Below are positions 1 through 64,000 of a DNA stretch of 64,000 nucleotides, piece after piece (position 1 is the stretch's first letter; each line of letters begins with the position of its first letter). The DNA lies in NCBI GenBank assembly GCA_001805445.1, contig MHGF01000038.1, positions 4,912 to 68,911 of the forward strand, written 5' to 3'. The notes under the pieces were generated by a model that saw only the letters and a list, made by a program, of their open reading frames with translations, searched no databases and had not been told where the DNA came from. Made by a program: the position numbers and the translations under genes. The DNA is from Omnitrophica WOR_2 bacterium GWF2_43_52 (lineage in GTDB: Bacteria > Omnitrophota > Gorgyraeia > Gygaellales > UBA12090).

Positions 1-558
1 CAAAGAGGTAATGCCCATGCCTTTTACTGTCAAAAGACTTAAGAAACCCATCGTAAGAAAGATGGCCATTGGGTCATTGCTGCCGGATTCAAATTCCAGC
101 AATGGCTTCAAAGGCTTTTTAAGGCTTATCCTTTTCGATCTGAGAATAGCGAATACAGTGGCAGCATCAGTTGAAGAAACGATAGAACCAAGAAGCATTC
201 CTTCCAAAATTGAAAATTTCAGGATATAGACAGCGAAAAACCCAATAATAATGGCTGTAAGCAAAACTCCCAATGTCGAAAGTATCAATCCCGGTAAAAC
301 AACTGATTTTGTATCTTTCCAATTAGTATCAAAACCTCCGGAGAAGATAATAAAAATGAGTGCAACAACGCCGGTGGATTTCGCCAACTGGGCATCATCA
401 AAATAAATTTTCCCGATTCCTTCCGAACCAGCAAGCATCCCGATCGTCAAAAATAGCAATAAAACAGGAACGGCAAATTTATCCGAGAGTTTGCTGGAAA
501 CAACGCTCACAAATAGTAAAACCGCAATCCATAATATAATAGTTTCAAATGCCATAAT
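1..558 (-). CDS. Cation:proton antiporter (CPA1/NhaP-like), N-terminal part; the gene runs leftward beyond the window start
   Basis: The minus-strand reading from ATG at 556-558 gives MIMAFETIILWIAVLLFVSVVSSKLSDKFAVPVLLLFLTIGMLAGSEGIG..., typical of the NhaP/CvrA TM1-TM4 region. The ORF stays open to position 1. The plus-strand ORF 11-229 is its antisense. Confidence 0.55.
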   Translation of the reverse strand, partial: MMAFETIILWIAVLLFVSVVSSKLSDKFAVPVLLLFLTIGMLAGSEGIGKIYFDDAQLAKSTGVVALIFIIFSGGFDTNWKDTKSVVLPGLILSTLGVLLTAIIIGFFAVYILKFSILEGMLLGSIVSSTDAATVFAILRSKRISLKKPLKPLLEFESGSNDPMAIFLTMGFLSLLTVKGMGITSL

Positions 559-892
559 CATGCCTAATTATACTTCTTTTTCAATCTTACCTATAAATTT
601 TATATTGCCACTATTTTAATGTTACGTGGCAGTGCGTCCATCGGTTGGCTTCAAAACAGCGCTACGTGACCCGTCATTCTCGAAAAGCGCTTTAAGGAAG
701 CTCAACGTAGTCCTGTAGGACCGCACCCATCGGTTTGTCATAAATTTCTACAAAAACCCTCATGCTATAACTCTTGGTGAAACCAATTTCAAAATCGGCG
801 TTTCGAGAAATTCTCTAAGCGCAATTCCCCCGTTTCCCTCTATCAGCGTCTTTGCACGCGGGTACCGTTTTTTGAATGCACACAACCCCTTC

Positions 893-986
893 GAGGCGGA
901 ATCCCGACCGAACCGTTCCGACCAAAGCGTCGGAACTCCATCCGCGGCCTGAAGACCGCGGTTTTGAAGCGTCAGGATAAGAATAC
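893..986 (+). ncRNA. Repeat / candidate small structured RNA (copy 1), carrying an extra internal hairpin
   Basis: ggaatcccgaccga...ctccatccgcggcctgaagaccgcggttttgaagcgtcaggataa. Same terminator-like hairpin as 31236-31310. Confidence 0.4.
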
Positions 987-1038
987 GAAAAGCCTTTAGC
1001 GGGGTAAAATCGACCTGGGCAGGAAACCGTCAGTTTCG

Positions 1039-2073
1039 TTATTTCACAATCAGCTTCCCCTTCATCTTGCCATGGCCCATGCCGCAAAAAACACTGCAAT
1101 TGGTTCTAAATTCGCCTGTCTTATCCGCGATAAATTCAACCACCGCTTCTTTATCTGTCGGCATTACCAAATTTACCTTAAATTCAGGAATAGCAATACC
1201 ATGAGTTACATCTGTGCTTTTGGCGACGAAACGAATTTTTTCACCCTTTTTTACAACTATAGGGTCTGGCTCGAATTTAAACTTGGAAGCCTTTAACTCA
1301 ATAACCCTCACACCATTCTCCAATCTTCCGGAAAGACTCGATTCAACAGTTCCTGCCTTTTGCTCCTGAGGCGCGCTTGACGATTCTTTTACCTTTGCCT
1401 CTACTTTAACTGAAACCTCCGGGTATAAAGGGTCATTGCTGGCAATCATCACCTCACGAATCAAATCCCCCGCCTTTACACTTTTATGCGCCAGGTCTAA
1501 GATTACTTCTAAATCAGCGGTTTCATTCGGCTTTACTTCCATCTGCCATTCAGAAGGCGCGCCTTTAGTGTCAAAATACGGGCTTTTGCTGTTTCCCACT
1601 GCCAAAGAGGCAGTGGTACAGGTACACGATGCCTTTATATTTTTAATTAATAAACTAGCCGTACCTTTGTTGTAGAGCTTAAATACCTTGGTTACCTTGC
1701 CCTGGGCTTTATCAACCTGCCCAAAGTTAAACGCGGCCGGCTCTAAGATTATCTGCGGGCGGGTTTCACCTACTTCCGCAGTCAGCTTTTTTTCCAAAGT
1801 CTCCTTAAGTTGAGGGTCTAAAATGCTTCTTAGAGAAAACTTCTTGGCAACCTTATAGTAAATAGCTTCTTTAGGTACCTCTGTCTCTAACAACGCATCA
1901 ATGTATGCTTTCATCTCTTTGGCGTCCGGGCACTGGCATTCACTTAAAGCCATATTACAGCGGCGGTCGCGCAATTTAGAATAAATCTCCGCTTTTATAG
2001 CATCGTTGTTTTGAGCCCATGCAGATTGTGCTGTCAACATAACGGCTAAAAAGAACAAACTGACTTTCTTCAT
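1039..2073 (-). CDS. Secreted DUF1573 protein with a C-terminal CuA-type cupredoxin domain
   Basis: Signal peptide MKKVSLFFLAVMLTAQSAWA. ASCTCT motif typical of DUF1573. C-terminus THGIAIPEF...CSVFCGMGHGKM gives the H-C-x3-C-x3-H-x2-M ligand set of binuclear CuA centres (COX2 / N2OR-like). Confidence 0.65.
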   Translation of the reverse strand: MKKVSLFFLAVMLTAQSAWAQNNDAIKAEIYSKLRDRRCNMALSECQCPDAKEMKAYIDALLETEVPKEAIYYKVAKKFSLRSILDPQLKETLEKKLTAEVGETRPQIILEPAAFNFGQVDKAQGKVTKVFKLYNKGTASLLIKNIKASCTCTTASLAVGNSKSPYFDTKGAPSEWQMEVKPNETADLEVILDLAHKSVKAGDLIREVMIASNDPLYPEVSVKVEAKVKESSSAPQEQKAGTVESSLSGRLENGVRVIELKASKFKFEPDPIVVKKGEKIRFVAKSTDVTHGIAIPEFKVNLVMPTDKEAVVEFIADKTGEFRTNCSVFCGMGHGKMKGKLIVK

Positions 2074-2151
2074 CACACTACCTCCCATGTTAGAAATAAT
2101 ACGCGCGTCGTATAATCCATAGACTATAGACTATGGGCTATCGACTCTTAT

Positions 2152-2514
2152 TTATTTCTCCTTTTGCTTTTCCTCTTCTATTTTCTTGATATATTTTTGA
2201 GGGTCTTTCTTGAATTCATCAATGCACATCGCGCAGCAGAAATTATAGATGTTACCCTCGTATTCATACGTTGCCTTATTTTTTTCCTCTATTTTTTCGC
2301 CGCCTACAGGGCAAATTTTGTTCCCTACATTCACTGCTTCTTTTACGGCTTCTACAACCTCTATCGCGGGGGTATGTTCATGCGCGCCTGTATCCGCCTG
2401 CGCTATTGCGCTATGGTTTTCTTCTGCCTCTACGTACATCATCGCCAAAGACAATCCATTACTACCAAAAGTAATAATTCCGATAAATAACAATGCTGTT
2501 GCTTTCTTAAACAT
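2152..2514 (-). CDS. YHS/TRASH-domain metal-binding protein with signal peptide
   Basis: MFKKATALLFIGIITFG signal peptide. C-terminal CPVGGEKI...YEYEGNIYNFCCAMCIDEFKKDPQKY matches the YHS domain (CopZ/Cu-ATPase accessory type). Confidence 0.65.
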   Translation of the reverse strand: MFKKATALLFIGIITFGSNGLSLAMMYVEAEENHSAIAQADTGAHEHTPAIEVVEAVKEAVNVGNKICPVGGEKIEEKNKATYEYEGNIYNFCCAMCIDEFKKDPQKYIKKIEEEKQKEK

Positions 2515-2623
2515 ATGTATATCCTCCTTACGTGAGTAGTGAGTAGATAGTAGTAAGTACACTCTGTACACAGGACAATTATCTACTTACTACTATCTAC
2601 TCTCTACTTTTTTGTTGGGTAGT

Positions 2624-2710
2624 TTAACGTCGTACCCAGGACAAAATACCGCAGCCTTCTTTGCAGTGTGCAACAGGCCTCATCATCCAGCGGATAGTAT
2701 TGCGTGCCAT
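2624..2710 (-). CDS. Candidate 28-aa small ORF (MARNTIRWMMRPVAHCKEGCGILSWVRR), translationally coupled to the upstream DUF1622 gene
   Basis: Strong SD GGAGGTGA lies 7 nt upstream of the ATG. It ends just before a long hairpin. No homology recognised. Confidence 0.2.
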   Translation of the reverse strand: MARNTIRWMMRPVAHCKEGCGILSWVRR

Positions 2711-2725
2711 AGGATAATCACCTCC

Positions 2726-3052
2726 TTACGTTTTTTTTAATTCCTTAGTTAAGAAATAACTCAATATTGTCCTAATCACCACTACCGCCCCTAAGATAGC
2801 CAAGCTCTCCCAGGTAGGCGTAATAATAGTCTTGATGATATCTCCGGCAATAAAGAATTCCAGCCCCAACACCAGGTAACTACCTAAGGTAATACGGATA
2901 GGCTCATTAAGCCCGAGGGCATCTTTTTTCCCGGAGAATTCTTTTTTCAAAAATTCTCCTAACGCGATCACTACACCCCGAAGAGTAATTAAAGCGCCGA
3001 TGATATTTAAGGTAAAACTGATACCGTTAATAAGGGTATGAAAAGCATCCAT
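2726..3052 (-). CDS. DUF1622-family small membrane protein
   Basis: 108 aa, three predicted TM helices (MDAFHTLINGISFTLNIIGALITLRGVVIALGEFLKK...). Confidence 0.5.
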   Translation of the reverse strand: MDAFHTLINGISFTLNIIGALITLRGVVIALGEFLKKEFSGKKDALGLNEPIRITLGSYLVLGLEFFIAGDIIKTIITPTWESLAILGAVVVIRTILSYFLTKELKKT

Positions 3053-3094
3053 TTCCCCCTCCTCCCATGTTTATGCCTGGCATTATCTTATCTC

Positions 3095-4432
3095 CTATCT
3101 GCCCCACACAACCCACACCAAAAGATAGGCTGCAACTACCGCCACAAGCGTAAAAGGCAGGCCTATCTTCATAAAATGAGTAAACTTGACCGGATAGCCT
3201 TCTTTTTTCAGCAGGCCGCAGGCAACAATATTAGCCGACGCCCCAATTGGAGTAATATTGCCTCCTAAGCTCGCCCCGATAAGCAGGCCGAAAAGAAATA
3301 ACGAAGGATTGACCGCTAATTTACCGGACATAGTGATTGCTACAGGAAGCATTGCCGCTAAAAAAGGGACGTTATCCACAAACGCGGATAAAAAGACGGC
3401 GATAAAAACAAGCAAGGTATAGCCTAAGAATATATTTTCCCCCACAAGCCCTGAGAGGAAATGCGCGGTTGTCTCAATCCATCCGGTTGAGCTAATGCTG
3501 CCTACCAAAATGAAAATTCCTACCAAAAACAAGGTGGTCTCCCAGTCCAAAGATTTTATTCCCTCAATAATAGAGCCCTTATTGACAAGTTTTTCCCACA
3601 GGATTGCTATTATGCCAAACACTATACAAATGATACCCGCGGCATAGGAAAATCCCGTATCAAAAAAAGAGGACAACGCCAGCAAGACAATAAGGCTTAC
3701 TAAGAGTATTGTAGGGACCCATGAACGCACCTTTTCAACCGGAATAAGCGTAGTTTTTTCCCTAAGATTTCTAAAAATAAAATATAACACAAAAAAAGAG
3801 GCGATTGCCCCTAACTCAACCGCGAAGAAGATACTGGGGCGTCCCTTATAAAAAAAGAAGTCCCAAAAGGTCATCTTGGCAAAACCGCCTAAAAGCATAC
3901 TGGGAGGATCCCCAATCAGCGTTGCAACCCCTTGCAAATTGCTAGAGATGGCAATGGCAATCATCATATTCGTCGGGTTTATTTTTAGTTTTTTGGCTAA
4001 AGATAAGGCAATGGGCGCGACAATCAAAACCGTTGCCACATTCTCCACAAATGCTGAGATAAAACCGGCAAGCGCGCAGATTAAAAGTATTGACCAAGCG
4101 GTATTCTTGGCTTTATCAACGATTATCTCAGCGATATACGCGGGGACCCGGCTCTCCATAAAGATATCCGCTACCACTAATGTCCCGACGAATATCCCCA
4201 TCACATTCCAGTTAATGGCGAAGAATGCCTGTTGAGGGCTTATCACCCCTAATAAAACCAAAAGCAGCGCGGCCGTAACCGCAATATGCGTCCTTTTCTT
4301 GGGCAAGAAAACAAAAAGAATATACGCGCTGATAAAGATCAAAAGCGCCGTTGCCTTGGTTTCCATAAAACTCATCATAATCGTAACCAATATATTTAAT
4401 TCCAATGCGGGTTTGGAATTCCAAACCCGCAT
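3095..4432 (-). CDS. ArsB/NhaD (SLC13/DASS-like) anion permease
   Basis: 445-aa polytopic membrane protein with the duplicated repeat architecture typical of the ArsB/NhaD/citrate transporter superfamily. Start codon uncertain (an internal MMSFMETK is also possible). Confidence 0.6.
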   Translation of the reverse strand: MRVWNSKPALELNILVTIMMSFMETKATALLIFISAYILFVFLPKKRTHIAVTAALLLVLLGVISPQQAFFAINWNVMGIFVGTLVVADIFMESRVPAYIAEIIVDKAKNTAWSILLICALAGFISAFVENVATVLIVAPIALSLAKKLKINPTNMMIAIAISSNLQGVATLIGDPPSMLLGGFAKMTFWDFFFYKGRPSIFFAVELGAIASFFVLYFIFRNLREKTTLIPVEKVRSWVPTILLVSLIVLLALSSFFDTGFSYAAGIICIVFGIIAILWEKLVNKGSIIEGIKSLDWETTLFLVGIFILVGSISSTGWIETTAHFLSGLVGENIFLGYTLLVFIAVFLSAFVDNVPFLAAMLPVAITMSGKLAVNPSLFLFGLLIGASLGGNITPIGASANIVACGLLKKEGYPVKFTHFMKIGLPFTLVAVVAAYLLVWVVWGR

Positions 4433-4455
4433 TGGAATTACTTTGGTTTTATTTA

Positions 4456-7200
4456 CTAAAGCCCCTTTAAGAAATTCCGTTTTCTATTAATAAGCTTTAC
4501 GATCTCCATCGCCCAGAGAGGAAACGATGAAATGCCCACCACCAAAACCCAATCAAATATCCCTAAGGCCTCGGTTTTAAATATCTTTTGCAAAAACGGT
4601 ATATAGACAACCGCCATCTGCAGGAAAAACGATACGCCTGTAGCTAGAATAAGCTTCTTATTGGTGAATATCCCTATTTTAAACAATGATTCCGTCATAC
4701 TCCGGCAGTTATAGGAATGAAATAACTGGCTGCATGATAACACGATAAATGCCGCGGTACGCGCCCGTTCAATACCTTCTTTTTCAATAAACAGCACAAA
4801 GGTAAACGCCAGCAAACTGCAAAAGGCAATAAACGCCCCTTGCGCGAGCATCAAAAATGCCCTCTGCTTAGTAACCACCTTTTCATTGATTTTTCGGGGA
4901 GGCCTCCGCATAATGTGCGGGTCAACAGAATCAACCCCCAAGGCCAAGGCAGGAAAACCGTCGGTAACCAGATTAATCCAAAGGATATGGATAGGCAAAA
5001 GCGGTACCGGCAGCCCCACCAGGGAGGAAACAAACATCACCAGTATTTCTCCGGCATTGCAGGACAACAGGTAGTGCACAAATTTCTTGATGTTATCGTA
5101 GATGCCCCTGCCTTCTTCTACCGCCGCCACAATAGAGGCAAAATTATCATCGGTAATAACCATATCCGATACTTCCTTGGTCACATCGGTCCCGGTAATA
5201 CCCATAGCCACGCCGATATCCGCCTCCTTAACCGCCGGGGCATCGTTAACGCCGTCACCGGTCATCGCAGCGATTTCTCCTTTTGAGCGCCAGGCCCTGA
5301 CAATACGCAGCTTATGTTCTGGAGAAACCCTGGCGTAGACCGGTATCCTCTCTACCTCTTTAGCAAACTGTTCATCACTAAGCCGGTCCAATTCCTCTCC
5401 GGTGAGCGCCAAAGAACCCTCTTTAAAAAATCCCAATTCCTTAGCAATGGCTACCGCGGTATTCTTGTGGTCACCGGTAATCATCACGCTTTTTATCCCT
5501 GCCCGCGCGCATTCGGCAATCGCCTTTTTCACTTCTTCTCTGGGAGGATCAATCATGGCAATTAACCCCGCGAAGGTAAGCTCACGCTCAATAAGTGTTG
5601 CTTCATAAGCCCGCGGGGCCGTATCCAGCCTACTGTAGGCCACTGCCAAGACCCTCAGCGCGGAGTTAGCCAAATCGCTGTTTACCGTAAGTATTTTTTT
5701 TCTATCATCATCAGTAAGCGCGCGCGCGCTGCCTTTTTCTTCAATTGCCGTACAATCACCAAGCAAAATATCCGGCGCTCCTTTAACAAACGCGACTAAC
5801 CCTTCTTTATCTTTTCGCACGATGGTCATTTTTTTGCGCTCTGAATCAAACGGAATTTCTTCCGTAAAAAGAAATTGTTCTTCCAGCTTTTCTTTCCATA
5901 AACCGGCTTTCGCGGCCGCGCTTAAAAGCGCTCCTTCGGTAGGGTCACCGACAATTTTATAACCTCCGTTATTTTTTTGTAATTCCGCGCCGTTACAGAG
6001 TACCGCGCAGCGTAACGCCGTATGTAATCCGGGATAATCAACCGGATTCACCGCTTTTTCATTAAACAAAAAATCTCCCTTTGGCTCATAACCGACGCCA
6101 GTTACTTTTAATAAAGCGTTGTCAGCAGAAACTACCTGCACGGTCATTTCATTCTTGGTAAGGGTGCCTGTCTTATCCGAACAAATCACTGTGGCACAGC
6201 CTAAGGTTTCAACTGAAGGCAATTTTCGGATAAGGGCATGGCGCTTGACCATCCGCTGAACTCCAAGAGCTAAGGCAATGGTTACTACTGCCGGCAGGCC
6301 TTCAGGGATAGCGGCTACCGCGAGGCTTACCGCGATAAGAAATACATCAATAAGTTTTCCGCCGCGCAGCCACTCTAAAAGAAAAACCAAACCCACAAGG
6401 ATAAAACACAAATATACTATCCATTTCCCGAATTCCTCTAACTTCTTCTGTAACGGCGTGGCCTCTTCTTTTACCTCCTGAATCATCCCGGCGATTTTGC
6501 CTAATTCTGTCTGCATGCCGGTTTCACAGACCAGCGCCCTTGCCTTACCCGCGGCAACTGAAGTCCCCATATAGGCCATATTGGCACGCTCAGCTAAAGG
6601 TATTTCCTGCCTATCGGCCCCGCCAGCGACGGGGCTGACAGGCAGGCTTTTTCCTAAAGGTAAGATGGCCTTCAATACCGGAGTAGATTCTCCGGTAAGG
6701 CTAGCCTCCTGGGTCGATAAATTAGCCGTAAGCCATACAATGCGGCTGTCTGCCGGGATATTATCACCAGCCTCCAATGCAATCAGGTCTCCCGGAACCA
6801 ATTCGTGTGAAGCGATAACACCATGCTGGCCGTCACGGATAACCTTGGAAGTAGGCGAAGATAATTTTTTTAAGGCGGCCATAGATTTTTCCGCCCGGTA
6901 CTCCTGAACAAAACCCAAAATGGCATTAAGGATGACAATGACAATAATGGCAGACGCGTCAACCCACTCTTTAAGGAATCCGGAAACCAGGGCCGCGGCA
7001 ATTAAAATCCAGACAATAAAATTCTGAAATTGGCTTAAGAAAATACTAAAAGGGCTTACCGGCTTTTTCTCTTTCAGCTGGTTCGGCCCGTATTTCTGAA
7101 GCCTTGCACGCGCCTCATCGGATGCCAACCCAAGAGACGAATTCGCTTCTAATGTTTGCACTACTTCATCAATAGTAAGATGCCACCATTGTTTAGCCAT
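4456..7200 (-). CDS. Cation-transporting P-type ATPase, type II (Ca2+/Mg2+ type), not a Cu-ATPase
   Basis: DKTGTLT phosphorylation motif and [10 protein letters not shown] hinge. [11 protein letters not shown] in TM4 is the PEGLP signature of type IIA/IIB pumps. There is no CPC motif or HMA domain. Start taken at MAKQWW. Confidence 0.85.
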
Positions 7201-10200
7201 CCGTGTCCCTCTTTGCAAAATCAACCTTCCAAATCACATAAAAAACCGGTATCACAATTAAAGACAGAATCAGGGCTGTAAACAGCCCGAAGATAATCGG
7301 CGCGGTATAGCGCTTTAAAAACTCCCCGCCAATGCCGCTGGCCCACATTGCCGGCATAAGCCCCAGGATATCCGCGGAGCAGGTCATCATTGCCGGCCTA
7401 AGGGCACGAGAGGCACCTTCGCTAATAGCCGCGTAAATATCTTCTTTAGCCTTTATTTTCCCCTCATTTTTGCGTTTGTCATACGCAACGGTAATAAAGG
7501 TAATAACAAGAGCGCATAAGGCCGCCCCGATGCCAATAACCTCCATCATCCCGGCATAGACGGCGATGGATTTATTAAAACCCAAAAGCCTGATGCTCCA
7601 GGCCGCGCCGATTGCGGTAAAAGGCATTGCCAGCATAATAAAAACAGTAGAAACAACTGACTTGAAATTAAAATAATATAATAGGAAAATAATCAAAAGT
7701 GTGGCAGGGATAAAAATACCCAGCCTCTTTTTCACCCGCTCCATATATTCATACTGCCCGCTCCATGAAAGCGAATATCCCGCGGGCAATTGCACCTTTT
7801 CCCGCACCGCCTTTTTGGCATCCCGGACATAACTGCCAATGTCACGGCCGGCCATATCCACATAGACATAGCCGGAAAGCATCCCGTTCTCATTCCTAAT
7901 CATTGCCGGGCCTAAGCTTACCTTAATATCCGCTAATTGCTCTAATGGCACCTGAGCCCCACTCTTGGTGGGAACTAAAACCCGCCTTAACTTATCCAAA
8001 TCATCGCGCAATTCCCGGGCATAACGCAGATTCACCGGATAACGCTCCCTGCCTTCAATGATAGTAGTGATATTTTCTCCCCCTACCGCCGACATTATCA
8101 CCATTTCGGCTTCCTCTATACTCAAGCCGTAACGAGCCAGCTGCTGGCGCTTTAAATCAAAGTCTACAAAGTACCCTCCCGCGGTGCGCTCGGCATAGAT
8201 ACTACGCGTACCCGGAACATCTTTTAACACCATCTCAAGATGCTCACCTACTTTCTCAATCTCTTTTAAATCCGAACCGAAGATTTTTATCCCCACCGGT
8301 GTGCGCACACCGGTAGTCAACATATCAATCCGGGCCTTAATCGGCATAGTCCAGGCATTGGTAGTGCCGGGAAACTGCATGTGATCATCCATCTCAGCAG
8401 TCAACTCTTCAAAGCTCATCGGCCGCTTGAAAGCAGGAAATGATTTTCCGAATAGAGGAACCTTTCTCCACTCTTCTCTGGGCTTCAAAATCACGGTAGT
8501 TTCCATCATTGAAAAAGGGGCAGGGTCAGTAGAGGTTTCGGCACGTCCGGCCTTGCCAAAAACCCTTTCTACCTCAGGGAAACTCTTTAAGATTTTATCC
8601 TGGGCCTGAAGCAGTTTAGAGGCCTCGGTAACTGATAAACCCGGTAAGGTAGTCGGCATATATAGTATGCTTCCTTCATATAAAGGCGGCATAAACTCTG
8701 AGCCTAATTTTAAAAAAACCGGAACAGTCACAGCCAAAACCGCGATTAATATCAAGACCACAACCTTACGACTCCTGAATGCCCAGGCGAGAACTTTTTT
8801 ATGGCATTTAGCCAGGAAGCGTGAGGCAAAATGTTCATCCAATGCCCGGGGTTTAGTCTTACGCAGAAATATCATAATTAAAGCCGGGACTAAAGTAATA
8901 GAAAGCACTGCCCCGAAGAAAACTGAAAATATCTGGGTAGCAGCCATAGGCCGAAAGAGCCTGCCTTCCTGTCCGACTAAGCTAAAAAGCGGCAAGAACC
9001 CGATAACCGTAACCATAAGCGATGAAAATATCGGTGCTCCGACCTCTTTCATCGCCTCAATCATTACCTGAGCGCGCTCACCATTGATCTTTCCTTCTCG
9101 CAGGTCGCATAACTTTGAATGGACATTTTCAACCAAAACTACCCCCACATCCACCATATCTCCTATAGCCAACACTATGCCCATAATTGACATTATATTT
9201 ACGGTAAGGCGCATCCCCAGCATCGGAATAAAGGCAATCAATGCCGCGGCCGGAAGAAGTAGTATCGGCATCATTGCCGAAGGAATATGCAAGAGGAAAA
9301 AAATAATCATTACCGCCACAATCAGGAAGTCTTCAATGAGGACCTCGCTAATAGTGTCAATTGATTTCTTGATTAAGTCAGTGCGGTCATAGGCGGTAAC
9401 TATCTTTACCCCCTTAGGAAGTGACGGCTCTATTTCTTTTAGTTTTTCCTTAACCCTTTTAATCACCTCTAACGCGCTTTCACCGTGGCGCATCACCACA
9501 ATCCCGCCTACGCAGTCTCCTTTGCCGTCTAATTCTGCCACGCCCCGGCGGATATCCGGGCCTAAGGAAACATTCGCGATATGCTTTATCAAAATAGGTG
9601 TTCCGCTTTTGGCATCCACTCCTACCACAATCTCTTCTAAATCCTTAACGGATTTAGCATACCCCCGGCCCCTGACCATATACTCAGTCCCGGAAAATTC
9701 CAATAGCCGGCCGCCCACATCATTATTGCCCTTACGGATGGCCTCTGCCACTTCAGTAATAGGGATGTTGTAAATCAGGAGTTTGTTAGGGTCAATGTTG
9801 ACTTGATACTGCCTGACAAAGCCGCCGACAGTAGCTACCTCAGCCACACCGGGAACACTCTGCAGGTAATAACGCAAATACCAATCCTGAAAGGTGCGCA
9901 GGTCAGCTAAAGAGTTCTGGCCGGTTTCATCCACCAAAGCGTATTGAAAAACCCATCCCACACCGGTAGCATCCGGCCCCAATTCCGTGCGCACACCATC
10001 GGGAAGACGAGAGGTGATTTTAGAAAGATACTCTAAGACCCTGCTCCTTGCCCAATAGATGTCAGTCCCGTCCTGGAAAATGACATACACATAAGAATAG
10101 CCGAAATCCGAGAATCCCCGAATGGCCTTAACCTTAGGCGCGCCCAATAAGGCAGTTACTATAGGATAGGTTACCTGGTCCTCCAGGATATCCGGAGAGC

Positions 10201-10372
10201 GGTCCCAGCGGGAATAAATGATGACCTGCGTATCCGAAAGGTCAGGGAGGGCATCCAAAGGCAAACTCTTTAAAGCCAAAGCCCCAGCCAGGACTGCCGC
10301 TATAACCAGGATAAAAACAATAAACTTATTCCTGGCGCAAAATTCTATAATCTTTTCAATAAAGGTTCTCAT
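7193..10372 (-). CDS. cusA: Heavy-metal efflux RND transporter, CusA/CzcA family
   Basis: 1059 aa. N-terminus MRTFIEKIIEFCARNKFIVFILV...DALPDLSDTQVIIYSRWDRSPDILEDQVTYPIVTAL is near-canonical HME-RND. Confidence 0.9.
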   Translation of the reverse strand: MRTFIEKIIEFCARNKFIVFILVIAAVLAGALALKSLPLDALPDLSDTQVIIYSRWDRSPDILEDQVTYPIVTALLGAPKVKAIRGFSDFGYSYVYVIFQDGTDIYWARSRVLEYLSKITSRLPDGVRTELGPDATGVGWVFQYALVDETGQNSLADLRTFQDWYLRYYLQSVPGVAEVATVGGFVRQYQVNIDPNKLLIYNIPITEVAEAIRKGNNDVGGRLLEFSGTEYMVRGRGYAKSVKDLEEIVVGVDAKSGTPILIKHIANVSLGPDIRRGVAELDGKGDCVGGIVVMRHGESALEVIKRVKEKLKEIEPSLPKGVKIVTAYDRTDLIKKSIDTISEVLIEDFLIVAVMIIFFLLHIPSAMMPILLLPAAALIAFIPMLGMRLTVNIMSIMGIVLAIGDMVDVGVVLVENVHSKLCDLREGKINGERAQVMIEAMKEVGAPIFSSLMVTVIGFLPLFSLVGQEGRLFRPMAATQIFSVFFGAVLSITLVPALIMIFLRKTKPRALDEHFASRFLAKCHKKVLAWAFRSRKVVVLILIAVLAVTVPVFLKLGSEFMPPLYEGSILYMPTTLPGLSVTEASKLLQAQDKILKSFPEVERVFGKAGRAETSTDPAPFSMMETTVILKPREEWRKVPLFGKSFPAFKRPMSFEELTAEMDDHMQFPGTTNAWTMPIKARIDMLTTGVRTPVGIKIFGSDLKEIEKVGEHLEMVLKDVPGTRSIYAERTAGGYFVDFDLKRQQLARYGLSIEEAEMVIMSAVGGENITTIIEGRERYPVNLRYARELRDDLDKLRRVLVPTKSGAQVPLEQLADIKVSLGPAMIRNENGMLSGYVYVDMAGRDIGSYVRDAKKAVREKVQLPAGYSLSWSGQYEYMERVKKRLGIFIPATLLIIFLLYYFNFKSVVSTVFIMLAMPFTAIGAAWSIRLLGFNKSIAVYAGMMEVIGIGAALCALVITFITVAYDKRKNEGKIKAKEDIYAAISEGASRALRPAMMTCSADILGLMPAMWASGIGGEFLKRYTAPIIFGLFTALILSLIVIPVFYVIWKVDFAKRDTDG

Positions 10373-10574
10373 GATTTATTTATAACATAGCGTGGATGCC
10401 AAGGTTGTGTTTGAGCAGGGCGTACGGAAATTTTTGCAGCTTGGCCGCCGAGCGGTAAGCGAGGCGTGCAAAAATTTACGCCGAGTGAGGCTTGCCGCAG
10501 GAGCAAGCCGAACGTCCCTGCGAAAATACAACCTTGGCATCCATGCCTTATCTGAAGAAATTTTCCATAATAAA

Positions 10575-11885
10575 TTAATGTTTATGGTCCACATCTTCTA
10601 ATGCCGACTTTAACTTACTTTCCGAATCAATCAAGAAGTTACCGCTGGTTACCACCACATCCCCTTCTTCTAACCCATCGACAACCTCGTAATAATCCTC
10701 TACCTTCTGTCCCAGGCGCACTTCTCTAGCCTCCAAAGTATCATCCTCTAAAGACAGATACACAATTTTCCTTAAACCGGTATCCAAGACAGAGGAATCC
10801 CTAACCGCTATTTTACTACCTAAGTCCACCTTTATACTGGCATTAACAAACATCTCCGGCTTAAGTTTCCCCGCCGATTCTTTAATCTCCACCCTTACCT
10901 GATTGGTGCGGCTTGCGGCATCCAAAACCGGGCTTATCGCGGACACCTCTGCCTTAAATACCTCACCAGGATAAGCAATAGCCTCAATCTCAACCAACAG
11001 GCCTGTCTTAATCAGCCCAATCTCATATTCATAAATAGACACATATGCCCAGACGCTTTCTCCCGCCTCCGGCAAGGTTAGGCTGGTTTGAGCGCTCTTC
11101 TTCTCTTTAAGCATAGCTATCTGCGCCTCACTCATCCCTAAAAGTTTAAGCTTACGCCGCGATGCTTCAGTAAGGCTCTTGGCCCTTTCTATGAGTGATG
11201 AATCTTTCAGGTTATCCTCATTTTTAATCGCCTGGATAAATTCTTCCTGAGCTATTGCCAATTCCGGGTCATAGGCTATCTTGCCTGCTGCCCGGATAGT
11301 TTTAGACAAAGGCATTCTTTTGACTTCTTCGGTCTTGACCCCGATTAATTGCTGTTTTTTAGCAGTTATCATTACCTGCCGGGCTGTTTTTAAGGGAGCT
11401 TTTCCTATTTCTACCACCTTGCCGCTTGCAGTAGAAATTACTTCACCGCAAACCGGGCACATCAGCCTTTCCCCCGGTTTTATATTTACCCGCACATGCA
11501 TCGGACAGCCTTCCATGGTACAGCTGTGCTCAACACAAACTTCCTGTAAATTTTTCTCTTTCGCCGGGGTTATTTCACGTTTGGTTATCAAAGGAGAATC
11601 CGTCTTTAAATCTTCCTTAGCTTCCTCTTTAAGAACAAGTTTCATATTACAAATAGGGCAATCCCCGGGCCTATCTGAAGTATAAGAAGGATGCATGGGG
11701 CAGTAATAAAGAGGCTTCGCGGAGGTTTTTTTTGCTGGCGGCGCTTGAGATTTTTCTTGCATCTGATGGCCTTCATGTTGGGCAAATACAGCCTGCAGCG
11801 TATAAGGTATAACGGATAGAAAAAAGAGAAAAAACATACTTGCTATAGTGAATAATTGCTTACTTTTTGAAACCATTATCTTCAT
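10575..11885 (-). CDS. cusB: RND efflux membrane-fusion (periplasmic adaptor) protein, CusB-like, with N-terminal metal-binding motifs
   Basis: Two CPMHP...CPxCxM / CPMH...CPVCG motifs sit in the N-terminal region, followed by the beta-barrel/lipoyl MFP core. Confidence 0.8.
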   Translation of the reverse strand: MKIMVSKSKQLFTIASMFFLFFLSVIPYTLQAVFAQHEGHQMQEKSQAPPAKKTSAKPLYYCPMHPSYTSDRPGDCPICNMKLVLKEEAKEDLKTDSPLITKREITPAKEKNLQEVCVEHSCTMEGCPMHVRVNIKPGERLMCPVCGEVISTASGKVVEIGKAPLKTARQVMITAKKQQLIGVKTEEVKRMPLSKTIRAAGKIAYDPELAIAQEEFIQAIKNEDNLKDSSLIERAKSLTEASRRKLKLLGMSEAQIAMLKEKKSAQTSLTLPEAGESVWAYVSIYEYEIGLIKTGLLVEIEAIAYPGEVFKAEVSAISPVLDAASRTNQVRVEIKESAGKLKPEMFVNASIKVDLGSKIAVRDSSVLDTGLRKIVYLSLEDDTLEAREVRLGQKVEDYYEVVDGLEEGDVVVTSGNFLIDSESKLKSALEDVDHKH

Positions 11886-11921
11886 CTCCTATGTTAATGC
11901 CAGGCATAGACAACTCGCATA

Positions 11922-13232
11922 CTATTTGTTTATGGCTGGCATTATCCCCTCTCCTTTATGCCTCAAAGATAACCCGACTTCTTTTTCTAATTCAGACAAA
12001 TTCAGGTTGTATTCCACAAGCTCCCGGTAATAATCCAGCTTAGCATCTATATACATCCTTTCGCTATCTATCAGCATCATAAAATCGTATTTTCCGGCCC
12101 CTAAAGCCGCCAAAGAAGAAGAAATTGAGCTCTCTAATATAGGAAGAAGATTTGCCTTATATAAATGTATTTTGTTTTTTGCAATCTCTACCTTACTGGC
12201 TAAATCCCTCACTTCGGAATACATCTTATTACGCATTGCTTCATAAACCGCCTGCGCCTCTTCTACATTAGCCACTGCCTCTTTTATTTCATAGCGCTGC
12301 TTAGTCCAAAACCAAAAAGGCACACTCACTGCCATAGCCAAATCCCACGGCCCTATCCCCCCGGAGGTTATCCCTCTTAAACCTATCTCAGCCATTACAT
12401 CCGGGAAAACGCTCCTCTTAGCCAAAGATTTAGCATAGGTATTTTTTTCTATCGCATAGGAAAAGGCCTGTAATTCCGGCTGGTTAGTAAGGGCTGATTG
12501 ATAAAGGGCTTCAATATCCGTAGTAAATGAAGTGTCTTCTTCCACAATAGCTATCCCCAAAGGCACATGAGGAAGCCTATTTAACAGGGTATTTAACTTC
12601 GTTTCTTGCGCCTTTCTTTCTTCTTTAAGATTGGCTATCTCATTATTCAAACGGGCTATTTCTAAATGCAGCTTTAGGACATCTCCCTGCTCAAGCTTAC
12701 CCAGGCCATACTTAGCTTCCGCGACCTTAGCAGAATTCTCAAGCAATTTTACACTTTCTTCCTTTAACTCTCTCTCCTTATAATTCAGAAACAGGTTATA
12801 ATAAGCCTTCTTCACCTCGTTAAGAACCTCAAGCTCCATATCCTTATATTCAGCGGCGGTTATTTGAGATTCAACCACCGCAATTTTTCCTTTCAGGGAA
12901 AGCCTCCCGGACAAAGGAAACGCCTGCGATACCGAAAGCATCCTGTCTTCAGCCATTGTCTTGCCTAAGGCAAGGGTTCCCTTGGGTATCTTCTCTAAGG
13001 TAATGCCTACTTTAGGGTCCTCCCATGCCTTTGCCTGGGGAACGCGCGCCTTACTTGATTCCCATCGCTTCTTGGCCGCCAGTATTTCGGGATTATTGTT
13101 TTGCGCTTCTTTTATTAATCCCTCAAGCGATAAAAAGTCCTGCTCGGCCCAAACGCCACTATTAGGCAGGGATACCATCACTACCATCAACACAAAAATA
13201 ATCTTTTTAAACCTTATTTTCCAATTTCTCAT
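11922..13232 (-). CDS. TolC-family outer membrane efflux protein (CusC-like)
   Basis: Signal peptide plus duplicated coiled-coil/beta-barrel repeat architecture; 436 aa; first gene of the cusCBA-like operon. Confidence 0.8.
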   Translation of the reverse strand: MRNWKIRFKKIIFVLMVVMVSLPNSGVWAEQDFLSLEGLIKEAQNNNPEILAAKKRWESSKARVPQAKAWEDPKVGITLEKIPKGTLALGKTMAEDRMLSVSQAFPLSGRLSLKGKIAVVESQITAAEYKDMELEVLNEVKKAYYNLFLNYKERELKEESVKLLENSAKVAEAKYGLGKLEQGDVLKLHLEIARLNNEIANLKEERKAQETKLNTLLNRLPHVPLGIAIVEEDTSFTTDIEALYQSALTNQPELQAFSYAIEKNTYAKSLAKRSVFPDVMAEIGLRGITSGGIGPWDLAMAVSVPFWFWTKQRYEIKEAVANVEEAQAVYEAMRNKMYSEVRDLASKVEIAKNKIHLYKANLLPILESSISSSLAALGAGKYDFMMLIDSERMYIDAKLDYYRELVEYNLNLSELEKEVGLSLRHKGEGIMPAINK

Positions 13233-13254
13233 TTCTCACTTCTCATTTCTTGCC

Positions 13255-13539
13255 TCAAGCCGTTTTTCTAAACCGCGCGATAAGCTCCATAATCTCATCA
13301 ATTTTTTCCTGTTTTTCCTTATCGGACCTTCCCTTCAGGGCATTCGCCACGCAGGTATCCAAATGCTTCTTAAATATCTGGTCCTCAACCCGGTACAGCG
13401 CCCCGATTGCCGAATGCACCTGAGTAATGATATCCACGCAGTAGCGGCCATCTTCAATCATCTTCTGCACTCCGCGCACCTGCCCTTCAATCTTTTTCAA
13501 GAAAGCGATTTGTTCTATATGCGTGGTTTTTTTAGCCAT
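13255..13539 (-). CDS. csoR: CsoR/RcnR-family (DUF156) metal-sensing transcriptional repressor
   Basis: 94 aa with GRYCVDIITQVHSAIGAL, which carries the C-H-C Cu(I) ligand positions. Confidence 0.8.
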   Translation of the reverse strand: MAKKTTHIEQIAFLKKIEGQVRGVQKMIEDGRYCVDIITQVHSAIGALYRVEDQIFKKHLDTCVANALKGRSDKEKQEKIDEIMELIARFRKTA

Positions 13540-13596
13540 AGCCTTACTTTTTTAATTTCTCATTTATAACTTCCAACTTCTCATTTCTATAAGAGA

Positions 13597-13625
13597 GTAT
13601 ACAATACCCCCCTACCCTATGTCAA
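13597..13625 (-). promoter_or_regulatory. Predicted sigma70-type promoter of csoR; the spacer holds a C-tract element (ATACCCCCCTACCCTAT) as candidate operator
   Basis: The minus strand reads TTGACA-N18-TATACT about 55 nt upstream of the csoR ATG. The spacer GC tract recalls CsoR operators but is not palindromic. Confidence 0.4.
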
Positions 13626-13750
13626 GAGAAAAAAAACATCTTCCTCTCTTTAAAGATTTACCGTAGTTTGCGGTTACTAGAGATAAGGGCACTGTAGGAT
13701 AAAACCTTCCTTGGTTTCTTTAAAAGCGGCCGCCTGTAGCAGGGGCTGCC

Positions 13751-14389
13751 TTACTTTTGCTCTAAATCTCTGAGCATTTGTTTGCAGGCCTCGCGGATAT
13801 CGGTCGCGGCTTTTTGAGAAAGCACAAGATAAAAACCGCCTTTCATTTTTTCGTCGGTTTCCTCAAACATCGCCTCAACAAGCAGAGCGCTATCACCAGA
13901 AGCTGAAGAAGAAAGGATTATATTGATAATTTCATCAAGGGTCCCTGAAATAAGCGTGGGAGGAAGCGATAATACCACTCTCTTAACAATCATTCCGATG
14001 GCATTGAGGTATGAACTGATAACAATATTACCTATCTCTTTAATAGTCGATAACCCCAGTTCGGTCATCACCGATGACCTCTTGTCTTCTTCGGCAATCC
14101 TGGCCGATACGTTAATCAGCTTAAAGGCATTCTTTTCATCTAAGATAAATACCGCCTGGCCCTGTATCCCTGTAGTTATCCTGCATATAACCGCGATGCC
14201 CATCCGATCTAAATCTATTTTGTTAGAAACCCCCTCGCAGGAAACCATATCAACCGAGGGAATGGTAAGATAAATTTTCTTACCCAAAATCTCAGAAAGC
14301 GCGATACTACCGTGCGAAGCCGCGATGCTTCCTACTTCCCTAATAATATCTAATTCATCATGCATGCGAATCTCCTCCTTTAAAGACAC
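13751..14389 (-). CDS. CheC/CheX-family (CheY-P phosphatase-like) protein, paralogue 1
   Basis: LDIIREVGSIAASHGSIALSEIL and TIKEIGNIVISSYLNAIG...P match the duplicated E-x2-N-x22-P CheC repeats (compare B. subtilis CheC DALREVGNIGAGNAATALSQL). Confidence 0.65.
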   Translation of the reverse strand: MSLKEEIRMHDELDIIREVGSIAASHGSIALSEILGKKIYLTIPSVDMVSCEGVSNKIDLDRMGIAVICRITTGIQGQAVFILDEKNAFKLINVSARIAEEDKRSSVMTELGLSTIKEIGNIVISSYLNAIGMIVKRVVLSLPPTLISGTLDEIINIILSSSASGDSALLVEAMFEETDEKMKGGFYLVLSQKAATDIREACKQMLRDLEQK

Positions 14390-14416
14390 TCATTACCCTA
14401 GACAAATGCGGGCACA

Positions 14417-15031
14417 TTATTGCTTCTTGAGGTCTTCAAGCATCTGTTCACAGGCCGCCCTAATATCCGCGGCCGCCTTCTGGGATAACAACAGATAAAA
14501 ACTGCCTTTTATTTTTTGCTCCGGCTCTTCAAATACCGCTTCAATAAGCAAGGCATAATCATCAACCCCGGAAGAAGCAATAATAATGTTAATGATCTCA
14601 CTAATCGTTCCGGAAATAAGTGTTGGGGGAAGCGACAGGATTACCCTTTTCAAGATTACGCTTATAGCGCTTAGATACGCGTTAATGACGATACTGCCGA
14701 TTTCCTTGATCGTAGACATCCCCATCTCAGTAATTAATTCTGACTTTTTATCAACGTCGCTTACTGACGGCGATAACCCCAGCAACTTAAAGGCATTCCG
14801 TTCATCCAAGATAAAGGCAGACTCGCCTTTTAATCCCGTAAAAATTCTACAAACAACCGTAATCCCCGTCTCTTTCGCCCCTAGTTTCTTGGAAATATTG
14901 TTACAAGAGACCATATCAATAGACGGCATAAGAAGCGTTATTTTCTTTCCCAGAATCTCCGAGAGAGCCATCCCCCCATGTGCCGCGGCAATGCTTCCTA
15001 CCTCTCGCAAAATATCCATTTCATCCTTCAT
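14417..15031 (-). CDS. CheC/CheX-family protein, paralogue 2 (tandem duplicate)
   Basis: Colinear with the upstream paralogue over its full length (ILREVGSIAAAHGGMALSEILGKK ... IKEIGSIVINAYLSAIS). Confidence 0.65.
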   Translation of the reverse strand: MKDEMDILREVGSIAAAHGGMALSEILGKKITLLMPSIDMVSCNNISKKLGAKETGITVVCRIFTGLKGESAFILDERNAFKLLGLSPSVSDVDKKSELITEMGMSTIKEIGSIVINAYLSAISVILKRVILSLPPTLISGTISEIINIIIASSGVDDYALLIEAVFEEPEQKIKGSFYLLLSQKAAADIRAACEQMLEDLKKQ

Positions 15032-15059
15032 GGCTCCTCCTTGTGCTGGCCTTACTTTT

Positions 15060-15734
15060 TTACTTGGGTATACAGTGATTCAGTATATCAAAAATCGGCG
15101 CTAAACCCAACACATTTATTTTATTCGCGGCCCGCGGCGTTTTCATCAATAACAGTAAATCGTCACGCGTATCCACATCAAATGAAGCCCTTAAAAACCT
15201 ACAGCTTATTTTTGACTTTTTTAATCTGTCTATAGTTTGACGCAAAACATTTTTTGTTCCCCAGCGTATTCCTTTAAATATCTTCCCGGAAAAAGAAGAT
15301 AGCCCGATAAGATAATAGCCGCCGTCAAAGGCAGGGCCGAGGACGCACGTAGCCCTTTTTAATTTTACGAACGCATCGCGTACTGTTCGTTTATCGAGCA
15401 AAGGGCTATCTGAGCCAATCGCAATCACATGCCCTGCCCCATGCTTAAAAGCAAATTCAAATGCATGGGCTAACCTTTCTCCCAGATTATTTCCTTTTTG
15501 CAACTGGAGAGTAAGGCCGCTGCCCAGCCAACGCGTGATTTCTTTTTTCTTGTCAGCTGGCGTATAGAAGATTATCCTCTGGTAATTTGTATCATCTGTC
15601 CTTAAAAGCAGCGCCTCAACAAACAAACGGTAGAGACGCGCGGCCTTATCCGCGCCGATATGCTTTGCCAATCTTGTCTTAACCAAGCCTGCCTGAGGAT
15701 AGCGGATAAAGATGATGAGAATATCAGATTGCAT
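15060..15734 (-). CDS. DUF2064 / TIGR04282-family glycosyltransferase-like (nucleotidyltransferase-fold) protein
   Basis: ILIIFIRYPQAGLVKTRLA...GSDSP...GPAFDGGYYLIG matches the DUF2064 family. Confidence 0.55.
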   Translation of the reverse strand: MQSDILIIFIRYPQAGLVKTRLAKHIGADKAARLYRLFVEALLLRTDDTNYQRIIFYTPADKKKEITRWLGSGLTLQLQKGNNLGERLAHAFEFAFKHGAGHVIAIGSDSPLLDKRTVRDAFVKLKRATCVLGPAFDGGYYLIGLSSFSGKIFKGIRWGTKNVLRQTIDRLKKSKISCRFLRASFDVDTRDDLLLLMKTPRAANKINVLGLAPIFDILNHCIPK

Positions 15735-15779
15735 AGTTTAACAGCCAGCTCCTCTAGTGCTCCGTTACCTTAATTCTTA

Positions 15780-15910
15780 AAGGATACGGGATACCGAAAT
15801 TCCACATCGGCGTGCTGATGAAATACCTATCCGCGGAAAGGAAACGCTCGATATGGCGCTCTATGGGGTTCCAGGCCTCTTTAAGTTGTTCGGTAAGCTC
15901 TTTTCCGCTC
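15780..15910 (-). pseudogene. About 130-bp fragment of an FMN-dependent NADH-azoreductase gene (around 90% identical to 18259-18389), not translatable as a gene
   Basis: Direct nucleotide comparison. The block ggataccgaaattccacatcggcgtgctgat...ccgcggaaaggaa(a/c)cgctcgatatggcgctctatgg is shared with the intact azoR-like gene at 17948-18578. Confidence 0.6.
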
Positions 15911-16002
15911 TAAAAAATCACTGTGTATAACGGTTTACGAATAAAAGAAGTTGCCGAAGGCGAAGCAAATCTGCAGAGTTCCGAACCCTGGACGGATTTT
16001 TC

Positions 16003-17583
16003 TCATTTTCCCTCCACGAATACAGGAATTTTCTTTAATACTACTATAACTTTTCCATTAGCTATTGCTTTTGATTCTATTTTAAAGAAACTTGGATAAT
16101 CATTCTCATCCAAATCTGCTCCAGATTCTGTATTTGGAATTGCTTCGGTTATCTTAACTGATTTAAAGTCGCCTATATCTAAAATAATAGTTTTCGAATC
16201 CTGCTCTTCCTTCCAATAATCCCACCATGCTACATAGGTTGGGTTGCCATTCTTAATGAATTTATATAAATAAACATTATCAACTTCTGTTTTAATCGCT
16301 CTAATATTACTCCAATCGCTTCCTTTCAAAATTTCAATGAGTTTTTTGAATGCGTAATAGGAAAGCTTTTTTATGCCCTTCCCCGGATCTGGGCAGGGCA
16401 ACCATCCTTCGCTGCATTTCTGCTTTCTTGATTTCCCGTCAGGAATACCATTATAAATAAGCCCTATATAATTAAAATGTACATTGAACTCGCCTTGGTA
16501 TTTCCTATGTTCATAAACAGTTGACCAAGGGATTTTTTGGGTGTTGTTGGCAAGATTATAAATAAATCTTTTAGCCAAAAATTCTGCTTGCTGCTGTTCG
16601 CTTTGGTAATTATCCATCAAATGTTTTCTTTCTTGGATGTCTTTTCCTGAATAAGTTGCGCCTGCTCTTATCAGGAATTCTTTATCGCCATAGCCGTTAT
16701 TTTTCAAAAAATTAATAAAGTCTTTTGCTTCATAACCAGCCTCATTTTTCGCGTAATTATTAAATTCCCCGAACCAGTGCGATTCCCAGTAATCAAACGG
16801 CTCGTAGGCAAGCTTAGATTGTTTAAGCTTTGAAAATACAAGCCGGTAAAATTCGCCATGCTTGCCTTCAAGGTCAGTAAAGGAGCCGGCTCCAGCCAGA
16901 ACTATCTTTGACTGCGAAGATAGGTTTCTCAATATTTCTGCCGAATCAATTACGAAATTAACATACGCTGTGGCTGCCTTGTCACTATCTTTATCAAAGG
17001 TATCCTTGTATTCAGCATTAACTTCATTATAAAGGTTCCAGCGGACTACATACCAATCAGGATTGACCGACACTTTCCTCCCGTATGAATTCACAAAATT
17101 AACTAAAGCTGTTAGGTAATCCTTATATGCTTGCCGGGAAACTGAACCGTCCGGCAGATAGGTCTTTTTATCTTTCCTTTCTTTTCCGTCGATAAATTTA
17201 TAGTTTGAAGGAGGCCCAATGACAATCCATACGTGTGTCTTTCCTTGCCCCACCACTAAATCAATTAATTCTTTTGCCTGTGAAAAATCATACTGCTGGC
17301 AAGTAAATTTACCGCATTTCACTTCGGCTTGTTTCCTGCCTATTATATCAACGACGAATCCGGCTCCGTTGGCGTCTTTACTCAAACCAAGATCTTTTAA
17401 AATTGCAGGCAACGCGTTTCCTGCTTCCGTATCTTTTTGATCATAAGGATTACTTAAACCAAAAGGAATCTCTTCGGCTGAAAAGTTTGGTTCAGGGAAA
17501 GCAGGCTTTTGAAAAACCGAAAATGAACCACTACCCACAGCAATGATTATAACTGCAATGATCAAAATGATTAGTTTATTCAT
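16003..17583 (-). CDS. Secreted hypothetical protein, possibly a clan GH-A-like glycoside hydrolase
   Basis: N-terminal signal/TM MNKLIILIIAVIIIAVGSG. Internal NEVNAEY resembles the NEP catalytic-acid motif of TIM-barrel glycosidases. Weak. Confidence 0.4.
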   Translation of the reverse strand: MNKLIILIIAVIIIAVGSGSFSVFQKPAFPEPNFSAEEIPFGLSNPYDQKDTEAGNALPAILKDLGLSKDANGAGFVVDIIGRKQAEVKCGKFTCQQYDFSQAKELIDLVVGQGKTHVWIVIGPPSNYKFIDGKERKDKKTYLPDGSVSRQAYKDYLTALVNFVNSYGRKVSVNPDWYVVRWNLYNEVNAEYKDTFDKDSDKAATAYVNFVIDSAEILRNLSSQSKIVLAGAGSFTDLEGKHGEFYRLVFSKLKQSKLAYEPFDYWESHWFGEFNNYAKNEAGYEAKDFINFLKNNGYGDKEFLIRAGATYSGKDIQERKHLMDNYQSEQQQAEFLAKRFIYNLANNTQKIPWSTVYEHRKYQGEFNVHFNYIGLIYNGIPDGKSRKQKCSEGWLPCPDPGKGIKKLSYYAFKKLIEILKGSDWSNIRAIKTEVDNVYLYKFIKNGNPTYVAWWDYWKEEQDSKTIILDIGDFKSVKITEAIPNTESGADLDENDYPSFFKIESKAIANGKVIVVLKKIPVFVEGK

Positions 17584-17710
17584 ATTTTTTGTTGCACATT
17601 AACCCCGATTTGCCTGACTTTACCCTCATTCCAGAATATAACGCCTGAGTTTTGCAAACTTGAAAAAAGAAAGGCTTCGCGCTCCATAATCTTCAGACTG
17701 CCCGCCAAAC

Positions 17711-17742
17711 TAAAAAGCCGGAGATTTAATTCCCCGGCTTTA
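17711..17742 (-). terminator. Rho-independent terminator downstream of the azoreductase gene
   Basis: The minus strand reads AGCCGGGG-aattaaat-CTCCGGCT followed by TTTTAG. Confidence 0.5.
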
Positions 17743-17947
17743 CATATTAAAACATATCCAATGCTTCTCATTGCCTTATCCGCTTTCTGCTTTATCTTCG
17801 CCTCCTTCGCCTCATCCATAGCAGCTATTATATCATCTCTAAGATACGCTTCAACGCTATTCTAACTTAAAAACCCTCTTTCCTGCCTTCACATCTCCCT
17901 GCTCTTTTCTGGCTCTTAATACCTAAAGGATAAGTACATAGTGTTCT

Positions 17948-18578
17948 TCATAAAGTATCTGCGGTTTTTCTTGCCAGCCCCTTCGCTTCTTCAATCTTCT
18001 CATTTTGTATCTCCGGCCCCATCGCGTCCATCGGTTGGGCATTAATAAAGGTGATATCGGTTATTCCCACAAATCCAAAAATAGCGCGCAGGTACGGCTC
18101 CTCGAAATCATAAGCGCGGAATGGGCTTTCCGGGCTGTAATCGCCGCCGCGGCTGGTAATCACTGTCATCTTTCGGTTCTTCACCAAGCCCTCAACCCCT
18201 TTCTCGGTGTAACGGAAAAGGTATTTTGGCTGAATAATCAAGTCAATGTACTGTTTCAAAGGATATGGGATACCGAAATTCCACATCGGCGTGCTGATTA
18301 AATACCCATCCGCGGAAAGGAACCGCTCGATATGGCGCTCTATGGGATTCCAAGCCTCTTTCTGCTTCTCGTTAAGCTCTTTTCCTCCCAATAAGACATA
18401 CTTGCCATCAATCATCTTTAAGGTAAGACTGGGAAGAGTATCAGTCGCAACGTTTAATTCGTCAATCTTACAATCGGGATTTTTTTTGCTCAAAGCTTCT
18501 AAAAATGCCTGGCTGACCTTAAGCGTCCGCGAATCATCCCCTCTCGGCGTGGCAATGATGTGTAATAGCTTTTTCATA
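17948..18578 (-). CDS. azoR: FMN-dependent NADH-azoreductase / NAD(P)H:quinone oxidoreductase (AcpD/AzoR family)
   Basis: MKKLLHIIATPRGDDSRTLKVSQAFLEAL...ISTPMWNFGIPYPLKQYIDLI is typical of AzoR. Start taken at MKKLLHI. Confidence 0.8.
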
Positions 18579-18763
18579 TTTTCACCCTCCTCAATGAGCA
18601 CTTGACTTATGGAGTCCGCAGGACGAACATAAGTCAATGTGCGAATTGATCCCGAAGCGTGCGAAGTAAATTTCGCAGAAATTTACGAGCGCTTACGCAA
18701 GGGATATTTAATGTATGCGAGTTGTCTATGCCTGGCATTGCTCATCCTTGACTACGGCGTATT

Positions 18764-19903
18764 TTACACCGCCATCGCGCTTTGGGCTTTTGCTTTTTCT
18801 TCTATGGAAGCAAGTAAAGAATCAAAAGATTTTTCAAAGGCGATAACCCCGTCATTAAGCAGCTTCGCGCATACCTCATTGATATCAATTGTGAGCGCCT
18901 TTAATTCCCTGATAACCTCCGCGGCAGGCGTTATATTCTTAGTCAATGCCTCTTTCACTATTCCATGATCCAGAAATGCCTCAAGGGTAGTATCGGGAAC
19001 AGTATTCACCGTATTTTGGGAAATCAATTCACTCACGTATTTTATATCGCTATAGCGCGGATTCTTGCTTGAGGTTGAGGCCCAGACGATACGCTGTAGC
19101 GATGCGCCCTTATCCTCAAGCTGCTTCCATTCAGGCGATTGATAAATCTCTAAAAACTTACCATAAATAAGCCCGCAGTTACTCACTGCCGCCTTGCCTC
19201 TTAACGATTGTAAACGTACAGCTTCCTCCTGATTTGGCGCATTCTTTATAAGTTGCTCTATGCTAGCATCAATTGCGGTATCTGTCCTGCTCACAAAGAC
19301 ACTGGCTACCGAATGTGTATCACTTAATCTTGCGCCTTTATCAGCCAGGCGCCGCATGCCTTTTAAGAATGCCTGCGCGGTCTTGATATACTGCTCTAAG
19401 GAAAATATGAGCGTGGCATTGACGTTCATGCCTTGCGCTAACAATGCTTCAATCGCGCCAAAGCCTTCCTCTGTAGCCGGGACCTTAAGCATCAGATTAG
19501 GACGGTTTACCTTTTTCCACAGTCTTTTTCCTTCCTCCACAGTATCTTGAGTCTGCCGGGCTAATTTAGGATTTATCTCTAAGCTTACATACCCGTCTAA
19601 TTTGTTGGTTTTCTCATAAAGCGGCCGGAATATATCAGTTGCCGCTTGCACATCGCTTATAGTAAGGTCATCATACACCTCAAAAACCGATTTCCCTTTC
19701 CTATGCAGTTGGGCAATCGTTTCGTCATAATCCTTACTTTGGCTGATTGCCTTATCAAATATGGTAGGATTAGAAGTAACTCCGCTCAATCCCTGCGCGA
19801 GCAGCGCTTTGAGTTTTCCGCTTGCAATCAAAGAACAGCTTATATTATCCAGCCAAATACTCTGTCCAAAATCCCTAAGATTTTCAATTGTCGTTTGAGC
19901 CAT
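18764..19903 (-). CDS. tal: Transaldolase (long form)
   Basis: NLRDFGQSIWLDNIS...GVTSNPTIFDKAI...MLKVPATEEG are conserved transaldolase motifs, including the Schiff-base lysine context. Confidence 0.85.
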   Translation of the reverse strand: MAQTTIENLRDFGQSIWLDNISCSLIASGKLKALLAQGLSGVTSNPTIFDKAISQSKDYDETIAQLHRKGKSVFEVYDDLTISDVQAATDIFRPLYEKTNKLDGYVSLEINPKLARQTQDTVEEGKRLWKKVNRPNLMLKVPATEEGFGAIEALLAQGMNVNATLIFSLEQYIKTAQAFLKGMRRLADKGARLSDTHSVASVFVSRTDTAIDASIEQLIKNAPNQEEAVRLQSLRGKAAVSNCGLIYGKFLEIYQSPEWKQLEDKGASLQRIVWASTSSKNPRYSDIKYVSELISQNTVNTVPDTTLEAFLDHGIVKEALTKNITPAAEVIRELKALTIDINEVCAKLLNDGVIAFEKSFDSLLASIEEKAKAQSAMAV

Positions 19904-20237
19904 CCTTATGTCCTCCTCTGTTTTCCTTTACTACGCATCTATACCAAAAATTTACCTAAAATATCTACTATAGTGTAACCGGTCGGTGAACGGGGGAAAT
20001 ATTTTCCCGCTCTTCCCTCTCCCCTCGTGGGAGAGGTTAGGCGAGGGGGAAAAATTGCGAGTTTCCACTATTTACTGACCCATTGCCTATTTAACCGCAT
20101 TCGTACTTTATTCAATCCTTACCTCATCGCCGCCTTCCGTCATAAAGTCTAGAAAATCGGGATCATCCATCTTTATGTAGGAGCGGACTATGTGTTCGCC
20201 CTGATTATCGTTCGGGCAGACACGCAGGTCTGCCCCT

Positions 20238-20275
20238 ACTCATATACCATCTGGTCAATTTGGCGTTCGTATTCC
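20238..20275. repeat. 36-bp direct repeat, left copy (actcatatac(c)atctggtcaatttggcgttcgtattcc), flanking the ORF6N gene
   Basis: Identical apart from a 1-nt indel to 21262-21298. Confidence 0.8.
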
Positions 20276-20307
20276 GATCTCTACTCGATTTTATTATTGC
20301 CAACTTT

Positions 20308-21237
20308 CTAAATATCCCTGCTTTTCTCCCACCATTCAGCAAATGGCGGAAAATTTGCCGTTCTTTTTACTTCACTATATTGCCCTCGCGCGACAGTATC
20401 AGTTGAGGGCATGTTATAGCAAAGATTTTCTGAAATAATCCATCTATCATGAATATCAGCCCTCAATTTATTATCTATTATAACCCGCAATTCACACTTT
20501 ATGCCATCGCTTTTGAGTTCTTCCTTTAAATCTTTATATAAGGATACGAATTTCTCATCCGCCTTTTCTGACGACATCAGGATTTTTATGCCTTTTACTT
20601 TACTGGCACTGAGCGACTCTGATAACCAATCTAACCCCGCTCTTGAGAAATATTTATCTACCCAGTAAATATACTTTTCGCAAGAACTAATAATATCCCT
20701 GATTGCTTTCTTGTTTGAAAACGGTTTACCCGGAGACAGCAATTTGGCATCTAATGGTTTATGGATAACCTCAAAAATAGTTCTTATTTTCTTATCGTGC
20801 GATTGAACCGTATCTTCCAATTGATTCAATTTGTTAAGTATTCCTTTATTTGTAGAAATTAATTTTCTTATATTAACAAATACCCGCATTATGCCGATAT
20901 TTACTTGTATCGCCCTTTTATTATTAAGAACACTGGAGAGCATGGCAACTCCTTGCTCTGTGAAGACATAAGGTAAATAACGGCGACCACCCCAACTTGA
21001 GGCCACAATTTGTGACCTCAAACTTGAGGTGACAATTTGGCACCTCAAGAATTCTTCTCTGGTTAATTGAAACATAAAATCTTCAGGAAACCTTTCGATA
21101 TTTCTGCGGACCTGACGAGTTAAATATTTTGTTTCTACCCCATAAAGTTCAGCGAGGCCTTTATCTAACATTACATTCAAACCTCTAATCAAAAATATCT
21201 TTTTTTCGATAATGCCTTGTTTAATAATATCGGTCAT
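20308..21237 (-). CDS. ORF6N (KilA-N-like) domain protein with an uncharacterised C-terminal domain
   Basis: N-terminal IFLIRGLNVMLDKGLAELYGVETKYLTRQVRRNIERFPEDFMFQLTREEF...YLPYVFTEQGVAMLSSVL matches the ORF6N DNA-binding domain. Confidence 0.7.
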   Translation of the reverse strand: MTDIIKQGIIEKKIFLIRGLNVMLDKGLAELYGVETKYLTRQVRRNIERFPEDFMFQLTREEFLRCQIVTSSLRSQIVASSWGGRRYLPYVFTEQGVAMLSSVLNNKRAIQVNIGIMRVFVNIRKLISTNKGILNKLNQLEDTVQSHDKKIRTIFEVIHKPLDAKLLSPGKPFSNKKAIRDIISSCEKYIYWVDKYFSRAGLDWLSESLSASKVKGIKILMSSEKADEKFVSLYKDLKEELKSDGIKCELRVIIDNKLRADIHDRWIISENLCYNMPSTDTVARGQYSEVKRTANFPPFAEWWEKSRDI

Positions 21238-21261
21238 ATTTTTCTTAGGCTAAACCGTATA

Positions 21262-21298
21262 ACTCATATACATCTGGTCAATTTGGCGTTCGTATTCC
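21262..21298. repeat. 36-bp direct repeat, right copy
   Basis: See 20238-20275. This copy sits inside a 47-codon minus-strand ORF with a strong SD. Confidence 0.8.
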
Positions 21299-21498
21299 CT
21301 GCCTACCGGCAGGCAGGTTTGACTGCCTGGCAGTGAATTAAGTATTGTGTCCCCCCGAATATGAATAACGGTTTTAGGCATCCTCATATCCTCCCATGTT
21401 TTCCTTTATGACGTATCCATATTTATCATTTTGCCAAATCTTCTTACATTTCTCCCCTTTAACACTTTCACACATCCACCGATTATTTTCGCCTTTAT

Positions 21499-22398
21499 TT
21501 AACTAAATTTCTTCTCAATAAGAACTGCTATTATCTTCCATTCTTCATCTGTAACCGGAAAGTTTGTACCTCGAGAGAAATTGAATATCGATAAACGAGA
21601 TAGTTCTGGGATCTTTTTCAGTTCCTGTTTATAAATAGGTCCTTCAGGAAATTTAATTTTATACTTATAATTAACCCGCAATTTTCGCTGTTGCTTATCT
21701 TCATCGCTTATCCAGTATTTAGACGAATCGAGAGAATCTATGAGAAATTCTGGATCAGAGGTAATGTCTATTACGGCATAGATACCTGCTTCTTCACCTG
21801 ACATCCATATAAGGCCAATATCGCCTTTCTTGATTTCATTCTTATGTTGATTAACAAGCCAGACATCTTTATTTAGCTTTTCATCAGCAAGTGCATTAAG
21901 AATGTCAAATCGCTGCGGATTAGCCTGAAATATCCATATATGACAACGGCGAGACAATATATCAAATTCTTTTATAACTTTCCTTGTTACCAATTTTTGT
22001 TCAGGAGTAGCTTCGTCTTCAAACTTATAATGGTATTTCTCCGCAATTTTATTGATTTGAGATATGGATATTTCTAAAGACTGAACTCCCATCTTTTCTT
22101 CCATAAATATAGCAAGTTCTTTTGGAATTATGTTAGCAACGAGCATTAAGCGAATCTCTTCTGAGGGGCTATCCTGCCTGAGCAAGCCATAATATGCGCC
22201 TATCTGACCTATGGCTTCTCGCATGAGAAGTCCCCGCTTAATCTCCATTATTAATTTTGCTCTAGGTCCATCTTGAAACACAAGATCAGCGCGATATCCC
22301 CCAAGTTGCATTTGTCTACCAACCAAAATGAGATTTTTGTGAGGCAGAAATTCTTCAGGATGCTTTTCCAATAAATTTTCTATATCTCTTTCTAGCAT
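21499..22398 (-). CDS. PD-(D/E)XK nuclease fused to a C-terminal EVE (PUA-like) domain; candidate modified-DNA-dependent restriction endonuclease
   Basis: N-terminus YRADLVFQD...LIMEIKRG gives the D...ExK nuclease signature. C-terminus IWIFQANPQRFDI...KKGDIGLIWMSGEEAGIYAVIDI matches the EVE domain fold signature. Confidence 0.55.
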   Translation of the reverse strand: MLERDIENLLEKHPEEFLPHKNLILVGRQMQLGGYRADLVFQDGPRAKLIMEIKRGLLMREAIGQIGAYYGLLRQDSPSEEIRLMLVANIIPKELAIFMEEKMGVQSLEISISQINKIAEKYHYKFEDEATPEQKLVTRKVIKEFDILSRRCHIWIFQANPQRFDILNALADEKLNKDVWLVNQHKNEIKKGDIGLIWMSGEEAGIYAVIDITSDPEFLIDSLDSSKYWISDEDKQQRKLRVNYKYKIKFPEGPIYKQELKKIPELSRLSIFNFSRGTNFPVTDEEWKIIAVLIEKKFS

Positions 22399-22508
22399 TT
22401 TTTACCTTGAAGATTCCATAAACCTCGTACGCGAGAAAAAATAAATGGCCGGACACTGACAGTAGGCATTACCTCATCTATCTCTCGCTGCAAACTTCTT
22501 TTCTTTTA

Positions 22509-22650
22509 GGGGCCAGGTCTATTTTTAAAACATTCTCTCCGTTGCCCTTACGATTCTGCCATCTTAAATATACTCTGACCCAATTTTCTTTCGCTGAAAA
22601 TGGATGATGTGTCAACAAAATTCTGTGCTTAAGACTTGCCTCTTTTTACC
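22509..22650. repeat. About 140-bp direct repeat, copy A, downstream of the HEPN/MNT pair
   Basis: Shares around 75-80% identity with 23888-24025 (...cgattctgc(c/a)atc...actctg(a/g)cc...tttcgc(t/c)gaaaatggatga...caacaaaattctgt(g/a)cttaa(g/a)acttg(c/g)cc). Confidence 0.7.
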
Positions 22651-22773
22651 GGAAAGCGTGTTTTAAAATACTATCCTTGAGTATGCGTTTTATCATATGT
22701 GGCGTATTCCAGCTATCATAATAGCAATTTTATGCCTGTACCTAAAGAGGCTGGGTAAATATTTGCGGGCGTA

Positions 22774-23214
22774 TTATTTTCTACCCTTTTTCAGAAGTAT
22801 CTGTTTCGCGGCCTTGAGGAATCTCTTCGCGCTTTCAATAACCGCCTGAGCTCCTTCCTGAGAAAACTGTCTCCGATAATCGGCATCTTCCCGAAGAATC
22901 ATAGAATTATTAAAATCTTCGGCTAACTTAGGATCTAATTTCTTCTCTTGGACAAAAAATTCCTTTAGCGTGAGGTAAAGACAATAATGACCTTTTTCAC
23001 GATATCCACGAGAATAAAGTAACGCCCGCGCGGAATGAAACATAGAATAATAACCTTTGATAGTGGCCCATTTAAAACCGGATTCCGAGAATTCTTCCTG
23101 GGCGGAGCATAAATCGCTCTCCGCGTCTTTGATTTCAAAATCGACCAATTGTTTTGCTGGTTCAAAACGGAAAATCCTCTTCTTCTCTAAACAATCTTTA
23201 AAGGATATACTCAT
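22774..23214 (-). CDS. HEPN-domain protein (toxin of a HEPN/MNT pair)
   Basis: RGYREKGHY is an R-x4-6-H HEPN motif. It overlaps the upstream MNT gene by about 17 nt. Start taken at MSISFKD. Confidence 0.65.
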   Translation of the reverse strand: MSISFKDCLEKKRIFRFEPAKQLVDFEIKDAESDLCSAQEEFSESGFKWATIKGYYSMFHSARALLYSRGYREKGHYCLYLTLKEFFVQEKKLDPKLAEDFNNSMILREDADYRRQFSQEGAQAVIESAKRFLKAAKQILLKKGRK

Positions 23215-23764
23215 TAGTCTCCCTCTCCCAAAGGATTTTCCCCTTTTCCACTTGCTCAAGGAACACTCTTTCTTCTTTACCTTTTTTAAAAAGCTCTTCC
23301 GGAGCCTTAATAATCGGCTGCACTTTGCGATTATAGAGTTCTGCAGAGTAAGAAAATTTATTGATTACAGACAGTGTCTTTTCTTTTTCAGAACTAACGA
23401 TAAACAGGTCAATATCACTATCCTCATTATCATTCCCTTGAGCCCAACTGCCAAAGAGGACTATTTTATGGCTTAATCCTTTCAGCTTTTCTATCAGAGG
23501 CTCAATTAAAAGTAGATTAACAAGAACCTTAAACTCTTTAAGATAAGGATTAGTCTTATCAATAGAGTAGAAATACATCCGGCCATTTTGTTTTCGGTTA
23601 ATCACGCCCGCCCGATAGAGGCGCACCAAAACATGGTGGGTTGAACTTGGGCTTAAGCCTGCCTTCCGCGCAATCTCTCTCTCATAAAAAGACGCGCCCG
23701 GATGCAGGACAAAGAAGCTTAAGACTTTCTGATGATTAGTAGAAATAAGATATGAATTAACCAT
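23198..23764 (-). CDS. wHTH + minimal nucleotidyltransferase (MNT) protein, the antitoxin partner of HEPN
   Basis: LFGSWAQGNDNEDSDIDLFIV is the GS-x9-DxD polymerase-beta-type NTase motif. The N-terminal winged helix is YEREIARKAGLSPSSTHHVLVRL. Confidence 0.7.
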   Translation of the reverse strand: MVNSYLISTNHQKVLSFFVLHPGASFYEREIARKAGLSPSSTHHVLVRLYRAGVINRKQNGRMYFYSIDKTNPYLKEFKVLVNLLLIEPLIEKLKGLSHKIVLFGSWAQGNDNEDSDIDLFIVSSEKEKTLSVINKFSYSAELYNRKVQPIIKAPEELFKKGKEERVFLEQVEKGKILWERETNEYIL

Positions 23765-23887
23765 TGCTCAATAAATTAAACTCATGCTCCTTTCATGGAG
23801 CATGATAGCAAGTTTGGAAGTGGCTGTCAATACAATTTTCTCGCAATAATTCAGCTCTTGGAAGTACTCCGGCGAAACATAAAACTT

Positions 23888-24025
23888 TAGGAGTCAGGCC
23901 ATCTCTATTCCCCTCGCGATTCTGCAATCCTGAATTCACTCTGGCCTCATTTTTCCTGGTTTTCTTTCGCCGAAAATGGATGACTTATCAACAGAATTCT
24001 GTACTTAAACTTGGCCATCTTTTGC
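23888..24025. repeat. About 140-bp direct repeat, copy B, upstream of the HEPN/MNT pair (a partial third copy lies near 24058-24085)
   Basis: See copy A. Confidence 0.7.
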
Positions 24026-24114
24026 TCAATAAAAATTCCCTTTCCCGCATCATAAACTCACTCTGGCCCCATTTTCCTTATCAATGTCTAATGTCTGGGT
24101 CTGACCCCTTTATT

Positions 24115-26358
24115 CTATTTTTCCAATTCTGCCTTTAGTTTTTCTAGGTCGGTAACGGGCAATTTGCAGGTATACTTTTCACAGACGTATGCCGTTGCCT
24201 TGTGTTCTAAAGGGATTTGGTTTTCTAAAAATGGTATAAGCTTAATAATTTTGGTTGCTTCTCTTTTATCCGCGGGGTGAAATACAAGTATTTTATTCGG
24301 CATAAAGCGCTGATACACGGCCTTTATCATCTGCTGCGTGCCTTCAGATTCACCATCTCCGGCAATAACAATCTCTTTTGAGGGGCCAAAGGCGAAATCC
24401 AAAGCGCTTAGGGTTTGCGCGCAGGCTGTAGGAGAGCGGGAAATTTCGGCTGAAAACGCCTTAAAAAAGGCTTCCGCTTTTTTGTCTAATTCTTTATCCA
24501 TAAAAAAACGCGCTAACCGCAACAAATCCAAACCCGCAATGGAATTACCTGACGGCATTGCCCCGTCATAGGCTGTCTTATGCCGGATGAAAAGCCTTTC
24601 TGCATCAGAGGCTGTTGAAAAAAACCCTCCGTCTTGCGTATCCCAGAAAAGCTCAAGCATCTCCTGGGTAAACCGTTTGGCGTGCGCAAGGTATTCCGGC
24701 TTAAAACCTGCCTCATATAAATCAAGCAGCCCTTGGATAAAAAAGGCATAATCATCAAGCATTCCTTTAATCGCGGCTTCCCCGTCGCGATAGCGGTGCA
24801 AAAGCCTGCCGTTTTTATCCTGCAAATTCTTTAAAATGAATTGGGCGGCTTTCTCTGCCTGCACAAGATACGCCGGCTCATTTAACACGCGCGCGCCGAT
24901 GGAAAAAGCTGAAATCATCAGGCCGTTCCAATCTGTCAGGATTTTATCATCGCGATGAGGGCGCGGCCTTTTGTTACGGAGAGCAAAAAGCTTATTTTTT
25001 GCTTCATTTATTGTTTTCTTTATTTCTTGAGGGGATTTTCCAAATTGAGCAGCAGTTTCTTCTATCGTATGCGCGATATAAAAGACATTTTTATTTTTAA
25101 ATTCTCCCTGCGGATCAGACAACGCGTTACCGCTATCCTCAATGCCAAAATAAAAGCATATTACATCTAAGAACGGCTTGTCCAAAATGCGAGTAAGCTC
25201 ATCTTTTGTCCAGAGATAGAATGCGCCTTCGGTTTTTCTCTTACTCTCTGCTTCGATCGAGTCGGCGTCTTCCGCGGAATAAAAACCTCCTTCCAAAGAA
25301 AACACATCACGCAGGACATATTCAAAAATGCCTTTGGCCGTCTGGGCATGCTCTTGTTTTCCCGTTACCTGATACGCCTCTATATATGCCTTGGCAAGTA
25401 TCGCCTGGTCATAGAGCATCTTCTCAAAATGAGGAATACGCCACTGCCTGTCCGTCGAATAGCGGTGAAACCCTCCGCCAAGCTGGTCATACATCCCGCC
25501 TTGCGCCATCGCGCTCAATGTTTTCTCAACCATCTCAAGCGCCTTTGGCTCTTTGGAGCGCTTCCAATAACGTAAAAGAAAAGAGAGCGAATGCCCGGAA
25601 GGAAACTTTGGGGCATCGCTAAAGCCGCCGTAGCGCTCATCAAAGTTCGCGCTAAAATCTTCATAGGCGCTTTTGAATATCTCTTCGGTAAGAGAAAACC
25701 CTTCTTTAGTTTCTTTTTGCTTAGTAAGAGCCTGGGTGAGCTCCTGCGCGGTATCAACGAGCTTATCCCTGCGGCTCTTCCAATTCTTGATAATTGATAA
25801 AAGCAATGTTTTAAAACCGGGCCTGCCCCAGCTGTCCTCTACAGGAAAGTAGGTGCCGCCGTAAAAAGGCTTTTTCTCAGGTGTTAGAAAAACGTTTAAC
25901 GGCCAACCGCCGGAGCCGGTCAAAGCCATTACCGCCTGCATATAGATTTCGTCTAAATCCGGCCTTTCTTCACGGTCAACCTTGATAGGGACAAAATAGG
26001 CATTGAGTAGGCCAGCGATTTCCTCACTGGAAAATGCCTCTTCCTCCATCACATGGCACCAATGGCAGGTGGAATAGCCTATAGAAACAAACAGCGGCTT
26101 ATCTTCTTTTTGCGCCTTTTGGAATGCTTCATCACCCCAAGGATACCAGTCAACCGGATTATGGGCATGCTGCAAAAGATACGGGCTCTTTTCCTTGATA
26201 AGGCGATTAGTAACGATGTTTTTCGGCTCTGTTTTATTTTCTTTTGTATTCACGTTGCAGGCTCCCAGAAAAAATAAGAATGGAATACTTAAAAATATAC
26301 TACTTCGTAATAAATCCTTCGCCTCATTCATCAAAGGATATAGTTGTTTCCACCTCAT
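24115..26358 (-). CDS. Thioredoxin-domain protein, DUF255/YyaL family (thioredoxin fold + six-hairpin glycosidase-like domain)
   Basis: [50 protein letters not shown] is the family hallmark. Lipoprotein-like N-terminus (FLGAC). Confidence 0.85.
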
Positions 26359-26376
26359 ACCATTGCCAAAGGTACG

Positions 26377-27384
26377 TTATATCGCGGTCATTTGCCAGCA
26401 TCGATGAATACCTCTATTACGATAGTCTTCGGGGATAGTTTTTGGCGTCAGCTCTACAACATTACAAACAGAAAGGCCTTCAAGATGCGGTTTAAAACGC
26501 TGATGATTTGTCGAAAAAAATACTAAAGAACCCGGAACCATGACTTTTAAGGCCTTTTGTATGAGCCCATGATGATCGCGGTTAATGTCAAAAGAAATCC
26601 CTTTATCGCGGTCTTGAAAGAATGATGGAGGGTCAACGAATGCCAGCGTAAAACGCCTGCCTTCACGATACGCCTCTTCCAGATAGGCGTCGACATCAGA
26701 TTGTATAAGGGAATGCTGCCGCCCCCACAGTTTATTTAACTCCAAATTATCCTGTATCCACCCAAGATAGGTGGCTGAACGGTCTACGCTGACTGTCGTT
26801 TTAGCGCCTGCGGCTGCCGCGGCAACGGTGAACGCGCCCGTATACGCGTACAGATTGAGGAAATCCTTACCCGCGGCGCATTGGGCAATGATACGCCTGG
26901 TATCGCGATGGTCAGAATACAAACCTGTATCCAGAAAATCATCAAGGTTAACCCAGAAACGTAAATTCCGTTCTCGCACTTCAAAACGCTCTCCCAGGGA
27001 AGCCATCTTACGGTAACGAGCTCCCTCTTCGGGCTTGGTGCGGCGGCGCTTCAGGTGCACCCGATCCAAAGGAACACTCAAAGCTTCTGCTACAGCCGCT
27101 GCCATTTTGGGAAGCCATTCCTGTCCGGTCTGCAAACGCTCGTATTCTGCTATCACGATATGGCCGGCATACCAGTCAACCACGGCGCGAACCTCAGGAA
27201 TATCCCAATCATAGAGGCGGAAACAATCAATATCCTGACGCCGGAAACGCCGCGATAAATGGCGGAAACGAGCGCGAATACGGTTTGACAAAATCTGCGC
27301 GTGGTGTTGAGCCTTTTCAGAAGTCACCCAATGCTTAGGTTTCAATCTTTCCGGTGTCACCTTCATAGCAATCCTTAAAATCAA
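26377..27384 (-). CDS. Class I SAM-dependent (rRNA) methyltransferase, RlmK/RlmI-like
   Basis: FLNLYAYTGAFTVAAAAAGAKTTVSVDRSATYL...FTLAFVDPPSF are Rossmann MTase motifs I and IV (DPPxF type). Confidence 0.7.
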   Translation of the reverse strand: MILRIAMKVTPERLKPKHWVTSEKAQHHAQILSNRIRARFRHLSRRFRRQDIDCFRLYDWDIPEVRAVVDWYAGHIVIAEYERLQTGQEWLPKMAAAVAEALSVPLDRVHLKRRRTKPEEGARYRKMASLGERFEVRERNLRFWVNLDDFLDTGLYSDHRDTRRIIAQCAAGKDFLNLYAYTGAFTVAAAAAGAKTTVSVDRSATYLGWIQDNLELNKLWGRQHSLIQSDVDAYLEEAYREGRRFTLAFVDPPSFFQDRDKGISFDINRDHHGLIQKALKVMVPGSLVFFSTNHQRFKPHLEGLSVCNVVELTPKTIPEDYRNRGIHRCWQMTAI

Positions 27385-28613
27385 GCCTTAACAGGTAACG
27401 CCTTAACAAGGCGCAGAAGATACACAAAACCCAGCACCAAAAATATACTCAGGCTAAAAAGGCTTATGCGGTAACTCAAAACTCCGAAGCGGGAAAAACA
27501 AAACAACATAGCCCCCCAAAAGAGCGCGCCCATTACGGCAGAAAGATATCCTGCCAGGTTAAAAAGGCCGAAAACATTACCCATCTTTTCTTCCGGCGTA
27601 AGCTCAACTGCCAAGGCGCGCGCGACTGTCCAGGTTGCGCCTAAACTTATACCGGCTAGCGCGCCGATACCTAAATACATCGAGGGCTTTTTTACAAGCG
27701 CCCCCAACAGAATAAAAACCTCCCATAAGAAAAATATCGCCATAAGCATGCGCACTGAGCCTACTCTGTCGCAGATATATCCGGAGATAAGACTGCCGGC
27801 AATTGCAAAGAACGTAGAAAAACCGACCACATTGATTATCTGCGTTTCGTTAAGCTTAAAAACATTCGTGGCATAGGCAGACATGAAAATAATAATAACA
27901 TTGGCAACGCATAAGCCGTAAAAAGAGGCTTTAAGAAAATCGCTAAAGCCCGGGAGCTTATACGTGGCACGTAGGCCTGTTTTTAAATCTTTCACGATGC
28001 CTGCGGCTCTATCTTTTTTTAACAAAGAAAATAACCCTCTGTTTTCTTTTTTTGCCTTATCCTTAAGAAAAAGCATACTTGGCAAAGCAAAGATTAAAAA
28101 CCACATGCCTGTAGGAAAAAAAGTTGCCTGATAGCCGCTCTTTAAGACTATAGGCTTGACCAGATAAAGAGCCACGAGTGCTCCGGAATAAGCCAGCATT
28201 CTGCCAAAACCAGAAACAAGCCCAATTTTCTCTTTGGGTGCAACATCAACAAGCAAGGCATTATAAAAAACTACTGCCGCCTGACAGCCACAATTGGCAA
28301 TGGCGAAAAAAACAAGTTCTATAACGATGTTTCCCGTAGTTCCTAACATCATGGTAAAGATAACGGACAGCAGGGTAAAGAAAATTAAGAAGGGCATCCT
28401 TTTATTGAGAATATCCGAGACACTTCCCAAAACAGGCGTGATGATTGCCACCACAAGGGTAGAGATGCTAAAGGCGATACTGTAGAATATTTCCGGGACC
28501 TGCTTCTCTATCGTCAACCAGCGGACAAAATACAGGGAAACTATATTCAAAGCAAAGAACTGATTTGCTAAATCATACAGTCCCCACGACACAATCAAGA
28601 AAAATTGTCTCAT
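27381..28613 (-). CDS. MFS transporter
   Basis: 410 aa, 12 predicted TM helices, MFS-like loop motifs. Confidence 0.7.
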   Translation of the reverse strand: MRQFFLIVSWGLYDLANQFFALNIVSLYFVRWLTIEKQVPEIFYSIAFSISTLVVAIITPVLGSVSDILNKRMPFLIFFTLLSVIFTMMLGTTGNIVIELVFFAIANCGCQAAVVFYNALLVDVAPKEKIGLVSGFGRMLAYSGALVALYLVKPIVLKSGYQATFFPTGMWFLIFALPSMLFLKDKAKKENRGLFSLLKKDRAAGIVKDLKTGLRATYKLPGFSDFLKASFYGLCVANVIIIFMSAYATNVFKLNETQIINVVGFSTFFAIAGSLISGYICDRVGSVRMLMAIFFLWEVFILLGALVKKPSMYLGIGALAGISLGATWTVARALAVELTPEEKMGNVFGLFNLAGYLSAVMGALFWGAMLFCFSRFGVLSYRISLFSLSIFLVLGFVYLLRLVKALPVKA

Positions 28614-28641
28614 TTTTTCTTTGGCGCACTACATTGATTCC

Positions 28642-29055
28642 CTACGCATACCAGAATATCCAGCCAAAGAGGCGCACCGCCAGGTAATACAAGAAAGCAA
28701 ACCTAAAATCATCCCGCTTTAAAATCGTGTAGAATTCCCTGTCCACGTCTTTACGCCGGATGAAAGACTTTAACTCTTGGCTAAATTGGTACAATACATC
28801 ATGGACTAACGAGGCATAATAGGTTTTGCTATAGCCGGTATCAAAATTAAGCACCCCCTCCATTATCCCGAGGTACAAGTCCTTTATTTTTACCTTTGGG
28901 CTGCATCCATCCCAGGCATAGCCTTTATAATGAGTACCTTTTATCGTTATCAAACCGTTCTTTGCCAATGAAAACCACTCATTCTCAAATTCGCTCCCCT
29001 TGATAGCGGATTGATAACGGCAATCTTCTTTTATACAATAGACGTATACACCCAT
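28642..29055 (-). CDS. DUF1353-like hypothetical protein
   Basis: YAWDGCSP motif. Weak family assignment. Confidence 0.35.
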   Translation of the reverse strand: MGVYVYCIKEDCRYQSAIKGSEFENEWFSLAKNGLITIKGTHYKGYAWDGCSPKVKIKDLYLGIMEGVLNFDTGYSKTYYASLVHDVLYQFSQELKSFIRRKDVDREFYTILKRDDFRFAFLYYLAVRLFGWIFWYA

Positions 29056-29121
29056 CTGCTCTTAAACAAGCGCTCTTTAGATTAGCGGCAAAAACTCCTC
29101 ACAACGCCTTACCTTCCGTAG

Positions 29122-29538
29122 TTATTCTACTCCTCTTACAGGCGCGCGGAATGATTTTTTCTCGCCCTGCCTGCGCTTGGCTTCCAGCATCTTCAGCTTT
29201 GCTTTTCTGGAGCGCCGGCGTTTCTGGCGGCGGATTTTTTCTATGCGCTGCCGTTCTTTGGATAATTTCCCCAAAATAAGGGTCTCTATTTTGTTTACTA
29301 AAAGTTCTCGGGCAATATAGCGGTTGAGGGCCTGAGAACGCTCTTTCTGGCATTTTACTTCAATACCGCTCGGTATATGCTTAAGGTATACGCAGGTTGA
29401 AGTTTTATTCACATTTTGCCCGCCGGGGCCTTTGGAGCGGATAAATTGTTCAACGATATCATTATCCCGTATTCCTAAGCGCTCCATCTTCTGGCGCAAA
29501 GCTTTTTCCTTATCTCTATTCACACCGAAATCTGACAT
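29122..29538 (-). CDS. arfB: Peptidyl-tRNA hydrolase ArfB (alternative ribosome-rescue factor, class I release-factor-like)
   Basis: GPGGQNVNKTSTCVYLKH contains the GGQ motif. A basic C-terminal tail is present. Start taken at MSDFGVN. Confidence 0.75.
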   Translation of the reverse strand: MSDFGVNRDKEKALRQKMERLGIRDNDIVEQFIRSKGPGGQNVNKTSTCVYLKHIPSGIEVKCQKERSQALNRYIARELLVNKIETLILGKLSKERQRIEKIRRQKRRRSRKAKLKMLEAKRRQGEKKSFRAPVRGVE

Positions 29539-29543
29539 AGTAT

Positions 29544-30065
29544 TTATTGTTGTGTTGGGGTATCCTCCACATCCTCTTCTTGCGCCAACCCCACTGCCAT
29601 AAGATAGCCGCGGGCCCTCTCGGTTAAGGCATAACGGCCGACGATATCCCAAAACGCCTTACGGTGGTTAGGCTCTACCAAATGCGCCATTTCGTGCATA
29701 ACCACATAATCCCGTACCCATACCGGCATCGTGCTGAGCCTATGCGAAATACGAATACATCCTGTCCGATAGTTACAACAGCCAAACCTTGTGTTTTGAT
29801 TGGCAACATATTCTATCGCGGTAAGTTTAAGCTTCTTCTCAAAATATTTTTCATTGAGCCTGTGAAAGACCGATAGCAAATCTTCGTTTCTGTTTAATTC
29901 CTCTTTCAGTTTCTTACGCTGGAATCGCTCTTTGAATTGCGAGACTATTTTCTCAAGCTGAAACTCATGGATATGATAAGGGGCATTAATCAGAATGGTA
30001 TCCTTCACTAACCGTCCACTCACAGTTTTTTTACGCCTTAGGCTACGGATAATTTTAACTTCCAT
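29544..30065 (-). CDS. DUF45/YgjP-family (M48-like) zinc metallopeptidase
   Basis: CCNYRTGCIRISHRL...YVVMHEMAHLVEPNH gives the HExxH signature in the DUF45 context. Confidence 0.7.
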   Translation of the reverse strand: MEVKIIRSLRRKKTVSGRLVKDTILINAPYHIHEFQLEKIVSQFKERFQRKKLKEELNRNEDLLSVFHRLNEKYFEKKLKLTAIEYVANQNTRFGCCNYRTGCIRISHRLSTMPVWVRDYVVMHEMAHLVEPNHRKAFWDIVGRYALTERARGYLMAVGLAQEEDVEDTPTQQ

Positions 30066-31187
30066 CTATTGTTTGGGAAAGCTTACATTCTTCATTATCC
30101 AGCCTAGTTTTTCCTGAAGGCTGATAAAAGATGGGTTCTGTCCTAGTTTTTGAAGAGCGTAGGGGTAAGACTTATAGATTAAGAAGGAGCTGCTTGCGAG
30201 AAAAAGCGCGATAATCACCACTCTTGGTATGCTAATAATTTGCCGCAGGCTGAATCGCTGGGCTTCATCAAAAGCATTCGTTATTTCTCGACGGGTAAAA
30301 TAGAGAATCCCGAAGAGGCAAAAAGCAAGCGCGTACCAACGCCAGTGAGACGAAGCGTCAAATATTTTCTGCATGCTTTTACTTCCGGGAATTTCTTGAG
30401 GGAATTTTATCTTCCGGCTTTGGTATTCAGGAGGCGCCTCTTGCGAATATTTCTGGGAGGCGATACTCTGGATTTTTCTTCGTAAGGCTATTTCTGCCGC
30501 GGTTTCAAAGAGGCCGAAAGCAAGCAAAATAATCAAAAGTAACCGTGCCCAACGCCGCATATAGAAAACCCCCGCGAGCACTAATAAAAATAAAAACGAT
30601 AGGCTAAACATGGCCAGAGGATTCACTCTAAGGAAAGCACTCCAAGAACCTCCGTATGCTACGATACCACCTAAAGAAGCGGTCATTACCGTGGCATAAC
30701 TAAGCCATAAACACATAAGCTTAATGCCAAATGGCCTACCAAAGCCCGCCCTATTGATTTTACTTACGATAAAATACGGCAGCGATAAAATGATAAACAG
30801 CACTATGGAAAAAACACTCAAGGCAATGCCTAATCTTTTTGCCCCAATTTCCAGTGCCTGCGGGCTGGGGACAGGTTCTTCTGTTTGCGGGAAAGAAGCA
30901 GGCTGCTTCCTGCTGCCGGATTTTATTGGTTTTTTTCGCGGCGTAGCAGGAATTGCAACGGATGACTGCTCAATAAATTTCAATTGTGATTTTGATATCT
31001 TCGTCTTGCTTGTTCCACTTTCCCAATATACCTCAAACCAGACAGACTCAGGGTCTTCTTTGATAACCTTTCCTTCCATGATATTACCGTTTTTAAGATA
31101 AACCTTGTCCGCATGGACAGAAGGACATGCCAGGAATAAAAAAACCATACCCCAAACTATCCTTATGATTCTTGGCATAGTGAACAT
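30066..31187 (-). CDS. Hypothetical membrane protein
   Basis: N-terminal signal/TM followed by several TM helices. No recognised motif. Confidence 0.45.
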   Translation of the reverse strand: MFTMPRIIRIVWGMVFLFLACPSVHADKVYLKNGNIMEGKVIKEDPESVWFEVYWESGTSKTKISKSQLKFIEQSSVAIPATPRKKPIKSGSRKQPASFPQTEEPVPSPQALEIGAKRLGIALSVFSIVLFIILSLPYFIVSKINRAGFGRPFGIKLMCLWLSYATVMTASLGGIVAYGGSWSAFLRVNPLAMFSLSFLFLLVLAGVFYMRRWARLLLIILLAFGLFETAAEIALRRKIQSIASQKYSQEAPPEYQSRKIKFPQEIPGSKSMQKIFDASSHWRWYALAFCLFGILYFTRREITNAFDEAQRFSLRQIISIPRVVIIALFLASSSFLIYKSYPYALQKLGQNPSFISLQEKLGWIMKNVSFPKQ

Positions 31188-31235
31188 GAATGGAGCCCAC
31201 CCGGGCTAAAGCCCGGGGTTCCTTTTTTTCTTGCC

Positions 31236-31310
31236 CCTTCGGGGCAGAATCCCGACCGACTCCATCCGCGGCCTGAAGGCCGCGGTTTTGAAGCGTCGGG
31301 ATAAATCCTG
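31236..31310 (+). ncRNA. Repeat / candidate small structured RNA ending in an intrinsic terminator (copy 2 of a 2-copy family)
   Basis: gccccttcggggc hairpin followed by agaatcccgaccgactccat + ccgcggcc-tgaa-ggccgcgg + ttttgaag. Paralogous to 893-986. Confidence 0.4.
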
Positions 31311-31412
31311 CTGGCCAGTGATGTAACCGCGAATAAAAATAACCCCCTACTTCGAAAAAAGACTCATTATTTCAAAGTACGGGGTTATTAAAAACTACAC
31401 AAATAATTACTG

Positions 31413-31634
31413 CTACGCTGCCTCGACTCGTTTTACCTCCGGAACTTCCTGCTTAATGATACGCTCAACGCCCATTTTAAGGGTCATCGCGCTCATAGGA
31501 CATCCGCCACAAGCACCGGTAAGGCGGATTTTGACTACTCCGTCATCTGTTATATCCACAAGCTCTGCTGAGCCGCCGTCAGCAGCCAGCATTGACCTGA
31601 CTTTTTCAAGTGCCTTGAGAACTTTATCTCTCAT
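31413..31634 (-). CDS. NifU-like (Nfu-type) Fe-S cluster scaffold/carrier protein
   Basis: GGSAELVDITDDGVVKIRLTGACGGCPMSAMTLKMGVE gives the CxxC NifU C-terminal domain. Confidence 0.75.
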   Translation of the reverse strand: MRDKVLKALEKVRSMLAADGGSAELVDITDDGVVKIRLTGACGGCPMSAMTLKMGVERIIKQEVPEVKRVEAA

Positions 31635-31911
31635 GGTAAACCTCCTCAATGCCCGACATAACCTACGCCTGCCTACTGCTTGAGGCAGTAAGCTTTTATT
31701 TTCATAAGAGTGGCATACGTTCCGCCGGAGCTGATCCCGCCGAATGCATTAAAATTATACCGCGTGATATCCCTTCCTATCCTAAAAGGAAGAGGTTTAT
31801 CCCAAGAGAATTTTAGTGCGGCTTAGGTGACGGGATATTCATTGTATCTACTCTTAAAATTTATGCTCTTACTAATATCATACCCCACAATTACTTTTTC
31901 GGCAAGGATTT

Positions 31912-32637
31912 CTATTTTCTCTGCCGGCATACTTCATAGCAAACAATTCCTGAGGCGATAGCAGCATTAAATGATAACGCTGCCCCCTTGGCAGGGATGG
32001 TAAAGGTAACATCAAGTTGCTTTAATAAGCCGTGGCGGATGCCTTTTGCTTCTGAACCAATAACTAAGCCCAAAGGGAAGGTAAAATGTACTTTCGGTAA
32101 AGCCTGGCCGCCACCAACCATTGCGCCCGCGATAGAGTATCCACACTGCTTTGCCTCATTTATTGCCGATGACAAATTCGTTACCTGCGTAATAGAAACA
32201 TAGTTTTCACCACCTGAGGCAACACGCAATACCGCCTCAGTAATCTCTACAGAATCATGCTTCGGTAATACTATGGCAAAACCACCGAAGCAGGCCGCGC
32301 TGCGGAGGATACTTCCGAAATTCTGCGGGTCATTGAGGCTATCCAGGAAAATAAGTGTAGGGAGTTTTTCTTGCGGCAGAGAAAGGATAGCATCGAGTGT
32401 CGTATAGTAAAACTTCTCCACATCAGCGATAATCCCTTGGGCGCGGATATTTCTTGAAATCTTCTCAAAGTCCCTTTCCGAAAGATAACGAATAGGAATA
32501 CGCTTTAACTTACAAAGCTGCTCTAGCCCTTTTACATCCTGGCTCTTATCAATAAGAACATGATGTATCGTCTCTGGATTTACCTTGAGGCGTTCAGAAA
32601 CGGAATTCCTGCCATATAATCGAAAAAACTGTCCCAT
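31912..32637 (-). CDS. SpoU/TrmH-family RNA 2'-O-methyltransferase (RlmB-like)
   Basis: LDSLNDPQNFGSILRSAACFG...GSEAKGIR...ALSFNAAIASGIVCYE are SPOUT motifs. Confidence 0.8.
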   Translation of the reverse strand: MGQFFRLYGRNSVSERLKVNPETIHHVLIDKSQDVKGLEQLCKLKRIPIRYLSERDFEKISRNIRAQGIIADVEKFYYTTLDAILSLPQEKLPTLIFLDSLNDPQNFGSILRSAACFGGFAIVLPKHDSVEITEAVLRVASGGENYVSITQVTNLSSAINEAKQCGYSIAGAMVGGGQALPKVHFTFPLGLVIGSEAKGIRHGLLKQLDVTFTIPAKGAALSFNAAIASGIVCYEVCRQRK

Positions 32638-32855
32638 AGTGCTCCGTCAAATTAATTCTTATGGATAGGCGGAATTTGACTCCGCACTTCCGCTATGGGG
32701 GCAAGCCCCCCTTCGGCGCTCTCCGCCTACGGCGGATCGCTGAGCACCCCCCAATCGCGGGGAAAATATTTCCCCGCGCCCCTTTTCGTACACCGTCACA
32801 CTAATAAAAACTAATTTGATGGTGTACGAGTGCTCCGTTAACTTAATTTTTATGG
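32638..32855. repeat. GC-rich multi-hairpin element bounded by 27-bp direct repeats (agtgctccgtcaaattaattcttatgg / agtgctccgttaacttaatttttatgg). A third copy of the 27-mer lies at 15757-15783
   Basis: The hairpins are gggggcaagccccc, ccgcctacggcgg, cgcggggaaaatatttccccgcg and cgtacacc...ggtgtacg. The motif abuts the rlmB start codon and, at 15757, the azoR pseudogene fragment. Confidence 0.55.
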
Positions 32856-32897
32856 GTAAAGCGAAAGTGCCTCAACTATAACCGTAGAAGTGTATGC

Positions 32898-33137
32898 TTA
32901 CTCTAAAATATCTCCAACGATAGAGTCTATAATGACTCCTGCTTTTTTTAAAAACTCAATCCCCTTATCTAAATCCTGTTCTTTGCCCTCCAACTCCAAT
33001 ACTAATTCTCCAACAGTTTCAGTAACCTTTGCCCGGCGGATATTAGGCAAAATGTTATACTTTTTTGCCATCTGAAAGGTAAGCGGCTCTTTGACCAAAT
33101 CTTGCGGAAAGGTAAGTTTTATCACTCGTTTTGCCAT
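32898..33137 (-). CDS. NIL-domain protein (stand-alone)
   Basis: 79 aa. It resembles the C-terminal NIL domain of MetN and NIL-ferredoxin proteins linked to sulfur amino-acid metabolism. Confidence 0.5.
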   Translation of the reverse strand: MAKRVIKLTFPQDLVKEPLTFQMAKKYNILPNIRRAKVTETVGELVLELEGKEQDLDKGIEFLKKAGVIIDSIVGDILE

Positions 33138-33254
33138 TTATTTTTCTCCTTTACACAAGCACAGATGCGCGCGGATGAAAAGATACAGATAATCACAGAT
33201 ATATGCTATCTGCGATCATCCACGGTTTTAAATCTGCAAGTATCTGCGCATTTT

Positions 33255-34079
33255 TTATTTTACGGAACAATCACGATTTGCCTTTATACTACAGAATTCC
33301 TGATAATCAATCAACTTGGTAATTTTGGGATGTGTAGAGCACACCAGGCAATCCTTATCTTTAGGGACCTTTACGGCCCTAAAAGTTGAATCTAAGGCGT
33401 TGAATATGAGAAGCCTTCCTGCCAAAAGATTTCCTGCCTGCAGGATAAATTTCAATACCTCATTTGCCTGTAAAACCCCTAATACCCCTGCGACCGCTCC
33501 TAAAATTCCGCCCTCCTGACAACTGGGCACTGCCCCCGGAGGTGGAGGCTCAGGGAATAAACACCTATAGCACGGGCCTACTCCCGGGACAATAGTCATA
33601 ATCTGCCCGTCAAAACGGAATATCCCGGCGTGCACCAAAGGTTTTTTGGCAATCACGCAGGCGTCATTTACCAGGTAGCGGGTAGGAAAATTATCCGAGC
33701 CATCCACCACAATATCATAATCCTTGATAATATCCAAAATATTGCTTGAATCTAACCGCACATGGTGGGTTATCACGTGTACATCCGGATTCAGCGCTTT
33801 AAGCCGCGCTTTCCCGGATTCAACTTTTGGGGTTCCTACACTCTCGGTAGTATGCAGGATTTGCCTTTGCAGGTTATTTAATTCTACATTATCAGAATCA
33901 ACGATACCAATCGTCCCCACCCCCGCGGCCGCCAGATAAAAATCACAGGGCGCGCCAAGCCCCCCGGTACCAATTACCAAAACCTTTGCTTTTAAAATCT
34001 TATCCTGCCCCTTGCCTCCGACATTCGGCAGTATTATCTGCCGGGAATATCTTTCTATTTGCTCATTAGTTAAAGCCAT
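33255..34079 (-). CDS. ThiF/MoeB/MoeZ-family E1-like adenylyltransferase for a sulfur-carrier protein (no rhodanese domain)
   Basis: [63 protein letters not shown] is the E1 nucleotide-binding motif. CYRC...CLVC form the zinc knuckle. Its start overlaps the end of the carrier gene. Confidence 0.85.
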
Positions 34080-34450
34080 ATCTGGAACTCCTTTGACTCG
34101 TTCGTCACTACGTTTCTCACTCGCTCAGGATGGTTCAACTCAACAATGGTGAGCGAGCGCAAGCGAGTCGAACTACCCCCTGCAATCGCGGGAATTATTG
34201 ATACTTCATTTCCCTCAGAAAGTGCCGTCTCGTCCTGTTTCAGGAAACGAATATCCTCATCGTTCACATAGAAATTAATAAATCTTCTGATTTTTCCGCT
34301 TTCATCCAAAAGCCTTTCCTTAATTCCCGGAAATTGCTTTTCCAAATCCACAATTAATTCCCTGATATTTCCTGCCTCTGCCGTTACCTCTTGCTTATTC
34401 TGAGCAATCTTCTGCAGTGGAGCCGGAATCCTCACCTTTACTTTAGCCAT
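34070..34450 (-). CDS. CysO/MoaD-like ubiquitin-like sulfur-carrier protein with a 34-aa C-terminal extension after the GG
   Basis: [14 protein letters not shown]...[11 protein letters not shown] closely parallels M. tuberculosis CysO (RFVNIYVNDEDVRF...SVTILPAVAGG). The ORF then continues [34 protein letters not shown] before the stop. Confidence 0.75.
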
Positions 34451-34594
34451 TTCACCCTCCTGTTAACTATCAATAAGTGTGGGTCAATAGTCTATAGCCG
34501 ATAGTCTATCCTTTAGTTTTTCTATTGACCATCGACTATCGACCTTCAAATATCATCTACAACGTATAATTTATAACTCATAACTTCTCGCTTC

Positions 34595-35869
34595 TTATAT
34601 ATAATACTCAATCACCTTGTTCTGCGCTATTTTCTGCTTCTCGCCATTTTTGAAATGCTCCTCAAAGCCGGCTAAATTCGGTTTAATCTTAATCAACTTA
34701 GGCAATGACTTTGTAACCACCTCCTGAGTTTTTAAGCCATTTCCGGTAATGCAGATTACAATTGATTCATCAGAGGGTATCACCTTACTTTCAATAAGCT
34801 TTTTGGTTACCGCCAAGGTCACCCCTCCCGCAGTTTCCGTAAATATCCCTTCGGCCTTTGCCAATAATTTTATCGCCTCAATGATTTCCTCATCTGACGC
34901 CTCTTCTGCCCAACCTTTGGATTTACGCACCGTATCCACCGCGTAATAGCCATCCGCGGGATTACCGATAGCCAAGGATTTGGCTATGGTTTTTGGTTTC
35001 ACCGGACGGATAACATCGGATTTCTCTTTTATGGCAGTTACAATTGGCGCGCAGCCTTGGCCTTGGGCGCAATATACCTTGGTAGCAACCTTGTCCACAA
35101 ACCCTAACTTCTCCAATTCCTTAAAGCTTTTCCATATCTTGGTAATCAATGAACCGCCTGCTGACGGCACCACAATATGTTTGGGCAATTTCCAGTCAAG
35201 CTGTTCGGCAATTTCATACCCCATTGATTTTGAACCTTCCGCGTAATAAGGGCGGATATTAATATTCACAAATGCCCAGCGGTATTTAGAAGCGATTTCT
35301 GAACAAAGCCGATTTACCTCATCATAATTTCCTTCAATGCCGATAAGATAAGGATTATAAATAAGCGAGGCCACTACCTTTCCCGCTTCAAGGTCAGCAG
35401 GGATAAAGATAAATGCCCGCAGGCCACACAATGCCGCCTGGGCAGAAACCGAATTTGCCAGATTTCCCGTTGACGCGCAAGCCACCGTATCAAAACCGAA
35501 TTCTTTGGCCTTGGAAACAGCAACCGAAACTACTCTATCCTTAAATGACAGCGTAGGATGATTCACCGAATCGTCTTTAAGATAAAGTTCTTTTACACCC
35601 AAAACCTTCGCTAAATTATTCGCTTTTATTAACGGGGTAAATCCTGATGCTATACCGACGGCAGGTTCTTTATCTATCGGTAAAAGCTCTTTATAACGCC
35701 ACATCGTCTTAGGACGGTCTTTTAATGCCTCTTTGGTGAAGCTCTTTTTAATCTTTGAATAATCATAATCGACCTCCAAAGAGCCAAAACAATATTCGCA
35801 GACGAATAAGACATCTTTAGGATACTCACGTCCGCATTCCCGACATCTTAAGCCTAATACATAGCTCAT
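34595..35869 (-). CDS. Threonine-synthase-family PLP enzyme with N-terminal zinc ribbon (ThrC, or a MetM-like O-phosphohomoserine-dependent homocysteine synthase)
   Basis: CRECGREY...CEYC zinc ribbon and SFKDRV PLP-lysine motif. It lies adjacent to the CysO-like carrier and E1, as in carrier-protein-dependent Met biosynthesis. Confidence 0.75.
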   Translation of the reverse strand: MSYVLGLRCRECGREYPKDVLFVCEYCFGSLEVDYDYSKIKKSFTKEALKDRPKTMWRYKELLPIDKEPAVGIASGFTPLIKANNLAKVLGVKELYLKDDSVNHPTLSFKDRVVSVAVSKAKEFGFDTVACASTGNLANSVSAQAALCGLRAFIFIPADLEAGKVVASLIYNPYLIGIEGNYDEVNRLCSEIASKYRWAFVNINIRPYYAEGSKSMGYEIAEQLDWKLPKHIVVPSAGGSLITKIWKSFKELEKLGFVDKVATKVYCAQGQGCAPIVTAIKEKSDVIRPVKPKTIAKSLAIGNPADGYYAVDTVRKSKGWAEEASDEEIIEAIKLLAKAEGIFTETAGGVTLAVTKKLIESKVIPSDESIVICITGNGLKTQEVVTKSLPKLIKIKPNLAGFEEHFKNGEKQKIAQNKVIEYYI

Positions 35870-35966
35870 CAGGTCTCCCTATGTTAAAAATAATGTTTCG
35901 TGTACCGTTTACCATATCGGTACACGGTAAGCGGTACACGGTACACGCAACAATTATTCTTACGTA

Positions 35967-38390
35967 TTAACTATCAACCCATTTCTTCACTAATACCTTA
36001 TAATACCCATCAACTTTTTTTATCTCTAAAATCTCCTGGCCGTCGTTTTTTAAACTCACAGGGACATTTTGAATCGGCTCTCCTTCATCCAGGCATATCT
36101 CGATGACGTGGCCGATTTTCACATTCTCTAAATATACCTTCGCCTGGACATAATTCATCGGGCAACGTACGCCTCTTAAATTTAACGTTACCGCGGACGC
36201 GCTTTCCTCAGCCTTTACCTGGGGTGCGGGAATTTTCGGGGTAAATTTAAAGGCGCTATCCATATTCTTATAGGCATCCTTGAGCTCACCGAGCAACACG
36301 TGCGCATAGTCGTATAATTCTTTCAAGCGCCCTTTACCGAGGCTACCAGCATTCAGTTCCCAGGCTTTTTCGGTGATATCGTTAAATACCTCCGACACAA
36401 TACCACCTGAGACAAGCCTTTCCTTAAAATAGCGTAATGCCTCTAAATCATTTTTCGGCTCTAAACCAAAGGCAACCAGCAGGCTCCGGCTTGAAAAGCT
36501 TAAAACCCTATACAATTCCTTGGTTATCAGGCCTAAAGACTCCGAGTCAAAATACTCCTTGGCTGCTTTGAGAGAATACCCCGCATCTGCTAAATCCGCT
36601 TCCATCATATCTAAGACGCCAGCCCCGCACTCACCGGGGCCAATACCTGCCAAAGAAAACTCTTCTTCTTTACCCCAGTCAAAATAATACTCTTTATTTT
36701 CCGCGTATGAGGGGCACTTCTCATACTTTTTAGCTAAATCTGCCGCCTCCTGGTAGCCGCGACGCTCTAAATAAGCGTAAAAATCTTCATTGCTATTCTT
36801 ATCGGAAATATACCCTTTCAGAAAGTCTCGCACTATATTCGGAATATCCTTTGCCGGAATAAAAGCGCATTCTTTGGCTAGCGCGGCATCATCTATCCCT
36901 ACCTTACCCCCTAAAAGCATACGGTAAAATGGTACGGAACGGTTATCAAAACGCCTGCTTGCCCCGTAAAAGCTAATCTTTCCTATCGGATGCTGGCCGC
37001 AGGAATTAGGGCAGCCGCTGATTTTAATGTTAAGTTCGGATAATTCCTTTATCCGGTTAAATCCCTCTTTATGTATCATCGCTTCAAGGGCCGCGGCAAG
37101 CCCGCGGGAATTGCAAATTCCCAAATTACAGGTTGCGGCCCCCGTGCAGGAAACAATATCTTCTATTGACTCGGCTTTGCCGGAGACTAACCCTAACTCC
37201 TTTAAACCATAATACACTTCCCCTAATTCCTCTTGGCGGATATAGGGGATAATGATATTCTGATAACTCGTGGTGCGAATCTGCCCCTTATTTAATTTTT
37301 TAAGCAAGCCGCACAATTTTTCTAAAGTATCAGAGCTTATATCTCCCAGCTCCAGGCGGATATGCGCGTAATAATACTCCGGCTGCCTGTGGCTTTGGCT
37401 ATGGCTTTGGCTATCGGAAGCCAAACCACTGCCCTCTGGCCTGTGGCTAAAAACATTTTCCGCGCGCCACTCTTTAAAGCCTTCATCATTGAACACATCT
37501 TTTTGCCCCGCGGTGCTTTTCTTTTGCAGCTCATCCGTATCAGACACAAATTCCAAAGGCTTAATGTTTTCTTGGCGCACTTGCGTTAATTCTTCTTTGT
37601 ATCTTTGCATAAACTCTTCTTTCCCAATCCGCTCAACCAAGAAGCGTAAGCGCGCCTTATGCCTGTTCTTTCTCTCTCCGTATTTATCAAACACTCTAAT
37701 GACCGCTTCGCTGACATACACACAATCGCCTACGGGGATAAACTCCTCAATGCAGAAACCGATCATGGAAGAAAAGCCCATGCCGCCTCCGGAGAAAACC
37801 TTAAAGCCGCGAGCGCCGTTCTTTTTTACCGCCACAAACCCCAAGTCGTTGATTTTTGACAAAGCGCAACATTCCGGGCAGCCGTCAAAAATAATTTTAA
37901 ACTTACGCGGCAGGTTATAATTACGCGGATTTTTCAACAAATAGCCGCTTAAGGCCGCGGAATAACTACTAGTATCAAAAACTTCCTTGGGACAAATTCC
38001 GGAAAGAGGACAATTCATTATGTTGCGTACGGTATTTCCCCCACCGCCGCGAGGGCTAAGCTCAACCTCTGCTAGTTCCCGAATCGCCTTAATCGTATCT
38101 TCTATCTTAACATTATGAATCTGTATGTCCTGGCGCGTAGTAACATGCAAATTGCCTGTGCCATATTTTCTCGCGCAATGGGCTAATTTCTCTAATTGAT
38201 GCACATATGCCTTGCCCGCGATAATGCGCACCCGTACCATAAAAAGCTTTTCTTTACGCTGCCCGTACATGCCGCGGGGGACTCTCATGGGGCGGAATTT
38301 TGCCGCGCTGATTTCGCCGGCTAAGTATCCCTGCAGGTTATTGGCGTAATGTTCCATATCGTCTATAATTTCTTGGGGTAACTTAAACAT
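35967..38390 (-). CDS. Siroheme/[4Fe-4S] nitrite-sulfite reductase-family protein fused to a C-terminal TusA-like sulfurtransferase domain
   Basis: CTGAATCNLGIC...SGCPNSCGQHPIG is the siroheme-4Fe4S cysteine cluster. C-terminal LNLRGVRCPMNYVQAKVYL gives the TusA CPxP motif. An internal low-complexity insert SDSQSHSQSH is present. Confidence 0.8.
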   Translation of the reverse strand: MFKLPQEIIDDMEHYANNLQGYLAGEISAAKFRPMRVPRGMYGQRKEKLFMVRVRIIAGKAYVHQLEKLAHCARKYGTGNLHVTTRQDIQIHNVKIEDTIKAIRELAEVELSPRGGGGNTVRNIMNCPLSGICPKEVFDTSSYSAALSGYLLKNPRNYNLPRKFKIIFDGCPECCALSKINDLGFVAVKKNGARGFKVFSGGGMGFSSMIGFCIEEFIPVGDCVYVSEAVIRVFDKYGERKNRHKARLRFLVERIGKEEFMQRYKEELTQVRQENIKPLEFVSDTDELQKKSTAGQKDVFNDEGFKEWRAENVFSHRPEGSGLASDSQSHSQSHRQPEYYYAHIRLELGDISSDTLEKLCGLLKKLNKGQIRTTSYQNIIIPYIRQEELGEVYYGLKELGLVSGKAESIEDIVSCTGAATCNLGICNSRGLAAALEAMIHKEGFNRIKELSELNIKISGCPNSCGQHPIGKISFYGASRRFDNRSVPFYRMLLGGKVGIDDAALAKECAFIPAKDIPNIVRDFLKGYISDKNSNEDFYAYLERRGYQEAADLAKKYEKCPSYAENKEYYFDWGKEEEFSLAGIGPGECGAGVLDMMEADLADAGYSLKAAKEYFDSESLGLITKELYRVLSFSSRSLLVAFGLEPKNDLEALRYFKERLVSGGIVSEVFNDITEKAWELNAGSLGKGRLKELYDYAHVLLGELKDAYKNMDSAFKFTPKIPAPQVKAEESASAVTLNLRGVRCPMNYVQAKVYLENVKIGHVIEICLDEGEPIQNVPVSLKNDGQEILEIKKVDGYYKVLVKKWVDS

Positions 38391-38515
38391 CTATCTCCTC
38401 TTAAAAGTAAATAATCGCAAGTCTCTAGTCTATAGACGATAGCCATGGTTTCTTTCTTTTATTGACTATCGGCCATCGACTATTGACCCTTCATTATTTT
38501 CTCCTTAACGCGGTT

Positions 38516-39646
38516 TTACAGCTCAAAATACTGCTGCATGCTGGCATAGCGCTCTCCGGTATCTGGTAACACAGTCACTACCGTTTTCCCTTTGCCTAAT
38601 GCTTTAGCAACTTGTAAAGCGACAAATGCCGCGGCACCGCTTGAGATACCTACAAATAATCCCTCTTCCCTCGCAAGCCTGCGGGAGGCCCTATACGCGT
38701 CATTATCAGACACCTTCACTATTTCATCGATTATTTTTAGGTTTAATATATCCGGCACAAACCCCGCTCCAATGCCTTGTATCTTATGCGGCCCAGGTTT
38801 GCCTCCGGAAAGCACAGGAGACGCCTCCGGCTCAACAGCGATAACCCTTACCTTTGGATTAATCTCCTTTAAAACCTCACCTACCCCTGTTATGGTCCCT
38901 CCGGTACCTACGCCTGCCACAAATCCATCGATTTTTTCTCCTACGGCATCAAGAATTTCCTTTGCGGTAGTCTCCCGATGAATTTTTGGATTCGCGGGAT
39001 TTTTGAACTGCTGAGGCATAAAACTGTGTGGGGTATTTTTAAGAATCTCTTCAGCCTTTTTTATTGCTCCGCTCATCCCCTCAATGCCCGGGGTAAGCAC
39101 CACCTCAGCGCCTAATGCCTTTAAAATGTAAATCCTTTCGACTGACATAGTCTCCGGCATAGTAAGCACTACATGGTAGCCTTTGACCGCGCCCACCATA
39201 GCCAAACCTATCCCGGTATTGCCTGAAGTCGGCTCAACAATCGTTGAACCCTCCTTAAGGAGCCCTTGCCTTTCCGCTTCCATAACCATTGACAGGCAAA
39301 TCCTGTCCTTAACTGAGCCGCCCGGATTAAATTGTTCTAACTTCGCATAAATAGCCGCAGAATCTTTTTCAACTATACGGTTAAACTTCACCATCGGGGT
39401 ATTACAAATAAGCTCTAAGACATTATTGGCTAATTTCGGGGACGAACCACCGCCCATAAAGAAAACCAATTCTATCCTATCGTTATCTTTTATGACACTT
39501 TTTAGAAATTCCTCACGGGCGAGTATTGTATCATTATGCTCTACCGTCACCACTTCCGGCCGGATATTTTTTTTCTTGAGTAACTCCGCGACAGAAATTC
39601 CTTCAACTAACTCTTCTTTTTTGCCATTAAGCGTTATCGTCATCAT
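38516..39646 (-). CDS. ThiS-like ubiquitin-like domain (ending GGG) fused in-frame to cysteine synthase (CysK/CysM, PLP)
   Basis: N-terminal 67 aa [23 protein letters not shown]...[14 protein letters not shown] are ThiS-like (compare B. subtilis ThiS ...IEIVHFVGGG). They run straight into NTPMVKF...[10 protein letters not shown], the cysteine synthase PLP-lysine motif. Confidence 0.8.
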
Positions 39647-39663
39647 CGCCGCTCCTTTTTTCC

Positions 39664-40935
39664 TTAATGTAATGCCTTGAGCGCATCATCTATTGTGTTA
39701 ACCGTATATCCCAAGTCTTTATCTGTGTGTACCGCTGAAATAAAACATACCTCATCCGGCGCAGGCGAAAGATACACGCCTTTTGATAATACTGAATGAA
39801 AAAATGAGGCAAATTTACTTTTATCCTGAAACCCAAAATGAAACATCGGGCCAAAATGGTTTAAGCGCGCCGAAACGCCGCTCTTTCGTAGTATCTTTTC
39901 TAACTCCTTATAAAATGCCTCACTTTTCTGGTTAAGCTTTTTATAGAAGTCTTTTGCCCTAAGCATTGTAAACGTAGCAAGCCCCGCGCTTACCGCCACC
40001 GGATTTCCCGATAACGTCCCTGCCTGATACACGCTGCCTAAGGGCGCGACCATCTCCATTATTTCCTTCTTTCCGCCAAATGCGGCCAGAGGAAACCCTC
40101 CGCCGGCAATCTTGCCCAAGCAGGTCAGGTCAGGTTTAATCTTAAAAGCCTTCTGTATACCTCCAAAGCAAAAACGAAAACCGGTAATTACTTCATCAAA
40201 TATAAGCAAGGCCCCGCATTGCTTAGTTATTTTGCGCAGGCCTGCCAGAAAGCCTTTTTCTGGCAGGATCAAGCCGGTATTGGCGGCAATCGGCTCGACA
40301 ATCACACAGGCAATATCGTTATCCCGGGAAAAGGCGTCCTGAACCTGTTCTAAATTGTTATAATCAAGCTCTATTACATTTTCCTCAAGATTCTTCGGAA
40401 TGCCCGCGCTTCGTCCGCTTAAGAAAAAATCGCTATGTCCGTGATAACATTCCTTGAATTTGACGATTTTATTTTTCTTGGTATATGCCCTTGCCAAACG
40501 GATAACTGACATTGCCGCTTCTGTGCCGGAACTTACTACACGCGCCAATTCTATGGATGGAATTGCCTGAATAATACGTTTGGCAAATTCTATCTCAAGT
40601 TTCGTCGCCGCGCCATAGCTGGTGCCTTTTTCTACCGCTTTCTTAACGCAGGCAACAACTCGAGAGTTACTATGGCCCAAAAGTAACGCCCCCCAGGACA
40701 TACAATAATCTATGTAGGTTTTACCGTCTTCACCGATGAATTTTGAGCCTGAAGCTCTCTTCACAAATACAGGAGAACCACCCACCGATTTAAAAGAACG
40801 CACAGGGCTGTTGACCCCGCCGGGGATGTATTTTTGAGCCTCTGCAAACAATCGATCATTGGTGTGCCGGTATGCCGGTGTGCCGGTATGCCGGCTAAAC
40901 TGGCTGACTCGTAAACCCGCTAACTGGTTAACCAT
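39664..40935 (-). CDS. hemL: Glutamate-1-semialdehyde 2,1-aminomutase
   Basis: [13 protein letters not shown]...[15 protein letters not shown]...[16 protein letters not shown]. Start taken at MVNQ. The N-terminus carries a 16-nt x2 tandem repeat. Confidence 0.85.
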
Positions 40936-41942
40936 TTTGCCACATCCTTCGCCCAATACGTAATAATAATGTCCGCACCAGCGCGCTTAATGGAAGTCAA
41001 AATCTCTAATGCCAAATCTCTTTCAATATCTTGTGACTTGTGACTTGTGACTTGTGACTGCGAATAGCTTTTCACCATCGCATACTCACCGCTGACATTA
41101 AACGCAGCTAATGGAACGGAAAACTTCTCTTTGGCCTTAGCGATTATATCCAGATAAGAAAGCGCCGGCTTGACCATCACTATATCCGCGCCTTCCTGAA
41201 TATCCGCTTCTATTTCCCTTAAGGCCTCGTCAGAATTTCGATAGTCCATTTGATAGGACTTCCTGTCCCCAAATTTCATCATACTTCCAGCGGCTTCCCT
41301 AAAAGGCCCGTAAAATCCCGAGGCGAATTTAGCGGAATACCCCATAATCGCTGTCTCCATAAAGCCCTTTTCATCCAGAGCTTTACGGATAGCTCCCACC
41401 TGCCCATCCATCATACTGCTGGGAGCCACAATATCCGCCCCCGCCCGGGCGTGGGAAAGCGCGATTTTGACTAAAACCTTTAGGGTCGCATCATTATCCG
41501 GTATTGCATTTAGCGATGGACGATGGACGATGGACGATGGACGACAATTTTTAAGAATTCCGCAATGCCCATGGCTGGTATATTCACACAAACATACATC
41601 AGTAATTACAACAAGCTCATCCCCGAAATTTTTCTTTAATAGCGCTACTGCCTTCTGAATGACACCATCTTCCTGATAGGCGCTTACCGCCTTTTCATCT
41701 TTATTTTTGGGAATACCAAAGAGGATAATTGAATTTATGCCTACTCGCTTTGCTTCCTCCACATCCTTAAGCAATCTATCGCCAGAAAACCTGAATATCC
41801 CCGGCATAGACTGAATTGGCTGCTTTAACTGCTTACCTTCGCGGACAAAATAAGGCATCACCAAATGTGATACCTTTAGGTTGGCTTGGGCAACCAAATC
41901 CCGTAAAGCAGCATTTTTTCTTAATCTTTTTAACCTACGCAT
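40920..41942 (-). CDS. hemB: Porphobilinogen synthase (delta-aminolevulinate dehydratase)
   Basis: CLCEYTSHGHCG, GADIVAPSSMMDGQVGAIR, GDRKSYQMD, VKPALSYLD, SGEYAMVK. It contains two in-frame heptanucleotide x4 repeat insertions. Confidence 0.9.
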   Translation of the reverse strand: MRRLKRLRKNAALRDLVAQANLKVSHLVMPYFVREGKQLKQPIQSMPGIFRFSGDRLLKDVEEAKRVGINSIILFGIPKNKDEKAVSAYQEDGVIQKAVALLKKNFGDELVVITDVCLCEYTSHGHCGILKNCRPSSIVHRPSLNAIPDNDATLKVLVKIALSHARAGADIVAPSSMMDGQVGAIRKALDEKGFMETAIMGYSAKFASGFYGPFREAAGSMMKFGDRKSYQMDYRNSDEALREIEADIQEGADIVMVKPALSYLDIIAKAKEKFSVPLAAFNVSGEYAMVKSYSQSQVTSHKSQDIERDLALEILTSIKRAGADIIITYWAKDVAKWLTS

Positions 41943-42354
41943 TTTCTATAACCAATTCCTCTTCAATAATCTTGCCTTCCACAATCTTAAACGAACGCAC
42001 CTGCGGCTGTCCGGGATCAGACAAAGATACAATTATATAAGAACTCTCCGGGTAAAACGCCAGTTCAATATCTCTTTGTGACGGATAGGCTTGGCTGTCA
42101 ACGTGAGAATGATATATGGCAACCATTTCTATCGCCTGCTTACGCAGTTCTTTAAACACCGCCAACTGTTCCTTAGGGTCAATATGATAACAGAGCTTGG
42201 GGCTGTCGGAAATATTAGTTAAAGGAAATATTTTTTCAATACGCGCGGCTTTACCGGCAAGGATCCCACAGGTTTCTTTCTGCGGCTCCTTAAGGCAATA
42301 AGCAAGAAGCTCGTTATACATAGCCTTTTTTATGAAAATCTTTGACTTGCGCAT
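41935..42354 (-). CDS. JAMM/MPN+ zinc metalloprotease (Mec+/CysLP/QbsD-like isopeptidase for ubiquitin-like sulfur carriers)
   Basis: ETCGIL...YHSHVDSQAYPSQRD gives the E...HxH-x7-S-x2-D JAMM motif. Confidence 0.75.
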   Translation of the reverse strand: MRKSKIFIKKAMYNELLAYCLKEPQKETCGILAGKAARIEKIFPLTNISDSPKLCYHIDPKEQLAVFKELRKQAIEMVAIYHSHVDSQAYPSQRDIELAFYPESSYIIVSLSDPGQPQVRSFKIVEGKIIEEELVIENA

Positions 42355-42368
42355 TTTTGATTTTGAGC

Positions 42369-43124
42369 TTATTTAGTTATTCCCCATCGTTTGCGCACTG
42401 AATTTTCTATTTTTTTAAAAATAATATTATCCACAACAATAGAAATTGAGGCAATTAAAAGCATGGTTGCCAGAACATAACTCATATCCTTCTGGCCTTT
42501 TGCCCGCATAAGAATATGCCCGACACCCAAACCTGAAACTAGAATTTCAGCAGTCACCAGCCCCCGCCAAGAAAATGCCCAGGCTAAGCGTATGCCCGTA
42601 ATAATCGAAGGCACTGCCGCCGGCAATACTACCTCCCTAAATAAGGTAAGCCCTTTTATCCCGCTTATTCGCGCCTGGTTAATCAACTGCGGCGATACAA
42701 ATTTTATCCCGCTTTCGGTATTTAAGGTAATCACGATCATCGCGCTTATCTGGACGATAAAAATAACCGCCCATTCGTTCTCGCCGAAAAATAATACCGC
42801 AAACGGCGTCCATGCCGCGTGGCCCATTGACTGCAGTCCTAACAGTATACCGCTTACTCCTTCATCAAGCCACTTCAAAAGCCCCATGGCTATTCCCAAT
42901 AAAATCCCTAACGCGACAGCAAGGCTGTAGCCGACGCTGATCCTCAAAAGGCTGGTCTTTAAAGAAACGGCATATTCTCCGGACACACATCCGTGCCAGA
43001 AACTCTCGGCAATCATAAGCAAGGAGGGAAAATTCTTTTCCGAAAAAAATCCCAGCCTAAATGTTGCTTCCCAGATTGCGATCAAAAGGAACCAAAACCC
43101 CGCTCTTCGTAAGAACGTATTCAA
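42369..43124 (-). CDS. ABC transporter permease (nitrate/sulfonate/taurine NitT/TauT family)
   Basis: 251 aa, six TM helices, EAA-like loop. It overlaps the end of the upstream ATPase gene by about 68 nt. Confidence 0.7.
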   Translation of the reverse strand: MNTFLRRAGFWFLLIAIWEATFRLGFFSEKNFPSLLMIAESFWHGCVSGEYAVSLKTSLLRISVGYSLAVALGILLGIAMGLLKWLDEGVSGILLGLQSMGHAAWTPFAVLFFGENEWAVIFIVQISAMIVITLNTESGIKFVSPQLINQARISGIKGLTLFREVVLPAAVPSIITGIRLAWAFSWRGLVTAEILVSGLGVGHILMRAKGQKDMSYVLATMLLIASISIVVDNIIFKKIENSVRKRWGITK

Positions 43125-43899
43125 TATCCATCTCCTCTTTGGCTACCTTCTCAAATTCTTTCTCCAATACTATACTGATATTATCCTGCAGGAATCCAAG
43201 CTGCGGATCGGTCTCCCGCCGAGGATGAGGAAAATTTGCTCTATACTCGGCTAATACTCTCCCCGGGCGCGCTGAAAACACAAAAAGTTTATCCGCGAGG
43301 CACACTGCTTCTTCTATAGAACTGGTAACAAACAATACGGTCTTGCGCGTTTCTTTAAGTATCTGCTGTATTTCATAATGCAGCATAAAGCGGGTTTGGT
43401 CATCAACGCGGCTAAACGGCTCATCCATCAAAAGTATTTTAGGGTCCATTGCCAATGCCCGGGCAATGGCCACCCGCTGCTTCATTCCTGCCGATAACTC
43501 ATGAGGAAAGGCATTGATGAATTTTCCCAAGTGCACTTTTTTTAAGAAACTTATAGCAATGTCTTGCTTTTCCTTTTTTTTTATGGATTTAGCTTTAAGC
43601 GAAAAAATGGCATTTTCTAATACCGTCATCCATGGGAAAAGCGTCGGTTCCTGAAAAATAATCACCCTGTCCGATGAAGGCTCATACACGCATGAATCGT
43701 TGACGCACACAGTCCCCTTGTCAGGCTTGATCAGGCCCGCGATGATATTGAGGATTGTGGATTTCCCGCAGCCGGACGGCCCCACCACGCAGGCAAATTC
43801 CCCTTCTTTAACCTCAAAACTGACATCCTCTATGACGGGGATTTTACCGACGTCTTTTCGCCAGAATGAAATGCTTAAGTTTTCTACTTTTAGGCCCAT
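43057..43899 (-). CDS. ABC transporter ATP-binding protein (SsuB/TauB/CysA-like)
   Basis: GPSGCGKST Walker A, LSAGMKQRVAIARAL signature, LLMDEPFS Walker B. Confidence 0.85.
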   Translation of the reverse strand: MGLKVENLSISFWRKDVGKIPVIEDVSFEVKEGEFACVVGPSGCGKSTILNIIAGLIKPDKGTVCVNDSCVYEPSSDRVIIFQEPTLFPWMTVLENAIFSLKAKSIKKKEKQDIAISFLKKVHLGKFINAFPHELSAGMKQRVAIARALAMDPKILLMDEPFSRVDDQTRFMLHYEIQQILKETRKTVLFVTSSIEEAVCLADKLFVFSARPGRVLAEYRANFPHPRRETDPQLGFLQDNISIVLEKEFEKVAKEEMDIEYVLTKSGVLVPFDRNLGSNI

Positions 43900-43920
43900 T
43901 GTAAAAGAACACAAATTTAC

Positions 43921-43996
43921 ACGAATGACACACGAATCATCACGAATAATTTTATTGTTTTATTCGTGATGATTCGTGTGTCATTCGTGTCCATTC
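43921..43996. promoter_or_regulatory. Perfect 29-bp inverted repeat built from three direct plus four inverted CACGAAT heptamers at about 10-11-bp phasing, in the promoter region of the ABC transporter operon
   Basis: The sequence is acgaatgacacacgaatcatcacgaataa-ttttattgtt-ttattcgtgatgattcgtgtgtcattcgt gtccattcgtgtgt. Confidence 0.5.
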
Positions 43997-44025
43997 GTGT
44001 GTAAAATTGGCATCTTCCAAGTTAC

Positions 44026-44760
44026 CTACGTAAGCTGAAGCGCGTCATCCGAACGCACTTTCTTAAGCGGCCGGGTATGAATACCGCACTCACCGCCGCA
44101 CTTGCTGGTGCCAATCCAGCGGCCAGCGCGCTCGTTATCTTCGCTGGTAATCTTGGTGCAGGGCGCGCAGCCTAAAGAACGGTACCCTTCGGCATATAAA
44201 GAATTAACCTTAACTTGATATATCGCTAAATACTGCCAGACCTCTCTTTCTTTCCAGATAAGGATAGGATTAAGTTTCACCAATCCCTTGTCCCGCTCCT
44301 CAACCTCTTTATAATCAGTGCGAGTCCTGCCTTCGGTGCAGCGCAGCCCGGTAACCCAGCATTTGACTTTCATCTCTTCAATTGCCCGGCTGACCGGCTC
44401 AACTTTTAAAAGGTCGCAGCATTTATCAGGGTCAGTTTCATAAAGCTTATCCGCTATCTTCACATCGTTTTTAAAGATTTTAAGCTCAGGATATTTTGCT
44501 ACTTCCTCATTCATAAACTGAATAGTCTCTGCCGGTTTAAAGCGGGTAGTAACAATAAACCCGCGGATTTTCGGGCTTACCTTTTTTGCCAAATCCCAGA
44601 CCACGACTGAATCTTTACCCAAACTGTTTGCCACCACCAACCCGTCGCCGTATTTCTGATACGCCTCTTTTATCAGCTGAAGCGACCTGTCCACCTTTTC
44701 CTTAAAATTCAGCTTTTCCACCAATTCTTTCAAATCGTCTTTATTGTTCAACAGAGTCAT
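44026..44760 (-). CDS. cysH: Phosphoadenylyl-sulfate / adenylyl-sulfate reductase (CysH family, Fe-S type)
   Basis: PAPS-reductase fold with a C-terminal GGECGIHT (ECGLH-type) motif. The cysteine pairs CCDLL and GCAPC are typical of APS reductases. Confidence 0.8.
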   Translation of the reverse strand: MTLLNNKDDLKELVEKLNFKEKVDRSLQLIKEAYQKYGDGLVVANSLGKDSVVVWDLAKKVSPKIRGFIVTTRFKPAETIQFMNEEVAKYPELKIFKNDVKIADKLYETDPDKCCDLLKVEPVSRAIEEMKVKCWVTGLRCTEGRTRTDYKEVEERDKGLVKLNPILIWKEREVWQYLAIYQVKVNSLYAEGYRSLGCAPCTKITSEDNERAGRWIGTSKCGGECGIHTRPLKKVRSDDALQLT

Positions 44761-44908
44761 TTCTCCTTCTCCTTAAAGAGCACGTAACTTATGGAACGAA
44801 GTGAACATAAGTTACTGTGCGAATTAATCCCGCCGAGTGGAGCAAAATTATCAAAGAGAATTCTGCTCCATCCTACCTGCCTACCAGCAAGCAGGCGAGA
44901 CGTGAAGC

Positions 44909-45349
44909 TCAAATAGAATATACTGCTTCCTTTTTCCCCGCCTTAGCCTGAACGGCTAAGTCCTCAAATGTCACCTTATCCACTATATTGGAAGTGGCCA
45001 TAGCCACCTCTTTACAGACATTCCTTAAAACGCAAAGCCCCATGCTTTTACAGCCGGAATACCTCTCCTCAACACAGGCAATCGGCTCAATCGGCCCGTC
45101 AATGAACCTGACGACCTCTCCCATCTTTATATTTTTAGGATGCCGGGATAAAAGATACCCACCGTTTATACCACGCTTACTCTCAACAAACCTTCCTTTC
45201 TTCAAATCCAGAAGCACCTGCTCTAAAAACTTCACCGGCGCATCCGCCCTTTCGGCAAGCTCGTGAATAGTCACCACTCCCTGGTTATAATGTAAGGCTA
45301 GGTCCAAGACCGCCCTTAAAGCGTAATCCCCTCTATAAGTTATTCTCAT
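44909..45349 (-). CDS. Rrf2-family transcriptional regulator (IscR/CymR-like, three conserved Cys)
   Basis: MRITYRGDYALRAVLDLA...HELAERADAPVKFLEQVLLDLKKGRFVESKRGINGGYLL, then C-x6-C-x5-C. Confidence 0.8.
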   Translation of the reverse strand: MRITYRGDYALRAVLDLALHYNQGVVTIHELAERADAPVKFLEQVLLDLKKGRFVESKRGINGGYLLSRHPKNIKMGEVVRFIDGPIEPIACVEERYSGCKSMGLCVLRNVCKEVAMATSNIVDKVTFEDLAVQAKAGKKEAVYSI

Positions 45350-45454
45350 ATACTATAATCCCCATTGATATAGTAGAGTATACGAAAAATTCTTATTTTG
45401 TCAATATGTTTTTTAATACTAAATCATAACTGATTTATTATTAGTATGTTACGA

Positions 45455-47095
45455 TTAATTTCTTTTTCTGTTTTTCTCCGAAACCCAGAATACCATATAT
45501 TTTCCTAACATAAGGCGTGTTTGGGCATCTAAGGCAGGAATAGCGCTTAAGAAAACGCTGATTAAAGGAATGAGTACCCATTCCGCGGCGAGTTTGAGTT
45601 TTTTTAGTGAAAAAAAACGCATCTTTTGTTTAGGCAGCAGCAAGACACTCAAAAATACACAATTCAACAGCACAATAGAAGCTAGACTGAAAATAGTGCC
45701 CCTGATACGCGCGGTACTAAAATAAACAATGGAGTTGACAAACTCCCGCTCCGCAAACAGCGCGGGCATCCACCCAATAATGCTAAGGATAAACGGCCAG
45801 GTTGCCCATGAGATATGGCCTTCTAACAACTTAAACGCGTGCTTTAGCCTCTTATATAAAGAAATATTTTCCGCCTTCAGAAACGCCCGCATGACAATAG
45901 GAAAATTTTCTACCCCCCATGCCCAGCGCCGCTTCTGCTTGTACACATTCCGGAATGTTTCCCATCGCGTCCTTCCCACCGTGATATCCATAGAGACGGT
46001 TGTATAAATGGGGACAACACGGTAGTCTCCGTCAAAATGGATAAGCGCTTTCCAGAAAACAGCCGAATCATCAGAGATAATATCCACAGGCCAATACCCT
46101 ATGTCGACTAAAGCCTTAAAACTCATACTATGGCTTGAAAAGGTAACTAATTTCTCAGGATTAGTTGCCTCGATTAACTGAAAAAAAGACGAGCCTATAT
46201 CAAGCATTCTCGCGAAACTCGGGGCTTCCCAGATATTATTATGATATACCGGTATAGGCTGAAAGCTTGCCCGTGTCCTCTGCGGCGTAACCAGATAGTA
46301 ATACGTCAGGCAGTTAAAATACTCCGTATTAACCACAGTATCAGCGTCGAAACAGGAAACAATTACATTTTCATAAGGAATATGTTTGTCGTTAAGGTAT
46401 TCGGCTGCCTTTTGAGCCGCGTAGGTTACGTTAGCGCCTTTTACCCGCGCCTCAGCCGGTAAATCCGCAGGGTGTGCCACAACTAATAAGTCATAAAAAT
46501 CGCTTTTGTATTTTTTATGCATATCCCGGATATCCGCCTTAATATGTTCCTGCGCCCTTTCTTCTAACGCGAAAACCACCAGTATACGCTTACTGGGAAA
46601 ACTTCCTGATATGAGGCTTCTAAGGCCTGGCTCTACAACCTCCCTGCTTTCTTTTATAACAGGAATAATCACTAAATGGTATATATTCTCCCACGGAGGA
46701 ACCGCGTTATCATTTTTTAGGGCAGCAACTTCTTTTTGATGGATAAAAAGGGAAATTCTTTCCTGCAGGCTTAATGCCGCATCGTTCCCCCTATATCTTC
46801 CTTTGTAATCTTTACTATTACCCAGGGCCTCAATACGCTCTATCCAATGTGTCTTTTCTTCGATTGCAAGCCTCATATACGAAAGAATGAGGAAAATATT
46901 CAAATAGAAAAGGCGTAAGATCCAATATAAGTCGAAAGCGATAATCACGATAGCGGTAATAAGGGGCTTAAAAAATGAAAGCATACACAAAGCAAGCAAA
47001 ATTACCCAGCTTAACGCCCCCGGGATAATTTCAAATAAACGCTGTAAAAGCTTTTCTTTTCCTTTTAGGCCTCGACTCGTGTATTGGAATTTCAT
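45455..47095 (-). CDS. Processive family-2 glycosyltransferase (cellulose/hyaluronan/PNAG-synthase-like) with flanking TM segments
   Basis: DAD and QKRRWAWG (Q-x2-RW) motifs, with N- and C-terminal TM clusters. Confidence 0.75.
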   Translation of the reverse strand: MKFQYTSRGLKGKEKLLQRLFEIIPGALSWVILLALCMLSFFKPLITAIVIIAFDLYWILRLFYLNIFLILSYMRLAIEEKTHWIERIEALGNSKDYKGRYRGNDAALSLQERISLFIHQKEVAALKNDNAVPPWENIYHLVIIPVIKESREVVEPGLRSLISGSFPSKRILVVFALEERAQEHIKADIRDMHKKYKSDFYDLLVVAHPADLPAEARVKGANVTYAAQKAAEYLNDKHIPYENVIVSCFDADTVVNTEYFNCLTYYYLVTPQRTRASFQPIPVYHNNIWEAPSFARMLDIGSSFFQLIEATNPEKLVTFSSHSMSFKALVDIGYWPVDIISDDSAVFWKALIHFDGDYRVVPIYTTVSMDITVGRTRWETFRNVYKQKRRWAWGVENFPIVMRAFLKAENISLYKRLKHAFKLLEGHISWATWPFILSIIGWMPALFAEREFVNSIVYFSTARIRGTIFSLASIVLLNCVFLSVLLLPKQKMRFFSLKKLKLAAEWVLIPLISVFLSAIPALDAQTRLMLGKYMVFWVSEKNRKRN

Positions 47096-47097
47096 AG

Positions 47098-48555
47098 TTA
47101 TTCTTTTGATTCGGTATCTTGCGTTACTCTTTGGGGCAAAAGCAGAAGGCTGAGATGGCTTTTGGGAATAATTTCAAGGCTCATAAGCCTTCCCGCGCGA
47201 GGTTCCAAATAATAAAGCATTCCCGCGTCTTCCGCGTACCAAATTGAAGCGTCCTTCTTTGCTTGAGTAATAAGGGTGCATAAGACTTCTCCATCCCCTT
47301 GTGCTTCAAGTAAATAGACGCCTGCCTTATCCTGGAATATAAGGTAGGAACCTCTGAGGGCCCAAAAGCAGGCAGAAATATCTTCTGCGTTTGCATATAT
47401 CCAGCGCATCTGAGGTTTTTTTTCTAAGAGGCCGCTTTCTTGCCCCACGCCTGAAAAATCCAAAACCCCAATCTTATCTTTTTTCCAAAACAACAGTTTC
47501 TTAGACCCCTTATCAAACTCAACGCCTAAAATCCCTTTATCAGCAAAAACATACGAAAGATAGCTGATAAAAAACTCGCCCCTCTGAGAACGAAACACAA
47601 AAATATTCTTTTCAAAGGCTTTGATCTTAAGAAAATTCCGTGTGGCAAAAAGAGGGTTTTTGGATAACGCCTCATCTATCGCTATTTCTTCGCCATTGGT
47701 TTTATCATAGTTTAATCTTTGCAAGGTATTATCATTGGTGAGAATATACAAATGCTTACTGCTTATACCAAATCCGCGCAGGCCTTCAAGGTACTTAGGA
47801 AACACTGCCTCGGCTATAGCATCCATACGGGTAAGATAACCTTTTTCGAAGGAAAAGAGAAAACGCATGTCATTTGGGGGCGCGTCTACATACAGCGGCT
47901 CTTCAAGAAAAAGAGAGCTCATATCTTTTAGTTTTGGCATTCTTTCTTTAAGTTCAATCCAGGCATATCTTTTCTTACCTTCTCCTTCAAGGCAGAAAAG
48001 AAGGCCGGGGGCGCCTCGTATGGTAAAACGCTCTAACACCTTCGCGTTACCCCAAGAACCATCCTCAGCCATAAGCGGCCATAATCTTTCTTCTTTACGG
48101 TCATACACATAATAATCTTTCAACTTATGGCTCATTGCTAAAAGCACATACGATGTCTCTGGCAGGGGAATCATTTCTTTAAAGCTCCGCGCGGAAATTT
48201 CCCTTGTTTTCCAATGCCAAGGGATAAGTATACTATTTTCAAAGAGCAGGGTTTTTCCTGCTGCGATAGATACCTCTTTACTCCAAGGCTGGTACTCTTT
48301 ATGCAGCAGTTTGATAGAATACTTTCCCGGGATAAGCCCGCTAATAACGGCAGGAGTTTTATCCTTATAGCGGCTCTTTCCTATATATATTGTCGCGTGC
48401 GGGGGTATCGTCGCGAGAGAAAGAAGCCCCGTTTGAATAATTTTCAGGTTTTTGGGATTAAAGATATAGCCAAAGGCATATAACACAAGGAATGGGCATA
48501 CGGTAAGGTAAATAATGAGGAAACAATAAAAAAAAACTTTGCGTAGTATTTGCAT
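47098..48555 (-). CDS. Membrane-anchored hypothetical protein co-transcribed with the GT2 synthase (possible PEGA-like domain)
   Basis: N-terminal TM. Gene arrangement with a 3-nt intergenic gap to the GT2 gene. No firm motif. Confidence 0.4.
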   Translation of the reverse strand: MQILRKVFFYCFLIIYLTVCPFLVLYAFGYIFNPKNLKIIQTGLLSLATIPPHATIYIGKSRYKDKTPAVISGLIPGKYSIKLLHKEYQPWSKEVSIAAGKTLLFENSILIPWHWKTREISARSFKEMIPLPETSYVLLAMSHKLKDYYVYDRKEERLWPLMAEDGSWGNAKVLERFTIRGAPGLLFCLEGEGKKRYAWIELKERMPKLKDMSSLFLEEPLYVDAPPNDMRFLFSFEKGYLTRMDAIAEAVFPKYLEGLRGFGISSKHLYILTNDNTLQRLNYDKTNGEEIAIDEALSKNPLFATRNFLKIKAFEKNIFVFRSQRGEFFISYLSYVFADKGILGVEFDKGSKKLLFWKKDKIGVLDFSGVGQESGLLEKKPQMRWIYANAEDISACFWALRGSYLIFQDKAGVYLLEAQGDGEVLCTLITQAKKDASIWYAEDAGMLYYLEPRAGRLMSLEIIPKSHLSLLLLPQRVTQDTESKE

Positions 48556-48685
48556 ACATTGATGGCTAACTTAAAGAAAATGGTTCCTTTAACAAAAGGC
48601 TATTTTTGTTCTTTATTATAATACATTGTTCATACTTCTTCAAGAGAAGAGAAGCGAACTATTTTCCATGCTGTCAAAGCGTAAA

Positions 48686-48731
48686 GGAAAAAGGCATTCT
48701 TCATTTGAAAAAGAATGCCTTTTTCTTTCTT
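48686..48731 (-). terminator. Bidirectional intrinsic terminator downstream of the superoxide reductase gene
   Basis: aaaaAGGCATTCTTcatttgaaaAAGAATGCCTttttctttc, a 10-bp stem with U-runs on both strands. Confidence 0.65.
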
Positions 48732-48748
48732 GAGCCAATGCGGATAAC

Positions 48749-49144
48749 CTACGCTATTTCAATATCCTTAGAGCTCTGCCACAACCCGTGGATGTTACAA
48801 TAGGAAGACGCAAAAAGGGTGCCTGCTTTATCAGACTTAAACTTCAGCACAACCTCAGGATGGGTAAAAATGGTGCTGGAATCTGCCCCTTGCGCTGATT
48901 CGCCATGAGCAACGAACTCTGAGCGCCCTAATTGATACGGGAATTTCTCGCCTTTGCCAAGAAAATATACCTCTATCCAGCGGATGTGGTGGGCAGTGGT
49001 ATTAGGATGCGCTATTTCTTTACCCACGCTTATCGTAACCGAAACCCACTCGCCTTTCGTTGCCTTGGCCGCCGCGTCAATAACTGGAACGTGCTTTTCC
49101 TTCTTCCAATCCGCGCTCTGGTATAACTCTTTTAATTCTGCCAT
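48749..49144 (-). CDS. sor: Superoxide reductase (neelaredoxin/desulfoferrodoxin centre-II type)
   Basis: EKHVPVI motif. HP..TTAHHIRWIE and C-x2-H ligands. Confidence 0.75.
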   Translation of the reverse strand: MAELKELYQSADWKKEKHVPVIDAAAKATKGEWVSVTISVGKEIAHPNTTAHHIRWIEVYFLGKGEKFPYQLGRSEFVAHGESAQGADSSTIFTHPEVVLKFKSDKAGTLFASSYCNIHGLWQSSKDIEIA

Positions 49145-49189
49145 ATAATCCTCCCCTTGTATAATAGGCATGAGTAGCTACGTTAAATA

Positions 49190-49370
49190 CGGGAATCAGG
49201 TGATCAGGAGATCAAGATTTGGGAATCAGGATATCGGAATATCAGAAACAAAAAATCGGTTTTTCCTTGATCTCCTGATTTCTTGATATCCTCCCGCCCA
49301 AGGCGGGATCCCGCCTCATCAAAGACTATAGCGGGAAAATCCCAATCCCCTAATATCCTGATATCCGTTT
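49190..49370. repeat. Inverted-repeat-rich intergenic element in the sor promoter region
   Basis: gatcaggagatcaag / cttgatctcctgat and caggatatcggaatatcag / ctgatatcc inverted pairs. gggaatcagg occurs twice. Terminal hairpin cccgcc-caag-gcggg. Confidence 0.45.
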
Positions 49371-49389
49371 TTAACACGTCACTATCTTC

Positions 49390-50007
49390 CTATTTTAATT
49401 TATCTCCCACCTTACCCACTAAATCCTTTCCTGGGGTAAGAGTTTTCTTACCCGGTTCCCATTTTGCCGGACACACATGTACCGGATTTTCCCGGACATG
49501 TTTAAAAGCCTTGAGCTTCCGCAAGAGTTCATCCGAATTCCTCCCCACGGGGAAAAAATTCACCTCTGATGCCATAAGCTTTCCGTCAGGATCAATAATA
49601 AACGTCCCCCTCAAATCCAAACCGCTTGTTTCATCATACACCCCAAAAGCCCTCGAGACATTGTGCGTAGGGTCTGCTGCCATGGGATATTTAATATCCG
49701 AAAGCAGTTTTTCCGCAGCATGCCAGGCATAATGCACATAATGGGTATCAGTACTCACTGACACGAGTTCAGCCCCTTCTTTCTTTAAGAGTTCATATTT
49801 TTCGCCCATATCCGCCAACTCCGTAGGGCAGACAAAGGTATAATCTGCCGGATAGAAAAACAGAATCAGCCAATTGCCTTTCTTGGCAATATCTGAAAAT
49901 TTCACCTTGCCAAAATCTTTTTTATCAGGTAAATATACATCCATCTCAAAATCCGGAATCTTATGTCCTATGCTTAATACTTTTAATTGCTGTTCTTCCA
50001 TCATCAT
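49390..50007 (-). CDS. Peroxiredoxin (typical 2-Cys AhpC/Prx1 type)
   Basis: FYPADYTFVCPTEL peroxidatic Cys motif and C-terminal VCPAKW resolving Cys. Confidence 0.85.
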   Translation of the reverse strand: MMMEEQQLKVLSIGHKIPDFEMDVYLPDKKDFGKVKFSDIAKKGNWLILFFYPADYTFVCPTELADMGEKYELLKKEGAELVSVSTDTHYVHYAWHAAEKLLSDIKYPMAADPTHNVSRAFGVYDETSGLDLRGTFIIDPDGKLMASEVNFFPVGRNSDELLRKLKAFKHVRENPVHVCPAKWEPGKKTLTPGKDLVGKVGDKLK

Positions 50008-50024
50008 CCTCCCTAGTATAAAAA

Positions 50025-50531
50025 TCAGGTTAATTGCTTTATCATCTCTCTGCAAAATGCCGGAAGATCATACGGGGTGCGCGAGGTAATTAAATTACCA
50101 TCCACTACCACCTCTTTATCCAGAAACTGCGCTCCCGCGTTTACCACGTCATCCTTGATTGCCGAAAAACTGGTCGCCTTCTTGCCTTTGAGTATTCCCG
50201 AGGATACTAAGACCCATCCTCCATGACAAATAGAGGCAACTACTTTGCCTTGAGCATATAAATCCTTGACGAAATTATTCACCTCCTTATACCTGCGTAA
50301 AATATCCGGAGCATATCCTCCAGGGATAACCACGCCGTCAAAATTTTGCGCCCGGGCGTCTTTTATAGAAAGCTCCTCAGGCGCGGGGTATCCTTCCTTG
50401 CTTTTGTATTCTTTCTTTTGCCCTGTTCCAACGAATACAGCCGTAATGCCTTCTTCTATCAGGCGAAAGTAGGGGTACCAAACTTCTAATACTTGGTACT
50501 GATCCTCAACCAGTATGGCTATTTTTTTCAT
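50025..50531 (-). CDS. DJ-1/PfpI-family protein
   Basis: VVASICHGGWVL nucleophile-elbow cysteine motif. Confidence 0.8.
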   Translation of the reverse strand: MKKIAILVEDQYQVLEVWYPYFRLIEEGITAVFVGTGQKKEYKSKEGYPAPEELSIKDARAQNFDGVVIPGGYAPDILRRYKEVNNFVKDLYAQGKVVASICHGGWVLVSSGILKGKKATSFSAIKDDVVNAGAQFLDKEVVVDGNLITSRTPYDLPAFCREMIKQLT

Positions 50532-50532
50532 C

Positions 50533-51384
50533 TTATACCCCTAACTCATCAATGATGCGCGCCATAATAAAATCATTTTCGGTAAGGCCGCCGGCGCTAT
50601 GCGTCGTAAGAGTAACTTTTAATTTATTGTAATTTATAGTCATTACAGGATGATGCCCCTGCTCTTCAGCAATGATAGAAATCAAGTCCAGAAAATATTT
50701 TGCCTCCACAAAATCCTTATACTTAAATTCTTTAGTGATTTTTTTATCTTCTACCAATTGCCAGCCCCGATAACGCGCAAGCAACCTTTCAATTTCCTCC
50801 TTAGGAAGCGCCGGAACTGCTCCTTCGCAGGCCTTACAATGCGCGGGAAGCTCTTCTTTTTTGCCATACTCTGGATTCTTGATTACCCCTTCTAAGCTCC
50901 TGAGGACGGCCTCATAATCCGGGGAAGCAGTTACTTCTTCCACTATCTGAATATAGCGTATCACATCGTTTTTATCTATGACAATCACAGCGCGGGCTAA
51001 AAGATTAAGCTCTTTTATCAACACCCCGTAATTTATGCCAAAAGACGAAGCCTTATAATCAGAGAACAGGGTAATATTTTTTATATCGTAACTCGCGCAA
51101 AACCTCTTTTGGGCAAACGGCAAATCCTTGCTTATGCCTACAATAACACTATCAGGGCTAAGCCCTGAAGCTCTTCTATTAAACTCCTTTACCTGCATAT
51201 CACACACAGGAGTATCTATTGAGGGGAAAGAAGTGATTACCTTTACTTTCCCCTTCAGATCAAAAAGGCTTATTTCTTTTAAGTCGCCGTTTACTACTTT
51301 AAAATTGGCAGCGGCATTGCCAACCGAAATCGCCCTTCCCACAAGGGTTAAGGGATTTCCTTTAAAGGTTACTTTTCTCATCAC
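50533..51384 (-). CDS. Fusion of thiol peroxidase (Tpx) and pterin-4a-carbinolamine dehydratase (PCD/DCoH)
   Basis: N-terminal SFPSIDTPVCDMQ is the Tpx peroxidatic Cys. C-terminal AEEQGHHPVMTINYNKLKVTLTTH is the PCD [EQ]-x3-HHP motif. Confidence 0.75.
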   Translation of the reverse strand: MMRKVTFKGNPLTLVGRAISVGNAAANFKVVNGDLKEISLFDLKGKVKVITSFPSIDTPVCDMQVKEFNRRASGLSPDSVIVGISKDLPFAQKRFCASYDIKNITLFSDYKASSFGINYGVLIKELNLLARAVIVIDKNDVIRYIQIVEEVTASPDYEAVLRSLEGVIKNPEYGKKEELPAHCKACEGAVPALPKEEIERLLARYRGWQLVEDKKITKEFKYKDFVEAKYFLDLISIIAEEQGHHPVMTINYNKLKVTLTTHSAGGLTENDFIMARIIDELGV

Positions 51385-51398
51385 CGCGGCTCCCTTCC

Positions 51399-52181
51399 TT
51401 ATAATTTATGGAAATACCCTGCCACCAATTTTCCTAAAAAGAATCCGGTTCCGCATGATAGCGCGCCTATACCCAATGTTTCTAAACCGCTAAGAAACCA
51501 ATTAATTTTTGTCACCTTAGACTTAGAAACCCCTAAGATAAAAAGAAACAACAAAACAAAAGTAGCGGAAAAAAATAACGCGTTAGATACATTGTCTATT
51601 ATAAAAAACGGAACGAGCGCCGGAAGCGCGCCTATGACAAATGAAGCGCAGGAAATAACACCTATCTCAAACGGGTTATCAATCAACTCTGAAGTTATGC
51701 CTATTTCTTCCTGCACCATAAACTTAAGCCAGCGCTCTTTATCCGCGGTAATACGCGTTACCCCTATCTCTTGTTCCTCTTTGGTAAAACCCATATCTTC
51801 AAAAATCTCGCGTACCTCTTGAATTTCCCGCTGGGGCATTTCTTCTATTTCCCGCCTTTCCCGTTCAATCTGATTCTCAAAAAAATGCTTCTGGGCTTTG
51901 GTTGAGATATACGCGCCAAAAAATATTGCAAGGGACCCCGAAACAATCTGGATGACGCTTGCTAAAATTATTCTCTCTTTGGTCACCAGGGCAACCGACA
52001 CACCGGCGATAAAAGAGACGGTGGTAACTAATCCGGTATCAACAGCATAGACGATATCCCTGATTATCCTGCCTTTTTTACTATGCCAGCTTTCACCATG
52101 CCAGCTTTTGAGCCTTTCGGCAACAGAGCTTTCTAATTGCCGCATCGGGTTATTTGTTTCTGCCTCGCGTAGGCTCTTCAT
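51399..52181 (-). CDS. VIT1/CCC1-family (DUF125) iron/manganese transporter
   Basis: TM helices flank a glutamate-rich cytosolic metal-binding loop (ERERREIEEMPQREIQEVREIFE). Confidence 0.65.
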   Translation of the reverse strand: MKSLREAETNNPMRQLESSVAERLKSWHGESWHSKKGRIIRDIVYAVDTGLVTTVSFIAGVSVALVTKERIILASVIQIVSGSLAIFFGAYISTKAQKHFFENQIERERREIEEMPQREIQEVREIFEDMGFTKEEQEIGVTRITADKERWLKFMVQEEIGITSELIDNPFEIGVISCASFVIGALPALVPFFIIDNVSNALFFSATFVLLFLFILGVSKSKVTKINWFLSGLETLGIGALSCGTGFFLGKLVAGYFHKL

Positions 52182-52368
52182 AGGTAAGTGCCCTAATAAT
52201 GCCTATAGTTGCGCCCGTATCATCGGTTGTCGCGCAATCGCTCACCGAAAACACCTTCTTAATGGCATTTTCCTTAATAAAACCATTCACCTGCTGGTCT
52301 AAGCTAATCAATTCCTTATGAGTCTGGAATATTTTCAACTCATTGGTAAACGTCTTTACTTTTATCAT
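52150..52368 (-). CDS. Small hypothetical protein (72 aa)
   Basis: ORF only; no motif recognised. Confidence 0.3.
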   Translation of the reverse strand: MIKVKTFTNELKIFQTHKELISLDQQVNGFIKENAIKKVFSVSDCATTDDTGATIGIIRALTYEEPTRGRNK

Positions 52369-52440
52369 CGCTAGCTACCCTCCTTTTTTATCATGTCACG
52401 CTCATACCTCAAGCCTTTTGGTTATCCTCATCTTTCCCTA

Positions 52441-52815
52441 TTATTGTGTATGGCAAAATGCGGCTTTAATTCCCCTACCCTCTAATTCCCGTAATTTCGC
52501 CTGGGAACAGCGCCGGCATAAAAAAACAGCCTTGGCGTCTGAACGGTCGTAATTTTCCGTCTTAACCAAGCGCCATAACGCTCCTGGGTTTCCGCAAGAT
52601 TGGCAGGGGCTTTCTTCTTTTACCTGCCAAAGTTCTGTGATTTTATTTTTCTTGGCATTAAAAATAAACCTATCTACCCAAAAGAATATCGCTGAACCGA
52701 TAAGGTTGGCAATAATCGTAGAGCTTATCCCCATGCCCAGATTCCGCACGACCAGCCATAAAATTGGCGTGCTTAACTGCCATCGAAAAGCATAGATGAT
52801 AAATTTTTTAAACAT
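52441..52815 (-). CDS. Hypothetical membrane protein with a C-terminal CxxC...CxxC zinc ribbon (GtrA-like N-terminus)
   Basis: Three TM helices, then CQSCG...CRRCS. Confidence 0.35.
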   Translation of the reverse strand: MFKKFIIYAFRWQLSTPILWLVVRNLGMGISSTIIANLIGSAIFFWVDRFIFNAKKNKITELWQVKEESPCQSCGNPGALWRLVKTENYDRSDAKAVFLCRRCSQAKLRELEGRGIKAAFCHTQ

Positions 52816-53011
52816 TGTTAGCCTCTCCCAACTTTTTCTTCAATTCTTCAATTTCTGCCTCTAACTCCTCAATCTCAATCCACATCGCGGCCGGATCATT
52901 GTGTTCAAACTTCCCGCACTTCCTATCTCTATAGGAAGGAAGCCTCTTTTTCATATCATCCAGTTCTTTTACCTTAGCCTCTACTATTTTTGCAAGTTCT
53001 GCAGTATCCAT
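52808..53011 (-). CDS. Small hypothetical coiled-coil protein (67 aa)
   Basis: ORF in operon position upstream of the GtrA-like gene, with only a 4-nt overlap to it. No motif. Confidence 0.3.
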   Translation of the reverse strand: MDTAELAKIVEAKVKELDDMKKRLPSYRDRKCGKFEHNDPAAMWIEIEELEAEIEELKKKLGEANNV

Positions 53012-53381
53012 AGAAATGTATCCTGTGATATTCTACTACCATCCCCGAACGCCTGCTTATTGCTTTATCTAAATCAGCCAAGAGAGGCTCATCTAAATCA
53101 AAAATCTGTTTGCAGTCAGTGCAGAAAAAATGGTAGTGGTTACGTATATCCGCGTCATAATGGCTGCTGTATTTGCCGCAGGTTAATTCTAAGACCTTAC
53201 CTTCCTCTTTAAGAAGGTTCAAATTCCTATATACCGTCCCCATACTAATCGCGGGAAGGCGCCTTCTTACCATATGAAAAAGCGTATCCGCCCTTGGATG
53301 CGTTTTTACCTTGGTAAGCTCTTCTAGAATAATCCGCCTTTGCTTGGTATTCCTTTTTTTATTGTTAGCTTCTTTTTTCAT
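52974..53381 (-). CDS. Fur-family transcriptional regulator (PerR/Fur-like, structural Zn CxxC x2)
   Basis: KQRRIILEEL...HPRADTLFHMVRRRLPAISMGTVYRNLNLL, then CTDCKQ...CRTCKN. Confidence 0.8.
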   Translation of the reverse strand: MKKEANNKKRNTKQRRIILEELTKVKTHPRADTLFHMVRRRLPAISMGTVYRNLNLLKEEGKVLELTCGKYSSHYDADIRNHYHFFCTDCKQIFDLDEPLLADLDKAISRRSGMVVEYHRIHFYGYCRTCKNSRG

Positions 53382-53382
53382 C

Positions 53383-53412
53383 TTATTAGTAATAGTAACT
53401 ATTATTACTAAT
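53383..53412 (-). promoter_or_regulatory. Candidate Fur/PerR box: 28-bp AT-rich palindrome overlapping the Fur-family gene promoter
   Basis: The minus strand reads TTGACA-N17-TATTCT, followed by ATTAGTAATAATAGTTACTATTACTAAT immediately upstream of the ATG. Confidence 0.5.
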
Positions 53413-53582
53413 AGAATAACAAAAAGATAAACTTTGTCAAGAAAAATTTTGGGAGTTTCCTACTAGACTGTTACATTAGTTTGCAGTAGTCATTTATTTA
53501 CACCTGCGACGAGGTATCACCTCGTCGCGAGGCGATACCTCGTAGATGAACGCAAGGTTATCTTTTTAGATTTTTGAAACCA

Positions 53583-53717
53583 TTAGGAACTCAAAGGCTG
53601 ATTTAGGGGGGATTGGAGAGTTATAGGCAGGGCAGTGAAGTCAATGCCGCCTAATTCTTTTTGCTCTTCTAAAGCCGAAGCGGCAGTTTCTCCTGGTTTC
53701 TGGTTTCTTTTGGACAT
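53583..53717 (-). pseudogene. Orphan 44-codon ORF/fragment homologous at nucleotide and peptide level to the C-terminal region of the giant protein (GGIDFTALPITLQSPLNQP versus GGIDLTALPIVTQSALNQP)
   Basis: Direct comparison of 53594-53660 with 55120-55175: ggctgatttaggg...ggcagggcagtga(a/g)gtcaat(g/c)cc(g/a)cc. Confidence 0.4.
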
Positions 53718-53887
53718 ACGTATTATGCGCCACTATTCCCTGGGGCACAAAGTTGTGGGTGCCCTCAACTTCAATATCGTAAACCTAGAGCCTACCCAGA
53801 GGCTCAATTTTAACGATTGGCTCGAAGATAACTTTACCTTGACTTAAATTGCCTGATATGTTATTCTTTTTCTTAAGGAGTAAAAAA

Positions 53888-54301
53888 ATGAAAGCAAAAT
53901 CATTATCCAAGGTATCTATCGGAAAAAATCTTGTGAAGTTAGAGAAGCTGACAAAATTTTCAACTGTTTCTGCCAAAGAGCTTAAAAATGCCGGATTAGC
54001 CTCTCCTAAAGATTTCAAAGCTGGAGTAATAACAGATAAGGGCGGCTCTCCTAAGTATTTTATATTTGACACATATTCGCTCTGGGATATGCTTTGTGCC
54101 TTTGATGCGAAATTTGAGGAAAATGCTCCGGCCAAAGAATATGTATACCGCAATCCTGTCGGCTGGCTTATTGACGCCATTGAGACCCATCTGCCGGTCA
54201 ACCCTAAATTAGCGCTAAAACTAAAAAAGGGCATTGATGAAGCCCGGAAGTTAGGGCTGGTTCCTTTTGAAAAAATCAAGCATGAGTTAGGATTATCCTG
54301 A
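53888..54301 (+). CDS. Putative antitoxin of the RelE/ParE pair (138 aa, Phd/YefM-position protein)
   Basis: SD AAGGAG 8 nt upstream of the ATG; 8-nt gap to the RelE gene. These are the only plus-strand genes in the window. Confidence 0.5.
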   Translation: MKAKSLSKVSIGKNLVKLEKLTKFSTVSAKELKNAGLASPKDFKAGVITDKGGSPKYFIFDTYSLWDMLCAFDAKFEENAPAKEYVYRNPVGWLIDAIETHLPVNPKLALKLKKGIDEARKLGLVPFEKIKHELGLS

Positions 54302-54309
54302 CCAGCAAG

Positions 54310-54573
54310 ATGATTGAAAGTTTTGAATTTACCCCTGTCGGCGAACGAGACTTCAAGGGTCTCTCCCGCCAACTGCAGAACAGAATTATTGAAAAAATAG
54401 GACTCTATATTTCCTCTCGCAATCCCCTGCATTTTGCCAAACCCCTGGTAAATCTTCCACCAGCTACCCATAGATTTAGAGTTGGAAAATATCGCGTTTG
54501 TTTCTACATTAAAGGCCTTAATATCATTATTGACGGAGTTGACACCCGCGAAGACGCCTATCGCAGAAGATAA
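54310..54573 (+). CDS. RelE/ParE-family type II toxin
   Basis: FEFTPVGERDFKGL...RFRVGKYRVCFYIKGLNIIIDGVDTREDAYR matches the RelE/ParE fold signature. Confidence 0.75.
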   Translation: MIESFEFTPVGERDFKGLSRQLQNRIIEKIGLYISSRNPLHFAKPLVNLPPATHRFRVGKYRVCFYIKGLNIIIDGVDTREDAYRRR

Positions 54574-54750
54574 ATCTCCTTCTACCGCCTGCCTGCCTAT
54601 CCGGCAGGCAATCTCCTCCCCCTCTTTTATCTGGCCCAGCTTCGGAGCCTGCGGCAAGAGATTTGCCGTCAGGTGAATAGGGTAGGATTATAGCTGCTAC
54701 TTATGGCAGGAACGCCCCTTCAAATCTATATCTATTCGTGGTTTTAAATT

Positions 54751-57700
54751 CTATTGCGCGCTATAATTCGCCGGCTCCTTGGGCATAACGGTAATTTTGC
54801 TTAAGGCAAACTGCACATCCCGCGCGGGCTTATCCGACTCAAGCAAAATGAGCATCTCCTTTAAGGCTAAAGCAGTAGACACTCCCCTGTCCTCTTCTAA
54901 CCTCAATATCTCCGCAATACAGCCAAGTATTCTACCTATCTCCTGAGCATAGCCTTCTTCTTTTTGCAAAGATGAAGATGCTAAAGCATACTCCCTTATC
55001 CTTTCGCTTGAAGGCATAATCCCGGCATTGACCATAGCCTGAATCTGTTTTAGCTCGTTTTCCAAGTTGATATTGAGGTTTAAGGCCGAGCTGGCTATAG
55101 GCATATTGGTTATCAAGGGCTGATTTAGGGCAGACTGGGTTACGATGGGCAGGGCAGTGAGGTCAATCCCACCAGGTTTATTCTGTAGTGCAGAGGAAGA
55201 GGCAGGTTCAAGCGACTTTAGCTCAAGGGGCGAGGCGGCGGCTGCTTGTAATTCCAGAGGCCTTCCTTTTATCTCTAAAAGCTTGGCTTTTAATATCCCT
55301 TTTTCTGCTTCGGAAATTCCGCGCTTAGGCGGAAAACGGGTGGTAAGAAAAGATATAAGTTTTTCTATCTCCTTCTCTTCCCAATCAAATATTATTTCCT
55401 CTATATTCTTTAATACCGGACCCATCGCTATGTCTCCTAAACCATCCGCGGAAAATAATTCTTTACTTATTTTCTTACGGTCTTCTTCGGATAAACGTTT
55501 TTCTCTCTGTTGGTTTAGGCTTTCCTTAATTTCTTCAGCAGAAGGTTTAAAGTCTTTGAGATTCTCTTTAGTAAGAGTATATGGCATACTGAATTCTGTC
55601 TTAACATCAGAGTTTGATGAAGAAAAATCAAAATAAAGGTCTGTATCCAACGTATTCTTTTTCACTGCGGTTATTCCTTCTTGTCCCCCGTATTTCAAAG
55701 CTTCTTTTCCTGCGGATGATGCATCCGAGAATGAAACCGCGGGCACCATATCTTTTAACAAAAGCTCTGCCAGCCCCTCAAAAACCACCTTGTTTAGGTC
55801 CAGGTTGCTGGCGTTCCAAAGCGGCTGGACTACCACCCCTTGAGGGGTCAATACCAAAACAGCATTAGCTATCATTTTGTCATTGCCATTATATATCCTT
55901 AAGAATAAAGCATTAGTTTCAAGGGCATGAATCATGGGCATCTGATTGTTGCTCTTATGGGGAGCGAAACAGCCCGGAATGCCCACCGCGTAAGTATCTT
56001 TTAAGAAATCCTGGACTATTTCTACGGTTACCTTTTCTGAAGAAATACCTTTGCTTTTATACACCTCTTCAAATCTCTTTGTTTCTCCAAGGATACGTTT
56101 TACTGAATCTTTTACATCTTGCGATAATTTCTCGTTATTAAGAAAATATTCTTTGGCAAAAGCTTCTGCTTCCTGGTGGGAAGTTAGGCCTTTCTCTCTA
56201 TACGAAGCACCTATCTCAATATTATGCATATCGGCAAGCTCAATTAACTGCTCGTTCTGTTGTTTCATCTTATCCGTAATGTCTTCCCCGATGCCTTCCA
56301 TGGGAAGGGTCTTTCTTATGCCTTTATCCCAAAGAAGCGAGCTGTAGCCGCTCTTAAGAAGTTCCGCGTAAACTTCTTTGTTCCACTCTGCTTCTTTAAA
56401 AAGCCACTGGTTGAATCCTTTGGTGTCGCGAAATTCAAGCAGTTTATTAATTGAGAGGGCCGCTTTTTCACATATCCCCGGATACTCACCTTGTAAGCGA
56501 AAATAGAGGCCCACAAAATTACCTATATACGTAGCCATGTAATGAGTATCTAAAAATTCCTTTTCTTCTTCTGTTAAATCTCTATTGATTATCTTCTTAA
56601 ACGCATCGGACTTTACTTGCCGATTAATGATACTCAATTCGCTTAAGAGCTTCTTATCGCCTATACCATCGTTCTTGCTATAGCGGGCTAAAATATCATC
56701 TATCTTCTGGCTGGCATTGTATTCTAACGAAGCACCTTTAAGAATAATCCCTGTTTCTATCAAATAACCCATGGCTCCCCTTAATACTTCGTATTTTTTC
56801 TCAAGGTTCAGAAGGAGCTTTACCTGAGGAGCCATGGCCGGGATGCTGGATAATATATCATCATCCATGGCGGATTTAATAATATCTAAGAAAGAGGTAT
56901 CTCTTTTTCTTAAAAAATCCTCGAAAAAAGAAAGAGCAGGAACCATCTCCGCCTTGCCAAGATAATTAATTATTTCTATAATTTCGCTACGCTCTTTATT
57001 GATAAATTCCACTACCTTATCCCTTAATTTCTGTTCAGATAGGCCAAAAAGGTCTATTATAGATTCGGCTATCAGCTGACTTTCAGGTTTAACAATATTT
57101 ATTAAGGCATTAAGAATATTAACCTTTAGCTCCGGCGCGATTCCTTGATGCTTAAAGACGCTTTTCACGAATGTAGGTATATCCGCTCCAGACTCTTTGA
57201 TAACCTCATTCAAAGAGCCGTCAAGAATTGGCCTGATAAGGAAATCCGGCTGAGCCAGGGAAGAGAATATAAGCCTTACCTTAGCGGCAGAGGGTGAAAG
57301 TTTGGGGTAAAAAACTTCAAGAATTACTTCCAGATTATCAGCAAAAATATTTCTTTCTCCTAACGCATTCATGATAGCTGTTTTATAGTCCTCAGAAGCT
57401 GAGAGAAAATCTTTTCCTAACTCGGGGAGGAGTCTTACTACGGCTCTTCGCGCTTCTTCTCTTGCTGAATCAACAATGCCCTGATTGAATTGTCTTACCA
57501 ACATGTTCATAAAAATGGTTTTTAGGGCATCCGAGGCTGAGGGGAAGTCTTTTTCTAACTGGGGAATAAGTCTGGCGAACGCTTTTTGTGCCAGCTCATA
57601 ACGGCTACTATGGCTTATTAAATCTATAGCCTCAAGGATGGTGATTTTGTAAGTGTCGTATGAAACTGAGGGAAAATCTTCTTCTGTCCGGGGAATTAGG

Positions 57701-60700
57701 CTCCTTAAAGCTGTTTCATTCTTCAACTTTATTAAGTCTTTAACAATGTCAGCCCTGCGAATTTCAGAGAATAGCCTAAAAATACGCGCTAAAGCCTCTT
57801 CTACTACTTTTTCATCAATATAGTCATAGCCCCCATAGCCCCCCGCGCTTAGTGCATATACTAAATCATTAAAGATGGCGGTTTGCCTGACTTCTGAAAC
57901 TAAGGGGAAGTCTTTTTCCATCGGGGGAATGAACTTTAAAAAGACTTCCCTGCAGAGATACATCTCATTACGGTGAAGATTATCTTTTAAAAACTTAATG
58001 ATTATATCTTTAAAGCCTTCTGATAATATAGAGTAGTCTTCTACTAATTGCAGGAGGAATATTTCTAAGCTTTTGTTTTGACCACTACTCCCGTCTGTTA
58101 ACTTATTAAAAATGACGATTTTCTGGGCCTCAGAAGATGAGGGGGTAATACGCACTAAAGATGGATGCTCATACTTTAACTCATCAAGGATAACTTTTTG
58201 ATAGGCTTCTGAGGCTAGAGGAAAGTCTTTTTCCATCTGGAGGTGGATATTTTCTAAGCTTACGCTTGTTACTCTTGGTATTTGTTTTAATTTACCAACG
58301 TCGGATTTAATAACAAAATTTTTAACAATATCAAGGATGGCTTTCTTCTGGACTTCGGAGGACAGGCTAAAAATACTCGTTATTAGAACACCAGTATCGG
58401 AAAGATGATGGTCTCTAGTAGTCGTTTCCATTAATAAGGTTTTAATTGTGGTAGTTCTAATATGCTCACTAGCTACACTTAAAATGCTCCCTAAGAACTC
58501 TGCTGTTTTTCTATTTTCATAGAAATCTCTTATTAACTTATCAACAATGTCGTTTTGTTGAACCACAGAGGCAAGAGGGAAAATACGCGCTAAGGATGCG
58601 TACTGATACCTTAACGCATCAAGGATGAATGTTTTATAGGCGTCTAAGGCTGAAGGAAAGTCTTTTTCCATCTGGGGAATAAGTCTGGTTAAGACTTCTC
58701 CTGTTGCGGAGTTAAAAGAACTCACACTATAAACTCTTCTTAAAGTATTATGGATGGCCATTTTGTAAACCTCATTAGAGGTTGAGAGAAAGTCTTTTTT
58801 TAATTGGGGACTGAGTCTCTCTAAGGCTTTAATTGCTGTTTTTTGTCGTTCCGAACCATAAGTAATAGCCATATCTCTAAGAATATCAAGAAAGGCGGTT
58901 TTCTGATACTCAGAGGTTGAGGGAAGAATACGCTCTAAGGCGTCAGCTACTGGTTGAAAAACATCATATTGAACCAACTTTACAAAAAGATTAAAGCTGG
59001 CGGTTTTATAATCATCATTAGACATTAAGGGAAAATCTTTTTCTAATTGGGGGATAAAACTCTCTAAGGCTTTTATTGCTTTAGAACTGTTAGTTCCTAT
59101 AAGAGCATTAATGATGGTGGCTTTCTGGGCCTCAGAGGCTGAAGGGAAAATACGCGCTAAGGATTCGTGCTCATGCCTTAACTCATCAAGGACGACTGTT
59201 TTATAGGCTTCAGAGGCCAAAGGAAAATCTTTTTCTAATTGAGGAATGAGTCTTGCTAAGGGTTCTTTTGCTGTGTGAGAATACACCCGCCTATTAACTT
59301 CTCTTAAAGCATTCAAGATGGCTATTTTGTGGGCATCAGAGGATGAGGGAAAAATACGCTCTAAATCCCTGACTGGCGCTTTAAAACCAGTAAAAGCAAC
59401 TCTTTTTAAGAAACGAATGCGGAAGGTTTGATAGGCTTCAAAGGTTGAGCGAAAAATACCCTTGGGTTTTATAGAAACGATTGCATCTGGCCGAAGAGGT
59501 ACTGTATCCAACGGAGAGATAGTGTCTGCTTTTTCCTGAACCGCCGACGAAACCATCTTTAGATCTACCTCCGCAGGCAAACCTGTAACCTTAAATGGCC
59601 CTATCGTATTGCTTCCCATGGGCAATTCTCTTTCTGCCTTTATCACAACTACAGGACTGCCGGCTACAGGTACATCTCCTGGGACCTGTGTTGTAAGAGG
59701 GATCCCTACCATTAAATTTAACCCCCCGCTCATATAACTTCTGATAGTCTGTCCGTAGGCTGTAGGTATGGTAGCTTTGTGGTTATACTCGCCTTGCTTA
59801 AATGACTTCCGGTATTGTTGAAAGTAGGTCTGCTTGTCATAAGGCTCTTGTGAGGTAAGGTTAGTTAAGTCTCCTGAGTCTATATCAGGGACGGTTCTCC
59901 CAAGTAAACTACTACTTTCTGAGAACCGTCCCTTATACTTCTGCTTAAACCATTGTGCCAGGATTAATGAGTAATAGACTTGCCTAAGATTAGCGTATCT
60001 TTTGGAAGTGTTTATCTCTTTAGTAAGCTTGGGGATGATCAGCTCTCTGATAAGCTGAGATGAGTATTCATTAAGCTGTTTTTGGAGTTCGTCTTTAAAG
60101 TTGTATTGCGGTGAATCTTTGAGATAATCTTGCTCCAACATTACCTTTAAGGTTGCTTTGTAGATATAGGCACTTGTGGTGAGCGCAATCGAACCATTGT
60201 CTTGGGATTCGCGGATGATAACTTCATCCGGCACGATCCATGGCCGGGTTAAGGTGGGGATAGTAATGTTGCTGCTTGTGCCATAGAGCTCTTCGGCTTT
60301 TTGATATAGCTTATCCCAGTACTCTTTGCCTTCTCTGGTTTCTGGTGAGGTGAATTGCGCGGTGTCTTTCTTCAGCTGGAGGTCTGCTTCAAGAAGTATC
60401 TTACCTACATCAGTCTGGGCTAAGTCATCATCAATGATATTATCAGGGGCATCGGGCCTTAAATTTACCCAGAAACTTGAGTTTGGCAGGGTTAAGCCGA
60501 TGAAGAAGTATTTAAGCAGTTCATTAGTAACTTGTTCCAATGCGAGTTTGGAATCAGGTGGCGCGCTTCCTTTGTCTAAAAGTACGCTGAAGCTATTATT
60601 GAGATTATCATAGCCTATAGAGCGTAGATGTAAGGGACGGAATTTATCCTGATTAAAACTATTGGCATGTGCTTGCTTAAAATATCCAGAGATATCTATT

Positions 60701-60789
60701 GTTTGAGCTACCTGGGCAAAGCTCGATTGCTCAAAGATAAATAAAATGGATAAAATGAGAGATAGTATTTTTTTAGGCTTCTCTGGCAT
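54751..60789 (-). CDS. Giant (2012 aa) secreted protein with an internal array of at least 15 roughly 36-40-aa alpha-helical (HEAT/PBS-like) tandem repeats
   Basis: Signal peptide MPEKPKKILSLILSILFIFEQSSFA. Repeat consensus about LxRLIPQLEKDFPxASEAYKTxILxxL. The N- and C-terminal regions (roughly 450 and 600 aa) are non-repetitive with no recognised domain. Confidence 0.7.
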   Translation of the reverse strand: MPEKPKKILSLILSILFIFEQSSFAQVAQTIDISGYFKQAHANSFNQDKFRPLHLRSIGYDNLNNSFSVLLDKGSAPPDSKLALEQVTNELLKYFFIGLTLPNSSFWVNLRPDAPDNIIDDDLAQTDVGKILLEADLQLKKDTAQFTSPETREGKEYWDKLYQKAEELYGTSSNITIPTLTRPWIVPDEVIIRESQDNGSIALTTSAYIYKATLKVMLEQDYLKDSPQYNFKDELQKQLNEYSSQLIRELIIPKLTKEINTSKRYANLRQVYYSLILAQWFKQKYKGRFSESSSLLGRTVPDIDSGDLTNLTSQEPYDKQTYFQQYRKSFKQGEYNHKATIPTAYGQTIRSYMSGGLNLMVGIPLTTQVPGDVPVAGSPVVVIKAERELPMGSNTIGPFKVTGLPAEVDLKMVSSAVQEKADTISPLDTVPLRPDAIVSIKPKGIFRSTFEAYQTFRIRFLKRVAFTGFKAPVRDLERIFPSSSDAHKIAILNALREVNRRVYSHTAKEPLARLIPQLEKDFPLASEAYKTVVLDELRHEHESLARIFPSASEAQKATIINALIGTNSSKAIKALESFIPQLEKDFPLMSNDDYKTASFNLFVKLVQYDVFQPVADALERILPSTSEYQKTAFLDILRDMAITYGSERQKTAIKALERLSPQLKKDFLSTSNEVYKMAIHNTLRRVYSVSSFNSATGEVLTRLIPQMEKDFPSALDAYKTFILDALRYQYASLARIFPLASVVQQNDIVDKLIRDFYENRKTAEFLGSILSVASEHIRTTTIKTLLMETTTRDHHLSDTGVLITSIFSLSSEVQKKAILDIVKNFVIKSDVGKLKQIPRVTSVSLENIHLQMEKDFPLASEAYQKVILDELKYEHPSLVRITPSSSEAQKIVIFNKLTDGSSGQNKSLEIFLLQLVEDYSILSEGFKDIIIKFLKDNLHRNEMYLCREVFLKFIPPMEKDFPLVSEVRQTAIFNDLVYALSAGGYGGYDYIDEKVVEEALARIFRLFSEIRRADIVKDLIKLKNETALRSLIPRTEEDFPSVSYDTYKITILEAIDLISHSSRYELAQKAFARLIPQLEKDFPSASDALKTIFMNMLVRQFNQGIVDSAREEARRAVVRLLPELGKDFLSASEDYKTAIMNALGERNIFADNLEVILEVFYPKLSPSAAKVRLIFSSLAQPDFLIRPILDGSLNEVIKESGADIPTFVKSVFKHQGIAPELKVNILNALINIVKPESQLIAESIIDLFGLSEQKLRDKVVEFINKERSEIIEIINYLGKAEMVPALSFFEDFLRKRDTSFLDIIKSAMDDDILSSIPAMAPQVKLLLNLEKKYEVLRGAMGYLIETGIILKGASLEYNASQKIDDILARYSKNDGIGDKKLLSELSIINRQVKSDAFKKIINRDLTEEEKEFLDTHYMATYIGNFVGLYFRLQGEYPGICEKAALSINKLLEFRDTKGFNQWLFKEAEWNKEVYAELLKSGYSSLLWDKGIRKTLPMEGIGEDITDKMKQQNEQLIELADMHNIEIGASYREKGLTSHQEAEAFAKEYFLNNEKLSQDVKDSVKRILGETKRFEEVYKSKGISSEKVTVEIVQDFLKDTYAVGIPGCFAPHKSNNQMPMIHALETNALFLRIYNGNDKMIANAVLVLTPQGVVVQPLWNASNLDLNKVVFEGLAELLLKDMVPAVSFSDASSAGKEALKYGGQEGITAVKKNTLDTDLYFDFSSSNSDVKTEFSMPYTLTKENLKDFKPSAEEIKESLNQQREKRLSEEDRKKISKELFSADGLGDIAMGPVLKNIEEIIFDWEEKEIEKLISFLTTRFPPKRGISEAEKGILKAKLLEIKGRPLELQAAAASPLELKSLEPASSSALQNKPGGIDLTALPIVTQSALNQPLITNMPIASSALNLNINLENELKQIQAMVNAGIMPSSERIREYALASSSLQKEEGYAQEIGRILGCIAEILRLEEDRGVSTALALKEMLILLESDKPARDVQFALSKITVMPKEPANYSAQ

Positions 60790-61170
60790 AGTTTCTGGTA
60801 ATTGAGGGAAAGTGTGTGGGTATATCAGCTATAGTAATTAAAATATACCCTATAGAAGAGGTACTTTCAAGGCTAAAATAGGGGTTTTGGGAAAGCGCTT
60901 TCAGAACCGCAGATTGCACAGATAGGAGGAAAAACGATTGCTTAGCAGACTACGAGGATAAAGTGGAATTTCAGGAAGAGATTTTTAGGGCCTTTAGATG
61001 CGTGGTTTTAACCCGGATTTTACATTAGGTTTTGAGGAAAATGGCCTAAATCTTTGTCAGAACAAGGCTTGCGAGCAAAACGCAGTTATGGCAAAGAGTT
61101 ATAGACATTTTACCAAAATCCTAATGCAAATTCAGGGTTTAAGGCTGTTTTATTTTGGGCAGGGAAAAAT

Positions 61171-62598
61171 CTAAACTTCGAAGTTTTCTTCTTTTATTTT
61201 TTTAAACTCAGACTGATGTTCTAAAAAGAAATTAAGGATGCGGGGGTCAAATTTAGCACTATCTTTTTTTATTATCTCAACCGCTGCTTCGTGGGTAAGG
61301 GCTTTTCGATACGCGCGCTCAGAAACCAGGGCATCGTAATTATCTGCCAGAGCAACAATTCGCGCGGAAAGAGGGATTTCTTCCCCCTTTAAACCGTCAG
61401 GATATCCCTTGCCATCCCAGCGTTCATGATGGGACAACACCACGCTTTCTACCAATCGTAAGTATTGATTACTCCCCTTATCTTTTAAGAGAGGCATCAG
61501 CATCTCAATTCCCCAACGGGGATGCTGCCTCATTATCTGCCACTCGGCCTCGGTCAATTCCCCAGGTTTTAATAAGATCTCGTTTGGCGTCCTCCACTTC
61601 CCTACATCATGAAGCATACTGGCATAACTGACATCAGTAATATATTTTTCATCAATGTAATCCTTGAAAGGCTCTATTTTGCTTAGGCCTTCGCTGATAA
61701 TGCGGGTATACGCGGCGATACGGTGGATATGGCAGGCTGTTTCTACATTCCCTACCTCCTCCGCCCGGAGCGCGAACACCTCCATGATACCCTGATAGAG
61801 CGATTCTCTTTTCTTTTCCGCGTCGCGAATCCTGGTAATATCGATAAACGAGCCCATGATCTGCGGGGTATTCATGTTTTTATATTCGATAAATGAAAGG
61901 AGCACTTGTAAATACACGCCGGTTTTGTCTTTTCGTAATCCCATCAATTCGCCAAACCAGCTCTTTTTTGTTTTTAAAATAGCTAATAATTCATCGAACT
62001 TTTCGGGGGTTGACAGCAAGTCTTTTATGTTCTTCCCCGCTGTTTCTACTTCAGCGTCATAGCCTAAGATATTAAGAAAAGATGGATTCATATACGATAT
62101 TGAGCCATTTAACTCTATGACGCAGACGCCGTTTAAAGCGTTCTTAATCGCCATATCCCGTAAAATTGATTCCTTTTCCAGCGGCAGGGCCTTGCCTATT
62201 CTTTCGTAGTACTCCATTGCGTCGAGTATCGACTTTTCTAAGATCTCAACGCTAATATTACCTTTTACCAAGTAATCGCTGGCCCCTGCCTTCATCATAG
62301 CGACAGCAACATCTTCATTGCCGCTTCCAGTCACAATGATCACCGGGACATTAATGCCTTTTGCCCTTATATGCTGGAGGATTTCCAGGCCCGTGATTTT
62401 GCTATGGACACGGTAATCCAAAATAATAAGCTCTATATTTTGATTCTGGCTTAGGATATAGAGCGATTCTTCAAGGGTTACCACGTGATGCACATCCAAT
62501 TGGATAGACGGCATCTCTTCTCCGAGATGTTTCAGGACCGCGACTGAAAATGGATCATCATCAATCACCAAGGTCTTAATGGTTTTTTTCTCTGCCAT
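61171..62598 (-). CDS. Response regulator with REC, PAS and HD-GYP (c-di-GMP phosphodiesterase) domains
   Basis: REC domain LVIDDD...ILDYRV (phospho-Asp pocket)...TGSGNEDVAVAMMKAGASDYLVK. HD-GYP domain HDVGK...HHERWDGKGYPDGL. Confidence 0.8.
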   Translation of the reverse strand: MAEKKTIKTLVIDDDPFSVAVLKHLGEEMPSIQLDVHHVVTLEESLYILSQNQNIELIILDYRVHSKITGLEILQHIRAKGINVPVIIVTGSGNEDVAVAMMKAGASDYLVKGNISVEILEKSILDAMEYYERIGKALPLEKESILRDMAIKNALNGVCVIELNGSISYMNPSFLNILGYDAEVETAGKNIKDLLSTPEKFDELLAILKTKKSWFGELMGLRKDKTGVYLQVLLSFIEYKNMNTPQIMGSFIDITRIRDAEKKRESLYQGIMEVFALRAEEVGNVETACHIHRIAAYTRIISEGLSKIEPFKDYIDEKYITDVSYASMLHDVGKWRTPNEILLKPGELTEAEWQIMRQHPRWGIEMLMPLLKDKGSNQYLRLVESVVLSHHERWDGKGYPDGLKGEEIPLSARIVALADNYDALVSERAYRKALTHEAAVEIIKKDSAKFDPRILNFFLEHQSEFKKIKEENFEV

Positions 62599-62674
62599 AT
62601 TTTTCCTTTCTTAAAAAGGCAGTATACTATAATAAAAGCCGCTTTTCAAATAAAATTATCATTTTTACGGTTTT

Positions 62675-62712
62675 CTAAAAACAAAATCGCCATCCCAAGA
62701 AGGATGGCGACT
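62675..62712 (-). terminator. Intrinsic terminator downstream of the second nfu gene
   Basis: The minus strand reads TCGCCATCC-ttcttg-GGATGGCGA followed by TTTTGTTTTT. Confidence 0.55.
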
Positions 62713-62743
62713 TACACATCAGAAACGTATACGTATGAGTGTG

Positions 62744-62965
62744 TTATACAGCTATCACCTTCTTAACTTCCGGAACCGCGTTTTTAATTGCCCGCTCTAC
62801 CCCTTGGGTCATCGTCATTTGAGACATAGGGCAGCCTCCGCAGGCGCCCAGAAGGCGCACTTTGACCGTACCATCTGGTTCAACACTTACCAATTGGATA
62901 TCCCCTCCGTCAGCCTGCAGTGCCGGACGGACATTTTCCAACGCCTTTTCTATTTTGTCTTTCAT
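62744..62965 (-). CDS. NifU-like (Nfu-type) Fe-S protein, second copy
   Basis: GGDIQLVSVEPDGTVKVRLLGACGGCPMSQMTM. Paralogue of 31413-31634. Confidence 0.75.
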   Translation of the reverse strand: MKDKIEKALENVRPALQADGGDIQLVSVEPDGTVKVRLLGACGGCPMSQMTMTQGVERAIKNAVPEVKKVIAV

Positions 62966-63621
62966 TTGATTACCTCCTCTTTAAATTTCTCTAACCCCAT
63001 CTTTTCGATAAATATACCTAATCTCTCCGGAGTCTTGCCTTTTTTCTCATAGAAAGCCACTATTTTCTCAACAAGAGTAATTACCTCATCTTCTTTTAGA
63101 TTATCTTTAAACCTTTGGGCAATTCTTGGCTTTGCTCCCGCTGCTCCTCCTACAAACACAGAATACCCCTCCTGCGAAGCCACTATTCCTATATCTTTTA
63201 CCAAAGGCTCAGAGCAGCTCCGGGAACAGCCGGAAACCGAAATAATCATCTTGAAAGGAAGTTTCTTCCCGGAAAACTTTTTATCAAGCGTAAGCCCCAG
63301 GGAAAATGAATCCTGCGCGTTATTATCGCAGATATAGCCGCCGGAACACAGCTTTACCGGCCGCATGGAAAACCCTGCCACGCTATAGGTAGGAAGCCCA
63401 AGTATCTGGCGGCACTCTTTGTTTCTGGCTTCATCTTTCACATTCCCCATGATTATTTCACCCGTTAACTTGAGTTTGCTTTCAGGAAATTTTTCGCAGG
63501 CATCCGCGATCTTACGCAAGTCATCGGGAGTCACCACGCCCCCGGGAAAATGCGGGGCGATATATTTCTTATCTTCCTTATCTATCTTTTGTTCCATTAC
63601 CTTCTTCATGATAAAATTCAT
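62962..63621 (-). CDS. Small nitrite/sulfite-reductase-like siroheme-[4Fe-4S] protein (alSiR-like, about 24 kDa)
   Basis: SGCSRSCSEP and CSGGYICDN cysteine clusters correspond to the siroheme-4Fe4S half-domain of the large reductase at 35967-38390. Its start overlaps the nfu stop. Confidence 0.55.
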   Translation of the reverse strand: MNFIMKKVMEQKIDKEDKKYIAPHFPGGVVTPDDLRKIADACEKFPESKLKLTGEIIMGNVKDEARNKECRQILGLPTYSVAGFSMRPVKLCSGGYICDNNAQDSFSLGLTLDKKFSGKKLPFKMIISVSGCSRSCSEPLVKDIGIVASQEGYSVFVGGAAGAKPRIAQRFKDNLKEDEVITLVEKIVAFYEKKGKTPERLGIFIEKMGLEKFKEEVIK

Positions 63622-63650
63622 TGGAACACTCCTATGTTAATTATCAATTC

Positions 63651-63887
63651 CTATCCTTTCTTCTTTATCTGCACAATCCAGTCCTTAGGGCCTTGCTGCT
63701 CATAATTCCATTCATATTTTCCCTTATACTCTACTTCAAACTGATACCACAAAGGCTTCGGGTCATGGTCATTGATGATCTTTAAGGCCTCACCCGGCTT
63801 TAAGGTATCCCATGTCTGAAATATCTTCTCATGCCTTTGAAACGGCGGCATCGGCCGCAAATCCAACACCTCAACCTTTTCTGCCAT
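63651..63887 (-). CDS. DUF2249-domain protein. The reading frame stays open upstream to the window edge, so the gene may be longer
   Basis: LRPMPPFQRHEKIFQTWDTLKPGEALKIINDHDPKPLWYQF matches DUF2249. There is no in-frame stop between 63888 and 64000. Confidence 0.5.
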   Translation of the reverse strand: MAEKVEVLDLRPMPPFQRHEKIFQTWDTLKPGEALKIINDHDPKPLWYQFEVEYKGKYEWNYEQQGPKDWIVQIKKKG

Positions 63888-64000
63888 AACGCTTCCCTCC
63901 TCTTTATCGAAGTTTATGAACTCTACCTTTTTATCAAGAATACAGCCTTTTATTCCGGGCCGGCAATCCCGCTTCAGCTTTTTGCATAAACCTTTAACCT

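Follow-up and report, generated by a model that had tools for sequence, protein, structure and literature searches.

Organization of the locus

We analysed a window of 64,000 nt from contig MHGF01000038.1 (Omnitrophica WOR_2 bacterium GWF2_43_52), in which all genes and sequence features described below lie on the minus strand. The central gene is a sulfur-carrier ORF at 34070–34450, which encodes 126 amino acids and ends with a TAA stop codon at 34070–34072. Residues 1–92 (34175–34450) form a ThiS/MoaD beta-grasp sulfur-carrier domain, which covers the Pfam ThiS profile PF02597 from end to end (residues 6–92 against profile positions 1–76 of 76, E = 1e-15). In the AlphaFold2 model, residues 1–90 have pLDDT values of 75–96 per 10-residue block, mostly above 83. 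The domain closes with the diglycine G91-G92 (...IIPAIAGG), where conservation among the 26 relatives compared, with 41 invariant columns, halts abruptly. Yet the primary translation product continues for 34 residues beyond the GG (34073–34174) before the stop codon is reached.

Directly downstream, a 274-aa E1-like adenylyltransferase of the ThiF/MoeB family without rhodanese domain is encoded at 33255–34079 (Pfam ThiF, E = 1.9e-83; NCBIfam MoeB and UbaA-like matches). Its ATG is located at 34077–34079, and the two genes overlap by 10 nt (ATGGCTTTAA). The original prediction, made from the letters alone, that the frame runs 34 codons past the GG and overlaps the E1 start codon is thus correct in both parts.

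The remaining genes belong to an intact operon that is syntenic with those of relatives. Directly upstream of the carrier is a ThrC-like PLP enzyme (34595–35869; Pfam PALP, NCBIfam threonine synthase) with an N-terminal Cys-rich CxxC...CxxC segment, which matches PDB threonine synthases at 1e-55 and is a candidate MetM-type homocysteine synthase. It is preceded by a sulfite/nitrite reductase hemoprotein with a C-terminal TusA domain (35967–38390; Pfam NIR_SIR, NIR_SIR_ferr and TusA). Four kb upstream of the first carrier lies a second one, a ThiS domain (...FFMGGG) fused in frame to a CysK/CysM-like PLP enzyme (38516–39646; Pfam ThiS at residues 4–67, PALP at 78–362). The fusion junction reads GGG|SSPKLANN, and in the related locus L006 the second carrier and the CysM-like enzyme are separate genes. 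A JAMM/MPN+ metallopeptidase of the Prok-JAB, desampylase-like type is found at 41935–42354 (PF14464, E = 3.5e-22; NCBIfam desampylase, 81.5 bits), and a stand-alone NIL-domain protein of 79 aa at 32898–33137 (Pfam NIL, E = 1.7e-16). In many phyla the next gene after the carrier encodes the NIL domain, or carrier and NIL domain form one fusion protein.

Pathway assignment of the carrier

The best solved relative of the carrier is CysO from Mycobacterium tuberculosis (3dwg_C; E = 3.8e-18), with carrier residues 4–92 aligned to CysO residues 3–93 and the alignment reaching the C-terminal GG of CysO. The label CysO-like in the original prediction therefore holds for the sequence family, but not for the genomic partner: the neighbour is ThrC-like, pointing to the MetM/MetO type, and the CysM-like enzyme of the operon has a ThiS domain of its own. 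In most of 80 loci from many phyla, including cyanobacteria, the carrier directly follows the ThrC-like gene. Given this conserved partner, the carrier most likely serves homocysteine synthesis from O-phosphohomoserine. From synteny and a chain of published identities that runs through cyanobacterial homologues, we infer that it is a MetO-type carrier. The second ThiS domain, fused to the CysM-like enzyme, would then act in cysteine synthesis.

The tail is variable in length and not conserved as a peptide

Taken by itself, a stretch of 34 codons without a stop is unremarkable, since 16% of shuffles of the 102 nt of the tail also stay open. Moreover, the 34-aa tail is unique to the window carrier among about 200 relatives. 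These two observations would fit an artefact, that is, a sequencing or assembly error or a recent stop loss in a decaying gene, in which case the 126-aa protein would be biologically irrelevant. However, the same 126-aa protein was found on at least 24 contigs, listed in 47 blocks of the collection, in independent assemblies (ENA ERZ909578, ERZ27254845, JGI 3300025309) from independent samples and assemblers. With these identical ORFs the long frame is not a sequencing error, and the stop codon directly after the GG that would have refuted the original prediction is absent. The carrier domain is also under strong purifying selection, the operon is intact, and there are relatives with read-through tails of 21–30 aa, so an artefact is extremely improbable.

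Among the 120 closest relatives, 101 encode at least one residue after the GG. Most tails are 1–4 aa long (83 carriers), 19 carriers end at the GG, 17 have 5–23 aa, and only the window carrier has 34 aa. We also summarized 76 carriers from a GTDB genome scan with one genome per species: 22 have no tail, 42 have 1–9 aa, three have 16–20 aa, and nine have 46–99 aa. In these nine species the carrier GG is followed by an entire fused NIL domain. The relatives L002 and L003, 95% identical, have 12 tail codons with the stop at codon 13, and stops at codons 6–23 truncate the tail in close relatives. AlphaFold2 predicts the tail of the window carrier at pLDDT below 50 and without secondary structure. 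A protein-database search with a concatenated 42-aa tail query gave no candidates.

The tail is therefore not conserved as a peptide. The suggestion that it has a function of its own, such as targeting, finds no support in these data: the alignment with relatives shows 0–4 aa in most of them, the stops are scattered, the segment is frame-shifted elsewhere, and disorder is predicted. A decayed NIL domain was considered as the origin of the tail and rejected, because the tail scored 0.0 bits with an HMM of 57 NIL sequences while shuffles reached up to 6.2 bits.

A conserved nucleotide element under the tail

The spacer between the GG codons and the E1 start is 95 nt in the window, compared with 6–62 nt in relatives. 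An element of about 95 nt occupies this space and contains, in order, block A, the hairpin H1, block B, the blocks B' and A', and the Shine-Dalgarno sequence of E1. Block A (AGTTCGACTC in the window, GGTTCGACTC in relatives) occupies 34165–34174 and is nearly invariant in 12 loci; it also occurs at the junction between the second carrier (ThiS2) and CysM in L006 and L102. H1, a hairpin of 6–7 bp in relatives, is represented in the window by a shortened remnant (GCTTGCGC, 34157–34164) that has been cut down to GC..GC and is weak. Block B (TCGCTCACCATT, 34145–34156) is nearly invariant as well and forms the 5' arm of an inner stem, P2; in the MFE fold it pairs with 34119–34129. The 3' arm of P2 is block B' (GAACCATCCTGAGCGAG, 34120–34136), complementary to block B (inverted repeat I1), which is identical at 17 of 17 nt to L102, from another organism and a different gene junction, and has homologous segments in L093, L096 and L098. 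Block A' (CGAGTCAAA, 34092–34100) is complementary to block A (GACTCG) and abuts the Shine-Dalgarno sequence. The A/A' duplex (P1) has a computed energy of −10.0 kcal/mol in the window, −12.5 kcal/mol in L006 and −10.4 kcal/mol in L098, and it closes the MFE folds of L102 and L098. The Shine-Dalgarno sequence itself, AAGGAG at 34088–34093 with 8-nt spacing to the ATG, is read as K-E of the tail.

At the nucleotide level this element is conserved far beyond synonymous sites. Blocks A and B together are identical to the window at 19–21 of 22 positions in five loci and at 17 of 22 in a sixth, while the identity at third codon positions of the carrier in those six loci is merely 0.26–0.42 (binomial P of 1e-6 to 1e-10 for the five loci and 8e-4 for the sixth). 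For H1, 95.9% of the cells of alignment A5 are paired, with compensatory double changes in four of seven pairs, compared with at most 55% in slid controls. Two further compensated H1 variants come from L006 and L102; they were read directly from the sequences, as alignment A7 misaligns the long-looped H1 of L102. P1 and P2 give no covariation evidence because there is almost no sequence variation in them.

Folding statistics for the element as a whole are modest, with z-scores from +0.5 to −2.4 across the folded loci, which are too weak to be used alone. RNAalifold on five long forms proposed a different long stem with one compensated pair only, on which we do not rely. Short forms of the element keep A and B while B' and A' are absent; why A and B are conserved is not accounted for by pairing alone. 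Homologues of the window's 42-nt segment in L093, L096, L098 and L102 speak against a window-specific insertion of that length; the long form is probably the ancestral one, from which deletions gave rise to the short forms.

Distribution was examined with the covariance model R1 in 1.3 Mb of loci. R1 keeps two of seven H1 pairs and works essentially as a sequence model, because short forms turn the stem columns into insertions. The element was found solely at carrier-GG junctions, 12 of them carrier-to-E1 and one ThiS2-to-CysM; L102 is a second case at the ThiS2 junction. Known element classes were also considered. No Rfam 15 family matched the window at gathering thresholds, a SAM riboswitch included, and 34030–34230 gave only chance hairpin matches (E ≥ 0.35). 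A tRNA-like element was rejected although GGTTCGACTC looks like a T-loop and block B has CACCA at its end, as ARAGORN reported nothing, the stem geometry is unfit and Rfam has no match. No intrinsic terminator was found on the minus strand within the tail. Finally, a dispersed repeat or REP/MITE is inconsistent with a single copy in the 64-kb window and the restriction to carrier-GG junctions in the 1.3 Mb of loci.

Peptide, insertion or RNA element

Could selection on the peptide account for the nucleotide conservation? Under such an explanation the tail would be a functional peptide, for docking, targeting or as an autoinhibitory pro-peptide that times carrier activity. The motifs GST..., SLTI... 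and NHP(E/K)R do recur in tails of MetO-type carriers (the window and L098) and of the other carrier type (P0196/L102 and P0121–125), several indels between the window, L004, L095 and L098 keep the frame, and two changes in the S-T codons of L096 are synonymous. In addition, the tails of 21–34 codons (the window, L004, L005 and L098) are all open as far as the E1 start, which together with the recurring motifs may indicate a constraint at the peptide level or the read-through level in this sub-clade. However, relatives with the same element have stops at tail codons 7, 11, 13 and 18–19, L093, L096 and L097 keep block B though it is read in another frame, and L101 keeps H1 and block B downstream of its stop codon. 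The compensatory changes in H1 are non-synonymous (QPPLAA, QPPSAV, QSLLAI, QLPSAV) and still preserve pairing at 96%. With most relatives carrying tails of 0–4 aa and disorder predicted for this one, we consider a functional peptide unlikely. The tail is most likely the in-frame translation of a structured nucleotide element, a layer of conservation in the tail-coding DNA that the original prediction overlooked.

Somewhat better placed, though still doubtful, is a selfish or neutral hairpin insertion, copied from the 3' end of one carrier to that of the other through gene conversion or targeted insertion, functionless and tolerated only because JAMM trims the product, with the tail incidental. 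Its presence at two non-homologous junctions (carrier-to-E1 and ThiS2-to-CysM), its patchiness within Omnitrophota, the frequent deletion derivatives and the internal insertions (P0126) agree with such a history. The restriction to GG junctions in 1.3 Mb without dispersed copies does not, nor does the near invariance of A and B across lineages whose synonymous sites are saturated; the covariation of H1 implies a long-term structural constraint.

As for what the element does, our guess is that it governs either translational coupling or the processing of the mRNA where the carrier meets the next gene. A more specific version can be put forward tentatively, as a possibility we hold with less than even confidence: a junction-specific, structured cis-acting RNA of about 55–125 nt, made of P1 (A/A'), the covarying H1 and P2 (B/B'), which abuts the Shine-Dalgarno sequence of the next gene at two operon junctions and sets the carrier-to-enzyme expression ratio by translational coupling or transcript processing. 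The variable tails would then be a by-product made harmless by JAMM.

Proposed maturation of the carrier

The carrier has the two features expected of a pro-form processed within its own cluster, 34 residues encoded after the GG and a JAMM gene whose metal-binding motif E...HxHx7SxxD is intact (E27, H82-S-H84, S92, D95). This gene is also kept in the syntenic operons L006–L008, and we consider it most likely that its product, judged by analogy, removes the tail. The original prediction of a pro-form is supported in that the GG has to be exposed and JAMM is the obvious candidate protease. Experimental or proposed precedents (QbsE/QbsD, CxnE/CxnF, DrMoaD-MoaE/DRJAMM and MetO/Mec) and the 0–99 residues that follow the GG in this family agree with it, but its further idea that the carrier is regulated at the processing step gains nothing from these data. 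Across loci, a JAMM gene accompanies 12 of 16 carriers with tails of at least 3 aa and 7 of 21 with shorter ones, a weak association (Fisher p = 0.02) in which kinship is ignored.

Tails of 1–4 residues also occur in loci without JAMM within 10 kb. This observation, together with the beginning of the structured element right at the GG codons, raises an alternative in which the mature GG end is made without JAMM, by another protease or co-translationally through ribosome stalling or mRNA cleavage at the hairpin after the GG codons. However, H1 is weak in the window, the operon has a JAMM gene, and in homologous systems this step has been demonstrated for such enzymes or proposed for them. We know of no precedent for a GG end formed co-translationally or by a hairpin, and we regard the alternative as very unlikely.

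Taken together, the reading that we think probable is a pro-form MetO-type carrier whose tail is a translated, conserved nucleotide element and is trimmed by JAMM. The ThiS/MoaD-type carrier would be made as a pro-protein with the ThrC-like enzyme encoded upstream as its partner. In this genome no stop interrupts the element, and the ribosome would read through it and terminate on the E1 start codon. The tail would have to be cut off before E1 adenylates Gly92, and the likely enzyme is the JAMM/Mec-type metallopeptidase of the operon. By analogy, such a peptidase would be expected in any case to liberate the amino acid from its adduct with the carrier and to detach the carrier that is fused to the CysM-like enzyme; the peptidase chemistry of the Mec+ and HcyD systems is the basis for these roles. 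If whatever follows the GG is trimmed, the stop codon can drift freely in position, and sequence inserted at this junction is tolerated.

Implications

The C-terminus annotated for a ThiS/MoaD protein cannot be relied on in sulfur-carrier operons that contain JAMM, as the GG may be followed by nothing, a few residues, a 34-residue read-through or a whole domain. Annotation pipelines that demand a GG at the very end will overlook genuine carriers or label them wrongly. A clean-up protease would relax selection on the stop position, and fusions, splits and inserted elements would build up at a single, exact position.

Many uncultured phyla share a conserved trio made up of the ThrC-like enzyme, the carrier and the NIL protein. 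The ThrC-like gene probably encodes a MetM-type homocysteine synthase and not a threonine synthase, a reassignment that would affect metabolic reconstructions of Omnitrophota and other candidate phyla. If the element is functional, it represents a new RNA motif whose sequence overlaps a gene's final sense codons, and it offers a testable coupling of a stoichiometric carrier with its catalytic partners.

Comparison with known systems

A close counterpart is the MetM/MetO/Mec/MoeZ thiocarboxylate route to homocysteine in Streptomyces albulus (Hasebe et al. 2024, as described in the GapMind 2026 preprint). According to that preprint, MetM is a ThrC homologue "often misannotated as threonine synthase" and encoded beside the ThiS/MoaD-type MetO, the JAMM-type hydrolase Mec is needed for MetO maturation, and the E1 loads the sulfur. 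ThrC/MetO-like pairs of cyanobacteria have been described as MetM/MetO homologues, and these share with the window the order of a ThrC-like gene followed by the carrier. Differences are that the window E1 lacks a rhodanese domain, that TusA is fused to the sulfite reductase instead, and that a NIL-domain gene is an extra conserved partner. The tail in the window is, to our knowledge, far longer than any known for MetO.

CysO-CysM-Mec+ of M. tuberculosis provides the closest solved structure, and this system likewise includes a JAMM peptidase and an E1. However, CysO ends in GG and its partner is CysM, whereas the neighbour in the window resembles ThrC, and a ThiS domain of its own is fused to the CysM-like enzyme.

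The HcyS-HcyD-HcyF-MetY-Sir operon of Wolinella succinogenes corresponds to operon class 4e of Iyer et al. 2006. It resembles the window in combining sulfate assimilation (PAPS reductase, ABC transporter, sulfite reductase and a SirA/TusA domain) with a rhodanese-less E1, a JAMM protein and a ThiS/MoaD carrier. HcyS is reportedly made with an extra C-terminal residue that is removed by JAMM. In contrast to the window, its acceptor enzyme is an O-acetylhomoserine sulfhydrylase (MetY) and not a ThrC homologue, and the extension is one residue and not 34.

Longer extensions are known from secondary metabolism. In QbsE (thioquinolobactin) the GG is followed by CF, which the cluster JAMM QbsD may remove, and in CxnE (chuangxinmycin) by SEAARAEESR, for which removal by CxnF was proposed (PMC5925218). 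Unlike the window, these are secondary-metabolite clusters, and their tails have 2 and 10 residues. We know of no conserved nucleotide element reported under the tails of QbsE and CxnE.

Fusions of carriers with folded proteins are a further parallel. The Deinococcus DrMoaD-MoaE fusion was reported to be cut by DRJAMM, and for MoaX, the fused MoaD-MoaE of M. tuberculosis, cleavage at the GG is required for activity (PMC4326299, PMC8832034). As in the ThiS-CysM fusion of the window and the carrier-NIL fusions of relatives, the reading frame of the carrier continues into further protein; however, the MoaD extension is a folded partner enzyme, whereas the window tail is a disordered, unconserved peptide. 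In eukaryotes, ubiquitin fusions, NEDD8, SUMO and Atg8 carry variable C-terminal extensions after the GG (or G), which are cut off by dedicated enzymes ahead of activation by E1. Most of these enzymes are cysteine proteases, and the extensions do not come from the translation of intergenic RNA elements.

At the nucleotide level, intercistronic stem-loop and REP-type elements of bacterial operons place a conserved hairpin between co-transcribed genes, with a plausible role in differential mRNA stability or translation. The element in the window differs from them in being confined to carrier-GG junctions within the 1.3 Mb searched and without Rfam match, in beginning at the last sense codons and in being often translated. 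Pro-form carriers are already known from QbsE, CxnE and MetO, and the nucleotide element embedded under the tail is the new part.

The carrier ORF and its gene cluster

The ThiS/MoaD-type carrier is encoded on the minus strand (34070–34450) by an ORF of 126 aa. The complete Pfam ThiS profile (PF02597; 1–76 of 76, E=1e-15) matches residues 6–92, which end in ...IIPAIAGG, and the matches of NCBIfam models of MoaD/SAMP1 type end at residue 92 too. The closest solved structure is CysO of M. tuberculosis (3dwg_C, E=3.8e-18), whose C-terminal GG is reached by carrier residues 4–92. Past the GG, the frame runs on for 34 codons to a TAA at 34070–34072, and the E1 gene comes directly next (ThiF/MoeB-type, 274 aa, 33255–34079); with its ATG at 34077–34079, it shares 10 nt (ATGGCTTTAA) with the carrier ORF, as the original prediction had correctly described. 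The same protein is found in NCBI as "hypothetical protein A2Y00_01560" of Omnitrophica WOR_2 bacterium GWF2_43_52, and because identical copies occur on at least 24 contigs of independent assemblies, the absence of a stop directly after the GG is real and not the sequencing error that had been considered. The chance of such a 34-codon open frame is not low (open in 16% of shuffles).

The carrier belongs to one sulfur-assimilation cluster with all genes on the minus strand: an Rrf2 regulator (44909–45349), PAPS reductase (44026–44760), ABC transporter (42369–43914), a JAMM/Prok-JAB peptidase with the full E...HxHx7SxxD motif (41935–42354), HemB (ALAD; 40920–41942), a class-III aminotransferase (HemL-like; 39664–40956), a ThiS domain fused to a CysK/M-like PLP enzyme (38516–39646), sulfite reductase with C-terminal TusA (35967–38390), a ThrC-like PLP enzyme (34595–35869), the tailed carrier, the E1, and a NIL-domain protein of 79 aa (32898–33137). 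The cluster corresponds in layout to operon class 4e of Iyer, Burroughs and Aravind (2006), with ThiS/MoaD, JAB, rhodanese-less E1, SirA/TusA, sulfite and PAPS reductase and transporter (PMC1779556), and the same gene order was found in further Omnitrophota genomes (L006–L008).

The hemB and aminotransferase genes lie inside the operon (39664–41942), between the JAMM and the ThiS-CysM fusion, likewise in L006 and L008, and may supply tetrapyrrole (siroheme) for sulfite reductase. In L008 (7410–8694), a shorter sulfite-reductase-like protein carrying ferredoxin-type domains and a separate 78-aa TusA gene take the place of the large sulfite reductase-TusA fusion, indicating that the sulfide-supplying module is interchangeable. 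The 144 nt between the ThrC-like gene and the carrier (34451–34594) hold repeated GATAGTCTAT/ATCGACTATCG motifs, inverted at 34499–34509 and 34531–34541 with one direct copy, which could be an operator (e.g. for the Rrf2 regulator) or an internal promoter region for carrier, E1 and NIL genes. The best NCBIfam models, all below curated cut-off, are the archaeal SAMP1 for the carrier, UbaA for the E1 and desampylase for the JAMM, and a sampylation-like side role of this trio in protein conjugation is conceivable.

The tail as a peptide

The carrier domains of the 120 closest relatives are 63–100% identical; in 26 aligned relatives 41 columns are invariant, and conservation ends abruptly at the GG. 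Tails of 0, 1, 2, 3 and 4 aa were found in 19, 27, 28, 12 and 16 of the 120, tails of 5–23 aa in 17, and 34 aa in the window carrier only. For a second count, GTDB species-representative genomes were scanned, giving 76 carriers from many phyla, with 0 aa in 22, 1–9 aa in 42 and 16–20 aa in 3, while the other nine have 46–99 residues past the GG, forming a complete NIL domain fusion (Planctomycetia, Omnitrophota, Desulfuromonadales and others). The window tail itself does not resemble NIL (0.0 bits). The 95%-identical carriers of L002 and L003 stop after 12 tail residues, and the GG-to-E1 spacer is 95 nt in the window, 52 nt in L002/L003 and 6–29 nt in more distant Omnitrophota.

In the AlphaFold2 model, residues 1–90 are confident (block-mean pLDDT 75–96), while residues 91–126 are below 50 and lack secondary structure. 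The tail end K-E-F-Q-I-W-L is the E1 Shine-Dalgarno AAGGAG and start region, translated out of the E1 frame. The tail lacks conservation at peptide level, and with its varying length and sequence and its low pLDDT, the suggested targeting function finds no support; nor does regulation at the processing step.

A conserved nucleotide element under the tail

Between the window and the related locus L004, carrier third codon positions are just 0.32–0.48 identical, and two spacer blocks are almost unchanged (GTTCGACTC, 9/10; CTCGCTCACCATTGTTGA, 18/18). Five further loci, with carriers about 75% identical across the last 38 residues, came from a metagenome scan with IIPAIAGG[GS]xT as anchor, and L099–L101 were added through three protein look-ups, two of which gave DNA. 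All these loci share one layout: block A (GGTTCGACTC), hairpin H1 and block B (TCGCTCACCATT), to which long forms add B' (GAACCATCCTGAGCGAG), the complement of block B. A further segment, A' (CGAGTC[G]AA), is the complement of block A and adjoins the Shine-Dalgarno. Blocks A and B are 17–21/22 identical to the window in 6 loci, where carrier third-position identity is 0.26–0.42 (binomial P 1e-6 to 1e-10 in five loci and 8e-4 in L101; for L093–L098, the search pattern partly fixed block A and left block B free). In the window, block A (34165–34174), block B (34145–34156), B' (34120–34136) and A' (34092–34100) are all present on the minus strand, and H1 has shrunk to GC-ttgc-GC (34157–34164).

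H1 stems differ among loci (GCCGCC/GGCGGC, AACCGCC/GGCGGTT, AATCGC/GCGATT, AACTGC/GCAGTT). In alignment A5, 95.9% of cells pair, against at most 55% in slid controls, and both sides have changed in 4 of 7 pairs, so the covariation of H1 is real. The compensatory changes alter the encoded tail residues; the group L093/96/97 is 1 nt shorter, with block B in another frame and a stop after 10 codons; and L101 has a stop codon within the H1 loop, behind which H1 and block B are still kept. These patterns argue for a constraint at nucleic-acid level and against one on the tail peptide. The A/A' stem (P1) closes around inner hairpins in the MFE folds of L098 and L102, and the B/B' stem (P2) forms in that of the window, with modest folding z-scores (+0.5 to -2.4). 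P1 and P2 are almost invariant, hence covariation supports H1 only. Searches for Rfam families, tRNA-like genes and terminators found nothing at the element.

A search with a model of the 5' module, on both strands of the window and 97 loci (1.3 Mb), gave only 13 matches: 12 at the tailed-carrier GG-to-E1 junction and one in L006 (42 bits, E=1e-9). The latter lies directly past the GG of ThiS2, the second carrier of the operon, before the CysM-like start, with H1 AGCTGCC/GGCAGTT and an A' (GAGTCGAA) that is a perfect 8-nt complement to block A. At the ThiS2-to-CysM junction of L102, the long form is complete, with H1 ACGACCC/GGGTCGT and a 17-nt stretch identical to window 34120–34136. ThiS2 homologues have variable tails too, many starting (G)ST..., for example STQLPSAVSLTVVESKER and STRLRQSQ.... 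No second copy was found within the 64-kb window. Within the sequence searched, the element is confined to junctions past a carrier GG.

Since the 3' arm adjoins the Shine-Dalgarno of the next gene and the last translated codons hold the 5' arm, our working guess is that, at the junction of carrier and enzyme genes, the element controls translational coupling or the processing of the transcript; the main alternative is a tolerated, gene-converted insertion.

Carrier type

In most of 80 species-level loci (cyanobacteria, Nitrospinota, Verrucomicrobiota and Poribacteria among them), the carrier is directly preceded by a ThrC-like gene (about 1.5 kb upstream of the GG). The NIL gene follows the carrier directly or as a fusion, with the E1 between them in some lineages only. 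In the part of the GapMind 2026 preprint that deals with Hasebe et al. 2024, MetM, homologous to ThrC and "often misannotated" as a threonine synthase, converts O-phosphohomoserine to homocysteine, with MetO as carrier, Mec as the hydrolase required for MetO maturation and MoeZ as E1. A cyanobacterial ThrC/MetO-like pair was reported to have 51.6% and 47% identity to S. albulus MetM and MetO (PMC12172450). By this synteny, the window carrier is probably MetO-type; the original name "CysO-like" holds for the sequence family but not for the context.

The order ThrC-like, carrier, NIL is kept across many phyla. NIL (about 80 aa) is fused after the carrier GG in nine species: L017, L018, L019, L026, L027 and L033 (Planctomycetia/Omnitrophota), and L031, L038 and L060 (Desulfuromonadales and other Deltaproteobacteria). 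In the literature searched, no MetM/MetO-type pair was described with a stand-alone NIL protein as partner.

The CysM-coupled ThiS2 is fused in frame to its PLP enzyme (junction ...FFMGGG|SSPKLANN..., about 39440–39454) and would have to be cut after the GG to act as carrier. In relatives, the pair is directly fused (GGG|MPFSDRI..., GGG|SPFSDRI...), split, or has the element between; in GGG|MPFSDRI, ThiS2 is joined onto the enzyme's own Met.

Proposed removal of the tail and known pro-forms

E1 adenylation of ThiS/MoaD/ubiquitin-type proteins requires a free C-terminal glycine, so residues past the GG must be removed. A JAMM gene is present in the locus of 12 of 16 carriers whose tail has at least 3 aa vs 7 of 21 with shorter ones (Fisher p=0.02, uncorrected for phylogeny). 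The proposed pro-form, cut by the JAMM, is the best supported reading. We infer that the operon JAMM would trim the 34-residue tail, would also release the carrier from the ThiS-CysM fusion, and by this clean-up would relax selection on the carrier stop position, which would account for drifting stops, fusions and the nucleotide element at the GG site.

One Omnitrophota carrier (L030, about 4952) has the tail SDARRFCAPAIAGGKD, with the C-terminal PAIAGG present as a tandem duplicate, giving two possible GG cleavage sites. The "MoaD related protein" of Thermus thermophilus (PDB 1v8c_A, 168 aa) aligns by residues 14–91 to carrier 18–96, which leaves about 77 further residues, and is a structural precedent for a carrier with an extra C-terminal domain.

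Precedents for the removal of sequence past a carrier GG are MetO/Mec, QbsE, from which QbsD possibly removes CF, CxnE, for which removal of a decapeptide by CxnF was proposed (PMC5925218), and the MoaD-MoaE fusion, for which cleavage by DRJAMM was reported, MoaX being active only once cleaved (PMC8832034, PMC4326299). Pro-form sulfur carriers are already known, and the 34-residue non-conserved tail is an extreme case; what is new is a conserved, covarying nucleotide element, translated as tail and common to two different carrier junctions.

What the first reader, a model, noticed from the sequence alone, without database searches (positions are those of the whole stretch)
50533..51384. Thiol peroxidase fused to pterin-4a-carbinolamine dehydratase
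Tpx (atypical 2-Cys peroxiredoxin) and the PCD/DCoH EQGHHP domain are normally separate proteins with unrelated roles. Their fusion is in an oxidative-stress operon (SOR, Prx, DJ-1, VIT, Fur/PerR-like). It suggests either coupling of pterin recycling to peroxide detoxification or a moonlighting DCoH-like dimerisation module.
Basis: partly seen in the sequence, partly recalled or inferred. Interest (0 to 1): 0.5.

Follow-up and report, generated by a model that had tools for sequence, protein, structure and literature searches.

The report
Thiol peroxidase fused to pterin dehydratase
One gene in an oxygen-stress operon of an uncultured anaerobe (Omnitrophota) joins a complete peroxide-destroying enzyme to a complete pterin-cofactor-recycling enzyme; the fusion is real and kept in at least 68 species, but nobody has studied it, and it hints that the pterin enzyme has a role in oxidative damage control.

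Summary
Window 50533-51381 (minus strand; ATG at 51381, alternative GTG at 51384) is one uninterrupted 282/283-aa ORF. It holds a full-length Tpx-type atypical 2-Cys peroxiredoxin (NCBIfam equivalog 195 bits, cut-off 123) joined by about 15 residues to a full-length pterin-4a-carbinolamine dehydratase (Pfam 100 bits, cut-off 26).

It is not an artefact. The identical protein is on 21 contigs, and the architecture recurs in more than 120 clusters at 90% identity and in 68 species-level genomes. Most are Omnitrophota; others are labelled anammox Planctomycetota, Chlamydiota, Coxiellaceae-like Gammaproteobacteria and Ratteibacteria.

All catalytic residues of both halves are conserved. The PCD half is the CxxC-bearing type of Pseudomonas PhhB. 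The CxxC co-varies with the PCD catalytic residues, not with the Tpx cysteines.

The gene sits in a PerR-like/VIT1/DJ-1/Prx/SOR operon. Related loci add flavodiiron protein, rubredoxin, rubrerythrin, Grx/TrxR and, in 21 of 68, a 2-oxoacid:ferredoxin oxidoreductase.

Most likely it is a bifunctional oxidative-stress enzyme whose PCD half salvages oxidised reduced-pterin or folate cofactors. That coupling is inferred, not shown. I found no pterin-dependent partner gene and no literature. Verdict: new variant of a known kind, moderate interest.

The parts
50533..51381 (-). Tpx-PCD fusion gene. 282 aa from ATG 51381 (a GTG at 51384 would add one Met); TAA stop at 50533-50535.
50887..51381 (-). Tpx (atypical 2-Cys peroxiredoxin) domain, residues 1-165. 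Carries the PxxxTxxC motif with peroxidatic Cys60 (codon 51202-51204), resolving Cys95 (codon 51097-51099) and Arg130.
   Evidence: The AF2 model superposes on S. aureus Tpx 3p7x with TM 0.95 and rmsd 1.4 A.
50839..50886 (-). Inter-domain spacer, residues 166-181 (..NPEYGKKEELPAH). Its length is constrained: the LLAR-to-CxxC distance is 55 aa in 142 of 182 homologues.
   Evidence: pLDDT is 66-69 here.
50827..50838 (-). CxxC motif (Cys182-Lys-Ala-Cys185). It is the N-terminal motif of PhhB-type PCDs, not part of Tpx.
   Evidence: It is invariant in the main clade. It is present in 9 of 9 nearest stand-alone PCDs, in 120 of 120 further stand-alone relatives, and in P. aeruginosa PhhB. It co-varies with the PCD signature.
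50536..50826 (-). Pterin-4a-carbinolamine dehydratase (PCD/DCoH, PF01329) domain, residues 186-282. Carries the activity signature E239-x3-H243-H244-P245-x5-Y251-x9-H261-x8-D270 (HHP codons 50647-50655).
52974..53381 (-). Fur-family regulator, first gene of the cluster. Best NCBIfam matches are PerR models, below their cut-offs.
   Evidence: The best promoter-like site, 53413-53440 (-), lies just upstream.
52150..53011 (-). Three small ORFs (67, 124 and 72 aa) with no family match, lying between the regulator and VIT1. Unannotated ORFs of similar size occupy the same position in a 74%-identical locus.
51399..52181 (-). VIT1-family (vacuolar iron transporter-like) membrane protein. Ends 17 nt before the fusion start.
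50025..50531 (-). DJ-1/PfpI-family protein. Starts 1 nt after the fusion's stop. It is the commonest immediate neighbour of the fusion elsewhere (20 of 68 loci, including Jettenia and Loosdrechtia).
49390..50055 (-). AhpC/Prx1-type peroxiredoxin with a 1-cysPrx_C tail. The true start is probably an internal ATG near 50007.
48749..49171 (-). Superoxide reductase-type protein (desulfoferrodoxin ferrous-iron domain), last gene of the cluster.

Best explanation
The gene encodes a genuine two-enzyme protein that works in the oxygen/peroxide defence of an anaerobe.

Shown: the N-terminal half has every defining feature of a Tpx thiol peroxidase, and the C-terminal half has every sequence feature of a catalytically active PhhB-type pterin-4a-carbinolamine dehydratase. 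The two are joined by a spacer of constrained length. The gene is embedded in a same-strand, tightly packed operon of peroxide, superoxide and iron-stress genes headed by a PerR-like regulator.

Inferred: on exposure to O2 or peroxide the operon is derepressed. The Tpx half reduces H2O2 or organic hydroperoxides through Cys60 and Cys95 and is re-reduced by a thioredoxin/glutaredoxin system; Grx and TrxR genes lie in the same cluster in about 20 of 68 related loci. In parallel, the PCD half dehydrates 4a-hydroxy-tetrahydropterins that form when reduced pterin-type cofactors (folates, molybdopterin, other tetrahydropterins) are oxidised. This returns them to the reducible quinonoid dihydro form before they rearrange into dead-end products.

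On this reading the fusion places cofactor salvage beside peroxide removal and under the same regulation. Direct hand-over of an intermediate between the halves is not required.
For: Domain identity and completeness.

Conservation of T57, Cp60, Cr95, R130, CxxC and E/H/H/P/Y/H/D: 64 of 66 full-length genomic copies and an 82-sequence alignment. The strict published PCD activity signature is met by the window protein and by 110 of the 120 closest relatives. Eleven of the genomic-locus copies that fail it differ only by Q for E at the first position.

The PCD half aligns end to end, CxxC included, with P. aeruginosa PhhB encoded next to phhA (36% identity, E 3e-23).

Context: 49 of 68 loci have at least one ROS-defence neighbour. 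Counts are rubredoxin 30, FDP 26, DJ-1 22 (20 adjacent), SOR 22, PNPOx-like 22, Grx 21, TrxR 20, rubrerythrin 19. Fe/Mn-SOD is adjacent in a gammaproteobacterial copy.

PerR-like regulator and promoter-like site.

Geometry: spacer length is constrained, and AF2 gives pTM 0.82 for the two-domain chain.
Against: No aromatic amino acid hydroxylase and no pterin, folate or Moco gene was found in the 64-kb window or among the neighbours examined in related loci; the seed-based survey of all loci carried no such seeds. The nearest stand-alone PCDs have heterogeneous neighbours. So nothing independent ties the PCD half to a particular pterin.

In 8 of 19 divergent fusion clusters the PCD signature has decayed while the peroxidatic Cys is kept in 7 of them. 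In one cluster (P0159 = L076) the opposite holds. Either activity can therefore be dispensable.

No enzymology, expression data or literature exists for the fusion. pTM is only indirect evidence for a fixed inter-domain geometry.
Confidence: 0.45

Rival explanations
1. Substrate-channelled cofactor repair. The two halves act in sequence on one molecule. The Tpx half reduces a pterin or folate 4a-hydroperoxide (the O2/H2O2 adduct of a tetrahydropterin) to the 4a-carbinolamine. The PCD half then dehydrates this to the quinonoid dihydropterin. The adjacent CxxC dithiol might even reduce that product back to the tetrahydro form.
For: On paper, the alcohol product of a peroxidase acting on a 4a-hydroperoxypterin is exactly the PCD substrate (inference from the two established reaction chemistries). 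The fusion order and spacer length are fixed and the predicted arrangement is compact (pTM 0.82). The CxxC co-varies with the PCD catalytic residues. Both halves are strictly conserved together in the main clade. A thiol-reducing system is co-encoded in many loci.
Against: The Tpx half looks like an ordinary Tpx: 46% identical to S. aureus Tpx at rmsd 1.4 A, with no sign of a new substrate pocket. Lineages exist that keep only one of the two catalytic centres. PhhB-type PCDs carry the same CxxC without any peroxidase. Free pterin 4a-hydroperoxides are short-lived (general knowledge, not tested here).
Confidence: 0.15
2. The PCD domain is mainly a structural module, for oligomerisation or protein docking as in DCoH or the Rubisco factor Raf2. 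It organises Tpx dimers into a larger assembly or tethers the peroxidase to a client such as the oxygen-sensitive 2-oxoacid:ferredoxin oxidoreductase. Its dehydratase chemistry would be irrelevant.
For: In 8 of 19 divergent fusion clusters the PCD catalytic signature is lost but the domain, including the invariant Trp207, is retained. The PCD fold is a known homo-oligomer and protein-binding module (established knowledge of DCoH-HNF1 and Raf2; PMC5972614 links COG2154 to RAF2). OFOR genes abut the fusion in several phyla. No pterin-dependent partner was found.
Against: In the main clade every catalytic residue (H243, H244, P245, Y251, H261, D270) and the CxxC are conserved at 55-75% overall identity in 64 of 66 genomes, which is more than a scaffold needs. 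Non-catalytic PCD-like proteins typically lose these residues, and this protein does not.
Confidence: 0.2
3. The CxxC in the linker is a built-in thioredoxin-like relay that re-reduces the Tpx disulfide, as the Grx domain does in peroxiredoxin-glutaredoxin hybrids. The PCD fold would merely carry it.
For: The CxxC is invariant in the main clade and lies between the domains.
Against: The motif is ancestral to stand-alone PCDs that have no peroxidase: 9 of 9 nearest relatives, 120 of 120 further relatives, and PhhB. Across divergent fusion clusters it co-varies with the PCD signature (10/1/1/7, Fisher p = 0.0012, no phylogenetic correction) and not with the Tpx Cys pair (p = 0.35). Six clusters keep Cp and Cr without the CxxC. 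The C-terminal domain is not a thioredoxin fold.
Confidence: 0.04
4. Artefact: two adjacent genes merged by a sequencing or assembly error.
For: None found.
Against: The identical protein is on 21 contigs. Full-length ORFs are present in 68 species-representative genomes from independent projects, including contigs of 0.3-2 Mb. Spacer length is constrained.
Confidence: 0.01

Closest known systems
Bacterial thiol peroxidase Tpx (atypical 2-Cys peroxiredoxin; e.g. S. aureus 3p7x, E. coli 1qxh)
   Same: The N-terminal 165 residues are a complete Tpx. NCBIfam equivalog score is above cut-off. The PxxxTxxC motif, Cp60, Cr95 and Arg130 are present. It is 46% identical to 3p7x, and the predicted fold superposes with TM 0.95 at 1.4 A.
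   Different: Canonical Tpx is a stand-alone protein of about 165 aa. Here it carries a 117-residue C-terminal extension (spacer plus PCD). No solved or described Tpx has this.
Pseudomonas aeruginosa PhhB (bacterial pterin-4a-carbinolamine dehydratase, phhRABC operon)
   Same: Same PF01329 fold, same N-terminal AHC-x-AC motif and same catalytic signature. 36% identity over the whole domain, E 3e-23.
   Different: PhhB is a free 118-aa protein encoded beside its client, phenylalanine 4-monooxygenase. Here the domain is fused to a peroxidase, sits in a ROS-defence operon, and has no hydroxylase nearby.
Mammalian PCD/DCoH (PCBD1/2), bifunctional dehydratase and HNF1 dimerisation cofactor
   Same: Homologous domain (E about 1e-13 to 1dch and 1ru0) with the same His-His-Pro...His...Asp centre. 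It sets a precedent for a PCD domain having a second, protein-binding role.
   Different: It has no CxxC N-terminal motif. Its moonlighting partner is a eukaryotic transcription factor. It is not fused to any enzyme.
'Partnerless' COG2154 PCDs of organisms without aromatic amino acid hydroxylases (Naponelli et al. 2008, as summarised in PMC3223725)
   Same: The protein meets their activity signature and occurs without a recognisable hydroxylase nearby. Their proposal of a role beyond hydroxylase support (Moco metabolism) parallels the cofactor-salvage reading here.
   Different: Those are stand-alone proteins, and no link to peroxidases was reported in what I could read. The original paper was not available to me.
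Peroxiredoxin hybrid proteins (e.g. Prx-Grx fusions such as Haemophilus PGdx; cited from general knowledge)
   Same: A peroxiredoxin fused to a second domain that bears a CxxC.
   Different: In those hybrids the partner is a thioredoxin-fold reductant of the Prx. Here the partner is a PCD fold, and its CxxC pre-dates the fusion and tracks PCD residues, not the Prx cysteines.
Non-catalytic PCD-like proteins (plant Raf2, carboxysomal acRAF)
   Same: The same fold used as a protein-binding module. Some divergent fusion clusters with decayed catalytic residues may resemble this.
   Different: The window protein and its main clade keep all catalytic residues.

Membership tests
Tpx subfamily of peroxiredoxins | Curated family model score above cut-off over the full length | tested here: met
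   NF001808 thiol peroxidase equivalog scores 195.2 bits (cut-off 123), residues 2-164 against profile 1-165 of 167.
Tpx subfamily of peroxiredoxins | PxxxTxxC active-site motif with a peroxidatic Cys and the conserved Arg | tested here: met
   P53-SID-T57-PV-C60 and R130 are present. They are invariant in 82 aligned relatives and in 64 of 66 genomic copies.
Tpx subfamily of peroxiredoxins | Resolving Cys about 35 residues downstream of the peroxidatic Cys (atypical 2-Cys mechanism) | tested here: met
   C95 in the RFC motif is invariant in the main clade. It is lost in several divergent clusters.
Tpx subfamily of peroxiredoxins | Tpx three-dimensional fold | tested here: met
   The AF2 model (pLDDT 85.6) against 3p7x gives TM 0.95 (normalised to the target) and rmsd 1.4 A over 164 columns. 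This is a predicted structure, not an experimental one.
Tpx subfamily of peroxiredoxins | Thioredoxin-dependent hydroperoxide reductase activity | not testable with these tools
   Requires recombinant protein.
Pterin-4a-carbinolamine dehydratase (PF01329 / COG2154, EC 4.2.1.96) | Family model match above the curated cut-off over the full domain | tested here: met
   PF01329 scores 100.1 bits (cut-off 26), profile 2-91 of 91. NF002017 scores 84.5 bits (cut-off 80). Four other PCD equivalog models match but fall below their cut-offs.
Pterin-4a-carbinolamine dehydratase (PF01329 / COG2154, EC 4.2.1.96) | Activity signature [EDKH]-x3-H-[HN]-[PCS]-x5,6-[YWF]-x9-[HW]-x8,15-D (Naponelli et al. 2008, quoted from memory) | tested here: met
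   A regex match gives E239...D270 in the window protein. The signature is met in 110 of 120 close relatives, and 11 of the failing genomic-locus copies differ only by Q at position 1.
Pterin-4a-carbinolamine dehydratase (PF01329 / COG2154, EC 4.2.1.96) | Homology to a biochemically established PCD across the whole domain | tested here: met
   36% identity, E 3e-23, to P. aeruginosa PhhB encoded next to phhA, CxxC included. E is about 1e-13 to rat and human DCoH structures.
Pterin-4a-carbinolamine dehydratase (PF01329 / COG2154, EC 4.2.1.96) | A pterin-dependent aromatic amino acid hydroxylase partner in the genome or neighbourhood | tested here: inconclusive
   None was found in the 64-kb window or in the flanks of related loci examined by Pfam; the seed-based survey of all loci held no hydroxylase seed. 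The rest of the genome could not be searched. Many bona fide PCDs lack such a partner.
Pterin-4a-carbinolamine dehydratase (PF01329 / COG2154, EC 4.2.1.96) | Dehydratase activity on 4a-hydroxy-tetrahydropterins | not testable with these tools
   Requires an enzyme assay or complementation.
Non-catalytic PCD-like scaffold (Raf2/acRAF type) | Loss of the catalytic His-His...His centre | tested here: not met
   H243, H244 and H261 are all present and conserved. The feature is met only in divergent clusters such as P0136 and P0140.
Peroxiredoxin-reductant hybrid (Prx-Grx/Trx fusion) | The fused partner is a thioredoxin-fold domain whose CxxC serves the peroxiredoxin | tested here: not met
   The partner is PF01329, not a thioredoxin fold. 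The CxxC is ancestral to stand-alone PCDs and co-varies with PCD residues, not with the Tpx cysteines.

The most novel reading that the evidence does not exclude
The fusion is a dedicated repair enzyme for oxygen-damaged reduced pterin or folate cofactors in anaerobes. The Tpx half reduces the cofactor's 4a-hydroperoxide to the 4a-carbinolamine. The PCD half dehydrates it to the quinonoid dihydro form. The conserved CxxC next to the PCD site returns it to the tetrahydro state at the expense of the thioredoxin/glutaredoxin system. This would give 'partnerless' PhhB-type PCDs and their unexplained CxxC a general function in cofactor damage control.
Probability: 0.12. Interest if true: 0.8.

Novelty: new variant of a known kind. 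Interest (0 to 1): 0.5.

Why it matters
PCD-family proteins are widespread in organisms that have no aromatic amino acid hydroxylase. What they do there has been an open question since the 2008 COG2154 study.

A fusion to a thiol peroxidase that is conserved, catalytically intact on both sides, and always found in O2/ROS-defence gene clusters is a concrete Rosetta-stone clue. It suggests that in these anaerobes the dehydratase works on oxidatively damaged pterin-type cofactors.

The idea can be tested with one recombinant protein and a few point mutants. Anammox enrichment cultures that carry the gene could supply expression data. It would also add a new module to the known antioxidant toolkit of strict anaerobes such as Omnitrophota, anammox bacteria and environmental chlamydiae.

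If the PCD half turns out to be only a scaffold, the finding is a modest note on domain architecture.

Tried and rejected
1. Assembly artefact: rejected, because the fusion recurs on 21 contigs and in 68 genomes.

2. CxxC as an internal reductant of Tpx: rejected, because the motif is ancestral in stand-alone PCDs including PhhB and co-varies with the PCD signature.

3. Guilt by association from neighbours of the nearest stand-alone CxxC-type PCDs: uninformative. The neighbours were a P-type ATPase, VWA, a glycosyltransferase, a methyltransferase, DinB_2, DUF218, biotin carboxylase, a CDGSH protein and YfiH-like.

4. Search for independent fusions of PCD to other peroxidase or thiol-redox domains, using a stand-alone PCD profile: saturated by thousands of single-domain proteins, with no other architecture among the best 120.

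5. Survey of the whole 64-kb window for hydroxylase, pterin, folate or Moco genes: none found.

7. AFDB Foldseek search for full-length structural relatives: library unavailable. The PDB search returned only Tpx-domain matches.

8. Literature: no paper in the searchable library mentions the fusion or links PCD to peroxiredoxins, Omnitrophota ROS defence or anammox Tpx. The Naponelli 2008 paper itself is not held. A paper on tetrahydrobiopterin autoxidation held nothing on 4a-peroxy intermediates.

9. Record labels 'uncultured Planctomycetales/Clostridia/Spirochaetota/Patescibacteria' on TPA bins: treated as unreliable, because these sequences are scattered inside the Omnitrophota radiation (one is 95% identical to an Omnitrophota copy).
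Full report
**1. What is in the sequence**

On the minus strand an ORF runs from 51384 (GTG) or 51381 (ATG) to a TAA stop at 50533-50535. The ATG is preceded by AAGGAAGGGAG at a suitable distance. It gives a 282-aa product 100% identical over full length to a 282-aa public protein named 'lipid hydroperoxide peroxidase [Omnitrophica WOR_2 bacterium GWF2_43_52]', recorded on 21 contigs. So the window comes from an Omnitrophota metagenome-assembled genome.

Pfam places Redoxin/AhpC-TSA at residues 21-161 and Pterin_4a at 192-281, each covering its whole profile. NCBIfam scores the N-terminal 164 residues as the thiol peroxidase (Tpx) equivalog at 195 bits (cut-off 123), and the C-terminal part as a 4a-hydroxytetrahydrobiopterin dehydratase equivalog at 84.5 bits (cut-off 80).

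**2. It is not an artefact and it is under selection**

- All 120 best relatives in a 5.8-billion-protein collection carry both domains at 67-75% identity.
- An exhaustive HMMER scan of 1.84 billion 50%-identity representatives finds about 28 distinct full-length fusion clusters, down to 34% identity, before stand-alone Tpx proteins begin.
- A scan of one genome per GTDB species used a query spanning the Tpx C-terminus, the spacer and the PCD domain. It returned 70 loci with the contiguous arrangement, 68 of them with full-length ORFs of about 280-300 aa.
- In 64 of 66 full-length copies every key residue is kept: Thr57, peroxidatic Cys60, resolving Cys95 and Arg130 in the Tpx half; Cys182/Cys185; and Glu, His243, His244, Pro245, Tyr251, His261 and Asp270 in the PCD half. 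An 82-sequence alignment shows the same.
- The spacer is length-constrained. The distance from the Tpx LLAR motif to the CxxC is 55 residues in 142 of 182 sequences and 54-57 in 168.
- AlphaFold2 on the 82-sequence alignment gives mean pLDDT 85.6 and pTM 0.82 for the whole chain. This suggests a defined inter-domain arrangement but does not prove it. The weaker regions are the Cp loop, the Cr region and the spacer.
- The Tpx half superposes on S. aureus Tpx (3p7x) with TM 0.95 at 1.4 A. No PDB chain spans both domains.

**3. Taxonomic spread**

Forty-one of the 68 genomes are labelled Omnitrophota. The named divergent cluster representatives (44% and 34% identity) are also Omnitrophota. The fusion also occurs in:

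- Candidatus Jettenia ecosi and Candidatus Loosdrechtia aerotolerans (anammox Brocadiales; the latter on a 294-kb contig);
- Parachlamydiales and other Chlamydiota (one on a 690-kb contig);
- a clade of four Gammaproteobacteria MAGs, including a Coxiellaceae bin;
- a Ratteibacteria bin and a 'Deltaproteobacteria' bin.

On a crude NJ tree the anammox pair is nested among Omnitrophota sequences, which suggests transfer. The gammaproteobacterial copies form their own clade. Several TPA bins labelled Planctomycetales, Clostridia, Spirochaetota or Patescibacteria are scattered within the Omnitrophota radiation (one is 95% identical to an Omnitrophota copy), so I do not trust those labels.

Variants exist:
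- Rhodanese-Tpx-PCD (P0121, P0135, and the roughly 400-aa ORFs in three of the Gammaproteobacteria MAGs);
- a weak Rubrerythrin-Tpx-PCD (P0123);
- Rhodanese-Tpx without PCD (P0141).

**4. The PCD half is PhhB-type, and the CxxC belongs to it**

The linker contains an invariant Cys-x-x-Cys (CKAC here). I first considered that it might be a built-in reductant for the Tpx disulfide. The data say otherwise.

- The nine nearest stand-alone PCDs (107-125 aa; Archaea, Acidobacteriota, Gammaproteobacteria, Scalindua, Zixibacteria) all start 6-10 residues before the same motif: C-V-P-C-E-G-G-V-P-P-L against C-K-A/P-C-E-G-G-V-P-A-L in the fusion.
- A profile of them retrieves thousands of single-domain relatives. 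The best 120 all carry the CxxC at about residue 9 plus the catalytic signature.
- Pseudomonas aeruginosa PhhB is the classic bacterial PCD, encoded between phhA (phenylalanine 4-monooxygenase) and an aminotransferase. It has AHCEAC against AHCKAC here and aligns over the whole domain at 36% identity, E 3e-23.
- Among 19 divergent fusion clusters, presence of the CxxC co-varies with presence of the PCD catalytic signature (10/1/1/7; Fisher p = 0.0012, not corrected for phylogeny). It does not co-vary with the Tpx cysteine pair (p = 0.35). Six clusters keep both Tpx cysteines without the CxxC.

So the fusion joined a complete PhhB-type PCD to the C-terminus of a complete Tpx.

The window protein satisfies the published PCD activity signature [EDKH]-x3-H-[HN]-[PCS]-x5,6-[YWF]-x9-[HW]-x8,15-D. 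I quote that signature from memory of Naponelli et al. 2008, because the paper itself was not available. [quoted passage not shown] Eleven of the genomic-locus copies that fail the strict regex differ only by Gln for Glu at the first position.

**5. Genomic context**

In the window the gene lies in a same-strand, tightly spaced cluster:

- Fur-family regulator (52974-53381), with best NCBIfam matches to PerR at 102 bits against 71 for Fur, both below their cut-offs;
- three small ORFs with no family match;
- VIT1 (51399-52181);
- the fusion;
- DJ-1/PfpI (50025-50531), starting 1 nt after the fusion's stop;
- an AhpC-type peroxiredoxin (49390-50055);
- a superoxide-reductase-type protein (48749-49171).

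The best sigma-70-like site in the region sits just upstream of the regulator. Such sites are no more frequent here than in shuffled sequence.

The theme is conserved although the gene order is not.
- A 74%-identical homologue has Fur, Prx, VIT1, fusion, DJ-1, hemerythrin and SOR.
- A 70%-identical one has Rrf2, hybrid-cluster protein, SOR, two ferritins, fusion, flavodiiron protein, rubredoxin, a PNPOx-like gene, rubrerythrin, glutaredoxin and a thioredoxin-reductase-like gene.
- Across 68 loci, 49 have at least one such neighbour. Counts are rubredoxin 30, flavodiiron protein 26, DJ-1 22 (20 directly adjacent, including both anammox genomes), SOR 22, PNPOx-like 22, Grx 21, TrxR 20, rubrerythrin 19, Rrf2 17, HCP 14 and ferritin 13.

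A further recurrent neighbour, absent from this window, is a two-subunit 2-oxoacid:ferredoxin oxidoreductase. It is on the same strand in 21 of 68 loci and abuts or overlaps the fusion gene in Omnitrophota, Parachlamydiales, Ratteibacteria and a 'Deltaproteobacteria' bin. One gammaproteobacterial copy is followed directly by Fe/Mn-SOD.

None of these neighbourhoods, and nothing in the 64-kb window, contains an aromatic amino acid hydroxylase or a dedicated pterin, folate or Moco gene. The stand-alone relatives have no consistent neighbours.

**6. How it most likely works**

Shown: both halves are complete, both carry their catalytic residues under strong purifying selection, they are joined at a fixed distance, and the gene belongs to an O2/ROS-defence cluster under a PerR-like regulator.

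Inferred: the Tpx half reduces peroxides by the atypical 2-Cys mechanism and is recycled by a Trx/Grx system that is often co-encoded. The PCD half dehydrates 4a-hydroxy-tetrahydropterins. Because no hydroxylase is in sight and the context is oxidative stress, the most economical source of such carbinolamines is oxidative damage to reduced pterin-type cofactors (folates, molybdopterin, other tetrahydropterins). Dehydration to the quinonoid dihydro form lets them be re-reduced instead of rearranging irreversibly.

I give this parallel bifunctional stress-enzyme reading a confidence of about 0.45.

A sharper version is chemically attractive, because the peroxidase product would be the dehydratase substrate. 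In it the Tpx half reduces a pterin 4a-hydroperoxide to the carbinolamine that the PCD half then dehydrates, and the CxxC perhaps finishes the reduction. It has no direct support, and I give it 0.12-0.15.

The scaffold reading (PCD as an oligomerisation or docking module) gets about 0.2. It fits the divergent clusters in which the PCD centre has decayed while the domain and Trp207 persist, and perhaps the OFOR linkage. It does not explain the strict conservation of every catalytic residue in the main clade.

The mosaic decay in divergent clusters cuts both ways. The PCD centre is lost with Cp kept in seven clusters, and Cp is lost with PCD and CxxC kept in one. This shows that each activity can stand alone, which weakens obligatory channelling, but it says little about the main clade.

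**7. Comparison with what is known**

Each half is an ordinary member of its family: Tpx on one side, PhhB-type PCD on the other. All sequence-level membership tests are met, and activity is untested.

The combination is what is new. No solved structure spans both domains. No paper in the searchable library mentions it. Database names ('thiol peroxidase', 'lipid hydroperoxide peroxidase') ignore the PCD half.

It is not a Prx-reductant hybrid, because the partner is not a thioredoxin fold and its CxxC pre-dates the fusion. In this clade it is not a Raf2-like non-catalytic PCD.

**8. Verdict**

This is a real, ancient and widely conserved fusion, chiefly of Omnitrophota and shared with a few other anaerobic or host-associated lineages. 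I class it as a new variant of a known kind.

Interest is moderate (0.5). It is not a new principle, but it is a clean and experimentally tractable clue to the long-standing question of what 'partnerless' PCDs do, and it adds a possible new element to anaerobe oxidative-stress defence.

Noticed in passing
L048 4796-5647 with fusion from 5644; L063 3050-3901 / 3898-; L066 525-3048 / 3070-; L065 fusion to 6498 / OFOR 6501-9016; 21 of 68 loci in all: A two-subunit 2-oxoacid:ferredoxin oxidoreductase (POR+POR_N subunit of about 560 aa, TPP_enzyme_C+PFO_beta_C subunit of about 285 aa) lies on the same strand as the Tpx-PCD gene in 21 of 68 genomes from several phyla, sometimes with overlapping stop and start codons. 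It is absent around the fusion in this window. It could be the oxygen-sensitive client that is being protected.
   Followed up: partly
P0121, P0135 (398 and 402 aa); L055 5299-6495, L062 5272-6492, L071 5248-6492; P0123 (439 aa); P0141: Triple fusions exist. Rhodanese-Tpx-PCD is confirmed by Pfam for P0121 and P0135; the roughly 400-aa ORFs in three Gammaproteobacteria MAGs are inferred to be the same from their length only. There is also a weak Rubrerythrin-Tpx-PCD, and a Rhodanese-Tpx without PCD. The rhodanese cysteine domain hints at a sulfur or persulfide link.
   Followed up: partly
P0136, P0140, P0138, P0129, P0139, P0159 (= L076 5281-5766): There is mosaic decay in divergent fusion clusters. 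Some lose the PCD His-His centre and the CxxC but keep the peroxidatic Cys. P0159/L076 loses both Tpx cysteines but keeps an intact PCD and CxxC. L073 has lost the Thr, the resolving Cys and one Cys of the CxxC.
   Followed up: partly
P0199 (554 aa, from the representative search): A protein with four tandem Pterin_4a domains (Pfam E 1.8e-113, 4 stretches), a hydrophobic N-terminus and a C-terminal hydrophobic segment. It lacks the CxxC and, by the strict regex, the activity signature. Its origin is unknown; its eukaryote-like look is my impression only.
   Followed up: no
window 33255-42354 (-): A sulfur-carrier cluster: ThiF-family E1 (33255-34079), ThiS (34070-34450), a PLP enzyme (34595-35869), a sulfite/nitrite reductase fused C-terminally to TusA (35967-38390, 807 aa), a ThiS-PALP fusion (38516-39646) and a JAB-domain protease (41935-42354). 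PAPS reductase (44026-44760) and an Rrf2 regulator (44909-45349) lie nearby. It looks like protein-thiocarboxylate-dependent cysteine/methionine synthesis. The SiR-TusA fusion is unusual.
   Followed up: no
window 54751-60789 (-): A 2012-aa ORF with many copies of a repeat of roughly 40-50 residues (…RLIPQLEKDFPSASDAYKT…) and an N-terminal signal-like segment. It was not scanned against any library.
   Followed up: no
window 52150-53011 (-): Three small ORFs (67, 124 and 72 aa) between the PerR-like gene and VIT1 have no Pfam or NCBIfam match. The 124-aa one has two hydrophobic segments and a C-terminal CxxC...CxxC. Unannotated ORFs of similar size hold the same position in a 74%-identical locus (L001: 127 and 79 aa), so they are probably real members of the stress operon.
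   Followed up: partly
window 4456-13232 (-), 1039-2571 (-): A metal-handling block: a P-type cation ATPase, an RND pump (ACR_tran), a CusB-like membrane-fusion protein with a heavy-metal-binding domain, an outer-membrane factor, plus cupredoxin/COX2-like and YHS-domain proteins.
   Followed up: no
window 22774-23764 (-): An overlapping HEPN and nucleotidyltransferase gene pair (a toxin-antitoxin-like module), next to ORF6N- and EVE-domain proteins (20308-22398).
   Followed up: no
L009, L018, L029, L038, L058, L060, L067, L070 (TPA bins titled 'uncultured Planctomycetales/Planctomycetia'), L043, L053, L057: The fusion sequences from these bins are scattered inside the Omnitrophota radiation (L070 is 95% identical to Omnitrophota L064), and their neighbourhoods match the Omnitrophota ROS clusters. 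The taxonomic labels of these records are probably wrong.
   Followed up: partly

Follow-up and report, generated by a model that had tools for sequence, protein, structure and literature searches.

A short repeat downstream of a giant-protein gene in Omnitrophota: probable debris from another member of an undescribed modular protein family

Polymorphic toxin loci of the CDI (CdiA) and Rhs types reportedly carry orphan CT-immunity cassettes. In these systems conserved motifs (VENN, PxxxxDPxGL) precede a variable toxin domain, and each orphan is made of a toxin domain and an immunity gene. Silent donor cassettes (pilS, vls, msp2) hold variable sequence between conserved flanks and are arranged in arrays. 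Bacterial intein-like (BIL/Hint) domains are said to occur in hypervariable secreted proteins, and Hint domains reportedly lie upstream of toxin modules. The locus presented here, within a 64-kb window (the whole stretch of DNA that was analysed), resembles the CDI/Rhs loci in that a short conserved motif recurs downstream of the gene for a very large secreted protein, in the same orientation, and in that the parent family of this giant protein is modular and recombining. A sequence-only reading of the window had compared the layout with the displaced cassettes of polymorphic-toxin-like or antigenically variable surface proteins, a reading that finds no support: the downstream copy has neither an alternative C-terminal domain nor an immunity-like gene, and it sits in debris. 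This copy is probably non-functional debris of another member of the giant-protein family, being neither a spare cassette nor a gene. The features on which the comparison turns are the following.

54751..60789, minus strand: giant gene (2012 aa), member of an Omnitrophota family (open reading frame; its ends match those of family members).
55113..55173, minus strand: repeat copy A, the GGIDLTALPIVTQSALNQPL motif, with which the C-terminal module of the giant protein begins (repeat search, shuffles).
54799..55065, minus strand: helical C-terminal domain, five helices, about residues 1909-1997 (AlphaFold2, profile).
53591..53651, minus strand: repeat copy B, where the relic has the GGIDFTALPITLQSPLNQPL motif but lacks the ensuing C-terminal domain (repeat search, shuffles).
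53583..53717, minus strand: 44-codon orphan reading frame, which runs through a frameshifted linker into the motif and reaches a stop two residues later (ORF list, alignment).

The short repeat that the sequence-only reading had pointed out, some 1.5 kb downstream of the 3' region of the giant gene, is real. The repeat search of the window gave two copies identical at 47 of 61 positions (77%), in the same orientation and spaced by 1522 nt, when 200 Markov-shuffled windows yielded at most 36 of 61 and the best other ungapped match of copy A in the window was 33 of 61. Read in frame on the minus strand, copy A encodes GGIDLTALPIVTQSALNQPL (residues 1873-1892 of the giant protein) and copy B GGIDFTALPITLQSPLNQPL, identical at 16 of the 20 residues, and no other GGID[LF] motif occurs in any of the six frames of the window. 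Copy B is identical at 49-51 of the 61 positions to the copies in the loci L027, L008, L028, L029, L007 and L018 of other genomes, against 47 for the one in the neighbouring giant gene. Extending the comparison beyond the repeat revealed no convincing DNA similarity past about 61-70 nt, and the search for further orphan tips found no motif-only or motif-led fragment in 34 other loci of the family, 19 of them from genomes and 15 from metagenomes, where the extra copies of the motif belong to tandem full paralogs only. Both outcomes are those that the sequence-only reading had itself named as speaking against its proposal.

The repeated peptide is not specific to the giant gene. It belongs to a module composed of a disordered GGIDxxxLPxxTQ motif and then a five-helix domain, which according to a profile search closes at least 1159 protein clusters (50% identity), mostly from Omnitrophota. 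The profile match of motif plus domain always falls at the extreme C-terminus, in proteins spanning 140-6439 aa, with GGID, LP and Q being near-invariant across the family. Its members share one build: a signal-peptide-like N-terminus leads into a conserved N-terminal domain of some 400 aa, the middle is an unrelated 'cargo', and the C-terminal module comes last. Several copies occur per genome. The family is modular, its ends being constant and its middles unrelated, so that the C-terminal module is conserved whereas variation is found in the middle. It has no Pfam or NCBIfam model and we found no mention of it in the papers on Omnitrophota giant proteins that we consulted; the GGID-motif family is an undescribed Omnitrophota family, which we define here. 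Weak enzyme-like matches were seen for some of the middles.

In the giant protein the signal-peptide-like N-terminus and the conserved N-terminal domain (FRPLHLR ... TLTRPWIVP ...), neither of which the orphan has, occupy about residues 1-420, and residues 9-406 are 59% identical to gene 1 of L008. The family alignment has many invariant columns. The middle (residues 420-1850) is unique, contains helical repeats and has no match among the sequences retrieved, and the extreme C-terminus carries both the motif and the helical domain of about 90 aa; it is the N- and C-terminal parts, and not the middle, that this protein and its relatives have in common. The protein has no family match in Pfam or NCBIfam. 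The same giant protein is present on 18 contigs, including those of GCA_001804385.1 and GCA_003499645.1, and all six contigs of this strain are 100% identical across the region. The AlphaFold2 model built from a 35-sequence alignment predicts the helical C-terminal domain with pLDDT around 90, this domain having no significant fold match in the PDB, and shows the motif as a low-confidence, non-helical linker.

The 44-codon reading frame around the downstream copy exists as previously described, and its interpretation as an orphan fragment is borne out, since it holds the motif of the family's C-terminal junction and lacks the C-terminal domain. After the 20 motif residues come two residues and a stop, and the region 3' of the motif (53382-53590, toward the Fur gene) has no match to family C-terminal domains. 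As it carries the motif only, the orphan is a fragment and not a member of the GGID-motif family. Three further features surround it.

53722..53841, minus strand: C-terminal splicing region of an intein (Hint), blocks F/G, truncated at the 5' end (PF14890, TIGR01443).
53670..53754, minus strand: junction element, NFVPQGIVAHN/TYV and an S/A-rich linker (homology to internal junctions of family genes in other genomes).
53507..53543, no strand assigned: palindromic hairpin(s) between the relic and the Fur gene (inverted-repeat search).

The intein remnant, of about 40 codons and directly upstream of the orphan, reads QGKVIFEPIVKIEPLGRL, an in-frame TAG (53785-53787) and VYDIEVEGTHNFVPQGIVAHN, then Thr. 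It matches Pfam PF14890 Intein_splicing (E=6.3e-8, profile positions 115-155 of 155) and TIGR01443 intein_Cterm (35.3 bits, cutoff 15.6), and the models of intein-bearing DnaB, RFC, GyrA and RecA also match it. As in inteins and BIL domains, the F/G blocks are canonical, end in His-Asn and are followed by Thr (VYDIEVEGTHNFVPQGIVAHN/T), and they stand in a member of a variable secreted protein family; unlike in these, only the last 40 residues or so are present, they are interrupted by the TAG, and the N-terminal splicing half is lacking, as no blocks A/B were found in any minus-strand frame of 53560-54790. The reading frame of the remnant, moreover, differs from that of the orphan motif. The lack of the N-terminal half, the in-frame TAG and the change of frame before the motif together identify the element as the remnant of an intein and not as an intein. 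The junction element is 86% identical over 56 nt to L007:13108-13163, an internal junction of gene 2 of L007, in an alignment with frameshifting indels (two 4-nt gaps), and 90% identical over 39 nt to L032:103-141. The QGIVAHNTY junction is also found in L018/P0011, inside a gene-1-type protein. L007, L018 and L032 keep in frame only the last 9-13 residues (QGIVAHN/TY), at cargo junctions, and no intact copy was seen. The hairpin is unique in the window and has no T-run after it, was not called as a terminator and has no Rfam match.

Between the relic and the giant gene lies a toxin-antitoxin (TA) cassette whose parts are listed below.

53842..54726, plus strand: TA cassette, with no homology to family loci (three-way alignment, toxin matches).
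53839-53867, plus strand: promoter-like site, TTGACT-17-TATTCT (promoter prediction).
53888..54301, plus strand: putative antitoxin of 137 aa, starting with ATG (open reading frame).
54310..54573, plus strand: RelE-like toxin of 87 aa (PHROG and PDB matches).

The cassette contains the promoter-like site, the putative antitoxin, the toxin and a 153-nt tail; the pair is oriented opposite to the giant gene and the relic, and the cassette edge on the intein side falls between 53842 and 53887 (start of the intein match). By its sequence the toxin is of the RelE/ParE type, matching PHROG 1213 'RelE-like toxin' (E=1.2e-8, positions 6-84 of 87) and PDB 3g5o_B Rv2866/RelG (E=9e-4); its match to Pfam ParE_toxin (E=0.02, 15.9 bits) is below the cutoff of 23. 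As in RelBE/ParDE, the RelE-like toxin follows a partner gene with a promoter-like site upstream, the co-oriented partner ending 8 nt before the toxin start to form an operon-like pair; unlike in those systems, the partner matches no known antitoxin family (Pfam, NCBIfam, PHROGs, PDB, plasmids). Of the antitoxin-RelE pair that had been described as wedged between the two copies, the RelE-like toxin and the co-oriented partner are thus confirmed, the partner as a putative antitoxin. A Phd/YefM-like pattern in the partner was noticed by eye only. Neither a mobility gene nor a target duplication was identified for the cassette.

Comparison with L007 and L008, loci of two close relatives, places the cassette relative to a break in homology and, on the other side of this break, reveals one more feature.

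54727..55026, minus strand: recently exchanged tract, which takes in the 3' portion of the C-terminal domain together with the stop codon and the 25 nt of spacer that follow it (mismatch map).

In the three-way alignment the window, L007 and L008 run together through the stop codon and the 25-nt spacer and part at about 54726, 15 nt before the ATG of gene 2 in L007 and L008, where the same spacer runs into a tandem paralog (gene 2). The TA pair starts exactly at this breakpoint, and because it begins where the homology to the tandem paralog ends it looks like an insertion that destroyed the neighbouring gene; we found no sign of the role that had been suggested for it, that of a module stabilising the locus. 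The last 300 nt or so of the giant gene and the spacer show about 97% identity to gene 1 of L008; this tract is also close to its L007 counterpart, and it ends exactly at the cassette boundary. Upstream of 55027 the identity to L008 falls sharply to about 78%, and identity at third codon positions is 0.97 in the tract, 0.51 in the motif and linker and 0.50 in the N-terminal domain. The 97% tract, this sharp drop and the third-position identity of about 50% in the N-terminal domain together show that the 3' end was exchanged recently. The giant gene ends in a recombination mosaic, and since its breakpoint lies inside the C-terminal domain the motif was not the crossover point, unlike in CDI/Rhs. 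The relic is only 80-90% identical to its counterparts in L007, L008 and L032 while the adjacent 3' tract reaches 97%, which means that the two parts have had different histories. Because the window locus, flanked by an HD-GYP regulator and Fur, is not syntenic with L007 and L008, which lie upstream of nuo, the ancestral tandem pair is deduced from the shared spacer only, and the reconstruction of the relic is indirect, as an intact ancestor with Hint domain, linker, motif and C-terminal domain was not found.

The data show the family, the lesions of the relic, the breakpoints in homology and the mosaic 3' end; the order of events is inferred. Placing these results into a model, the ancestral state was most likely a tandem paralog following the giant gene after the 25-nt spacer. 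The TA cassette (about 0.9 kb, in the opposite orientation) would then have replaced most of this paralog by illegitimate or homology-facilitated recombination, and the remainder would have decayed further after the replacement. The scraps left are the 40 or so intein codons with their TAG, the frameshifted intein-extein junction with its linker and the 20 codons of the motif, the C-terminal domain being missing, and the 44-codon frame would be an accident of this debris. Such a history resembles ordinary gene decay, where the insertion or loss of a mobile type II TA cassette leaves a pseudogene fragment, in that a fragment truncated at both its 5' and 3' ends, frameshifted and containing a stop adjoins a foreign-looking, oppositely oriented RelE-type pair that starts at the homology breakpoint; nothing essential differs, apart from the parent family being undescribed.

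Four other explanations were weighed against the debris of a tandem paralog. Because the QGIVAHN/TY junction of L018 sits in a gene-1-type protein, the relic could be the original 3' end of the giant gene itself, now displaced. The gene would once have ended in a Hint junction, a linker, the GGIDF motif and the C-terminal domain, until recombination introduced another C-terminal module and its spacer, and perhaps the TA cassette as well, so that the earlier end was shifted downstream and decayed there. The recent exchange of the 3' end and the coincidence of the tract's limit with the cassette boundary are in its favour, yet the breakpoint at about 55027 falls within the C-terminal domain instead of at the motif, the relic has no C-terminal domain and hence nothing to swap, the spacer running into a tandem paralog in L007 and L008 explains the layout more simply, and no comparable displaced ends are seen in the 34 other loci; we consider such a displacement unlikely. 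That the motif region of the giant gene was duplicated locally when the TA cassette inserted, as a long target-site-like duplication, would account for two direct copies flanking the segment that holds the cassette. An origin of this kind is extremely improbable, given that the copies are 77% identical when recent events leave 97%, as in the adjacent 3' tract, that seven copies from other genomes match the orphan better than the neighbouring one does, that the orphan is joined to an intein and junction segment with no counterpart beside copy A, and that copy A is 360 nt inside the giant gene, away from the cassette boundary.

A genuine small protein of 44 aa displaying GGIDF...LP...Q, which might for instance compete for, or decoy, the factor that recognises this motif on the large proteins, is very unlikely, despite an intact frame with an ATG that two pipelines (the GCA_003499645.1 annotation and JGI) called as a gene, a motif kept at 16 of 20 residues, and a model in which the motif is predicted to be linear and disordered, as in elements that bind partners. 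The ATG lies out of frame, as a triplet spanning the old Thr-Tyr-Val codons that are conserved in L007, L018 and L032, no SD-like sequence was found upstream by inspection, codon usage scores below zero, at -0.08 bits per codon where the giant gene reaches +0.21 (a weak statistic over 45 codons), no small homologues turned up among 5.8 billion proteins, and the frame belongs to a stretch with other disabling lesions. Scarcely credible, too, is a working orphan or a silent cassette that serves a polymorphic-toxin-like or antigenic-variation system and is held in place by the TA module, an idea to which the constant ends, unrelated middles and several copies per genome of the family, the weak enzyme-like matches of some middles and the mosaic 3' end lend some appeal. 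In CDI/Rhs the motif precedes a variable toxin, whereas here the logic is reversed, the motif standing before the family's conserved domain and the variable part being the middle. Again unlike in CDI/Rhs, the orphan is empty after its motif, where neither a variable or toxin domain nor an immunity gene follows, it is immediately preceded by the in-frame stop, the frameshift and the 5' truncation, and orphans do not recur in relatives, there being one in 64 kb and none in the 34 other loci; the TA pair, whose genes are the orphan's only neighbours, is oppositely oriented and lies at the homology breakpoint. With silent donor cassettes the relic shares being a promoterless partial copy downstream of an expressed surface-protein-like gene; unlike them it is single in 64 kb and holds conserved motif sequence only, in place of multiple partial copies with variable sequence between conserved flanks.

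The repeat probably being debris of a tandem paralog, its recognition as ordinary genome debris avoids filing the locus as a polymorphic-toxin or antigenic-variation system, and for the same reason the feature opens no new mechanism. Of moderate value is the very large, mostly Omnitrophota family that was exposed in the process, still without a Pfam or NCBIfam model, with its constant end modules, freely varying middles, strictly conserved linear motif, intein-like junction relics and measurable mosaicism. Omnitrophota are ultra-small, possibly predatory or host-dependent bacteria. Tentatively, and as a rather doubtful extension, the family may form an Omnitrophota-wide secreted, cargo-swapping (polymorphic-effector-like) system, in which the end modules would serve as homology arms for swapping the middle, the Hint-type His-Asn/Thr junctions and S-rich linkers would mark, and perhaps once cleaved, the cargo borders, the orphan, the intein stub and the 97% tract would be footprints of exchange, and the TA cassette would have moved between genomes by way of the flanking homology of the family. 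Were the family indeed a cargo-delivery system of these bacteria, the motif and the C-terminal domain would offer a handle on the cargos and on the machinery of their export or processing. As a minor observation, the TA pair had been taken for the only plus-strand genes of the window, which agrees with the other plus-strand reading frames of at least 100 aa overlapping larger minus-strand ones, and has to make room for a 58-aa plus-strand frame near 61000-61170 that some pipelines call.

The sequence-only reading had drawn attention to a short stretch of the giant gene's 3' region recurring downstream of it, in the same orientation and within a 44-codon ORF, and the repeat search confirmed this as a two-copy direct repeat (53591-53651 and 55113-55173) of 61 nt, with 77% identity (47/61) and a spacing of 1522 nt. 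Chance is excluded as the origin of the repeat because the 47 identities compare with a maximum of 36/61 in 200 first-order-Markov shuffles of the window and with 33/61 for the next-best match of the giant-gene copy elsewhere in the window. On the minus strand each copy is in frame, copy A reading GGIDLTALPIVTQSALNQPL (giant protein residues 1873-1892) and copy B, the orphan, reading GGIDFTALPITLQSPLNQPL within the ORF at 53583-53717; no other such motif occurs in any of the six frames of the 64 kb. Pairwise DNA alignment yielded no convincing similarity outside ~61-70 nt of the repeat. The orphan motif is, in register, 49-51/61 identical to the copies in seven genes of the giant gene's family in other genomes (loci L027, L008 twice, L028, L029, L007 and L018) but only 47/61 identical to that of the adjacent giant gene, and it is not a copy of its neighbour.

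The interval between the repeat copies and the region downstream hold the following features (window positions).
53888-54301, plus strand: upstream ORF of the toxin-antitoxin (TA) pair, ATG start, putative antitoxin of 137 aa
54310-54573, plus strand: ORF of the RelE-like toxin, 87 aa, starting 8 nt after the 137-aa ORF
53785-54657, minus strand: stop-free ORF of 290 codons, antisense to the whole TA operon
49390-53381, minus strand: iron/oxidative-stress cluster (Fur, VIT1-family iron transporter, AhpC/Prx-pterin dehydratase fusion, DJ-1/PfpI, 1-Cys peroxiredoxin, desulfoferrodoxin)

That a RelE-type pair is located between the repeat copies was borne out by homology, the 87-aa ORF matching PHROG 1213 'RelE-like toxin' over its full length (E=1.2e-8) and M. 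tuberculosis RelG (3g5o_B; E=9e-4), with Pfam ParE_toxin falling under the cutoff (E=0.02), and we predict this ORF to encode a RelE-family toxin. The 137-aa antitoxin candidate, preceded by a promoter-like TTGACT-17-TATTCT, had no match in Pfam, NCBIfam, PHROGs, PDB or plasmids. The pair had also been credited with stabilising the locus, a role for which we found no evidence. GCA_003499645.1 annotates the 290-aa antisense ORF as a protein, and likewise the 44-aa ORF; other pipelines have the TA genes instead. The frame of the 290-aa ORF is, apparently by coincidence, also that of the giant gene's stop codon and of the intein stub described below. It matched no family, and the codon-usage scores of the TA genes (0.077 bits per codon) and of this ORF (0.084) are not separable, so that the strand assignment of the interval rests on the RelE homology; the most plausible reading of the 290-aa ORF is as a shadow of the TA frames.

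Positions 53754-53699, immediately upstream of the orphan motif, match DNA internal to two family genes, at L007:13108-13163 (86% identity) and L032:103-141 (90% identity). In the frame of these genes the window reads …QGKVIFEPIVKIEPLGRL, a stop codon, then VYDIEVEGTHNFVPQGIVAHN and, past the junction, TYV…, a stretch identified as an intein C-terminal splicing region from its matches to Pfam Intein_splicing (E=6.3e-8, profile positions 115-155 of 155), to TIGR01443 intein_Cterm (35.3 bits, curated cutoff 15.6) and to intein segments of DnaB, RFC, GyrA and RecA models. Set against known inteins, the stub has the C-terminal region but neither an N-terminal region, none being present in any minus-strand frame between the stub and the giant gene, nor an open frame, there being an in-frame TAG at 53785-53787; it is therefore an intein remnant, and a dead one. 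We also considered a split-intein C-fragment gene, which was rejected on account of the in-frame TAG, the missing start codon and a giant gene without a terminal N-intein.

The intein stub and the orphan ORF are in different frames. The ATG of the orphan is an out-of-frame triplet across the Thr-Tyr-Val codons following His-Asn, which are kept in L007, L018 and L032, and this start is very probably accidental. The linker from junction to motif shows two 4-nt gaps relative to L007, causing a frameshift. Beyond the orphan motif there are two more codons before a stop, then a hairpin and the Fur promoter, and this DNA bears no resemblance to the family C-terminal domain. The 44-aa ORF thus gains no backing as a genuine gene, and its codon score is negative (-0.08 bits per codon), that of the giant gene being +0.21. 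In the word-index protein search the only homologue of the 44-aa ORF was the ORF itself, and the intein stub joined to the orphan returned no intact ancestor model; an Rfam scan of 53300-54800 gave nothing credible.

The giant protein, of 2012 aa, encoded on the minus strand at 54751-60789 and from a groundwater Omnitrophota genome, is identical on 18 contigs (including GCA_001804385.1 and GCA_003499645.1) and belongs to no Pfam or NCBIfam family. Using its last 209 residues as query, we retrieved proteins with differing N-terminal parts and one common terminal module, ordered as GGIDL motif, variable linker and conserved ~90-residue domain. The profile of this module, run against 1.84 billion cluster representatives, matched 1159 clusters (at 50% identity, mostly from Omnitrophota MAGs) at E<=0.001 and 871 at E<=1e-10. 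Among the 150 matches listed, with proteins ranging from 81 to 6439 aa, the match reaches the C-terminus or ends within a few residues of it unless the protein is cut short. Many of the long matches open with a shared signal-peptide-like sequence (…LLCFLLIFEQSGFAQ…) and a conserved N-terminal domain of ~400 aa (FRPLHLR…, TLTRPWIVP…), with unrelated middles of 0.1 to over 5 kaa; the giant protein has only residues 1-420 and 1855-2012 in common with any retrieved relative. Because the module ends many proteins with unrelated middles, the GGIDxxxLPxxTQ motif is a signature of the family and not peculiar to the giant gene's 3' end. Family members are present in several copies per genome (for example, L014/L023, L017/L019 and L022/L026).

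Eight family members scanned against Pfam gave nothing above family cut-offs, with sub-threshold hints in the middles, such as nucleotidyltransferase and DOT1-like methyltransferase. AlphaFold2 modelling (35 sequences) returned a five-helix domain, at pLDDT about 90, preceded by a motif and linker that are non-helical and of low confidence (pLDDT about 50-60), and a Foldseek search of the C-terminal module against PDB gave no match at E<=0.001, only generic helical-bundle noise; the model of the N-terminal domain was too poor for a fold search (mean pLDDT 49.8). No description of the family emerged from full-text searches with motif strings or from term searches of the Omnitrophota giant-protein papers. 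A weak look-alike of the C-terminal motif ends the N-terminal domain of the giant protein (residues ~354-375; 59665-59730, minus strand; SGGLNLMVGIPLTTQVPGDVP versus GGIDL-TALPIVTQSALNQP), and GGI[DN][FL] occurs at residue ~325-338 in P0014, P0082, P0093, P0132 and P0152, so related motifs may flank the variable middle on both sides. Within the giant protein's own middle (57347-59462, minus strand) there are about twelve degenerate helical repeats of ~70 aa (…ARIFPSASEAQK… / …LIPQLEKDFPLASEAYKT…), visible as DNA repeat families D1-D7 of 60-80% identity. A metagenome scan with its unique region (residues 1400-1860) for orthologous loci returned nothing. As to the module on its own, P0153 was ruled out as an orphan, being a contig-edge fragment, and P0067 (within L044:183-2672) is a separate or frameshifted 141-aa ORF consisting of the C-terminal module alone, 33 nt after a methyltransferase ORF in a different frame and upstream of an HTH-Fic protein; this single, suggestive case may be a true free-standing module or a cargo-module gene that has been split.

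Two related genomes (L007 and L008) carry a tandem pair of family genes, the first of which has almost the same 3' end as the giant gene. These genes, and the occurrences of a junction element (…QGIVAHN/TY plus an S-rich linker), are as follows.
L008:4455-8456: first family gene
L008:8495-12046: tandem second gene, broken into three ORFs (300, 480 and 262 aa)
L007:11286-15710: second family gene, with an extra ~200-aa HExxH-containing unit
L007:13100-13170: junction element
L018:2950-3010: junction element (P0011 residues ~80-95)
L032:95-145: junction element
Window 53699-53754: junction element

L009 carries a fused 1449-aa version of the second gene. The first gene of L007, apparently a frameshift-rich long-read assembly, has a ~310-nt insertion in its C-terminal domain (10734-11043). 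The junction element corresponds to the last 9-13 intein residues and lies in frame between cargo units (the units of the varying middle) in L007, L018/P0011 and L032; its DNA is 86-90% identical in four genomes, including the window, where alone a recognisable intein block F is present. Hint domains occur at module boundaries of polymorphic toxins, and the element recalls them; the QGIVAHN/TY junctions may be processing sites or just recombination scars.

Three-way alignment of the window, L007 and L008 showed few or no differences up to the end of a 25-nt spacer behind the stop codon, with abrupt divergence at window ~54726, 15 nt before the tandem-gene ATG in L007 and L008; from there the window has the TA cassette in its place, as far as the start of the intein stub (~53841). 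Positions 55026-54727 differ from L008 gene 1 at about 9 of 300 nt (97% identity), synonymous sites and the non-coding spacer included, whereas 55173-55027 show 33 mismatches in 147 (78%), and at third codon positions the identity falls from 0.97 over the last 87 codons to 0.51 in the motif and linker and 0.50 in the N-terminal domain. The giant gene's 3' end is thus a mosaic, with a recent recombination tract that starts within the C-terminal domain and reaches the TA boundary: the high-identity tract has a sharp upstream boundary at ~55027 and ends exactly at the TA cassette. Other window regions had no match in L007, L008, L009, L018 or L032, genome-wide relatedness being thus uncalibrated.

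The relic is a case of ordinary gene decay beside an inserted, putative type II TA module. Under the simplest, partly inferred, course of events, a tandem paralog would once have stood behind the giant gene; the ~0.9-kb TA cassette would have taken the place of the paralog's 5' portion, reaching midway into a Hint domain, and the remainder would have decayed by gaining a stop and a frameshift and losing the C-terminal domain. Neither an intact ancestor of the relic nor a syntenic relative was found. The recent recombination tract leaves room for another history, in which a new 3' end was imported, the TA cassette perhaps coming with it, and displaced the older end of the giant gene, now the relic. 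We regard such a displacement as quite improbable: the breakpoint lies away from the motif, identity between the relic and its counterparts is no more than 80-90%, and relatives directly show the tandem arrangement.

What survives of the displaced-cassette proposal made from the sequence is a real orphan of the C-terminal junction, separated by a RelE-type pair from a giant gene whose family is modular and recombines; a functional cassette does not, the relic being the motif only, with no domain or immunity gene. CDI/Rhs loci offer the closest analogy, but their defining features fail at the relic: the GGID motif precedes the family's conserved domain and not a variable one, there is neither a toxin domain nor an immunity gene, and orphans do not recur, with no further tip in 19 genome and 15 metagenome loci, full tandem paralogs aside. 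The polymorphic-toxin-like interpretation is accordingly not upheld, and neither is that of antigenic variation, since in contrast to silent-cassette systems the relic is a single fragment of conserved sequence only. That the GGID-motif family as a whole is one of cargo-swapping effectors with Hint-type junctions we consider doubtful. The relic itself is debris, and its uncharacterised parent family could merit separate study.

Six contigs of the window's own strain (L001-L006), from different samples and assemblies such as Rifle groundwater runs, JGI 3300009296 and a UBA MAG, are 100% identical to window 52900-55300 over 2.4 kb; the debris is thus a fixed feature of a clonal population that has been sampled widely and offers no polymorphism for testing selection. 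Between the relic and the Fur promoter lies a hairpin with a perfect 9-bp stem (53507-53543; CGACGAGGT-ATC-ACCTCGTCG), unique in the window, overlapping a second palindrome and having neither a T-tail nor an Rfam match. In the window and the L001 gene table the iron/oxidative-stress cluster lies downstream of the relic, and the genes on the upstream side of the giant gene are those for an HD-GYP response regulator, NifU, a nitrite/sulfite reductase-like protein and hemerythrin.
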